Below, in pieces: positions 1-36,151 of a DNA stretch of 36,151 nucleotides (the stretch's first letter is position 1; each line of letters starts with the position of its first letter). Origin of the DNA: Actinomycetes bacterium (lineage in GTDB: Bacteria > Actinomycetota > Acidimicrobiia > Acidimicrobiales > UBA8190); assembly GCA_021798135.1 (NCBI GenBank), contig JAJZYI010000001.1:1-36151 (forward strand), written 5' to 3'. The position numbers and the translations under genes were made by a program. Under the pieces are notes generated by a model. The model was not told where the DNA came from and did no database searches. It saw nothing but the letters and a program-made list of their open reading frames with translations.

Positions 1-181
1 GACACCTTCCGGGCCAGCACCACCACCGCGCCGGAACCGGGAGGCGAGTGCACCGGCGGATCCGGCACCCCGCTGCAGCGGTGACGGCGGCGACGGGGCC
101 CAGCAGGCTCGACCAGCCCCCGTGAGCTGGCGCGGTCAGCCCGGCGGCGTGCAGGTCCACCTGCGCCACAGGCTGTAGGAG

Positions 182-198
182 TACCCCCCCAGGGTATA
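182..198. promoter_or_regulatory. Candidate CsoR operator overlapping the copZ promoter
   Basis: TACCCCCCCAGGGTATA: arms TACCC / GGGTA flank a C/G core. This matches the general GC-core, TA-flanked palindrome form described for CsoR operators. It abuts a TATGAT -10-like hexamer (197-202), about 30 nt upstream of the copZ ATG, and a csoR gene lies in the same operon. Confidence 0.5.
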
Positions 199-233
199 TG
201 ATGAGCGTGTCGGATGGAGCGAGGAGGTCGGCG

Positions 234-437
234 ATGGCCGAGACGATGACCTACACCGTCCCCGGGATGACCTGTGACCACTGCAAGCACGCGGTGTCGA
301 GCGAGCTGGGCTCGGTGCCCGGGGTGGCGGGCGTCGAGGTGGACCTCGAGAGCAAGCTCGTGACCGTGACGGGGGACGACCTCGACGACCGGGCGCTGCG
401 CGCGGCGATCGAGGAGGCGGGCTACGAGGCGGCCTGA
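234..437 (+). CDS. copZ: Copper chaperone, heavy-metal-associated (HMA) domain protein
   Basis: The 67-aa product [21 protein letters not shown]... carries the GMTCxxC HMA motif. RBS GAGGAGG at 221-227 lies 6 nt before ATG 234. The track start at 198 falls inside the putative operator/-10, so 234 is preferred. The stop overlaps the copA start (TGATG). Confidence 0.85.
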
Positions 438-2653
438 TGGCCGCCACGACCGAGCCCAGGACCGGGGTCGGTGGCGATTCGGCCCCCGGTGGCGGGCGCC
501 AGCACGTCGAGCTGGCCATCTCCGGCATGACCTGCGCGTCGTGCGCGGCCCGGATCGAGAAGCGCCTGAACAAGCTCGACGGGGTCGCCGCGACGGTCAA
601 CTTCGCCAGCGAGCACGCGGCGGTGACGTTCGATCCCGCCCAGGTGGGCGTGGGGGACCTGATCGGGGCGGTGGAGGCCGCCGGCTACGGCGCCGCGCTC
701 CCGGAGGCGGTCACCGACGAGGACCCGGCCCGCCCCTACCGATGGCGGCTGGTGCTGGCCGTGGCCCTGAGCATCCCGCTGGCGGTCTTCGCCTGGGCGT
801 CGGGTTCGCGGCCGCCGGGCTGGGAGTGGGTGTCGATGGTGCTGGCCACGCCCGTCGTCTTCTGGGCCGGCTGGCCATTCCACCGGGCGGCGGCAGCCAA
901 CGCCCGCCACGGCGTGGCCACGATGGACACGCTCATCTCGGTCGGCACCCTCGCCGCGTGGACGTGGTCGACCGTGGTCCTCTCCGCCGGCCTGTCGACC
1001 AGCGTCTACTTCGACACCGCCGGGGCCATCACCGCGCTGATCCTGCTCGGCCGCTACCTGGAGGCGCGGGCCAAGCGCCGTTCCGGTGACGCCATCCGCA
1101 AGCTCCTGGAGCTCGGCGCCAAGGAGGCCCGGGTCCTTCGCGACGGCACGGAGGTCCTGGTGCCCGTCGAGGAGGTGGCCGTCGGCGACCGCTTCGTCGT
1201 GCGGCCCGGCGACAAGGTCGCCACCGACGGGACGGTCGTGTCGGGCACCTCGGCCGTCGACCAGTCGATGCTGACCGGGGAGTCGGTGCCCGTCGAGGTG
1301 GGGCCGGGCGACGCGGTGGCCGGTGCCACGGTCAACGCGTCGGGTCGCCTGGTGGTCGAGGCGACCCGGGTGGGCTCGTCGACGGCGCTGGCCCAGATCG
1401 CCCGCCTGGTGGCCGACGCCCAGGCCGGCAAGGCCCCGGTCCAGCGCCTGGCCGACCGCGTCTCGGCGGTGTTCGTCCCCGTGGTCATCGCCGTCTCGGT
1501 CCTGACGCTGGTCGGCTGGCTCCTCATCGGCGGCGTCGCCACCACCGCCGCGTTCACCGCCGCGGTGGCCGTCATCGTCATCGCCTGCCCGTGCGCCCTG
1601 GGCCTGGCCACCCCGACCGCCCTGATGGTCGGCACCGGGCGGGGCGCGCAGCTCGGCATCGTCATCAAGGGGCCCGAGGTCCTGGAGCAGACCCGCCAGG
1701 TCACCACCGTCGTCCTCGACAAGACCGGCACCCTCACCGAGGGGAGGATGGCCGTGTCCGCCCTCGTCCCCGCCGAAGGGGTCGGCGAGGACGAGCTGCT
1801 GCGCCTGGTCGCCGGCGCCGAGGACCCCAGCGAGCACCCCGTCGCCCTGGCCATCGCCGCCCGCGGCCGCGACCGGCTCGGCTCGCTGCCCGCCGCCGAG
1901 TCGTTCGCGGCCCGGGCCGGGCTCGGGGTCGAGGCCGTGGTCGACGGCCACGCCGTGGTCGTCGGCCGCCCCGGCCTGCTGGCCGACTGGGGGGTCACCC
2001 TCCCCGACGCGTTGGTCGCCGACGTGGCCCGGCTCGAAGCGGGGGGGTCCACGGTCGTGGCGGCCGCCGCCGACGGCCGGGCGCTCGGTCTGGTGGCGGT
2101 GGCGGACCGTGTCAAGGCCACCAGCCGCCAGGCCGTCGCCGACCTCCGCGCCCTGGGGCTGACCCCGGTGCTCCTGACCGGCGACAACGAGGCCACCGCC
2201 CGTGCCGTCGCCGCCCAGGTCGGGATCGACCGCGTCCTCGCCGGCGTCCTCCCCGAGGACAAGGCCCGCGAGGTCGCCCGCCTGCAGGCCGCCGGTGAGG
2301 TGGTGGCCATGGTCGGCGACGGCGTCAACGACGCCCCGGCCCTGGCCCGTGCCGACCTCGGCCTCGCCATCGGCACGGGCACCGACGTCGCCATCGAGGC
2401 GTCCGACCTCACGTTGGTGGCCGGCGACCTGCGCGCCGCGGCGGACGCCATCCGCCTGTCGCGCCGGACGCTGTCGACCATCAAGGGGAACCTGTTCTGG
2501 GCGTTCGGCTACAACGTCGCCGCCATCCCGCTGGCCGTCGCCGGGGTCGTCAACCCCATCGTCGCGGCCGCCGCCATGGCGTTCTCCAGCGTGTTCGTCG
2601 TCACCAACTCGCTGCGGCTGCGGCGGTTCCGGCCCCTCCAGGACCGCCGATGA
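437..2653 (+). CDS. copA: Copper-translocating P1B-type ATPase
   Basis: N-terminal HMA motif GMTCASC, actuator TGES, transmembrane CPC ([11 protein letters not shown]), phosphorylation site DKTGTLT, SEHP motif and hinge [10 protein letters not shown] are all present in the 738-aa product. Confidence 0.95.
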
Positions 2654-3057
2654 GCGGCACCGGACGGAGGGGCGCCACGGATCCCGCGGCGGTCGGGGCC
2701 GGACCGGCCGGCCACGGGGCTGCCCCGGCGGGTCGAGGTGCCGTCCGGACCGGCGACGGGGCCGGACCGCCCTACGGCTACGTCGACCACAAGGAGGCGC
2801 TCGTCAACCGGATGCGCCGCATCGAGGGGCAGGCGCGCGGCGTCGAGAAGATGATCACCGAGGACCGCTACTGCATCGACATCCTCACCCAGATCGCCGC
2901 GGTCAACACCGCCCTCGAAGCCGTCGCCGCCATCCTGCTGGAGGACCACGTCAGCCACTGCGTCCGCCACGCGCTCGAATCGGGCGACGAAGCCGTCGCC
3001 GCCGAGAAGACCAAGGAGCTGCTCGAAGCCGTCCAGCGCTTCACCCGCACCCGGTGA
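2650..3057 (+). CDS. csoR: CsoR-family copper-sensing transcriptional repressor
   Basis: [32 protein letters not shown]...[10 protein letters not shown] shows the CsoR/RcnR helical bundle with the Cys...His-x3-Cys ligand pattern. ATGA start/stop overlap with copA. The Gly/Ala/Pro-rich N-terminal 40 aa leaves the exact start uncertain. Confidence 0.85.
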
Positions 3058-3145
3058 ACCGCCCGTCGGGGGACCGGCTCCCGGCCATGGTCCGCGGGCG
3101 GGCACCGTCACGGCGGGCGCAGGCCGGCCCCCGCTCCTGACCGCC

Positions 3146-3180
3146 GCCCTTCGCCCTTCGCCCTTCGCCCCTCGCCCGCC
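3146..3180. repeat. 7-bp tandem repeat (GCCCTTC x3 plus 2 degenerate units)
   Basis: gcccttc gcccttc gcccttc gcccctc gcccgcc read directly, in the intergenic region downstream of csoR and upstream of the 3215 CDS. Confidence 0.8.
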
Positions 3181-3214
3181 GCCTTTCCCGCGACCCTATG
3201 GCAGGCTGGTCGGC

Positions 3215-4072
3215 ATGGCGGGCGACGACGGGCCGGACCCCGGGCTCCTCCGGACGGTGCGCGCCTACGGCGCAGCGCACGAGGAGACCTTCGGCGACGT
3301 GCGCTGGGCGGGCGGCCGGCTGGTGGTGTCGTTCACGGCTGACCTCGAGCACCACCGGCGGCGGCTGGCGACGCTGACGGGGGACCCGTCGGCGACGGCC
3401 GTCGAGGCCACGGAGCACACCGGAGCCGAGCTGCGACGGATCGCGGACGAGGTGCGCGAGCGCTACGGTGCCGACCCCCGGCGGGTGCTGCACGGGTGCG
3501 GCCCGGGCACGGCTCGGGTGCGGGCCCGCTTCGAGGACGTTGCCGCCGAGCTGCACGCCCGCTACGGCAGCGCCCTCGACATCACGCTGGGGGCCAAGCC
3601 GTACCCGCCGTCGCGCCTGGGATCGATGGCCGCGGTCCCCGTGCCCGTCTCCACCGGCGACCTCCCCGGCCTGGACGTGGTCTTCGACGTCGGGGATGGC
3701 ACGGTGGCGGCGGGTGACGACCTGCGCGGCGGCGTCGTCCTCACCAACAGCGGCACGGGCCAGCTGCGCTTCGCCACCGGGCTGCTCGTGACGGCCGGCG
3801 TCCGCCGCCCGGGCGCCGGTCACCTCGCCGGCTGGTTCGTCGGCGCCGTTGCCGCGGTTGCCGCCCTCGTCGACCTGGCTCCCGGGGCGTCGGCACGGCT
3901 CGACCTGGTCGTCGGCACGGCGTCGGTCCTGCCCGACACGACCTACCGCGTGCCGCCCGGCACGTACGAGGTCGTGGCCACGATCCCCGCCGACGGGGCG
4001 GTCCTCGTCCGCGTCGGGCCCGCCATCGAGGTGACGCCGCCGGTCACGCCGTCGGGCCCGACGTCGAAATGA
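3215..4072 (+). CDS. Hypothetical protein (no family recognised)
   Basis: 285-aa ORF with a protein-like, non-low-complexity composition and G/C-dominated third codon positions. No motif recognised. Confidence 0.55.
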   Translation: MAGDDGPDPGLLRTVRAYGAAHEETFGDVRWAGGRLVVSFTADLEHHRRRLATLTGDPSATAVEATEHTGAELRRIADEVRERYGADPRRVLHGCGPGTARVRARFEDVAAELHARYGSALDITLGAKPYPPSRLGSMAAVPVPVSTGDLPGLDVVFDVGDGTVAAGDDLRGGVVLTNSGTGQLRFATGLLVTAGVRRPGAGHLAGWFVGAVAAVAALVDLAPGASARLDLVVGTASVLPDTTYRVPPGTYEVVATIPADGAVLVRVGPAIEVTPPVTPSGPTSK

Positions 4073-4110
4073 CGCCGTCAGTGACGCTGCCGGTCACGCC
4101 GTCGGGCCCG
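4031..4110. repeat. 30-bp direct repeat x2 (29/30 identical) spanning the stop codon of the 3215-4072 CDS
   Basis: gtgacgccgccggtcacgccgtcgggcccg at 4031-4060 and gtgacgctgccggtcacgccgtcgggcccg at 4081-4110, separated by a 20-nt spacer that contains the TGA stop. Confidence 0.85.
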
Positions 4111-4182
4111 CCGAGCGCCTGACCGCTGGCCGGACGAGCTGATCGGCCGAGGCCGCCATGCCGCCGCGGCCCCTGGTGGACG

Positions 4183-5100
4183 TCATCGCCCGGCCTCCCT
4201 GGCCTGCTCGTCGGCGAGCTCCCGTTCCATCTCGGCGACCGCGTCGCCGTCGGGCACGGGCCCGCCGCCGTCGGGGATGAACCGTCCGGTGTCCCGCCAG
4301 TGCACGGCCGCCGCGAAGCCGTGCTGCTGCGCGAAGTCGACGAACCAGCGGCCCTCGGGCGAGTGCCTAGCGATGCCGTCGAAGAGGACCGCGAGGTTCT
4401 GGGTGGCCTGCAGGCCCATGTTGTCGTACGCCTGGTTGATCATGAGCTTCTGCATGACGAGCTGGTTGACGGGGACGCCGGCCATCCGGTCGACCAGCCG
4501 CTCGACGGTGTCGCCGAGGTCGGCTTCGGGCACGGCGTCGAGCACGAGCCCCCACGCCTTGGCCTGCACGCCGTCGATGGTGTCGCCGGTGAGCAGCATG
4601 CGCTTGGCGCGCTCTGCGCCGAGGCGGTAGACCCACATCGCGGTCGTGGGGCAGCCCCAGACGCGAGCCGGCATGTAGCCGATCCTGGCGTCCTCGGCCA
4701 TCACGACGAGGTCGCACGACAGGGCGATGTCGCTCCCGCCGGCCACGGCGTAGCCGTGCACCTTGGCGACCGTGGGCTTCGGCGAGCGCCACAGCGACAG
4801 GAAGTGGTCGGTGTTGGCCTTCATGAGGCGGAAGTCCGTGATCGGGTCCCAGACCTCCCCCTGGTGCCCGGCGCCTCCCTCTGCGTAGAGCTTCAGGTCG
4901 TAGCCCGCGCAGAACGCTCTGCCCTCCCCCTGGAGCACGATGACCCGGACCGAGGCGTCGGCGTTGGCGGCGGCGACGGCGCCGCTGATCTCGCCACCCA
5001 TCTCCGCGGTGATCGCGTTCAACCGCTCCGGACGGTTCAGGGTGATGTAGGCGCGGTGGTCGCGCACCTCGTAGCGGATGGTCCTGCCGCTGAACGTCAT
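4183..5100 (-). CDS. Enoyl-CoA hydratase/isomerase (crotonase) family protein
   Basis: MTFSGRTIRYEVRDHRAYITLNRPERLNAI...VIVLQGEGRAFCAGYDL...VHGYAVAGGSDIALSCDLVV is a typical crotonase fold with oxyanion-hole segments. Start set at ATG 5100, preceded by GAGGAG 7 nt upstream. The track ORF extends a further 119 non-protein-like codons. Confidence 0.85.
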   Translation of the reverse strand: MTFSGRTIRYEVRDHRAYITLNRPERLNAITAEMGGEISGAVAAANADASVRVIVLQGEGRAFCAGYDLKLYAEGGAGHQGEVWDPITDFRLMKANTDHFLSLWRSPKPTVAKVHGYAVAGGSDIALSCDLVVMAEDARIGYMPARVWGCPTTAMWVYRLGAERAKRMLLTGDTIDGVQAKAWGLVLDAVPEADLGDTVERLVDRMAGVPVNQLVMQKLMINQAYDNMGLQATQNLAVLFDGIARHSPEGRWFVDFAQQHGFAAAVHWRDTGRFIPDGGGPVPDGDAVAEMERELADEQAREAGR

Positions 5101-5310
5101 GCTCTGGCTCCTCGTGGCTCGGACGACCGGTGTCCCTCGGTCGCAGTCTGGTCCGGGACCCGTCGCCGCGCCCGGTGGCTCGTGGCGCACGTCGAGCCCG
5201 GCGGCGAGGTGCTCGACGACCGGTCGCCGCGCCCGGAGCTCGTGACCGCCGGCAGGGTTCGCCGGCCAGACGGGATCCTGTGGGTTCGCTGTGAAATCTG
5301 CCGCTTGTGA

Positions 5311-7217
<1,907 letters not shown>

Positions 7218-7218
7218 G

Positions 7219-8931
7219 GTGGGCGGGCGGCCCACGGCCGGGCGGAGCCCGCCGCGGCGCATCTGGCTGCTGCTGAGCGGGCTGCTGGTCCTCGTCGCCG
7301 GCGGCGTCGCCGTCGGCGTGGCCATGGGCCGCGGTTCGCCGTCCCCGGCGGCCGCACCGCTGCCCACGCTGGCCTCACCCGTCGAGCCGGCACCGAGCCT
7401 GGGAGGCAGCCCGCCCGTGCAGGGCCCGCTGGTGGCCAGCGGAGGGCCCTTCCTCCACGACCGTGCCGGGCGTGTCGTCGTCCTGCACGGCGTCAACGTC
7501 GTCTACAAGCACCCTCCCTACGAGGTCTTCCCGGACCCCGGCAAGCCGTGGAACTTCGACGCCGCCGACGCCTCGCTCATGGCCCGGCTGGGCTTCGACG
7601 TCGTGCGACTCGGGATGACCTGGCGCGGGCTCGAGCCCGGCACGGCGCCCGCCAACGATCCCGCGATCTGCCGCAAGGGCCCGCCGGGCGACCCGCACCA
7701 GTTCGACGAGGCCGTGCTCGACCGCTACCTCGGCCGGCTGAAGCAGACCGTCGACCTCCTCGGCCGCTTCCACATCTTCACGATCCTCGACATGCACCAG
7801 GACGTCTACAACGAGATGTTCGACGGCGAGGGTGCACCTGACTGGGCGGTCTGCACCGACGGGGTGCCGAGCGTGGACCCGCCGGGGCGGTGGTCGCTCG
7901 AGTACGCGACCGCCGCTGCCGGCATCGCCTACGACCACTTCTGGGACAACGACGTCGTCGGCGACCTCCAGGGACAGTTCGACCTGGTCTGGGGCAAAGT
8001 CGCCGGCTACTTCAGCGGCGATCCCTGGGTGATCGGGTACGACCCGTTCAACGAGCCGTTCTCCTCGTCGCTGGTGACGCTGGGGAACGAGCACTTCGAC
8101 GCACAGCTGGAGTGCTTCTACACCGGCCTGGCGCACGTGGGCCGGACGAGCAGCGGCGCGCCGCTGGTGTGCCCGCCCTCGGACCCGTCCGTGGGGGTCA
8201 TCCCGACGATCCTGGCGAGCGACCCCAAGCACCTCGTCTTCGACGAGCCGGACAACTTCGCCAGCCGCGGCTTTCCCACCCTCGTCGGCCCGATGGACTT
8301 CCCCAACCTCGTCTACAACGTGCACGTCTACTGCGGAGCCCGGAGCCCGAAGACCGGCAACCCCACCGACGTCGCTGCCTGCGTCTCGCAGGATGTCCGC
8401 TCGCTCGCCCTGCGGGCCGAGGACCTGCGGGAGATGGCGTCGCCGGCCCAGCCCGGAGGCCCGGCCTGGTTCGTCAGCGAGTTCGGTGCCTCCTCCGACC
8501 CCGTCCTGGTGGCCGCGTTCACGGCACGGGCGAACGCACACCTCGTCGGATGGGCCTACTGGTCGTGGCGGTACTACGCCGACCCGACCGGCAGCGCCGC
8601 CGAGTCGCTGCTCATGGCGGACGGCAGGCTGCGCTCGACGGCCCGGGTGCTCGCGCAGACCTACCCCGAAGCGGTGGCGGGCCGGCCGACATCGATCTCC
8701 TCCGACCCGGCGACGGGCGCCTTCCGCCTCCGCTACGTGCCCGGCCACGCGCTGCACGCCCCGACGGTGATCGTGGTCCCCGCGGCTGTGCACTATCCGT
8801 CCGGGTACTGCGCGACGGTCCGCGGTGGGACCGTCGTCTCCGGCCGTGACAGCGCTCTGCTCGAGGTCCGCAACGCTGCTCACGGCAGCACCGTGCAGGT
8901 GACCGTCACGCCCGGACCGTGTGCGGGCTGA
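7219..8931 (+). CDS. Membrane-anchored glycoside hydrolase family 5, endoglycoceramidase-like
   Basis: HGVNVVYK...VRLGMTWRGLEP...ILDMHQDVY...GAPDWA...FWDN...IGYDPFNEPF (acid/base NEP)...WFVSEFGAS (nucleophile) follows the block order I recall for Rhodococcus EGCase II. The GTG 7219 start gives a basic N-terminus plus the TM segment IWLLLSGLLVLVAGGVAVGVAM, 2 nt after the gtrA-like stop. The start is not certain; the track ORF begins at 7054. Confidence 0.8.
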   Translation: MGGRPTAGRSPPRRIWLLLSGLLVLVAGGVAVGVAMGRGSPSPAAAPLPTLASPVEPAPSLGGSPPVQGPLVASGGPFLHDRAGRVVVLHGVNVVYKHPPYEVFPDPGKPWNFDAADASLMARLGFDVVRLGMTWRGLEPGTAPANDPAICRKGPPGDPHQFDEAVLDRYLGRLKQTVDLLGRFHIFTILDMHQDVYNEMFDGEGAPDWAVCTDGVPSVDPPGRWSLEYATAAAGIAYDHFWDNDVVGDLQGQFDLVWGKVAGYFSGDPWVIGYDPFNEPFSSSLVTLGNEHFDAQLECFYTGLAHVGRTSSGAPLVCPPSDPSVGVIPTILASDPKHLVFDEPDNFASRGFPTLVGPMDFPNLVYNVHVYCGARSPKTGNPTDVAACVSQDVRSLALRAEDLREMASPAQPGGPAWFVSEFGASSDPVLVAAFTARANAHLVGWAYWSWRYYADPTGSAAESLLMADGRLRSTARVLAQTYPEAVAGRPTSISSDPATGAFRLRYVPGHALHAPTVIVVPAAVHYPSGYCATVRGGTVVSGRDSALLEVRNAAHGSTVQVTVTPGPCAG

Positions 8932-8995
8932 CGGGGACGGGCGGGGAGCGGCTCGCCGAGCGCGGCGGTGCCGTGCGCCTCGGCCGCCTGGGCGG

Positions 8996-9616
8996 TCACC
9001 GCCCGGTGTCGAGCCGCCGGCGGAGGTGAGCGCGGACGGCGGCCCACTCGGCGGCGATGACGGAGAACATGGCCGAGTCGCGCAGCAGGCCCTCCTCCCC
9101 CGGGGCCCGGGAGGGAGACCACTGCCGCAGGACGCCCTCGAACCGGGCGCCCAGGCCTTCGATCGCCCGGCGTGAGCGCTCGTTGCGCGCGTCGGTCTTC
9201 AGGTCGACGCGCGCCACGCCCATCTCGTCGAAGGCGTGGGAGAGCAGGAGGAGCTTGGCCTCGGTGTTGACGCCCTTCCGCTGGGCGGATGCACCCAGCC
9301 ACGTCCACCCGATCTCTACGGCGCAGATGTCGTCGCGTCCCGGCCAGCGGCGGGGGTCCCAGAAGGCGGTGCAGCCCACGGCACGACCGTCGGCCACGCG
9401 GACGACGGCGAACGGGCACATCGACCCGGCCGCGGCGCGGGCGAGCTGCTCGCCGACGTACGTCTCGACGGCGTCGCCGGTCGGGACGACGGTGAAGGCG
9501 TAGGTGCTCCGGTCCTCGGAAGCCGCGGCGGCCAGGTCGCCGGCGTGGCGGGGGTCGAGCGGCTCCAAGCGGACGAGCCGACCGCGCAGCTCGGGCACGT
9601 CGAACGAGGTGGGCAT
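8996..9616 (-). CDS. GNAT family N-acetyltransferase (RimJ/RimL-like)
   Basis: LVRLEPLDPRHAGDL...VEIGWTWLGASAQRKGVNTEAKLLLLSHAFDEMGVARVDLKTDARNERSRRAIEGLGARFEGVLR is a typical acetyltransferase core. AGGAGG lies 8 nt upstream of ATG 9616. Confidence 0.85.
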   Translation of the reverse strand: MPTSFDVPELRGRLVRLEPLDPRHAGDLAAAASEDRSTYAFTVVPTGDAVETYVGEQLARAAAGSMCPFAVVRVADGRAVGCTAFWDPRRWPGRDDICAVEIGWTWLGASAQRKGVNTEAKLLLLSHAFDEMGVARVDLKTDARNERSRRAIEGLGARFEGVLRQWSPSRAPGEEGLLRDSAMFSVIAAEWAAVRAHLRRRLDTGR

Positions 9617-9720
9617 CGGGTCGTCCTCCTCACCGGTCCTGGCGGTGGCACGTTGCCACGGCAGGTCGCCGGACCGTCGTCGGGTCAGGACCGCCGGATC
9701 CTCTGGATGCGGGAGGTGGG

Positions 9721-9749
9721 ATGATGGCCCCGTTCCCCCGGGGCGTCAA
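9721..9749 (-). promoter_or_regulatory. Candidate sigma-70-type promoter for the GNAT gene
   Basis: On the minus strand: TTGACG (9749-9744), a 17-nt spacer, then CATCAT (9726-9721). The spacer contains the palindrome GCCCCG-N6-CGGGGC. Sequence match only. Confidence 0.3.
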
Positions 9750-9930
9750 GCACGTCGGTGGGCGCCGCTCGTCGCAGCGGGGTCCGACACGCCGCGCACC
9801 GGTCTCCGCCGGCCGGCCGACGAAGAGCCGGACGCGGCCCTCCGTCGCCCGCCACCTCCCCGAGGGTCCTTCCGGAGGCCCGGGCGCCGGCGGGACTCAC
9901 CGGCGCCGACGGCACCCGCTGCGGGAACGG

Positions 9931-10092
9931 CTAGTGGCGGCGGACCATCCTGATCATCTTCACGTTGATGCGGGCGAAGCGCCAGACCTGCCAGGGCACG
10001 AAGGTGCGCAGGAACACGGTCCAGCGGGTGGGCCGGGTCACGTAGGCGAGCTCCTCCCCGGGCGGCTCGAGCGGCGTGTGTCGGTCCGGCAC
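9931..10092 (-). CDS. Small basic/aromatic protein (53 aa), untracked ORF coupled to the SQR-like gene
   Basis: Hand translation: MPDRHTPLEPPGEELAYVTRPTRWTVFLRTFVPWQVWRFARINVKMIRMVRRH*. 52 of 53 sense codons end in G/C. The GTG start lies 6 nt after the SQR-like TAG stop, with GGAG 9 nt upstream. Too short (<60 aa) to appear in the supplied track. Confidence 0.6.
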   Translation of the reverse strand: MPDRHTPLEPPGEELAYVTRPTRWTVFLRTFVPWQVWRFARINVKMIRMVRRH

Positions 10093-10098
10093 GGCCCG

Positions 10099-11553
10099 CT
10101 ACTCCGGGATGAGTGACCAGCCGGGGCGCAGCCTGGCCTTGTAGAGGAACAGGTGGTGCAGGAGGATCTTGATCCAGTGGCCGGCGAGGCCGATCTCGCC
10201 GAAGGTCCTGTCCATGTCCCTGCCGTAGTCGGGCCAGCGGGCGAAGTCGGGCACGATCGGGTAGACGGTCATGGAGGCGGCGGTGCCGGTGAGCGGGTTG
10301 GCCCCCGCCGAGGCCACGCAGGCGGCGCCCATCTCGGCCATGGACGCCGTGGCGGTGGGCCGGGGGGCGCCTCCGATCATGTCCACGATGCTGCGTGCCA
10401 CGGCCCTCCCGATCTCGGCCGAGGGCATCCCGGTGCGCGGGGGTGCGGGGGCGATGGGAGTGCCGGTGGGGCTGGTGTGGGGTCGGGAGATGGCGTGCGG
10501 AGGGGCGAAGGCGATGCCGGCGGCGAAGACGTTGGGGAGCTCGGGCGACTGGTAGGTCCTCGGCCAGTCGGCGACCTCCCAGGCCTCGAAGGGCTTCGGG
10601 GTGTAGTCGGCGTCCACGCGCATGAAGCCGTTGGGCAGGAAGAGCCGATCCGTCATCGCCCCACCCCCGGCGTCGACGGCCTGGAGCCCCACGCCGGAGA
10701 ACGGGGGGAGCAGCATGGCGAAGTCGAAGGGCTCCTCGCGCTCGGCACCGTCGAGGGTCTCGTAGTGGACGAGACCCGGCTCGACCCGGTCGACGTGGGC
10801 GCGGGTGATCCACCTGATCCCCCGCTCGGCGAAGAGCGAGGCCGTGAAGACCGCCGAGGGGACGACGTAGCCGCCCCGGCGCAGGTGCATCCCGCCCATG
10901 CCGAAGTCGCCAAGCTCGTGCTCGTTCGTGATCCAGACGATCTCCGCCTTGTCTCGCACCTTGCGGGCACGGAGCTCGAACTCCAGGTTCACGACGTACT
11001 CGAAGGCGGCCCCCTCGCAGGTGCAGGAGCCGTGGCCCATCCCGACGAGGAAGCGCTGGTGCTCGCCCCGGCGCATGCGCTCGACTGCCTCGTCGAGGGC
11101 GGCCGCGGTCTGGACGGCGTGGTCGACCGTGCACACCGACAGGCTGTGGGCGCCGGGCCCGAGCCCCTCGGTCAGGTCGAAGCGGAGGCTCGGCCCGGTG
11201 GCGTTGACGAGGAAGTCGTAGTGGACCTTCTCCGGGCCGCCGGCCGAGCCAGCGCGGGCCGGCTCGACGACGACGTACGGCCGGGGATCGCCGGCGTCGC
11301 CCTCGGGATGGATCTCCCGGGCGGCTCCCTGGACCAGCTCGATCCCGTGGCGCTCGTAGACGGGGGCGAGGGGGAAGGCCACCTGCTCCGGGCGCATGAG
11401 GCCGACGCCGACCCAGATGTTCGAGGGGATCCAGTTGTACTCGGCGTTGGGCGAGACGACCGTGACGGTGTCGCGCGCGGGGAGCCACTTGCGGGCGAAC
11501 GAGGCCGCGGTGTGGCCCGAGATCCCCGCCCCGAGGACCACCACCCGGCTCAC
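10099..11553 (-). CDS. FAD-dependent pyridine nucleotide-disulfide oxidoreductase, sulfide:quinone oxidoreductase-like
   Basis: N-terminal VVVLGAGISGHTAA (GxGxxG) dinucleotide fold, internal GSCTCEGAAFEY and MGAACVASAG Cys segments, and a C-terminal amphipathic tail HWIKILLHHLFLYKARL, as in membrane-monotopic SQRs. GTG 11553 chosen because the 234 upstream codons of the track ORF are Arg/Pro/Gly junk. Confidence 0.75.
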   Translation of the reverse strand: MSRVVVLGAGISGHTAASFARKWLPARDTVTVVSPNAEYNWIPSNIWVGVGLMRPEQVAFPLAPVYERHGIELVQGAAREIHPEGDAGDPRPYVVVEPARAGSAGGPEKVHYDFLVNATGPSLRFDLTEGLGPGAHSLSVCTVDHAVQTAAALDEAVERMRRGEHQRFLVGMGHGSCTCEGAAFEYVVNLEFELRARKVRDKAEIVWITNEHELGDFGMGGMHLRRGGYVVPSAVFTASLFAERGIRWITRAHVDRVEPGLVHYETLDGAEREEPFDFAMLLPPFSGVGLQAVDAGGGAMTDRLFLPNGFMRVDADYTPKPFEAWEVADWPRTYQSPELPNVFAAGIAFAPPHAISRPHTSPTGTPIAPAPPRTGMPSAEIGRAVARSIVDMIGGAPRPTATASMAEMGAACVASAGANPLTGTAASMTVYPIVPDFARWPDYGRDMDRTFGEIGLAGHWIKILLHHLFLYKARLRPGWSLIPE

Positions 11554-12028
11554 GTGGCGCCCTCGGGCAGCGGCCGCGGACGGCTGCGACGGCCGCCGGC
11601 CGCCGGCTGCCGGTGCGGGAGGCCGCGCCCGTGCTGGCGGCAGCCCGCCGCCTGCTGTCTGGAGCCGCGGACGCCGGCGCTGCGGGGCGGGGTGCCCCCC
11701 GTCCGCGACGCGGGCCCGTCCCTCCGTCTGCCCATGGACACAGCTTCGCAGGCCACGGCCCGACGGGCTCGTCGTCGCCCGGTCACCGGGGGGGGGCATC
11801 GGCGCGGCGACCGCCGCGCGACCCGGTCGCGGCGTGGGCCGGTGACCGGGCCGGCGGCGGGCACCACCGGGGTGAGAGCCGTTCGGCCCTGGTGGGAGCG
11901 ATGGCCCGCGAGGACGCTGGACGGGAGGCCTCGGGCCGTCGAGGCTCGTGGGTTGCGGGGCAGTGCCGCGCCGCCCGTCGGCGGGCAGCCCCGAACGCCG
12001 CCAGGAGGTGCGCGAGACGAGCCGGCCG

Positions 12029-14125
12029 ATGCCCACCATGCCCAAGCGGCTGCGCCGGCGCGACGGGCGAGTCGTCGGCTTCGAGCAGGGCAGGATCGAA
12101 GTCGCGGTGTCCAGGGCCGCTCGGGAGGCCGGCAGGGACGCCCCCGGTCGCGCCCGTCGGGTCGCCGAGACGGTGAGCGCCGAGGTCGCCGAGCGCTTCG
12201 GCGATCGCCCGGCGGGGGTGGAGGACGTCCAGGACCTCGTCGAGCAGGCGCTCATGGCGGCAGGGCTGGCGGAGGTGGCACGCGCCTACGTCCTGTACCG
12301 GCGGCGGCGTGCCGAGGTGCGCCACGCCAAGGAGGAGCTCGGTGTGCGCGACGAGCTCAAGCTCGGGCTGGCGGCGGTGGCCGTGCTGAAGGAGCGCTAC
12401 CTGCTCAAGGACCGGCACGGGCAGGTGGTCGAGTCCACCGGCGAGATGATGGACCGGGCGGCCGCCCACGTCGCCAGGGCGGAGGAGCAGTGGCAGCCGG
12501 GTGGTGCCGGCCGGTGGGCCGAGGCCTTCGCCGCCGCGTTGCGCCGCCTGGAGTTCCTGCCGAACTCGCCCACGCTGATGAACTCGGGGACGACCCTCGG
12601 GTTGCTGTCGGGCTGCGTCGTGCTCCCCCTGGAGGACTCCCTCGGCTCCATCTTCGAGACGCTCGGCCACGCCGCCCTGCTGCACCAGGCCGGCGGGGGC
12701 ACCGGCTGCTCCTTCTCCCGGTTGCGCCCCAGGGGCGACCGTGTGGCAAGCACCGGCGGCGCGGCCAGCGGACCGGTGTCGTTCCTGTCGGTGTTCGACG
12801 CCGCGGCCAGGGTGGTGTCCGACGGCGGCCGCCGCCGGGGGGCGTCGATGGCGGTGCTGGACGTGTCGCACCCAGACGTCGTGGAGTTCGTGGAGGCCAA
12901 GGGCGACCCCGGCTCCCTCGAGCACTTCAACCTGTCGGTCGGCGTCTCCGACCGCTTCATGCGCGCCGTCCTCCACGGCGAGGAGCACCGCCTGGTGAAC
13001 CCCCGCACGGGGGCGACGGCGGGCAGGATCGCCGCCGGCGAGCTCTTCGAGCGGATCTGCGCCGCGGCCTGGCGGGGCGGGGACCCGGGGCTGCTGTTCC
13101 TCGACCGCGTCAACCGGGACAACCCGCTGCCCGCCCTGGGGCGCATCGAGGCAACCAACCCGTGTGGCGAGGTGCCGCTGCTGCCGTACGAGTCCTGCAA
13201 CCTCGGATCGCTCAACCTCGCCCGATTCGTCGAGGGCCGGCGGCTCGACCTCGACCGCCTTGGCGCCACCGTGCGCCTGGCGGTCCGCTTCCTCGACGAC
13301 GTGATCGACGTCAGCCGCTACCCGGTTGCCGAGCTCGAGGCACCGGCGCACGCGGCGCGCAAGGTGGGCTTGGGGGTGATGGGCCTGGCGGAGATGCTGG
13401 CGAGCCTGGGGATCCCGTACGGCTCGGAGGCCGCCCTCCGCCGGGCCTCGAGCGTCATGGGCTTCATCGAGCGACAGGCCCGGCAGGCGTCGGCCGCCCT
13501 GGCCGAGGTGCGCGGGCCGTTCCCCCTCTACGACCGGAGCCGCTACGCGGCCCGAGGCGTCGGGCCGCTGCGCAACGCCCAGCTCACCTCGGTCGCCCCG
13601 ACCGGGACCATCTCGCTCATCGCCGGCACGACCTCGGGGATCGAGCCGATGTTCGCGCTCTCCTACGTGCGCCACGTGCTCGGACGCGACCTCGCGGAGA
13701 CGAACCCGCTCTTCGAGCGCACGGCGCGTCGTGGTGGCTTCTACTCGGAGCAGCTCATGGCCGAGGTCGACCGCACCGGGACGGTGGGCCAGCTGGCGCA
13801 GGTGCCGCCCGAGGTGCGAGAGGCCTTCGTGACCGCCTTGGAGGTCTCCCCCGAGTGGCACCTGAAGATGCAGGCGGCGGTCCAGCGCCACGTGGACGCG
13901 GCGGTGGCCAAGACCGTCAACCTGCGCGCCGAGGCGACGGTCGCCGACGTGCGCGCCACCTTCCTGGCCGCGTGGCAGGCCAGGAGCAAGGGCATCACCG
14001 TCTACCGGAACGGCTCCCGCCCGGACCAGGTCCTCAGGCTCGAGCCCGCCCCGCTGCCGGGCGCCGCCGTGCGGATCGCCGACGGCTACAGCGGCGGGTG
14101 CGGAGGGCACGTCTGTGAGTTCTGA
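12029..14125 (+). CDS. nrdJ: Adenosylcobalamin-dependent ribonucleotide reductase (class II) with N-terminal ATP-cone
   Basis: ATP-cone (KRLRRRDGRVVGFEQGRIEVAV...YVLYRRRR), FLPNSPTLMNSGT, GGGTGCSFSRLRPRGD, ATNPCGEVPLLPYESCNLGSLNL, TSVAPTGTISLIAG and a C-terminal Cys pair (GGCGGHVCEF). The start could instead be ATG 12038. Confidence 0.92.
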   Translation: MPTMPKRLRRRDGRVVGFEQGRIEVAVSRAAREAGRDAPGRARRVAETVSAEVAERFGDRPAGVEDVQDLVEQALMAAGLAEVARAYVLYRRRRAEVRHAKEELGVRDELKLGLAAVAVLKERYLLKDRHGQVVESTGEMMDRAAAHVARAEEQWQPGGAGRWAEAFAAALRRLEFLPNSPTLMNSGTTLGLLSGCVVLPLEDSLGSIFETLGHAALLHQAGGGTGCSFSRLRPRGDRVASTGGAASGPVSFLSVFDAAARVVSDGGRRRGASMAVLDVSHPDVVEFVEAKGDPGSLEHFNLSVGVSDRFMRAVLHGEEHRLVNPRTGATAGRIAAGELFERICAAAWRGGDPGLLFLDRVNRDNPLPALGRIEATNPCGEVPLLPYESCNLGSLNLARFVEGRRLDLDRLGATVRLAVRFLDDVIDVSRYPVAELEAPAHAARKVGLGVMGLAEMLASLGIPYGSEAALRRASSVMGFIERQARQASAALAEVRGPFPLYDRSRYAARGVGPLRNAQLTSVAPTGTISLIAGTTSGIEPMFALSYVRHVLGRDLAETNPLFERTARRGGFYSEQLMAEVDRTGTVGQLAQVPPEVREAFVTALEVSPEWHLKMQAAVQRHVDAAVAKTVNLRAEATVADVRATFLAAWQARSKGITVYRNGSRPDQVLRLEPAPLPGAAVRIADGYSGGCGGHVCEF

Positions 14126-14133
14126 GCCGGGCG

Positions 14134-14170
14134 GGGCGCCGGTGCCGGCCGCGGCCGCGCGCCGGCGCCC
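14134..14170 (+). terminator. GC-rich hairpin downstream of nrdJ (candidate terminator/attenuator, no U-tract)
   Basis: GGGCGCCGG (14134-14142) pairs perfectly with CCGGCGCCC (14162-14170). The 19-nt loop contains the palindrome GGCCGCGGCC. It begins 9 nt after the nrdJ stop. Confidence 0.35.
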
Positions 14171-14192
14171 GAACCGGCCCGGCCGGTAGGTC

Positions 14193-15314
14193 GTGGTGGT
14201 GGCAGCCACCCTGACGATCTTCCTCGGCGGCGACGTCATGACCGGCCGGGGCGTGGACCAGGTCCTGCCCCGTCCCGGCAGCCCGCGGCTGTGGGAGCCC
14301 TACGAGCGCGATGCCCGCGCCTACGTGGCGCTGGCCGAGGCGAGGAACGGCCCCGTGCCGAGGCCGGTGCCGTTCTCGTGGCCGTGGGGGGACGCGCTGC
14401 AGGTCGTGGAGGCGGCGGCGCCGGCGGCGCGGGTGGTGAACCTGGAGACCAGCATCACCACCTGCGACCGGGCCGCCCCCGGCAAGGCGGTCCACTACCG
14501 CATGAGCCCCGGCAACGTGCCGTGCCTGACGGCCCTCGGACCGGACGTCTGCGTGATGGCCAACAACCACGTGCTCGACTTCGGCAGGCAGGGCCTGCGC
14601 GAGACCCTGGACGCCCTGGCGGCTGCGGGGCTGGTCCCCGCGGGTGCCGGGGCCGACCGCGCCGAGGCCTGGCGCCCGGTGGCCGTGCCGACGGCGCACG
14701 GCGGCCGGGTCATGGTGGCGGCGGTCGGCGCCGGCTCGAGCGGCATCCCCGGCTCGTGGGAGGCGACGGCGGGCACCCCCGGCGTGGCGCTCCTCGCCGA
14801 CCTGTCCGATGCCACCGCCGACGAGGTGGCGCGCGGGGCCTGCGCTGGCGGGCGGCCGGGCGACGTCGTCGTGGTCTCCATCCACTGGGGGTCCAACTGG
14901 GGCTACGACGTAACCGAGGACCAGGTGCGCTTCGCACACCGGCTCGTCGACGGCGGCGTCGACCTGGTGCACGGGCACTCGTCGCACCACCCGCGGCCGA
15001 TCGAGGTGTACCGCGGGAAGCTCGTCCTCTACGGCTGCGGCGACCTGGTCGACGACTACGAGGGGATCGGCGGCTACGAGGAGCTCCGCGACGACCTGCG
15101 GCTGCTGTACTTCGCCTCCCTGGACCCGGCCACGGGCCGGCTCGCGGACCTGTCCATGACACCCATGCAGTCCCGGCGGATGCGCCTCCGCCACGCGTCC
15201 ACCGCGGATGCCCGGTGGCTGTGCGAGGTCGTGCGCCGGGCGAGCCGGCCGTTCGCCACCCGCGTGGACCTGCAGCCCGACGGCTCGCTCTCGGTCCGGC
15301 CGGCGGTGGCGTGA
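14193..15314 (+). CDS. CapA/PgsA-family (poly-gamma-glutamate capsule synthesis-like) metallophosphoesterase-fold protein
   Basis: FLGGDVMTGRGVDQ, NLETSIT, CVMANNHVLDFGRQGL, VSIHWGSNWGY, HGHSSHHPRPIEVYRGKLVLYGCGDLVDDY are the typical CapA blocks. GTG start. Confidence 0.85.
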   Translation: MVVAATLTIFLGGDVMTGRGVDQVLPRPGSPRLWEPYERDARAYVALAEARNGPVPRPVPFSWPWGDALQVVEAAAPAARVVNLETSITTCDRAAPGKAVHYRMSPGNVPCLTALGPDVCVMANNHVLDFGRQGLRETLDALAAAGLVPAGAGADRAEAWRPVAVPTAHGGRVMVAAVGAGSSGIPGSWEATAGTPGVALLADLSDATADEVARGACAGGRPGDVVVVSIHWGSNWGYDVTEDQVRFAHRLVDGGVDLVHGHSSHHPRPIEVYRGKLVLYGCGDLVDDYEGIGGYEELRDDLRLLYFASLDPATGRLADLSMTPMQSRRMRLRHASTADARWLCEVVRRASRPFATRVDLQPDGSLSVRPAVA

Positions 15315-15337
15315 CCGCGGTCGCCGCCTGGTCGGCG

Positions 15338-15473
15338 GTGATGCCGGGTGCCGCTCGGCGGTGATGCCGGGTGCCGCTCGGCGGGGCGCCGGGTCCCGGT
15401 CGTCAGCGATGCCGGGTGCCGCTCGTCGGCGATGCCGGGTGCCGCTCGCCGGGGCGCCGGGTCCCGGTCAGGT
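15338..15473. repeat. 68-bp tandem super-repeat x2, each built of 23 + 23 + 22 bp sub-units
   Basis: gtgatgccgggtgccgctcggcg x2 + gggcgccgggtcccggtcgtca, then gcgatgccgggtgccgctcgtcg / gcgatgccgggtgccgctcgccg + gggcgccgggtcccggtcaggt. It fills the convergent gap between the CapA-like and OYE genes, and the last unit contains the OYE stop codon (15468-15470). Confidence 0.9.
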
Positions 15474-16547
15474 GGCGACGAACCCCTCCCAGCGGCGCAG
15501 GTAGTCCACGAAGGGCGGGCTCACGCCCTCGCCGTGCAGGTAGGCCTCGGACACGGGGAGCGCGACCGGCGTGAAGTCCCGGTCGCGGCGCAGGCGCCGG
15601 GGGAAGTCGTGGTGCAGCACGGCGGCGCGGCCGACGATGGCGTAGTCGGCCCCGGCCGTGAGCACGTCGACCACGTCACGGCCCGTGCGGATGGTGCCGG
15701 CGACCCCCAGCACGGCGTCGCCGCGCTCGAGGTCCGTGAAGTGCGCCAGGAGCGGCCGGTCGGCCAGGGTGGCGTCCTCGGGCAGCTTGCGGGCGTCCCA
15801 CAGGGACATGTCGAGGAAGTCGACCCGGCCGGCTGCGAGCAGCTCGCCGGCGAGGTCGCGGATGTCGGCCAGGCGAAGGCCGAACCGCTCGGGTGACAGG
15901 CGGATGCCGACCTGCAGGTCGGCGCTGCAGCGGTCCCGGATGGCGTCGAGGACCTCCACGACGATGCGGGCCCGGTTGCCGGGCGAGCCGCCGTAGCGGT
16001 CGGTGCGCCGGTTCTGCTCGGGGGACAGGAACTGGCAGAGCAGGTAGCCGTGCGCGCCGTGGACCTCCACGGCGGCGAAGCCGGCTCGCTCGGCGCGCGC
16101 CGCGGCGGCGGCGAAGTCGTCGACCACGTCCTCCACCTCCGCCGCGGTGAGCGCTCGGGTGCCGGTCGCCGCGTCGTCGCTGGGTCCGACGGGTTGGCCG
16201 ACCAGCTCGGCGGGGGCGCGCGCACCGGCATGGTGCAGCTGCAGGGCCGGCACGCTCCCTGCCGCGACGATCGCCGACGCCAGGCGTGCGAGCCCGTCGG
16301 CGTGCTGGTCCCCGAACACGCCGAGCTGCCCGGGGAAGCCCTGCCCGACGGCCTGGACGTGCGACGCGCAGGTCATCGTCAGCCCGAACCCGCCCTCGGC
16401 GCGCAGCACCAGCCACCGCAGCTCGGCGTCCGAGATCGTGCCGTCGGGATGGCTCTGCTGGTTGGTGAGCGCGGCCAGGGCCAGGCGGTTCGGCCACGCC
16501 GGCCCGCGTCGGAGGCGCAGCGCGCCGAAGGGGTCCGGGCGGGACAT
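15468..16547 (-). CDS. NADH:flavin oxidoreductase (Old Yellow Enzyme family)
   Basis: NRLALAALTNQQS, LQLHHAGARA, VEVHGAHGYLLCQFLSPEQNRRTDRYGGSPGNRARIVVEVLDAIR is the canonical OYE TIM-barrel signature. Confidence 0.88.
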   Translation of the reverse strand: MSRPDPFGALRLRRGPAWPNRLALAALTNQQSHPDGTISDAELRWLVLRAEGGFGLTMTCASHVQAVGQGFPGQLGVFGDQHADGLARLASAIVAAGSVPALQLHHAGARAPAELVGQPVGPSDDAATGTRALTAAEVEDVVDDFAAAAARAERAGFAAVEVHGAHGYLLCQFLSPEQNRRTDRYGGSPGNRARIVVEVLDAIRDRCSADLQVGIRLSPERFGLRLADIRDLAGELLAAGRVDFLDMSLWDARKLPEDATLADRPLLAHFTDLERGDAVLGVAGTIRTGRDVVDVLTAGADYAIVGRAAVLHHDFPRRLRRDRDFTPVALPVSEAYLHGEGVSPPFVDYLRRWEGFVAT

Positions 16548-16708
16548 GCAGCGGCCTTCCTTCCCTGGTCGTCTACGTGGGAGCGCCGTCGCGCCCCGCC
16601 CGACGATGGTATTCGCCGTCGCCGGCCGGCGGCGCAGAGCACGATCTCGGGCCGGCAGCCTGGCTCCTGCAGTACCCCACGGCGGTGTGTCGGCTACAAA
16701 GGGCGTCC

Positions 16709-18193
16709 ATGGAGGCGCTGCTGAGCCCCACGGGTTTCGTGAGCTCGTTCGGCTACCTGGCGATCTTCGTGCTGAGCGTGGCCCAGTCGTGCTGCGTCCC
16801 GACGTCGTCGGAGCTCACGCTGGGCTTCGCCGGGGCGCTCGCCGCCACCGGTCACCTGGACCTGGCCGGAGCCATCGCGGCGGGTGCGGCGGGCGAGGTG
16901 GTCGGGGCGTTCGTGGCCTGGGCCATCGGGCGCACCGCCGGCCGTGCCATCGTCGACCGGTACGGCAAGTACCTCCTGCTCACCCACCACGACCTGGACC
17001 GGGCCGAGGCGTGGTACGCCCGCCACGAGCGCTGGGGGGTGTTCGGGGGCCGGCTGCTGCCCGTCGTCCGGAACTTCGTGGCGCTCCCGGCCGGCGTCGC
17101 CGAGGTGCCGCTGGTGCGCTTCGGCCTGCTCACGGCGGCGGGCAGCCTGATCTGGGACGGTGCCATGGCCGGCATCGGCTACGGCGTCGGCAGCCGCTGG
17201 CACGCGATCGTCCACGCCTTCAGCGACGCCGGCTACGTGCTCGGTGCGCTGGCCGTGGTCGCCGTCGCCGCCGCCGTCGTGCACCGCTGGCGGTCCTACG
17301 GTGCCCAGGTGGCGCTGCAGCGCGTCGACGGTGCCCGCCCCGGAACGGGCCCCGGCGGCGGTGCCGTCGGTGTGTCCCGGGCCGGCGTCGTCATCGGCAT
17401 CGGTGCCGGTTCCGGTGCCGCCCCGGGTGCGGGTGGCGCCCCGGGTGCGGGTGGCGCGGCGGTCGCCGTCGGCGGCGAACCGGCCGAGGCGGTGGGGCCG
17501 CCGGCTGCCGCGGCACCGCCCAACCCGCGCGAGGAGATCGTGGCGCTCGTCCGGCGCCTGGCAGCGCCCGGCGCCGGCGTGGGCGAGCGCCACGGGGCGG
17601 CGGCCAACGAGCGGCTGACGGCGGCGGCGGCTGCGGTCCTGTTCGTGCTGATCTTCCTGGAGGGGATCACGCTCCTGCACATCCACGGCCTGCTGGCCAT
17701 GCACGTCGCCATCGGCCTGGTGCTGGTCCCGCCCGTCGTGGTCAAGCTCGGCAGCACGGGCTGGCGGTTCCTCCGCTACTACACCGGCCACCCGGCGTAC
17801 GTGCACAAGGGCGCGCCGATGCCGCTGCTGCGGGCGCTGGCACCGGTGCTGGTCCTCAGCACCGTCGTGCTCTTCGTGTCGGGCGTCGCGCTGGTCGCCG
17901 TGCCACGCCCGGCAGCGTGGCTGCTGGCCGTCCACCGCGGCGACTTCGTGCTCTGGTTCGTGGTGCTGGCGGTCCACGTGCTCACCTACGTGTGGCAGGT
18001 GCCGGGGGTCCTGCGGCGGGACCTGAGCAGCCGCCGCACCTACCGGCGCAGCAGCCCCCCGGGGCGGCGGCTGCGCGTGCTCGGCGTCGCCGGCGCCGTG
18101 GCGGCCGGCGTGGCGATGACCGTGGCGCTGTGGCCGGCGTTCGGCCCGAACGTCCACACGTTCTTCCACTTCCTGAGCGGCGCGGCTCGTTAG
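16709..18193 (+). CDS. DedA/VTT-domain membrane protein fused via a Gly/Ala/Pro linker to a His-rich 4-TM domain
   Basis: N-terminal half: GYLAIFVLSVAQSCCVPTSSELTLGFAG...GRAIVDRYGKYLL...WGVFGGRLLPVVRNFVALPAG (DedA). Residues ~200-300 are a G/A/P-rich linker with an 18-bp x2 repeat at 17420-17455 (APGAGG x2). C-terminal half: 4 predicted helices with LLHIHGLLAMHV and HRGDFVLWFVVLAVH. Start ATG 16709 chosen at MEALL. Confidence 0.75.
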   Translation: MEALLSPTGFVSSFGYLAIFVLSVAQSCCVPTSSELTLGFAGALAATGHLDLAGAIAAGAAGEVVGAFVAWAIGRTAGRAIVDRYGKYLLLTHHDLDRAEAWYARHERWGVFGGRLLPVVRNFVALPAGVAEVPLVRFGLLTAAGSLIWDGAMAGIGYGVGSRWHAIVHAFSDAGYVLGALAVVAVAAAVVHRWRSYGAQVALQRVDGARPGTGPGGGAVGVSRAGVVIGIGAGSGAAPGAGGAPGAGGAAVAVGGEPAEAVGPPAAAAPPNPREEIVALVRRLAAPGAGVGERHGAAANERLTAAAAAVLFVLIFLEGITLLHIHGLLAMHVAIGLVLVPPVVVKLGSTGWRFLRYYTGHPAYVHKGAPMPLLRALAPVLVLSTVVLFVSGVALVAVPRPAAWLLAVHRGDFVLWFVVLAVHVLTYVWQVPGVLRRDLSSRRTYRRSSPPGRRLRVLGVAGAVAAGVAMTVALWPAFGPNVHTFFHFLSGAAR

Positions 18194-18242
18194 CCGGCGG
18201 GGCGTGACGGGCCTGTCCGCCACCGCGCCCGTCGGGCCGCCG

Positions 18243-18299
18243 CCCGGTCCTGGGTCGTCGGCCCGGTCCTGTGTCGTCGGCCCGGTCCTGTGTCGTTCA
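18243..18299. repeat. 19-bp tandem repeat x3 ending in the TrmH stop codon
   Basis: cccggtcctgggtcgtcgg / cccggtcctgtgtcgtcgg / cccggtcctgtgtcgttca, in the convergent gap between the DedA-fusion and TrmH genes. Confidence 0.9.
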
Positions 18300-19256
18300 A
18301 CCGCCGGCGAGCCGGTGGAAGGTCACGGCGGCGGCGGTGGCGACGTTCAGGGAGTCGACGCCCGGCGCCATCGGGATCGTCACGACGTGGTCGGCGGCGG
18401 CGATGGCCGCCGCCGACAGGCCCGGGCCCTCCGCGCCGAGCACGACCGCCATGCCCGGCCGGGCCGGGTCGAGGAGCGCGGCGAGCTCGCCGGGGCCGAC
18501 CGGCGGGCGCCCGGCGCCGGGAGGTGGCGGGCGCGGCACGAGCGCGGCCACCGCGAAGCCGGCGTCGCGCAGCTCGTGGAGCGCGTCCGGCCACGGCGAC
18601 AGCCGCGCGAACGGCACGTGCAGGACGTGGCCGACCGAGACCCGGACCGCCCGGCGGTAGAGCGGGTCGGCGCACGTGGGGTCGAGCAGCACCGCCGCGA
18701 CGCCGAACGCCGCCGCGTTGCGGAACAGCGCGCCGAGGTTCTCGTGGTCGTTGACGCCCTCCACGACGGCCACCACCGGCGGCCCTCCGCCGGCGCTCGG
18801 CCGCCTGCCAGCTCGGGTCAGGAGCCGGCCGGCGTCGACGGGATCGGGTCGCCCGGCGACGGCCACGACGCCGCGGTGCAGCGCGAAGCCGACCGTGGCT
18901 GCCACCACCGGCCGGCTGCCGACGAACACCCGCGCGCCGCGCGAGCGCGCTGCGTCCACCAGGTCTGCCACTGCCACCGCCTGGTGGTCGTCGACCAGGA
19001 GGGAGCGGATCTCGAAGGGGGAGGTCAGGAGCTGGCGCACGGCGACGCGGCCCTCCACGACGACGACGTCGTCGTCGGCGCCCCGGCGGCGGCGCAGCGC
19101 GGCGTCGTCCAGGTCGCGGTAGTCGGCGAGCCGGGGGTCGGCCGGGTCGTCCACCTCGACCAGCTCGCCGGGGGGCCCAGCGGGCCCGGCGGTCGGCACG
19201 GCGTCAGCCCCGGGGCGACCGCGTCGGCAGGCGGCCGTGGCATGCCATGGTGCCAT
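18297..19256 (-). CDS. TrmH/SpoU-family RNA 2'-O-methyltransferase
   Basis: DDPADPRLADYRDL N-terminal motif, NHENLGALFRNAAAFG, VLGAEGPGLS and IPMAPGVDSLNVATAAAVTFHRL are SpoU motifs 1-3. The start is uncertain: ATG 19256 lacks an RBS and an internal GTG is possible. Confidence 0.85.
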   Translation of the reverse strand: MAPWHATAACRRGRPGADAVPTAGPAGPPGELVEVDDPADPRLADYRDLDDAALRRRRGADDDVVVVEGRVAVRQLLTSPFEIRSLLVDDHQAVAVADLVDAARSRGARVFVGSRPVVAATVGFALHRGVVAVAGRPDPVDAGRLLTRAGRRPSAGGGPPVVAVVEGVNDHENLGALFRNAAAFGVAAVLLDPTCADPLYRRAVRVSVGHVLHVPFARLSPWPDALHELRDAGFAVAALVPRPPPPGAGRPPVGPGELAALLDPARPGMAVVLGAEGPGLSAAAIAAADHVVTIPMAPGVDSLNVATAAAVTFHRLAGG

Positions 19257-19296
19257 CGTACGGACCCGCCGGGTCCCCGCGCGCGTGGGGCCGGGC

Positions 19297-19713
19297 TCAG
19301 CCCAACCGCTGCAGCTCCACGACGGGGATCACCCGGGTGGTCTTGGCCGCGTACTCGGCGAAGCCCGGGTAGCGGCTCGCCTGCTCCGCGTACACGCGGT
19401 CCCGGTCCGGCCCGGTCACCACCACGGCCACCGCCGGGTAGGTCTCGTCGCCGGCCTCCACGGTGACCTCGGGCCGGGCGACGACGTTGTGGTACCAGTC
19501 CGGGTGGGTGTCGGCGCCGGCCTTGGAGGCGAACACGTAGCGGTGCCCGTCGAGGTCGAGGTACATCATGGGGTTCACCCGCTCGGCGCCGCTACGGGCG
19601 CCCGTGGTGTGCAGCAGGAGCAGCGGGGCGCCCTCGAACTGGCCTCCGACCCTGCCGCCGTTGGCGCGGAACTCGTCGATGATCCTGGCGTTCCAGTCGT
19701 GCACGTCGCTCAT
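19297..19713 (-). CDS. Deazaflavin (F420)-dependent nitroreductase-family protein (Ddn-like, PF04075)
   Basis: MSDVHDWNARIIDEFRANGGRVGGQFEGAPLLLLHTTGARSGAERVNPMMY...ASKAGADTHPDWYHNVVARPEVTVE...YPGFAEYAAKTTRVIPVVELQ is a near-textbook family signature. ATG 19713. Confidence 0.9.
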   Translation of the reverse strand: MSDVHDWNARIIDEFRANGGRVGGQFEGAPLLLLHTTGARSGAERVNPMMYLDLDGHRYVFASKAGADTHPDWYHNVVARPEVTVEAGDETYPAVAVVVTGPDRDRVYAEQASRYPGFAEYAAKTTRVIPVVELQRLG

Positions 19714-19793
19714 GTCGGCCTCGCCTCGTCGTCGTCGCCGGCATGGCCGCCGGCCGGGGCGCCCGCAGGCGGGGATGCCCCGGTGCGAGGGTA

Positions 19794-19977
19794 GCGGGCC
19801 AGGGGCGGTCACGACATGGTCGCCGGCGCCGGGCCGGTCGCGGGCCAGGGGCGGTCACGACATGGTCGCCGGCGCCGGGCCGGTCGCGGTGCGGGGGCGG
19901 TCACGACATGGTCGCCGGCGCCGGGCCGGTAGCGGGCCAGGGGCGGTCACGACATGGTCGCCGGCGCCGGGCCGGCC
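19794..19977. repeat. 46-bp tandem repeat x4; the fourth copy is the 3' end (last codons plus stop) of the MFS gene
   Basis: Unit gcgggccaggggcggtcacgacatggtcgccggcgccgggccggtc. Copies start at 19794, 19840, 19886 and 19932, and tcacgacatgg recurs with an exact 46-bp period at 19809/19855/19901/19947. Each copy keeps the ...ACC ATG TCG TGA (minus strand) gene end. Confidence 0.95.
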
Positions 19978-21854
19978 GCGGCGTGCAGGGCGGCCAGTTC
20001 CGCGTCCACCCGCCGGCGGTGCTCCTCGGCGTCGCGACGCGCCGACGACCGCCGCCAGCGGCCGCTCATGAACAGCACCGTCGGCAGCAGCAGGGCCTCG
20101 CCGGCGACGCACACCCACCACCAGGCCTGCCACTGCCCGGGTGCCTGCCGGCGGGCTGCCAGCACCTGGGCGCCGTGCGCGGCCAGGTACGCCCGGTCGG
20201 CGGGGGGGACCTTGCTGGCCGCGACCAGCCGGGTGACCGCCTGGGGCTCCGTGACGTGCAGGTGCGCGGCGACCTGGCCGATGGCGGCGCTGACGGCGGC
20301 GCGGTTCCCCTGGTTGGCGGCGAGCTCGGCCCGCGTGGCCGGGTCGATGGCCTGCAGGGTCGCGACCTGCGCTGGGTAGCGGGCCTCGATCGCCTGCAGC
20401 TGCCGGCCGTACTGGGCGATCGGCGTCACCGACGTCACGACGTACGGGATGACGAGGAACGAGGCGGCGACGACGACGCGCAGGATCCACCCCCACACGG
20501 CCAGCCCGGTGGCCACCAGCGCCGGGTTGCGGTGCTCGACGGTCTCGGTGAACGCCGCCATCCACGGCGAGTACGCGACGCCCCGACTGGCCGACATCAG
20601 GGAGACGATGACCACGAACGTGGCGTAGCTCGTGGCGGCGTCGGTGGTGCGCAAGGCGAAGACGGTCGTCATGGCGATCGCGGCCAGCGCACCGGCGACG
20701 ATGAACGGCTTGCGGACCCCCACGCGGTCCGAGAGCGCGCCGATGACGACCACCGCGACGGCGTCCGCCGCCCAGAACCAGTTGCCGAGCCCGTTGGCCT
20801 GCGCCTGGCTGAAACCGAAGACGGCGGAGAAGTAGATGACGAAGAAGCCGACGGCCGCGTAGTAGATGAGCAGGAACAGGCTGATGCCGAGGGCCGGCAC
20901 CATCACCGAGGGGGTGACCATCTGGCGCCAGGGGCGGCGGGTGGCCGCCGCCACGTCGATGCCCCGGGCGCGGGCCTCGATCAGGGCCCGCTCCCGAACC
21001 GAGACCATCCGCTGGTCGCGCAGCTGGGGTGAGAGCTCGCGCAGGAACACGAACGCGACCACGAACACGACGAGGCCGGTGGCCCCAGCGATGTGGAACT
21101 GGTCCTGCCAGGCGTGGAGGTGGTCGAGCGTGTTCGACGCGACCTCGGAGACCACCAGGCTGCCCATCACCGGCCCGACGGTCCACAGCCCCATGGCCGT
21201 GCCGCGGCCCAGCTGCGGCGAGAAGTCGCGCACCAGGGCGGGGGAGGCGACCAGCACCATGCCCTCGACGAAGCCCACGACCGCCACGAGGGCGGTGTAC
21301 GTCGCCGGGTCGGGTGCGGACGGGATGCCCACGGCGGTCACCAGACTGGCGGCCAGCAGCCCGAAGACCACCAGGTTGGCGCGGCCCCATCGGTCGGCGA
21401 GGCCCGCCACCAGCGACGCCACCGCGCCGGTCGCGCTCGAGATCACGACCACCCCGAGGTAGAAGCGGAACGAGATCCCGAAGTGCTCCATGATCGCCGG
21501 TCCCACCGACCCACCCACGTACTGCTGGTAGTAGAGGACGATGGTGGCGAGGACGGCCACCGCCAGGTAGCCGGTGCGCGGCCCGGCGTCCGGGTAGGCG
21601 TGGAGCTTGCGGTCCCACGGATGCAGGCGGCGGACGCCGGAGGGGCCGGTGCCCGGCCCGCGGGGCCGCTGTTCGGTGGCGGCGTCGGCCGTCGCCCCGG
21701 TGCCGGCACGGTGGCCGGCGTCCAGGAGGGCGCGGCCGGTGGTGGCTGCGGCCGGGGTCGCCGGCGAGCGCGTGCCGGCCGACGAGCCGGAGGCGGCCCC
21801 GGCCCCGGTGGATCCCGGGTCCGGCGGCCGGTCGTCGGCGTGCGGTGTCGTCAT
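19947..21854 (-). CDS. Major facilitator superfamily transporter with a C-terminal extension
   Basis: Multiple hydrophobic helices with MFS loop motifs (GLADRWGRANLVV, ALSDRVGVRKPF). After the core comes a roughly 150-aa helical segment, one more TM (WQAWWWVCVAGEALLLPTVLF) and a basic tail. The first ~90 aa are low complexity, so the true start may lie downstream. Confidence 0.8.
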   Translation of the reverse strand: MTTPHADDRPPDPGSTGAGAASGSSAGTRSPATPAAATTGRALLDAGHRAGTGATADAATEQRPRGPGTGPSGVRRLHPWDRKLHAYPDAGPRTGYLAVAVLATIVLYYQQYVGGSVGPAIMEHFGISFRFYLGVVVISSATGAVASLVAGLADRWGRANLVVFGLLAASLVTAVGIPSAPDPATYTALVAVVGFVEGMVLVASPALVRDFSPQLGRGTAMGLWTVGPVMGSLVVSEVASNTLDHLHAWQDQFHIAGATGLVVFVVAFVFLRELSPQLRDQRMVSVRERALIEARARGIDVAAATRRPWRQMVTPSVMVPALGISLFLLIYYAAVGFFVIYFSAVFGFSQAQANGLGNWFWAADAVAVVVIGALSDRVGVRKPFIVAGALAAIAMTTVFALRTTDAATSYATFVVIVSLMSASRGVAYSPWMAAFTETVEHRNPALVATGLAVWGWILRVVVAASFLVIPYVVTSVTPIAQYGRQLQAIEARYPAQVATLQAIDPATRAELAANQGNRAAVSAAIGQVAAHLHVTEPQAVTRLVAASKVPPADRAYLAAHGAQVLAARRQAPGQWQAWWWVCVAGEALLLPTVLFMSGRWRRSSARRDAEEHRRRVDAELAALHAAAGPAPATMS

Positions 21855-21992
21855 GGCCCCTCCCGGGTCCGAGTCCCCACAAGATCATGTCACGTGTCGT
21901 GTCAAGTGTTATGGAGAAGGTTGCGGCCGGGATCCCGCCGTGGCCGGAACCGGTGGGGCAAGGTGTGGGGACCGGCGACCGGGAGGGCGACG

Positions 21993-23114
21993 ATGCTGGT
22001 TGGCGTGCCGCGCGAGGTGAAGGACGACGAGTACCGGGTGGCGATGACCCCGGCCGGCGTCCACGAGCTGGTGCGCGCCGGGCACCGCGTGCTCGTCGAG
22101 CGCGGTGCCGGCGACGGCTCGTCGATCGGTGACGGCGAGTACGCCGACGCCGGTGCGTCGGTGGTGGCGACCGCCGACGACGTGTGGGCGGAAGCGGAGC
22201 TGGTCGTGAAGGTGAAGGAGCCGGTGGAGGCCGAGCACCCCCGGCTCCGCCCCGGCCAGGTGCTCTTCGCCTACCTGCACCTGGCCGCGTCGCGAGCGTG
22301 CACCGAGGCGCTGCTCGTGTCGGGCACCACCGCCGTGGCGTTCGAGACGGTGCAGCTCGCCGACGGCACTCTTCCCCTGCTCTACCCGATGTCCGAGGTG
22401 GCGGGGCGGATGGCCGCCCAGGTGGGCGCCCACTTCCTCGAGCGCGAGGCCGGCGGGCGCGGCGTGCTCATGGGCGGCGTGTCGGGAGCGCGCGACGCGC
22501 AGGTCGTCGTGCTGGGCGCGGGCGTCGCCGGCACCAACGCCGCGCACGTCGCCGTCGGCATGGGCGCGGCCACGTGCGTCCTCGACCGCGACGTCGCCAA
22601 GCTGCGCGCCCTCGACCGGATGTTCCAGGGTCGGCTGCAGACGCTGGCGTCGACCGCCTACGAGATCGAGCGGGTCGTGCTCCAGGCCGACCTGGTGGTC
22701 GGCGCCGTCCTGGTCACCGGGGCGCGCGCCCCCGAGCTCGTGACCGGGGACCTCGTCCGGCGCATGAAGCCCGGCGCGGTGCTGGTCGACGTCTCGATCG
22801 ACCAGGGCGGATGCTTCGAGCCGAGCCGGCCGACGACGCACTCGCGCCCGACCTTCGCCGTGCACGACACCATCTTCTACTGCGTGGCGAACATGCCCGG
22901 TGCGGTGCCCCACACCTCCACGCACGCGCTGGCGAACGTCACGCTCCCGTACGTCCTGGAGATCGCCGAGCGTGGCATCGCCGGGGCCGTCCACGCCGAC
23001 CCGGCGCTGGCCCGCGGCGTGAACGTCGCCGGCGGCGCCGTGGTCTACCCGGCGGTGGCACAGGCGCACGGGATGGCGTGGGCGGAGCTCGGGGGAACGT
23101 TGCCGCCCGGCTGA
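21993..23114 (+). CDS. ald: L-alanine dehydrogenase
   Basis: MLVGVPREVKDDEYRVAMTPAGVHELV...VKVKEP...LFAYLHLAA...YPMSEVAGRMA...VVVLGAGVAGTNAA...VLVDVSIDQGGCFE...FYCVANMPGAVP shows full-length Ald signatures. GGGAGGG lies 6 nt before ATG 21993. Confidence 0.93.
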   Translation: MLVGVPREVKDDEYRVAMTPAGVHELVRAGHRVLVERGAGDGSSIGDGEYADAGASVVATADDVWAEAELVVKVKEPVEAEHPRLRPGQVLFAYLHLAASRACTEALLVSGTTAVAFETVQLADGTLPLLYPMSEVAGRMAAQVGAHFLEREAGGRGVLMGGVSGARDAQVVVLGAGVAGTNAAHVAVGMGAATCVLDRDVAKLRALDRMFQGRLQTLASTAYEIERVVLQADLVVGAVLVTGARAPELVTGDLVRRMKPGAVLVDVSIDQGGCFEPSRPTTHSRPTFAVHDTIFYCVANMPGAVPHTSTHALANVTLPYVLEIAERGIAGAVHADPALARGVNVAGGAVVYPAVAQAHGMAWAELGGTLPPG

Positions 23115-23170
23115 CGGCGCGCCGTCGGGTGGCCGGCCCTGGATGTGCGCCGGGACTCGGCCCGCACGGC

Positions 23171-23680
23171 ATGATGTCGGCGGTGCTCATGCTCCTGATC
23201 CGACATGCGGACGCCGGCTCGCGCCGGGAGTGGGCTGGCGACGACCGCGACCGGCCCCTCTCGGCGCTCGGCGTCCACCAGGCGCGCGCCCTGGCCGACG
23301 CCCTCGTCGAGCACAAGCCGGCGCTCATCGCCACCAGCCCCTACCTGCGGTGCCTGCAGACCGTCCTGCCGCTGGCGGACGCGGCCGGCCGGCCAGTGGT
23401 CCCGGTGGAGGCGCTCGGCGTGCAGGGCGCTCCCGAGGCCGGCACGACGCTGCAGCTGCTGGCGCGGCGCGGCACGGGCCCGCCGGTCGATCCCGATCTG
23501 GCCGAGCCCGTGATCGCCGTCTGCACGCACGGCGAGGTCATCGCCGCTGGCCTCGACGCCCTGGGGGCCACCGCGTTGGCGGCGGGCGCGGCCGCGCCCG
23601 GCCCCAAGGCCGGCACCTGGCTGCTGCGCTTCGACGGCGACCGGCTGGTCGACGTGGGGCACCTCGCACCGCCGGCCTGA
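23171..23680 (+). CDS. Histidine phosphatase family protein (SixA-like)
   Basis: LLIRHADAG (RHG-type catalytic motif), RPLSALGVHQARALADAL, and TSPYLRCLQT...CTHGEVI (second His). Confidence 0.75.
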   Translation: MMSAVLMLLIRHADAGSRREWAGDDRDRPLSALGVHQARALADALVEHKPALIATSPYLRCLQTVLPLADAAGRPVVPVEALGVQGAPEAGTTLQLLARRGTGPPVDPDLAEPVIAVCTHGEVIAAGLDALGATALAAGAAAPGPKAGTWLLRFDGDRLVDVGHLAPPA

Positions 23681-23696
23681 GGGACGCGTCGGCGGG

Positions 23697-23762
23697 CGCC
23701 GAGCCGGTACGAACCGGCGGCGGGCCCCGGGGTCGCCGCCGGCCGAGCCGGTACGATCCGGC
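23697..23762. promoter_or_regulatory. Two copies of a palindromic box directly upstream of the TetR gene (candidate operator)
   Basis: cgccgagCCGGTacgaACCGGc (23697-23718) and gccgagCCGGTacgatCCGGc (23742-23762). The second ends 2 nt before the GTG 23764 start. Inverted half-sites are CCGGT / ACCGG. Confidence 0.35.
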
Positions 23763-23763
23763 C

Positions 23764-24414
23764 GTGCACAAGGCGACCGACCATCGCGGCGACGACGACC
23801 GGGACCGGCGGCGCGAGGAGCGGCGCCGGCAGATGGTCGAAGCCGCCGTGCGCGTCATCCGACGCGACGGGCCGGACGCGTCGATGGACCGCTTCGCGGC
23901 GGAGGCGGGCGTGGCCAAGCCCATCCTGTACCGGGTCTTCGGGGACCGATCGGGACTGCACCGAGCGGTGGGGGAGTACGCCTTCGCGTCGCTCGGCGCC
24001 GGCATCGACCAGGCGCTGGCGGCCCGCGACGTCCCACCGCGCCGGATGGTAGCGGACGCCATCGACAGCTACCTGGCGTTCGTGGAGCGCGAGCCCGCGC
24101 TCTACACGTTCCTGGCCGAGCGCGCCGACACCGGTGCGAAGCGGCGGACGGTCGACGACTACCTCAGCCGGGTCAGCCGGCAGGTTGCCCGTCTCCTCGG
24201 CGACCGGCTGCGGGCGATGGGGGCGGATGCCGGTGCCGCCGAGCCCTGGGCCTTCGGCATCGTGGGCATGGCGGTGGCGGCCGGGTCGTGGTGGCTCGAC
24301 CGCGGCTCGATGAGCCGCGAGCAGCTCGGTGCCTACCTGACCGAGCTGGTCTGCGATGGTCTCCCCGGCGTCGGGCGGACTGGAGCCGGCCGGCCGGACG
24401 CGACCGCGTCGTAG
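23764..24414 (+). CDS. TetR/AcrR family transcriptional regulator
   Basis: N-terminal HTH: RRRQMVEAAVRVIRRDGPDASMDRFAAEAGVAKPILYRVFGDRSGL. About 215 aa with a helical C-terminal ligand domain. GTG 23764 start inferred. Confidence 0.85.
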   Translation: MHKATDHRGDDDRDRRREERRRQMVEAAVRVIRRDGPDASMDRFAAEAGVAKPILYRVFGDRSGLHRAVGEYAFASLGAGIDQALAARDVPPRRMVADAIDSYLAFVEREPALYTFLAERADTGAKRRTVDDYLSRVSRQVARLLGDRLRAMGADAGAAEPWAFGIVGMAVAAGSWWLDRGSMSREQLGAYLTELVCDGLPGVGRTGAGRPDATAS

Positions 24415-24415
24415 C

Positions 24416-24516
24416 GACGGCTGGCCTGACTCGGTCGCCGCCGGGTGACGGCTGGCTGACCCGGTCGCCGCCGGGTGACGGCTGGCCTGACTCGGTCGCC
24501 GCCGGGTGACGGCTGC
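24416..24516. repeat. 31-bp tandem repeat x3.3 starting 2 nt after the TetR stop
   Basis: gacggctggcctgactcggtcgccgccgggt (24416-24446), a 30-nt variant (24447-24476), an exact copy (24477-24507), then a partial unit. Confidence 0.9.
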
Positions 24517-24967
24517 CCGCCGCCCGGCCTCGCGGCGTGGTGGCTCCCCGTGCCGGGCGCCTGTGGACGAGCGGGCCCTCGGCTGGGGATCATCCCGGCC
24601 GGGTTGGGGACGACGGCCCGTCGCCTGGGGACAGAGCGCCCGAATCTGGTGGACAACGTCTGGATTTCGCGCCACCCCCTTGTGCCACGTTGCCTTCGGG
24701 CGCAGAGTGGACGTAGCGAGCTCGGAGGTTGCCCACCGCCGCCGGTGCGCTCCGGATTGCCGGTGCGCCTGCCGGGGGGCCGTCCGAGCAGCGCGGCGAG
24801 CGAGGCGACCGGACCGGCTCCCCGGAGCCCGCTCGGTCGGTGCCACGCCGGGGAACGTCCGACCCCGGCATGGACGCCCGCTCGCCGCAGGGCGTGCGCC
24901 CCGGGCGCGGTCGGCCGTGCCGGCCAGCGACCGGGGCTGCGCCGCGCCCGGAGCGGGCCGCCAGCTT

Positions 24968-25011
24968 GTCAGCAGCACGCCACCGCTCGTCGCAGCAGCA
25001 CGCTGCCGCTC
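24968..25011. repeat. 21/23-bp tandem repeat x2 immediately downstream of the acylphosphatase stop
   Basis: gtcagcagcacgccaccgctc / gtcgcagcagcacgctgccgctc. The second unit contains the hairpin gcagc-ac-gctgc. It lies 6 nt from the stop at 25017-25019. Confidence 0.75.
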
Positions 25012-25016
25012 GCCGA

Positions 25017-25313
25017 TCAGCGGACGGCGAAGCCGATGGGCAGGGGATCGGTGCCTGGCGGCGGGTCGGACACTTCCACCCCCGTCACGCGGGCGAACCT
25101 CGGTCCCTGGCGGCACCAGGCGATCACGGCGTCGACCGCGGCGGCCGGGCCGACGAGGACCGCCTCCACCGAGCCGTCCGACCGGTTCGCCGCCCAGCCG
25201 GCGACACCGGCCTCCCTTGCTCGCGCCGCGCACGATGCCCGGAAACCGACACCCTGCACGCGCCCGCGCACCACGACGCGGCGGCGCACCGTCGGGTCCG
25301 AAGCGCCGAGCAC
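25017..25313 (-). CDS. acyP: Acylphosphatase
   Basis: RRRVVVRGRVQGVGFRASCAARAREAGVAGWAANRSDGSVEAVLVG...VIAWCRQGPRFARV has the V-x-G-x-V-Q-G-V-x-F-R signature. GTG 25313 lies 4 nt after the upstream gene's stop. Confidence 0.85.
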   Translation of the reverse strand: MLGASDPTVRRRVVVRGRVQGVGFRASCAARAREAGVAGWAANRSDGSVEAVLVGPAAAVDAVIAWCRQGPRFARVTGVEVSDPPPGTDPLPIGFAVR

Positions 25314-25317
25314 AGCG

Positions 25318-26223
25318 TCAGGCGCCCACCGGCCACAGCCATTCGGGGCGGTCGCCGACAGCCACCATCGTGGCGAGGTCGCCACTCACCCGGGGCAGGT
25401 CGTCGGCGTGCGTCACGCCCACGACCCTGCCGGGTCCCGGCAGCACGCGCACCCCAGGTGAGCCTGCCGTCGCCGCCATCTCGCCGACGACCTCGGGCAG
25501 CAGCACCTCGACGTCGTCGGTGGCAGCCCCGTCGGCGACGGCGCCGCCGTCGTCGACCTGGGGGTGCACCGCCGTGACGGCCTTGGCCAGCTCGTCCCAG
25601 ATCCGGGGCCGGAAGCCCCAGAGGTTCACCGAGACGGGCGTGTCGGCCGGCAGCACGGCGGGCTGGCGCCCGTCGCCGGCGGCGAAGCTGCCGTCGGTGA
25701 GCCGGCGCACCTGCTTGCGCTCGTCGATCCCCACCAGGGCGCCGTCGGCGGTGGCGCGGACCACGCCCCGCGTCACGGGGGCGTCGCCGACCACGGAGTC
25801 GCCGAGGGCGAACGTCACCAGTGCGTGCTCGTCGGTAGGGGACTGGAGGTGCTCACGCAGCCGGGCGAACGCGTCGGCACCGTAGACGTCGTCGCCGTTG
25901 ACGACGGCGAAGGGCCGGTCGCCGACGACGCTGCGGGCGCAGAGCACGGCGTGGGCGGTCCCCAGGGGCCGTTCCTGCCTGGCGACCGCGACGCTGAGCG
26001 AGCGCGGCCACACCCGGAGGACGTGGTACTCGATGGCGGGTCCCGTCACCGGGCCGAGCACCAGCACGATCTCGCCGAAACCGGCGGCGACGGCGTCGGA
26101 CGCCGTCAGGTCGATAACCGCCTCGCCGTGCAAGCCGATCGGTGCCAGCGGCTTGCAGCCGCCGTACCGCTTGGCGAGACCTGCCGCGAGGATCACCGCG
26201 ACCGGCTGCTCGGCAGCGCTCAC
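25318..26223 (-). CDS. Sugar-phosphate nucleotidyltransferase family protein
   Basis: VAVILAAGLAKRYGG (G-x-G-x-R-like NTP loop), RPLGTAHAVLCA, FAVVNGDDVYG, and a C-terminal VVGVTHADDL segment. GTGA overlap with the fabH stop. Confidence 0.75.
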   Translation of the reverse strand: MSAAEQPVAVILAAGLAKRYGGCKPLAPIGLHGEAVIDLTASDAVAAGFGEIVLVLGPVTGPAIEYHVLRVWPRSLSVAVARQERPLGTAHAVLCARSVVGDRPFAVVNGDDVYGADAFARLREHLQSPTDEHALVTFALGDSVVGDAPVTRGVVRATADGALVGIDERKQVRRLTDGSFAAGDGRQPAVLPADTPVSVNLWGFRPRIWDELAKAVTAVHPQVDDGGAVADGAATDDVEVLLPEVVGEMAATAGSPGVRVLPGPGRVVGVTHADDLPRVSGDLATMVAVGDRPEWLWPVGA

Positions 26224-27146
26224 GCGTCCCACCGCAGCACGGCGCTGGCCCAGGTCATGCCGCCGCCGAAACCGGACAGGAGCACGATGTCGCCGAGGTG
26301 CAGGCGGTCCGTCTCGGCCGCGTGCGCGAGGGCGAGCGGGATCGACGCCGAGGACGTGTTGCCGTACCGGTCGATCGTCATGACGTACCGGTCCTCGGTG
26401 ATGCCGAGCCGAGCCGCCGCCGCGGTGATGATGCGGGCGTTGGCCTGGTGGGGGACGAACAGGTCGACGTCGTCGGGCCCGAACCCGGCGCGCTCGAGCG
26501 CCGTCAGCGACGACTCGAGGACGGCGCGCACGGCGTGGCGGAAGATCTCCTTGCCGTTCATCCACAGGTGGCCGCCGTGCTCGCACCGCAGGAGGTGTCG
26601 CAGCGAGCCGTCCGCACCCAGGTGCCAGCCGAGGAGCTGGGAGGGCCCGTCGGTGGCCTCGAGGACCACGGCGCCCGCTCCGTCGCCGACCAGCACCGCG
26701 AGGGTCCGATCGTCCCAGTCGGTGATGCGCGACAGGGTCTCGCTCCCGATCAGCAGCACCCTGCGGGCCCCGGCCATGATCAGCCCGTGGGCGGTCACCA
26801 GGCCGTAGACGAAGCCCGAGCAGGCGGCGTTCAGGTCCATGGCGCCCCCGGCGATGCCGAGCCCGTCCTGGACGGTCGCGGACGTCCCCGGGACGACGGC
26901 GTCAGGCGTGGTCGTGGCCAGCACGAGCACGTCGATGTCGGCGGGCGTCACGCCGGCCCGCGCCAGCGCGGCCCGTCCGGCCGCGATGGCCAGCTCCGAC
27001 GTCGTGCCGCCGATGTGGCGTTCCTTGATGCCGGTCCGTTCGGTGATCCATTCGTCGCTGGTGTCGAGCCGCAGGGACAGGTCGGTGTTGGTGACCACCT
27101 TGTCGGGCACGGCGGTGCCCCAGCCGGTGATGCGTGCGCCGGGCAT
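26220..27146 (-). CDS. fabH: 3-oxoacyl-ACP synthase III (KAS III)
   Basis: ITGWGTAVPDKVVTNTDL...DEWITERTGIKERH, NAACSGFVYGL (Cys), VPHQANARII (His), GNTSSASIPLAL (Asn). GAGGAG lies 5 nt upstream of ATG 27146. Confidence 0.9.
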   Translation of the reverse strand: MPGARITGWGTAVPDKVVTNTDLSLRLDTSDEWITERTGIKERHIGGTTSELAIAAGRAALARAGVTPADIDVLVLATTTPDAVVPGTSATVQDGLGIAGGAMDLNAACSGFVYGLVTAHGLIMAGARRVLLIGSETLSRITDWDDRTLAVLVGDGAGAVVLEATDGPSQLLGWHLGADGSLRHLLRCEHGGHLWMNGKEIFRHAVRAVLESSLTALERAGFGPDDVDLFVPHQANARIITAAAARLGITEDRYVMTIDRYGNTSSASIPLALAHAAETDRLHLGDIVLLSGFGGGMTWASAVLRWDA

Positions 27147-27227
27147 TGGGCTCCTCTTCGGGTGACGGTGTTCGGGGCGGATGGTGCGGTCGGTGTGTCG
27201 GTGCGGGCGCCTGGCCGGGCCGCTCGG

Positions 27228-28394
27228 TCAGCTCGCCACCAGGATGTGCACAGCCGCCATGGCGGTGTCCCCGCCGATGATGCCGCCGGTGTTCACGGCC
27301 GCGCCGACCCGGGCGCGCGGCACCTGGCGGCCGGTCGCCACGCCCCGGAGCTGCCAGGTGAGCTCCGCGATCTGGGCGATGCCCGTGGCGGCCAGGGGAT
27401 GGCCCCGGGCCACGAGGCCGCCGCTCGGGTTGACGGTCACCGCCCGCCCCCCGACGTCGGTGTGGCCGTCAGCGGTGGCGCTCCCCGCTGCGCCGGGCTC
27501 GAAGAAGCCCAGCGACTCCAACGCGTAGATCTCCTCGGCGCTGGTGGCGTCGTGGAGCTCGACGACGTCGACGTCCTCGGGGCCGATGCCGGCGGCCTTC
27601 CACGCCTCGTCCGCCGCCTCGCGGATGCGGTCGTGGTAGTCGAGGTCACCCGCCCCCGACCGGGCGACGCTGGCGGCGACGCGCGGGGCCCCGCGGGTCG
27701 CCCCGGTCGCCACCACCGCCGCCGCCGCGCCGTCGGTGAACGACGAGCACATCAGGCGGGTCAGGCGGCCTGCGACGGTGGGTGCGGCCAGGACCTCGTC
27801 GACGGTGACGGTCGTGCGGAACTGCGCGAGCGGGTTGCGCGCCCCGCAGCGGCGCGCCTTCACGGCGGCGGCGGCGATCTGGGCGAGGGTGGTGCCGCGC
27901 TCGGTCAGCTGGCGCTCCACCCATGTGGCGTTGAGCCCCATGAGGAGGCTGCCGGCGCCGTTGGGGTGGGCCGCCCGCAGCGCCTCGCGCTCGTCCGCAG
28001 GCAGGCCGTCCTCGACGCCGCCGAGCGTTGCCGACCGGTCGCCGGTCCACATCTTCTCGACGCCGACGACGAGGACGGGGCTGCGTCCTCCGGCCGCCGC
28101 CATCGTCGCGAGGTGGAGGGCGGACGACCCGCCGGCGCACGAGTTGTCGACGTTGACCACCGGGGCCCCGGCCAGGTCCAGGCCGCGCAGCCAGGACTGG
28201 CCACGGATGCAGCCCTGGCCGCTGAGGCGCCCTCCGGTGGCGTTGGCGAAGACGACCAAGCCCACGGCGGACGGCTCCAGACCCGCGTCGGCGAGCGCGG
28301 CGGCTGCGGCTTCGAGCGCCATCTCCCCGGGCTCGCGGTCACGGCGCTCCATCGTGGTCATCCCCACCCCGACGACGTGCGTGGCCTGGTTCAC
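27228..28394 (-). CDS. Thiolase-like protein (SCP-x / non-specific lipid-transfer type thiolase family)
   Basis: VVGVGMT..., NVDNSCAGGSSALHLA (active-site Cys), VELHDATSAEEIYALESLG, NPSGGLVARGHPLAATG. GTG 28394 preceded by GAGG. The upstream 81 track codons are Arg/Pro-rich junk. Confidence 0.8.
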   Translation of the reverse strand: MNQATHVVGVGMTTMERRDREPGEMALEAAAAALADAGLEPSAVGLVVFANATGGRLSGQGCIRGQSWLRGLDLAGAPVVNVDNSCAGGSSALHLATMAAAGGRSPVLVVGVEKMWTGDRSATLGGVEDGLPADEREALRAAHPNGAGSLLMGLNATWVERQLTERGTTLAQIAAAAVKARRCGARNPLAQFRTTVTVDEVLAAPTVAGRLTRLMCSSFTDGAAAAVVATGATRGAPRVAASVARSGAGDLDYHDRIREAADEAWKAAGIGPEDVDVVELHDATSAEEIYALESLGFFEPGAAGSATADGHTDVGGRAVTVNPSGGLVARGHPLAATGIAQIAELTWQLRGVATGRQVPRARVGAAVNTGGIIGGDTAMAAVHILVAS

Positions 28395-28476
28395 CGGTAC
28401 CTCGATTCTGGTGGCTGTTCGAGTGGCGGTCTCGTCCCGACGACCGTCACCGGGATCCGCCACCGGCGGCCTCCGA

Positions 28477-29700
28477 TCACGACGGACCGGGCGTCGCCGC
28501 CAGGGTCGTGCGATCGGCCGGTGTGCGGGCGACGGGCGTGGCCGGCCGTGCCGGCCACGTGCCTGCGCCGTCCGACGGCAGAGCGGTTGACGGGCCCACA
28601 GTACCTCGGCGTGGTCCGGCCGGGGCCAGACCGGCACCCGGGCCGTCCCCGAGGATGTCGGCGAGCGCCGTTGCCAGGTCCTCGAACTGTACCAGCGGGG
28701 CGTCGTCGGTCACGAAGGCGACCACGTGGTCGGCACCGGCCTCGACCCACCGGGCCACGCGGGCGGCGCACTCGCGGGCCGTCCCCGCCACCAGGTGCCG
28801 GGCGAACGCCCGCGGCGGCAGGCGGTAGAGCGAGGACATCCACGCCGCGCCCCGGTCGAGCGCCCGTCCGGCCGCGCCGGGCGCCCCTCCGGCCAGCGAG
28901 ACGAAGACGACGATGGACGCCACCAGGGTGCCGGGGTCCCTGCCGGCGTCCTCGCGCCGCGCCGACAGCGAGCCGAGGGCGGCGTGGTACTCGTCAGGGG
29001 CCAGGAAGAGGGGCATCCAGCCGTCGCCGAGCCGAGCGGCGCGGTCCAGCGCCGCCGGCGACGAGCCGCCGAACCAGACGGGCACGTCGCCGGCGACCGG
29101 CCGCTGGCGGTAGCGCGCCTCGTCGGTGCTGCCGGTGGTGCCGCTGCCGGTGGTGGTGCTGCCGGTCGTGGTGCCGCCGGTGGTGCCGCTGCCGGTGGTG
29201 CCGCTGCCGGTGGTGGTGCTGCCGGTCGTGGCGTCGTGCGGCGCGGCGCCGTGGCCAGCGTCGGCCGCCGGCACCGGTCCACCCGGGTGCGCCGCCAGCC
29301 CGCCGCTCCACAGGCTCCGCAGGTCGGCCACCTGGGCGTCGAGGCGGCGGCCGCGGGCGGCGTAGTCCCGGCCGGCCGCCTCGTACTCGCCGGGATGCGA
29401 GCCGACGCCCAGGCCGAGCACGAAGCGGCCCGCCGACAGGTCCTGCAGCGACGCTGCCTGCTTCGCCACCACGCCGGCGTCGCGGAGGGGGAGCTGCAGC
29501 ACGGCCGACCCGATCGTGCACCGTTCGGTGGCGGCAGCTGCCACCCCGAGAGCGGTCAGGCACTCCACCACGGGACCGTGCCAGAAGAGGTGGTCGCAGG
29601 CCCAGACTCCGCCGGCTCCGGCGCGCTCCGCCCCGGCGGCGACGGCGGCCAGGCCGGCGGCCGTGGGCGGGGCTGCGGCCTGGGGAACGGTGGGCAGCAT
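28477..29700 (-). CDS. Luciferase-like monooxygenase (LLM) class, probably F420-dependent, oxidoreductase with a Thr/Gly/Ser-rich insertion
   Basis: AERAGAGGVWACDHLF, IGSAVLQLPLRD, FVLGLGVGSHPGEY, VPVWFGGSSPAALDRAARLGDGWMP. Interrupted by TTGSTTTGSGTTGSGTTGGTTTGSTTTGSGTTGST. The last ~60 aa are low complexity, so the real stop or the function of the tail is uncertain. Confidence 0.75.
   Translation of the reverse strand: MLPTVPQAAAPPTAAGLAAVAAGAERAGAGGVWACDHLFWHGPVVECLTALGVAAAATERCTIGSAVLQLPLRDAGVVAKQAASLQDLSAGRFVLGLGVGSHPGEYEAAGRDYAARGRRLDAQVADLRSLWSGGLAAHPGGPVPAADAGHGAAPHDATTGSTTTGSGTTGSGTTGGTTTGSTTTGSGTTGSTDEARYRQRPVAGDVPVWFGGSSPAALDRAARLGDGWMPLFLAPDEYHAALGSLSARREDAGRDPGTLVASIVVFVSLAGGAPGAAGRALDRGAAWMSSLYRLPPRAFARHLVAGTARECAARVARWVEAGADHVVAFVTDDAPLVQFEDLATALADILGDGPGAGLAPAGPRRGTVGPSTALPSDGAGTWPARPATPVARTPADRTTLAATPGPS
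29128..29230 (-). repeat. In-frame 60-bp-period duplication (43-bp identical core x2) inside the LLM CDS
   Basis: gctgccggtggtgccgctgccggtggtggtgctgccggtcgtg occurs at 29128-29170 and again at 29188-29230. It encodes the T/G/S-rich insertion. Confidence 0.9.
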
Positions 29701-29957
29701 CAACCCGAGCGTGCCGAGCCCGCCTGGACGGCGCGTGTGCTGGGCGGCGGGCGGCACGGACCGATGCTATCGGCACCGGCGGGCCCTGCTGGTGTCGCAC
29801 GCGCCACCACGGGGGTGCTCGCGCCCGTCCGCGGTCCGGTCCCGGACGCCGTCCCCTGCCGCGTCGGCGACCGCCCAGGGCACCTGCGCCAGCCGGCAGG
29901 GCGGGTCGGTGGCCGCCCGCGGCACGGTCAGGTCGCGGTTCCCGGCAGAATGGTGGC

Positions 29958-30287
29958 ATGGACGCCACGACGCCGAGCGACGAGGAGCAGGCCGAGCGCC
30001 GCCGCGCCCTCGAGGAGCTCCTCGACATGATGCGGCCCGCGGTCCAGGCCGACGGGGGTGACCTGGTCCTGGTGCACGCGGACGTCGTCACCGGGGTGGT
30101 CGAGGTGCAGCTCCAGGGCGCGTGCAGCAGCTGCGCGATCTCGTCGGCGACGCTGCAGGGCGGGGTGGAGCGGATCCTGCGCGACCGCCTGCCGTGGGTG
30201 ACCGAGGTGACCGGCGGTGTCGACGAGGACGTCGACCCGCTGGTCAGCGCGGCGGCAGGACGCGGCGCCTACGTGCCCCGCTGGTAG
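29958..30287 (+). CDS. NifU C-terminal-domain (Nfu-type) Fe-S cluster scaffold/carrier protein
   Basis: LEELLDMMRPAVQADGGDLVLV...VEVQLQGACSSCAISSATLQGGVERILR is an Nfu fold with the CxxC motif. It is the only credible part of the 1381-aa track ORF. Confidence 0.8.
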   Translation: MDATTPSDEEQAERRRALEELLDMMRPAVQADGGDLVLVHADVVTGVVEVQLQGACSSCAISSATLQGGVERILRDRLPWVTEVTGGVDEDVDPLVSAAAGRGAYVPRW

Positions 30288-30343
30288 CGGCGCCCGACGG
30301 CCGGGACGGGGCGCCGGGGCCAGGCGTGGTGCAGACTGGCGCC

Positions 30344-31111
30344 ATGTGGAGCCGCCACGCCGTCGCGGCAGCATCCATGGGCACGGCCGCCGTGCTGGCC
30401 CACGCCCTGCCGTCGGTGACGGTGCTGGGGACGTTCGCGCCGTCGCCGCCGGCGGTCCTGCCCGCAGGCTGGTGCCGGTGGCGGTGGCCGGCGTCCGGGG
30501 CGGCCGGCGCCCTGGCGCTCACCTTCGACGACGGTCCCGACCCCCTGACCACGCCGAGGACCCTTGACCTGCTCGACGAGCTGGGCCTGCGGGCGACGTT
30601 CTTCCTGGTCGGCGGCGAGGTCGACCGGTACCCGGCACTCGCCGCCGAGATCGCGGGCCGTGGCCATGGCGTCGCCGTCCACGGGCACGGGCACCGGCAC
30701 CACCTCCTCCGGTCGCCGGGCTGGGTGTGCGCGGACACGGCTCTCGCCGTGGCCGCCGTCGGCCGGGCGACGGGCGTGGTGCCCCGCTGGTACCGACCGC
30801 CGTACGGCCAGACCAGCATCGGGACCGTCCGGGCGGCGCAGCGGCACGGGCTGCAGGTGGTGCTGTGGTCGCGCTGGGGGCGCGAGTTCGCCGAGCGGTC
30901 GGCCGGCCCGGTCCTGGAGCGGCTGCGGCCCGGCCTGGTGGCGGGCGGGGTCCTGCTGCTGCACGACAGCGACCGCTACGCCCGGCCGGGCACGGCGGCG
31001 CTCACCCACCAGGTGCTCCGACCGCTCGCCGGCGAGCTCGCCCGTCGCCAGCTGGTCAGTGTCCCCCTCGACGAGCTGGACCGGCGGTCCGCGGCGGCGG
31101 AGGCGGCGTGA
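30344..31111 (+). CDS. Polysaccharide deacetylase (NodB homology domain, CE4) with an N-terminal hydrophobic segment
   Basis: LALTFDDGPDP (Asp-Asp motif 1), ATFFLVGGEV, HGVAVHGHGHRHH (His motif 2), WYRPPYG (motif 3), VVLWS. Confidence 0.85.
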   Translation: MWSRHAVAAASMGTAAVLAHALPSVTVLGTFAPSPPAVLPAGWCRWRWPASGAAGALALTFDDGPDPLTTPRTLDLLDELGLRATFFLVGGEVDRYPALAAEIAGRGHGVAVHGHGHRHHLLRSPGWVCADTALAVAAVGRATGVVPRWYRPPYGQTSIGTVRAAQRHGLQVVLWSRWGREFAERSAGPVLERLRPGLVAGGVLLLHDSDRYARPGTAALTHQVLRPLAGELARRQLVSVPLDELDRRSAAAEAA

Positions 31112-32370
31112 GCGCTCCGGCCGCGGACGTGCCGGGGCCTGCGGACCCGCCGATGCCTGCCGGCTCGCCGCCGCCGGCACCGCTGCCCTCTGGCGGCGAG
31201 GGCTGGCGGGCGCTGGTGCTGACCGGGTCCATCGGGCGGGGCCAGGACTCGGCCGCGGAGGCGTGCCAGGCCGCGCTGGTGGCTGCCGGCGGTTCGGCGT
31301 CGATCTTCGACTGCATGGTCCTGCTCGGCGAGACGGGCCGCCGGCTGGGTGAGGCGGCGTTCCGGCGAGCCCTGTCGGCGGCACCCGTCTACGACGCGCT
31401 GCACTTCTCGCAGCTCCGCAGCGACAGCGCGCTGGCCGAGCGCATGGAGGAGGCCGCCGCGTCCAGGCTGGTGCCGCGCCTCCGGCGCGAGATCGAGCGG
31501 AGCGGGGCGCAGCTGCTGGTCTCGGCCTTCCCCACGGGCGCGGGGGCGCTCGGGCGCCTGCGCCAGGAGATGCCGCGCCGGCGGGTGGTGGTCGTCTGCA
31601 CCGACGCCGCCGCGCACCGGCTGTGGGCGCACCCGGCGGTCGACCGCTACGTCGTGTTCTCCGAGATGACGGCCGGGACGATACGCCAGTACCTGCCGGC
31701 AGCGGACGTGGTGGTGCTGCCGCCGGCGGTCCGGCCAGCGTTCTTCAGCGCGCCGGGCCGGGCCGAGGCCCGTGACGCGCTCGGCATCGACCGTGCCGTC
31801 CCGTGCGTGCTGCTCATGGGCGGCGGCTGGGGCATGGCCCGGCTGGTCGACGCGGCAGCCGGGCTGGCCGGTGCCGGCTACCGGGTGCTGGCCGTCGCGG
31901 GGAGCAACCGGGCGCTGCGCCGGCGGCTCGAGGCGCTCGCCCGGGGCCTGCCCCGGCACGGCGGCTCGGGGGTCACGGTCTACGGCTACACCACGGAGGT
32001 GCCGGCCCTCATGGCCGCGTGCGACGTGGTCGTGACGACCCCGGGCCAGACCTGCCACGAGGCGCGCGTCATGCGGCGGCCGCTGGTGGTGCTCGACGCG
32101 GTACCCGGCCACGGCCGCGAGAACCTCCTCCTCGAGATGGTGCGCGGCGGCGCGCTGGCCTGCACCCCCCGTCCGTCGTCGGTGGTCGCCGGGGTTGCCT
32201 CGGTGCTCGACGGGGCCGTCGACGCCGACGCGCCGTGGCCCGTCCGGAGCGCCGAGGCGTGGGGGGAGCAGTTCCTCTCCGCCGTCTCCGACCTGGTCGA
32301 CGGGGCCACGGCCGACCCCGGTGGCAGGCGCGGCCGCGGGCCCGAGGCGCTCGCCGGCGGCCCGGCCTGA
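31108..32370 (+). CDS. GT28-type diacylglycerol glycosyltransferase (MGDG-synthase / UgtP-like)
   Basis: Block order as in B. subtilis UgtP, from memory: LVLTGSIGRGQ, VCTDAAAHRLWAHPAVDRYVV, LPPAVRPAFF, CVLLMGGGWG, AVAGSNRALRRRLEAL, VYGYTTEVPALMAACDVVVTTPGQTCHEA, VPGHGRENL. GTGA overlap with the deacetylase stop. Confidence 0.75.
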   Translation: MSAPAADVPGPADPPMPAGSPPPAPLPSGGEGWRALVLTGSIGRGQDSAAEACQAALVAAGGSASIFDCMVLLGETGRRLGEAAFRRALSAAPVYDALHFSQLRSDSALAERMEEAAASRLVPRLRREIERSGAQLLVSAFPTGAGALGRLRQEMPRRRVVVVCTDAAAHRLWAHPAVDRYVVFSEMTAGTIRQYLPAADVVVLPPAVRPAFFSAPGRAEARDALGIDRAVPCVLLMGGGWGMARLVDAAAGLAGAGYRVLAVAGSNRALRRRLEALARGLPRHGGSGVTVYGYTTEVPALMAACDVVVTTPGQTCHEARVMRRPLVVLDAVPGHGRENLLLEMVRGGALACTPRPSSVVAGVASVLDGAVDADAPWPVRSAEAWGEQFLSAVSDLVDGATADPGGRRGRGPEALAGGPA

Positions 32371-32486
32371 GCCGGCGTTTGCGCCGGTGGCCCCGGACGG
32401 GCGAGGCTGGTCGGCCATGGTCGCCCTCGTCACGCCGCGGTGCCGTGCCTGATCTCGCCCAGCGGTCGGCGGGGGCGCGCCCGGCC

Positions 32487-33953
32487 ATGGCGCAGCGGTC
32501 GTCCGAATGGGTCGTGGCGATGCGGGAGTCGTGGGAGCGCAGCACCCGCATCACGGTGCCGCCCGAGGTGCCCGCGGCCCCGCCGTCGACACCCGACGGC
32601 ATCCGCGTCGCCCTGCTGGTGTACCGGGGGAACCCTCGATGCGGCGGCCAGGGCGTCTACACCAGGCACCTGGCCCGCGAGCTGGTGGCCCTCGGGCACA
32701 GCGTCCAGGTGCTGGCCGGCCAGCCCTGGCCCGAGCTCGACGCCGGGACCGGCTTCACGCCGGTCCCGGGGCTCGACCTGTACCGAGACCCCGATCCCTT
32801 CCGGGTGCCGCACCCTCGCGAGCTGCGGAGCGCGGCGGACGCCGCCGAGCTGGCGATCATGTGCGCAGCCGGTTTCCCCGAGCCGCGGACGTTCTCGTGG
32901 CGGGCGCGGCGCTTCCTCGCCGCCAACCGCCACCGCTTCGACCTCGTGCACGACAACCAGTGCCTCGGGTCCGGCCTGCTCGGCATGCTCGACGACGGCT
33001 GGCCGCTGGTGGCCACGATCCACCACCCGATCACCGTGGACCGCGAGCTCGCGCTCGCCCACGCCGAGGACTTCAAGCGCCGTCTGGGGCAGCGGCGATG
33101 GTTCGGCTTCCTCGGCATGCAGATGCGCGTCGCCCGCCAGCTGCCGCGGATCGTCACCGTGTCGGACTCGTCGCGCACGGACATCGCCGGGCAGCTCGGC
33201 GTCGACCCGGGCCGGATGACGGTGGTGCCCGTCGGCGTCGACCACACCGTGTTCCGCCCACGGCCCGAGCGACCCCGCGTCCCCGGGCGGATCATGGTCA
33301 CCTCGTCGAGCGACGTCCCGATGAAGGGCCTGGTGCCCCTGCTGCACGCGGTGGCCAAGCTCCGCACCGAGCGCGAGGTGGAGGTGGTCGTCATCGGCCA
33401 CCCCCGTCCCGGTGGCAGGGTCGACCGGACCATCGACGAGCTGGGGCTCGCGCCGGCGGTCCGGTGCGTGACCGGCGTCAGCGACGACGAGCTCGCCTGC
33501 CTCTACGCCGAGGCGCAGGTGGCGGTGGTCCCTTCCCTGTACGAGGGGTTCTCGCTGCCGGCCGTCGAGGCCATGGCGTGCGGGGTCCCGCTGGTGGCCA
33601 CCACCGGCGGTGCCATACCCGAGGTCGTGGGCACCTCCGGCGAGACGGCCCTGCTCGTCGCCCCGGGCGACGCCGAGGCCCTGGCCGCGGCCCTGCGCCG
33701 GGTGCTCGACGAGCCGGTGCTCGCCGCGTCGCTCGGCGAGCGCGGCCGGCAGCGGGTGCTGGGCCGCTTCACCTGGCGCGCCACCGCCGTGGGCACGGCC
33801 GAGCAGTACCTCGCCGCGCTGGAGGACCACCGCCGTGGCCTGGGTGGCCGGTGCCGGCCGCCGGCCCGGGCGGAGCGCGAGGGCTGGGCCGAGCAGAGCC
33901 GCCGGGCCCGCGCTGCGGTGAGCGGAGCGGGGACGGTCGGGGTCGGGCGGTGA
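32487..33953 (+). CDS. Glycosyltransferase family 4 (GT-B, RfaG/PimB-like; resembles the mycobacterial Rv0225-type family from memory)
   Basis: IRVALLVYRGNPRCGGQGVYTRHLAREL, DLVHDNQC, ATIHHPIT, SLYEGFSLPAVEAMACGVPLVATTGGAIPEVV (E-x7-E region). The start is either ATG 32487 or ATG 32520. Confidence 0.85.
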   Translation: MAQRSSEWVVAMRESWERSTRITVPPEVPAAPPSTPDGIRVALLVYRGNPRCGGQGVYTRHLARELVALGHSVQVLAGQPWPELDAGTGFTPVPGLDLYRDPDPFRVPHPRELRSAADAAELAIMCAAGFPEPRTFSWRARRFLAANRHRFDLVHDNQCLGSGLLGMLDDGWPLVATIHHPITVDRELALAHAEDFKRRLGQRRWFGFLGMQMRVARQLPRIVTVSDSSRTDIAGQLGVDPGRMTVVPVGVDHTVFRPRPERPRVPGRIMVTSSSDVPMKGLVPLLHAVAKLRTEREVEVVVIGHPRPGGRVDRTIDELGLAPAVRCVTGVSDDELACLYAEAQVAVVPSLYEGFSLPAVEAMACGVPLVATTGGAIPEVVGTSGETALLVAPGDAEALAAALRRVLDEPVLAASLGERGRQRVLGRFTWRATAVGTAEQYLAALEDHRRGLGGRCRPPARAEREGWAEQSRRARAAVSGAGTVGVGR

Positions 33954-34023
33954 GCGGCGACGGGGCGGGCGGCGCCGGCGGAGGCCGGGGTGCGCCGGGG
34001 GCAGGGGAGCGGAGCGCGGCAAG

Positions 34024-34737
34024 GTGCTGACCGTCGACTACGACCGCCTGGGGCTTCGCCGGGGCGAGCGGCTGCTCGACCTGGGCTGCGGCGGGGGCAG
34101 GCACGCCTTCGAGGCGGCGCGGCGCGGCGCGCACGTGGTCGCCCTCGACGCCGGCGCCGAGGAGATCGACGCCGTCCGGGCAGTGCTGGCGGCGATGGCG
34201 GAGGCGGGGGAGCTCCGTGCCGGCGGCCAGGCGACGGCGCTGCGCGGGGACGCGCGGCGGCTCCCCTTCCCGGACGGGTCGTTCGACCGCGTGATCGCGG
34301 CCGAGGTCCTGGAGCACGTGCCGGAGGACGGCACCGCCATGGCCGAGCTGGCCCGGGTGCTCCGGCCCGGCGGCACCATCGCCGTCACCGTCCCCCGGTT
34401 CGGGCCGGAGGTCGTGAACTGGGCCCTGTCGTCGGAGTACCACGACGTGCCCGGCGGCCACGTCCGGATCTACCGGCGCTCGGTGCTGGGACGCCGGCTC
34501 CGGTCCAGCGGACTGCGGCCGGTGGGCCACCACCACGCGCACGCGCTGCACTCGCCGTACTGGTGGCTCAAGTGCCTGGTGGGCGTCCGGCGCGACGACC
34601 ACCCCGCCGTGCGCGCCTACCACCGCATGCTCGTGTGGGACATCACCGACCGGCCTTGGCTGACGCGCCGCGCGGACGCGCTGCTGAACCCGGTCCTCGG
34701 CAAGAGCCTCGTCGTGTACGCGGAGAAGCCGGCGTGA
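34024..34737 (+). CDS. Class I SAM-dependent methyltransferase (Methyltransf_11-like)
   Basis: RLLDLGCGGGRHAFEAARRGAHVVALD (motif I), FDRVIAAEVLEHV, LARVLRPGGTIAVTVP. GTG start. Confidence 0.85.
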   Translation: MLTVDYDRLGLRRGERLLDLGCGGGRHAFEAARRGAHVVALDAGAEEIDAVRAVLAAMAEAGELRAGGQATALRGDARRLPFPDGSFDRVIAAEVLEHVPEDGTAMAELARVLRPGGTIAVTVPRFGPEVVNWALSSEYHDVPGGHVRIYRRSVLGRRLRSSGLRPVGHHHAHALHSPYWWLKCLVGVRRDDHPAVRAYHRMLVWDITDRPWLTRRADALLNPVLGKSLVVYAEKPA

Positions 34738-36011
34738 ACGGTCGCGGCCCGCTCGCAGGCGCGCCCGCCCGCGTGGACGTCGGCAGCCCGGCAGGCGGAG
34801 GGGACGGTGCTCGGGCCGGCGCCGTCGCCGCGGTGCCGGGCAACGACGGCGGCCGGAGCGCGCACGCCCCTCCCGCCGGGCTGCGGCACCACGGGCAGCC
34901 ACCCGGGACGTCGGGGCCGGCCAGCGCCGTGCCCGCGCTCGCCGGCGTGCTCGACGCCGACGAGGTCCGGGCCAGCGCAGCCGCCATCGCCGCCGTGCAG
35001 CGTCCCGACGGCATGATCCCCTGGTTCCCCGGCGGGCACAGCGACCCGTGGAACCACGTGGAGGCGGCCATGGCCCTGGACGTCGCCGGACTGGAGGACG
35101 CGGCGACCGCCGCCTACCGGTGGCTGGTCGCCCGCCAGCTCCCCGAGGGCGGGTGGTTCAACTACTACCACTGGGACGGCAGCGTGGAGGACCAGCGCGT
35201 CGACACCAACGTCTGCGCCTACGTGGCCACCGGAGCGTGGCACCGCTTCCTGCTGCGAGGTGACCGGGGGGCCCTGCAGGAGCTGTGGCCGGCCATCGAC
35301 CGGGCCATCCGCTTCGTCCTCCGCTGGCAGCAGCCCGACGGGACCGTCCGCTGGTCGGTGGACCCCGACGGCCGGCCCGGCCGGTTCGCGCTGCTCACCG
35401 GGTCGTCCTCGATCCTGCACTCGCTGCGCTGTGCCGTGGCGTGCGCCGAGGAGCTGGGTCACGAGCGGCCCGACTGGGAGCTGGCCGCGGGCCGCCTCGC
35501 CCACGCCGTGGCGCACCGTCCCGGCGCCTTCGAGCCGAAGGGCGAGTTCGCCATGGACTGGTACTACCCCGTCATCTCCGGCGCGCTGACGGGGGACCGG
35601 GCGGTCGCCCACCTGCAGGCGGGCTGGGACACCTTCGTCATGGAGGGCCTGGGCGTCCGGTGCGTCTCGACGGGCCCGTGGGTCACGGCCGCGGAGACGG
35701 CCGAGTGCGCCATCGCGCTGGACGCCGCAGGCCGCCGCGGCCTCGCCGCCGCCGTGCTCACCTGGGCGCAGGCGCACCGCCAGGCCGACGGCTCCTACCT
35801 GACCGGGATCGTCTACCCGGAGCAGTCGACCTTCCCCGTCGACCAGACCAGCACCTACACCGCGGCGGCCGTCGTGCTCGCCGTCGACGCCGTCTCCCGG
35901 ACCAGCCCGGCGTCGGGGATCTTCCGGGGCGAGCACCTTCCCGCTGCCGTCGACCTGGACGAGGCGCCGCTCGGGCTCACGGCGAGGAGCGTGCCCGAAC
36001 CCGGCCGCTGA
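34734..36011 (+). CDS. Prenyltransferase / squalene-cyclase-repeat (alpha/alpha toroid) protein
   Basis: Four QW-like repeats: QRPDGMIPWF, RQLPEGGWFNYY, WQQPDGTVRWS, HRQADGSYL. GTGA overlap with the methyltransferase stop. The N-terminal ~70 aa are Gly/Ala-rich. Confidence 0.75.
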   Translation: MNGRGPLAGAPARVDVGSPAGGGDGARAGAVAAVPGNDGGRSAHAPPAGLRHHGQPPGTSGPASAVPALAGVLDADEVRASAAAIAAVQRPDGMIPWFPGGHSDPWNHVEAAMALDVAGLEDAATAAYRWLVARQLPEGGWFNYYHWDGSVEDQRVDTNVCAYVATGAWHRFLLRGDRGALQELWPAIDRAIRFVLRWQQPDGTVRWSVDPDGRPGRFALLTGSSSILHSLRCAVACAEELGHERPDWELAAGRLAHAVAHRPGAFEPKGEFAMDWYYPVISGALTGDRAVAHLQAGWDTFVMEGLGVRCVSTGPWVTAAETAECAIALDAAGRRGLAAAVLTWAQAHRQADGSYLTGIVYPEQSTFPVDQTSTYTAAAVVLAVDAVSRTSPASGIFRGEHLPAAVDLDEAPLGLTARSVPEPGR

Positions 36012-36114
36012 CGGCGGAGCGCCCGCGGTTCGGGGCGCGGCGGGCGCGGTCCGGCGGAGCGCCCGCGGTTCAGGGCGCGGCAGGCGCGATCCGGCGGAGC
36101 GCCCGCAGCGAGCC
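36012..36114. repeat. 40-bp tandem repeat x2.6 starting immediately after the last stop codon; each unit is hairpin-forming
   Basis: cggcggagcgcccgcggttcggggcgcggcgggcgcggtc (36012-36051), cggcggagcgcccgcggttcagggcgcggcaggcgcgatc (36052-36091), then a partial unit. Within a unit, GCGCCCGC pairs with GCGGGCGC. Confidence 0.9.
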
Positions 36115-36151
36115 CCAGGCGCCGTCGTCCGACCACTCGCCGGACCGGAGT

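What the first reader, a model, noticed from the sequence alone, without database searches (positions are those of the whole stretch)
30344..36011. Deacetylase - GT28 (MGDG-synthase-like) - GT4 - methyltransferase - terpene-cyclase-fold cassette: an uncharacterised glycolipid/envelope pathway
Five same-strand genes with two GTGA start/stop overlaps (31108 and 34734) and short gaps. Established knowledge: UgtP/MGDG-synthase-type GT28 enzymes glycosylate diacylglycerol; CE4 enzymes de-N/O-acetylate sugars; QW-repeat alpha/alpha toroid proteins bind or cyclise polyprenyl chains. Inference: together these suggest a glycosylated, deacetylated, methylated lipid or polyprenyl-linked product that I cannot assign to a known pathway. 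Because sqdB lies in the same 36-kb window without its usual partner transferase, the GT28 or GT4 here is a candidate non-canonical sulfoquinovosyl transferase. This link is speculative, as the loci are 23 kb apart.
Basis: partly seen in the sequence, partly recalled or inferred. Interest (0 to 1): 0.62.

Follow-up and report, generated by a model that had tools for sequence, protein, structure and literature searches.

The report
Methylmannose polysaccharide operon plus lipid-glycosylation pair
The five genes are two separate units placed side by side in an uncultured Acidimicrobiales bacterium: a methylmannose polysaccharide operon already characterised in mycobacteria, and an uncharacterised sugar-transferase/deacetylase pair that probably decorates a membrane lipid, possibly a hopanoid.

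Summary
The five same-strand genes are real, but they are not one new pathway. Genes 3-5 (GT4, methyltransferase, alpha/alpha barrel) are orthologues of mycobacterial ManT, pMeT3 and MmpH, which make methylmannose polysaccharide (MMP). PDB matches are 7QSG at E 1e-134 and 7QSJ at E 1e-103. The fourth MMP gene, meT1, lies convergent across the contig break. Gene 5 is a glycoside hydrolase, not a terpene cyclase.

This triad is conserved in all Acidimicrobiales loci whose contigs cover it. MmpH occurs in 143 of 301 genomes of the class. manT has its own conserved promoter-like box and a leaderless uORF of about 10 codons, both inside the 74-nt gap after gene 2.

Genes 1-2 (CE4 deacetylase plus an MGD1-like GT28 transferase) form an independent pair. 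The two genes were adjacent or nearly so in 13 of 14 genomic contexts examined, usually far from MMP genes. The pair is rare: close homologues occur in 3 of 301 class genomes. It occurs without sqdB, so the sulfoquinovose idea is not supported.

A paralogue of gene 2 sits in an operon with hpnJ. The genome has shc and hpnH but no HpnK, and gene 1 is its only CE4. The pair therefore probably makes an amino-sugar lipid, on diacylglycerol or on bacteriohopanetetrol.

The parts
30344..31111 (+). CE4 (NodB-type) de-acetylase with a conserved N-terminal hydrophobic LPSVxVLG...CRWRGP segment. An alternative start lies at 30377.
   Evidence: Pfam PF01522 at 94 bits. All five CE4 motifs (TFDDGP, HxxxH, RPxYGQ, LWSxWGxE, LLHD) are conserved in the 12 partner CE4s, apart from one copy called from a late start. 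It is the only CE4 homologue in the assembly.
31108..32370 (+). GT28-family, MGD1/UgtP-like GT-B lipid glycosyltransferase, translationally coupled to the CE4 gene by a GTGA overlap.
   Evidence: Pfam MGDG_synth is above its cut-off. PDB phmmer hits MGD1 at 5.9e-15 and a UgtP-type enzyme at 3.9e-13, with no MurG match. The AF2 model has pLDDT 89.7 and Foldseek ranks MGD1 first. A CE4 gene lies immediately upstream in 12 of 14 contexts and about 1 kb away in a thirteenth.
32379..32408 (+). Promoter-like box in front of the manT operon: TTGCGC (32379-32384), 18 nt, GAGGCT (32403-32408), then 8 nt to the ATG.
   Evidence: Read from the sequence. The same element lies upstream of manT in 59 of 88 loci by nhmmer, whatever gene precedes it. 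This is the only hit in the organism's own genome, at C32:32376-32428, E 0.0026. In three relatives the box sits 8 nt before manT's own ATG.
32417..32452 (+). Predicted leaderless 11-codon uORF (MVALVTPRCRA*). Its stop overlaps the manT GTG start within GTGCCTGA.
   Evidence: The uORF is exactly 10 codons in 42 relatives. Its peptide sequence is not conserved. Its length and its overlap with the manT start are conserved.
32445..33953 (+). manT, the GDP-mannose-dependent alpha-(1->4)-mannosyltransferase of MMP synthesis. An alternative start lies at 32487.
   Evidence: PDB 7QSG (M. hassiacum ManT) at E 1.1e-134 and 53% identity. Gly15, Lys240, Asp293, Glu313, Gly314, Phe315, Leu317 and Glu321 are all conserved (residues taken from PMC9883506).
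34024..34737 (+). meT3, the putative MMP 3-O-methyltransferase (class I SAM-dependent methyltransferase).
   Evidence: Pfam Methyltransf_11. It is 58% identical over 236 aa to the gene lying between manT and mmpH in a Mycobacteriaceae-type genome.
34734..36011 (+). mmpH, the MMP endo-alpha-(1->4)-mannosidase, an (alpha/alpha)6 barrel. The first ~63 residues are a low-complexity extension and the true start is uncertain.
   Evidence: PDB 7QSJ at E 1e-103 and 49% identity. Asp47, Trp49, Asn101, Thr163, Met215, Tyr219, Glu262 and Glu265 are conserved. Asp50 is replaced by Asn in all 70 Acidimicrobiales copies in which the motif was found.
36012..36106 (.). 40-nt tandem repeat (2.4 copies here) between the convergent stops of mmpH and meT1. 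It duplicates the 3' end of meT1 and is where the assembly broke.
   Evidence: TRF results. The end of C32 overlaps the start of contig C390, which carries one more repeat copy.
36070..36151 (-). The last 26 codons and stop of meT1, the MMP 1-O-methyltransferase. The rest of the gene is on contig C390:80-766.
   Evidence: The full protein matches PDB 6G7D (M. hassiacum MeT1) at E 3e-68 and 55% identity. A near-identical 51.7-kb contig, L113, spans the junction.

Best explanation
The region holds two independent units that became neighbours in one Acidimicrobiales lineage.

Unit B runs from the promoter box at 32379 through mmpH, with meT1 convergent beyond it. It is the four-gene methylmannose polysaccharide (MMP) system known from mycobacteria. 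By analogy with that system (inferred, not shown here), MmpH cuts existing MMP into oligomannoside primers. MeT1 caps their reducing end with a 1-O-methyl group. ManT extends them with alpha-1,4-mannose from GDP-mannose. MeT3 3-O-methylates the chain. Transcription probably starts leaderless at a uORF of about 10 codons, whose stop overlaps the manT start and so allows coupled translation (inferred).

Unit A (30344-32370) is a translationally coupled pair: a membrane-associated MGD1-like GT28 glycosyltransferase and a CE4 deacetylase. I infer that it transfers an N-acetyl-hexosamine from a UDP-sugar to the hydroxyl of a membrane lipid and then removes the acetyl group, giving an amino-sugar lipid. 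The acceptor is unresolved. The two candidates are diacylglycerol and bacteriohopanetetrol.
For: Unit B. PDB sequence matches are ManT E 1e-134, MmpH E 1e-103 and MeT1 E 3e-68, with catalytic residues conserved. The gene order and orientation (manT-meT3-mmpH, then convergent meT1) are the same as in a Mycobacteriaceae-type genome, at 46-58% identity. The triad is conserved in all related loci whose contigs cover it. MmpH is present in 143 of 301 class genomes and 67 of 401 phylum genomes.

Separation of the units. Genes 1-2 are absent from 79 of 80 related MMP loci. Close homologues of gene 2 occur in only 3 of 301 class genomes. G422 has a gene-2 homologue but no MmpH. In G136 and G184 the pair and mmpH lie on different contigs. 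In L118 and L137 the pair is separated from manT by mgtE and nramp genes. The conserved promoter-like box and uORF sit between gene 2 and manT in this window and in Aciditerrimonas.

Unit A. A CE4 gene lies immediately upstream of the gene-2 homologue in 12 of 14 contexts and about 1 kb away in a thirteenth. The CE4 motifs are intact. The fold is MGD1-like. Recurrent neighbours are a DegT aminotransferase with an epimerase/dehydratase, which points to an amino-sugar donor; a PLC-type phosphoesterase; and acyl-CoA ligases.
Against: No product has been observed, and MMP has never been reported from Acidimicrobiia. The methyltransferase called MeT3 is still only 'putative' in mycobacteria. MmpH carries Asn at the Asp50 position, and the Asp50Ala mutation cripples the mycobacterial enzyme. 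The pair is directly adjacent to manT, on the same strand, in at least two genera of the family (three species of the window's genus and G675) and in cultured Aciditerrimonas ferrireducens, so read-through co-transcription and a functional link cannot be excluded. For Unit A, the donor and acceptor are inferred from context only. CE4 enzymes can also be O-deacetylases. The promoter is a sequence-conservation inference.
Confidence: 0.75

Rival explanations
1. Genes 1-2 are hopanoid side-chain enzymes. The GT28-like protein adds GlcNAc to bacteriohopanetetrol, doing the job of HpnI. The CE4 removes the acetyl group, doing the job of HpnK. The product, BHT-glucosamine, is then turned into BHT cyclitol ether by the HpnJ encoded elsewhere in the genome. 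This is a more specific version of Unit A and competes with the diacylglycerol reading.
For: A 49%-identical paralogue of gene 2 overlaps by 4 nt with a bona fide hpnJ (800 bits against a cut-off of 578) on contig C213. The same GT-hpnJ pair is found in G671 and G673 and in six metagenome contigs that carry the closest HpnJ relatives. The genome has HpnD-like, HpnE, SHC and HpnH genes. It has no HpnK above cut-off and no YdjC-type hit at all. No deacetylase lies next to the GT-hpnJ pairs. Gene 1 is the only CE4 in the assembly. shc is present in 6 of 12 genomes that carry the GT family, including all four tested genomes of the window's own clade, and in 0 of 17 relatives tested for both and lacking the family (Fisher p 0.001 computed on the first 28 genomes, uncorrected for phylogeny). 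In G422, shc lies 23 kb from the GT/CE4 cluster.
Against: Six genomes with CE4-GT pairs lack shc: G136, G184, G678, G683, G688 and G689. Two of these are 96-100% complete, so the family as a whole cannot be hopanoid-specific. The hpnJ-linked copy is the paralogue, not gene 2, and CE4 is never clustered with hpnJ. The N-terminal hydrophobic segment of the CE4 might place it outside the cell, whereas HpnJ is cytoplasmic. The absence of HpnI (TIGR03472) was not tested. The assembly is only 83% complete.
Confidence: 0.3
2. All five genes, plus meT1, form one pathway. Genes 1-2 make or modify a primer, anchor or acetylated variant of the methylmannose polymer, giving an Acidimicrobiales-specific modified MMP.
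For: The genes share a strand with short gaps, and the order is conserved in the window's genus, in G675 and in Aciditerrimonas ferrireducens. The pair lies in the same syntenic block a few kb upstream of manT in L118 and L137. Streptomyces griseus makes an acetylated MMP (cited in PMC9883506).
Against: More than 95% of MMP-bearing relatives lack the pair. The pair occurs without MmpH in G422 and unlinked to it in G136 and G184. manT keeps its own promoter-like box and uORF. MeT1 caps the reducing end with a methyl group, which leaves no place for a lipid anchor. G675 keeps the GT next to manT but has lost the CE4. The Streptomyces-type MMP locus has no homologue of gene 1 or gene 2.
Confidence: 0.1
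3. The GT28 or GT4 protein is a non-canonical sulfoquinovosyl transferase that uses UDP-sulfoquinovose from the sqdB gene 23 kb away.
For: sqdB is in the window (453 bits to the UDP-sulfoquinovose synthase model, below its 575-bit cut-off) and has no canonical SqdX next to it.
Against: GT4 is a ManT orthologue, and the Asp293 proposed to contact the guanine base of GDP-mannose is conserved. The GT28 gene is almost always partnered with an acetyl-removing CE4, which makes no sense for sulfoquinovose. G136 and G184 carry the pair but have no sqdB at E 1e-40 or better. sqdB here is coupled to its own GtrA and GH5 genes (earlier finding e1-4260475).
Confidence: 0.02

Closest known systems
Mycobacterial MMP gene cluster (Mycolicibacterium hassiacum MHAS_04402-04405: ManT, pMeT3, MmpH, MeT1; PMC9883506; PDB 7QSG, 7QSJ, 6G7D)
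   Same: All four genes are present in the same order and orientation: manT-meT3-mmpH, then convergent meT1. Identity is 46-58%. The ManT donor-binding and catalytic residues and the MmpH catalytic Asp47/Glu262 pair are conserved.
   Different: The host belongs to a different class (Acidimicrobiia) and lacks a FAS-I marker domain. MmpH has DPWNH instead of DPWDH, and also carries Phe102Val and Trp315Tyr. ManT and MmpH carry N-terminal extensions. A leaderless uORF overlaps the manT start. No product has been demonstrated.
GT28 lipid glycosyltransferases: Arabidopsis MGD1 (PDB 4X1T) and bacterial UgtP/YpfP
   Same: Gene 2 has the GT-B fold with an MGDG_synth N-terminal domain. These are its best sequence and structure matches. 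It has no transmembrane segment, as expected for a monotopic membrane enzyme.
   Different: Identity is only about 20%, and the score is far below the UgtP equivalog cut-off (63 against 500 bits). Gene 2 is almost always paired with a CE4 deacetylase, which MGD1 and UgtP are not. Its donor and acceptor are unknown.
HpnI-HpnK-HpnJ branch of hopanoid side-chain synthesis (Burkholderia, Rhodopseudomonas)
   Same: The logic is the same: a glycosyltransferase adds GlcNAc to a lipid alcohol, a deacetylase frees the amine, and radical-SAM HpnJ then acts. A true HpnJ is operon-linked to a paralogue of gene 2 in this genome.
   Different: HpnI and HpnK are separate curated NCBIfam families (TIGR03472, TIGR03473); from my own recollection, not checked here, they are a GT2 and a YdjC-family enzyme. 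Here the candidates are a GT28-like enzyme and a CE4, so any equivalence would be non-orthologous replacement. Half of the genomes carrying the pair have no squalene-hopene cyclase.
CE4 de-N-acetylases (NodB, PgdA, PdaC)
   Same: Gene 1 has the NodB homology domain with all five catalytic motifs. NodB is its best NCBIfam hit.
   Different: All scores are far below the equivalog cut-offs. Gene 1 has a distinctive conserved N-terminal LPSVxVLG...CRWRGP segment and a fixed partnership with the GT28-like gene.

Membership tests
MMP biosynthesis cluster (ManT/pMeT3/MmpH/MeT1) | ManT orthologue with the GDP-mannose binding and catalytic residues (Gly15, Lys240, Asp293, Glu313, Glu321) | tested here: met
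   7QSG at E 1.1e-134 and 53% identity; all listed residues are conserved.
MMP biosynthesis cluster (ManT/pMeT3/MmpH/MeT1) | MmpH orthologue with catalytic base Glu262 and acid Asp47 | tested here: met
   7QSJ at E 1e-103; Asp47 corresponds to D104 and Glu262 to E321.
MMP biosynthesis cluster (ManT/pMeT3/MmpH/MeT1) | MmpH Asp50, the second candidate acid, whose Ala mutant is nearly inactive | tested here: not met
   It is Asn107 here, and the motif is DPWNH in all 70 Acidimicrobiales copies in which it was found. This is a conservative, class-wide change and does not by itself argue against activity.
MMP biosynthesis cluster (ManT/pMeT3/MmpH/MeT1) | MeT1 1-O-methyltransferase present next to mmpH | tested here: met
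   It is convergent, with its stop at window 36070-36072 and the rest on C390. It matches 6G7D at E 3e-68. L113 spans the junction.
MMP biosynthesis cluster (ManT/pMeT3/MmpH/MeT1) | pMeT3 methyltransferase lying between manT and mmpH | tested here: met
   58% identity over 236 aa to the gene in the same position in a Mycobacteriaceae-type genome, G430.
MMP biosynthesis cluster (ManT/pMeT3/MmpH/MeT1) | The cell makes a 3-O-methylmannose polymer | not testable with these tools
   This needs chemistry on a culture, for example of Aciditerrimonas ferrireducens.
GT28 / MGDG-synthase family | MGDG_synth N-terminal domain above the Pfam threshold, and an MGD1-like rather than MurG-like fold | tested here: met
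   PF06925 at 36.1 bits against a cut-off of 25. There is no MurG hit in the PDB at E<=1. Foldseek gives MGD1 at E 2e-15 and MurG at 4e-9.
UgtP (diglucosyl-DAG synthase) equivalog | NCBIfam NF010135 score above its cut-off | tested here: not met
   63.3 bits against a cut-off of 500.
CE4 deacetylase | NodB domain with the Asp-Asp, His-His, RxPY and LxH motifs | tested here: met
   PF01522 at 94 bits. The motifs are conserved across the 12 partner proteins, apart from one copy called from a late start.
Squalene-hopene / terpene cyclase (gene 5) | Pfam SQHop_cyclase domains above threshold, a DxDD acid motif and QW repeats | tested here: not met
   23.3 and 15.7 bits, both below the cut-offs of about 26. 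Gene 5 has no DxDD, DDxxD or QW consensus. The genome's real SHC is on contig C388.
Sulfoquinovosyl-DAG synthase partner of SqdB | Co-occurrence of the transferase with sqdB | tested here: not met
   G136 and G184 have the CE4-GT28 pair but no sqdB. GT4 is ManT.
HpnI/HpnK (canonical hopanoid GlcNAc transferase and deacetylase) | Homology to TIGR03472 / TIGR03473 | tested here: inconclusive
   No HpnK above cut-off was found in any of 28 genomes, and the organism's own genome gave no hit at all. Neither gene 1 nor gene 2 matched an Hpn family in the NCBIfam scan at E<=1e-3.

The most novel reading that the evidence does not exclude
The CE4 plus GT28-like pair, together with its hpnJ-linked paralogue, is a previously undescribed actinobacterial route to amino-sugar hopanoids (BHT-glucosamine and BHT cyclitol ether). 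It would replace the unrelated HpnI and HpnK enzymes. In genomes without a cyclase, the same enzyme family would make an amino-sugar diacylglycerol. Separately, MMP, long regarded as a mycobacterial and Streptomyces speciality tied to fatty-acid synthase I, would be a near-universal cytoplasmic polymer of Acidimicrobiales that lack FAS-I, controlled by a leaderless uORF.
Probability: 0.3. Interest if true: 0.7.

Novelty: new variant of a known kind. Interest (0 to 1): 0.5.

Why it matters
First, the finding moves three of the five 'unknown' genes, plus a fourth gene across the contig break, into a pathway with solved structures and a known mechanism. It also shows that this pathway is far more widespread than the literature states. 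The published survey (PMC9883506) covered mycobacteria and a handful of related actinobacteria. Here MmpH is found in 74 of 75 sampled genomes of the order and about half of the class. These organisms lack a FAS-I marker domain, which bears on the long-standing question of what polymethylated polysaccharides are for.

Second, every Acidimicrobiales MmpH in which the motif was found has Asn at position 50. This natural variation favours Asp47 as the general acid, a point the structural paper left open.

Third, the CE4/GT28 pair and the GT28-hpnJ operon give a testable candidate for the 'missing' downstream hopanoid-modifying enzymes of Actinomycetota. A recent survey (PMC12324291) reported some Actinomycetota as having HpnH but lacking the enzymes for downstream modification.

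Fourth, a cultured relative with the same gene order, Aciditerrimonas ferrireducens, makes all of this experimentally accessible.

Tried and rejected
- Terpene cyclase or prenyl-binding role for gene 5: rejected. The Pfam hits are below threshold, gene 5 has no DxDD, DDxxD or QW motifs, and it matches MmpH at E 1e-103.
- Sulfoquinovosyl transferase: rejected.
- Acetylated-MMP link through the CE4 gene, as in Streptomyces: no homologue of gene 1 or gene 2 lies at a Streptomyces-type MMP locus, and acetylation would need an acetyltransferase, not a deacetylase.
- Sigma-70 promoter and intrinsic terminator scan of 29500-36151: nothing found. The consensus does not suit this 75% GC actinobacterium.
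- Rfam scan of the region: only a chance miRNA hit at E 0.88.
- Literature searches for GlcNAc-DAG or GlcN-DAG synthases paired with deacetylases, and for MMP in Acidimicrobiia: nothing relevant.
- A deacetylase next to the GT-hpnJ operons: none found in L161, L162, L171, L176 or L192.
- Canonical HpnK: absent.
- shc search in the records behind L116-L120 and L137-L140: those records were not held.

Full report
**Observation**

The window is a complete 36,151-bp contig (C32) of an 83%-complete, 75% GC Acidimicrobiales metagenome-assembled genome. In DNA this GC-rich, long ORFs appear in every frame. I therefore used third-position GC to pick the real frames. Five + strand genes result:
- CE4 at 30344/30377-31111
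- a GT-B at 31108-32370
- a GT4 at 32445/32487-33953
- a methyltransferase at 34024-34737
- an alpha/alpha-barrel protein at 34734-36011

Pfam confirms the CE4, MGDG_synth, GT4 and methyltransferase calls. The squalene-hopene cyclase matches to gene 5 are below threshold.

**Genes 3-5 are the methylmannose polysaccharide (MMP) system**

Searching the sequences of solved structures was decisive.
- Gene 5 matches the M. hassiacum MMP hydrolase MmpH (7QSJ) at E 1e-103.
- Gene 3 matches 7QSG at E 1e-134. PMC9883506 identifies this entry as ManT, the alpha-(1->4)-mannosyltransferase of MMP synthesis.

That paper describes a four-gene cluster: manT, a putative 3-O-methyltransferase pmeT3, mmpH and the 1-O-methyltransferase meT1.

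The window stops 140 nt after mmpH. Its last 79 nt encode, on the minus strand, the C-terminus of a protein whose remainder is on contig C390. The two contigs overlap across a 40-nt tandem repeat. The complete protein matches M. hassiacum MeT1 (6G7D) at E 3e-68. A near-identical 51.7-kb public contig spans the break and shows the order NifU, CE4, GT28-like, ManT, methyltransferase, MmpH, then convergent MeT1 and an M1 aminopeptidase.

In a Mycobacteriaceae-type genome whose MmpH is 85% identical to the M. hassiacum enzyme, the order and orientation are the same. The gene between manT and mmpH there is 58% identical to gene 4 over its full length, so gene 4 is the pMeT3 orthologue.

Residue mapping against the published mutagenesis gave these results.
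- In ManT, Gly15, Lys240, Asp293, Glu313, Gly314, Phe315, Leu317 and Glu321 are all conserved.
- In MmpH, the base Glu262 and the candidate acid Asp47 are conserved, as are Trp49, Asn101, Thr163, Met215, Tyr219 and Glu265.
- MmpH Asp50 is Asn, Phe102 is Val and Trp315 is Tyr.
- Asn at position 50 is found in all 70 Acidimicrobiales copies in which the motif was found.
- Gene 5 has no DxDD, DDxxD or QW motif. It is a glycoside hydrolase, not a cyclase.

**Distribution of the MMP genes**

All 80 closest loci in the species-representative genome collection are Acidimicrobiales MAGs. Every one whose contig reaches far enough carries ManT, the methyltransferase and MmpH in this order. MeT1 follows in 48 of them. 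MmpH is present in 143 of 301 sampled genomes of the class, including 74 of 75 from the same order. It is present in 67 of 401 genomes sampled across the phylum, including Streptomyces-sized and Mycobacteriaceae-type genomes. I found no paper in the searchable library that mentions MMP in Acidimicrobiia. A FAS-I marker domain (PF08354) is absent from this genome and 20 relatives, although the control search detects it in Corynebacterium glutamicum.

**Genes 1-2 are a separate unit**

Several lines of evidence show this.
- In the 80 related MMP loci, gene 2 never occurs and a homologue of gene 1 occurs once.
- Close homologues of gene 2 are found in only 3 of 301 class genomes and 2 of 401 phylum genomes.
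- In two of those genomes (G136, G184) the pair and mmpH are on different contigs.
- One genome (G422, 94% complete) has no MmpH at all.

Wherever a member of the gene-2 clade was inspected, a CE4 gene with the same distinctive N-terminal LPSVxVLG...CRWRGP segment was almost always present. It lies immediately upstream, usually with a 4-nt overlap, in 12 contexts: the window, two congeners (G671, G672), Aciditerrimonas ferrireducens, L118, L119, L120, L137, L138, L139, L140, G136, G184, G678, G688 and a second copy in G675. In G422 it lies about 1 kb downstream. The one exception is the G675 copy next to manT, which has lost its CE4. The genes around the pair differ from case to case.

In L118 and L137 the pair lies in the same syntenic block as the MMP genes, but it is separated from manT by mgtE and nramp. 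The direct abutment seen in the window's genus, in G675 and in Aciditerrimonas therefore looks like the result of a local deletion.

**manT has its own promoter-like element and uORF**

The 74 nt between gene 2 and manT contain TTGCGC, then 18 nt, then GAGGCT, then 8 nt, then an ATG. That ATG opens an 11-codon ORF whose stop overlaps the manT GTG start within GTGCCTGA. The same architecture precedes manT in most relatives, whatever gene lies upstream.
- nhmmer finds it in 59 of 88 loci, always as a single hit per locus.
- Its only hit in this organism's whole genome is at C32:32376-32428.
- The uORF is exactly 10 codons in 42 loci. Its peptide is not conserved.
- In three loci the box sits 8 nt before manT's own ATG.

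I read this as a promoter that produces a leaderless mRNA, with translational coupling from the uORF to manT. This rests on sequence conservation only.

**What genes 1-2 probably do**

Gene 2 is MGD1/UgtP-like, not MurG-like. Gene 1 has every CE4 catalytic motif. The near-invariant partnership with a deacetylase argues for an N-acetylated sugar donor. So do the recurrent DegT aminotransferase and epimerase/dehydratase neighbours. PLC-type phosphoesterase and acyl-CoA ligase neighbours fit a diacylglycerol acceptor.

An unexpected second lead came from the organism's own genome. A 49%-identical paralogue of gene 2 overlaps a bona fide hpnJ and is followed by a DMT transporter. The same GT-hpnJ operon recurs in two relatives and in the six metagenome contigs that carry the closest HpnJ relatives.

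The genome also encodes HpnD-like, HpnE, SHC and HpnH proteins. It has no HpnK or any YdjC-type protein. Gene 1 is its only CE4. No deacetylase is clustered with the GT-hpnJ operons. In the known pathway (table in PMC12324291), HpnJ acts on glucosaminyl-BHT, which HpnI and HpnK make.

A maximum-likelihood tree places the hpnJ-linked paralogues as a derived clade nested among CE4-linked members. Gene 2 falls in a well-supported clade with its manT-adjacent relatives.

shc is present in six of twelve genomes carrying the family, including all four tested genomes of the window's clade. It is present in none of the 17 relatives that were tested for both and lack the family. Six genomes with a pair lack shc, two of them essentially complete. 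The family as a whole therefore cannot be hopanoid-specific. I leave the acceptor open: roughly 40% diacylglycerol, 30% bacteriohopanetetrol and the rest other.

**The sqdB link**

GT4 is ManT. The GT28 gene is tied to a deacetylase. G136 and G184 carry the pair without any sqdB. An earlier follow-up on this genome (e1-4260475) had already tied sqdB to its own GtrA and GH5 partners. The link is not supported.

**Verdict**

The region is a known polysaccharide operon, newly recognised in a class where it had not been reported, lying next to an uncharacterised but recurrent lipid-glycosylation pair. Three things are worth following up: the hopanoid lead, the class-wide spread of MMP genes in bacteria without FAS-I, and the conserved leaderless uORF.

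Noticed in passing
own genome contig C213 (locus L111) 2-3598, minus strand: This is an operon of a GT28-like paralogue of gene 2 (49% identity), a bona fide hpnJ (800 bits, above cut-off) and a DMT-family transporter, with a 4-nt overlap between the GT and hpnJ. The same GT-hpnJ pair is found in G671, G673 and six metagenome contigs. It suggests a GT28-type replacement for HpnI in Actinomycetota.
   Followed up: partly
own genome contig C388 (locus L159) 33-8088: This is the hopanoid core cluster: an HpnD-like protein, HpnE, a polyprenyl synthase, squalene-hopene cyclase (743 bits), IspH and HpnH (506 bits). This Acidimicrobiales organism should therefore make extended C35 hopanoids.
   Followed up: partly
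window 36012-36106 and L112 3-116: A 40-nt tandem repeat between the convergent stops of mmpH and meT1 duplicates the last codons of meT1. In the extra copy the stop codon is changed. The copy number differs between the two contig ends, and this is where the assembly broke. First-stage notes describe similar 3'-terminal duplications elsewhere in this contig.
   Followed up: partly
MmpH residue 107 (window about 35052-35054), and the 70 related copies in which the motif was found: Every Acidimicrobiales MmpH in which the motif was found has DPWNH where the mycobacterial enzyme has DPWDH. The published work could not decide between Asp47 and Asp50 as the catalytic acid. This natural variation favours Asp47.
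   Followed up: yes
window 25318-29502 minus strand, and loci L043, L053, L116, L137: The LLM oxidoreductase / thiolase / FabH / sugar-nucleotidyltransferase / acylphosphatase operon stays syntenic with NifU and the MMP locus in several relatives. MMP is thought to bind acyl-CoA, so a link to this fatty-acid-type operon might be worth testing.
   Followed up: no
own genome contig C7 3043-4227: There is a second sqdB paralogue, 68% identical to the one in the window.
   Followed up: no
locus L146 (genome G675): In this relative the GT28-like gene sits between NifU and manT without any CE4 gene. The spacer before manT is filled with tandem repeats. A second CE4-GT pair exists elsewhere in the same genome (L151/L160).
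   Followed up: partly
own genome and 20 relatives: The FAS-I marker domain PF08354 is absent, although the control search detects it in Corynebacterium glutamicum. The MMP genes here therefore cannot be serving a type I fatty-acid synthase.
   Followed up: partly
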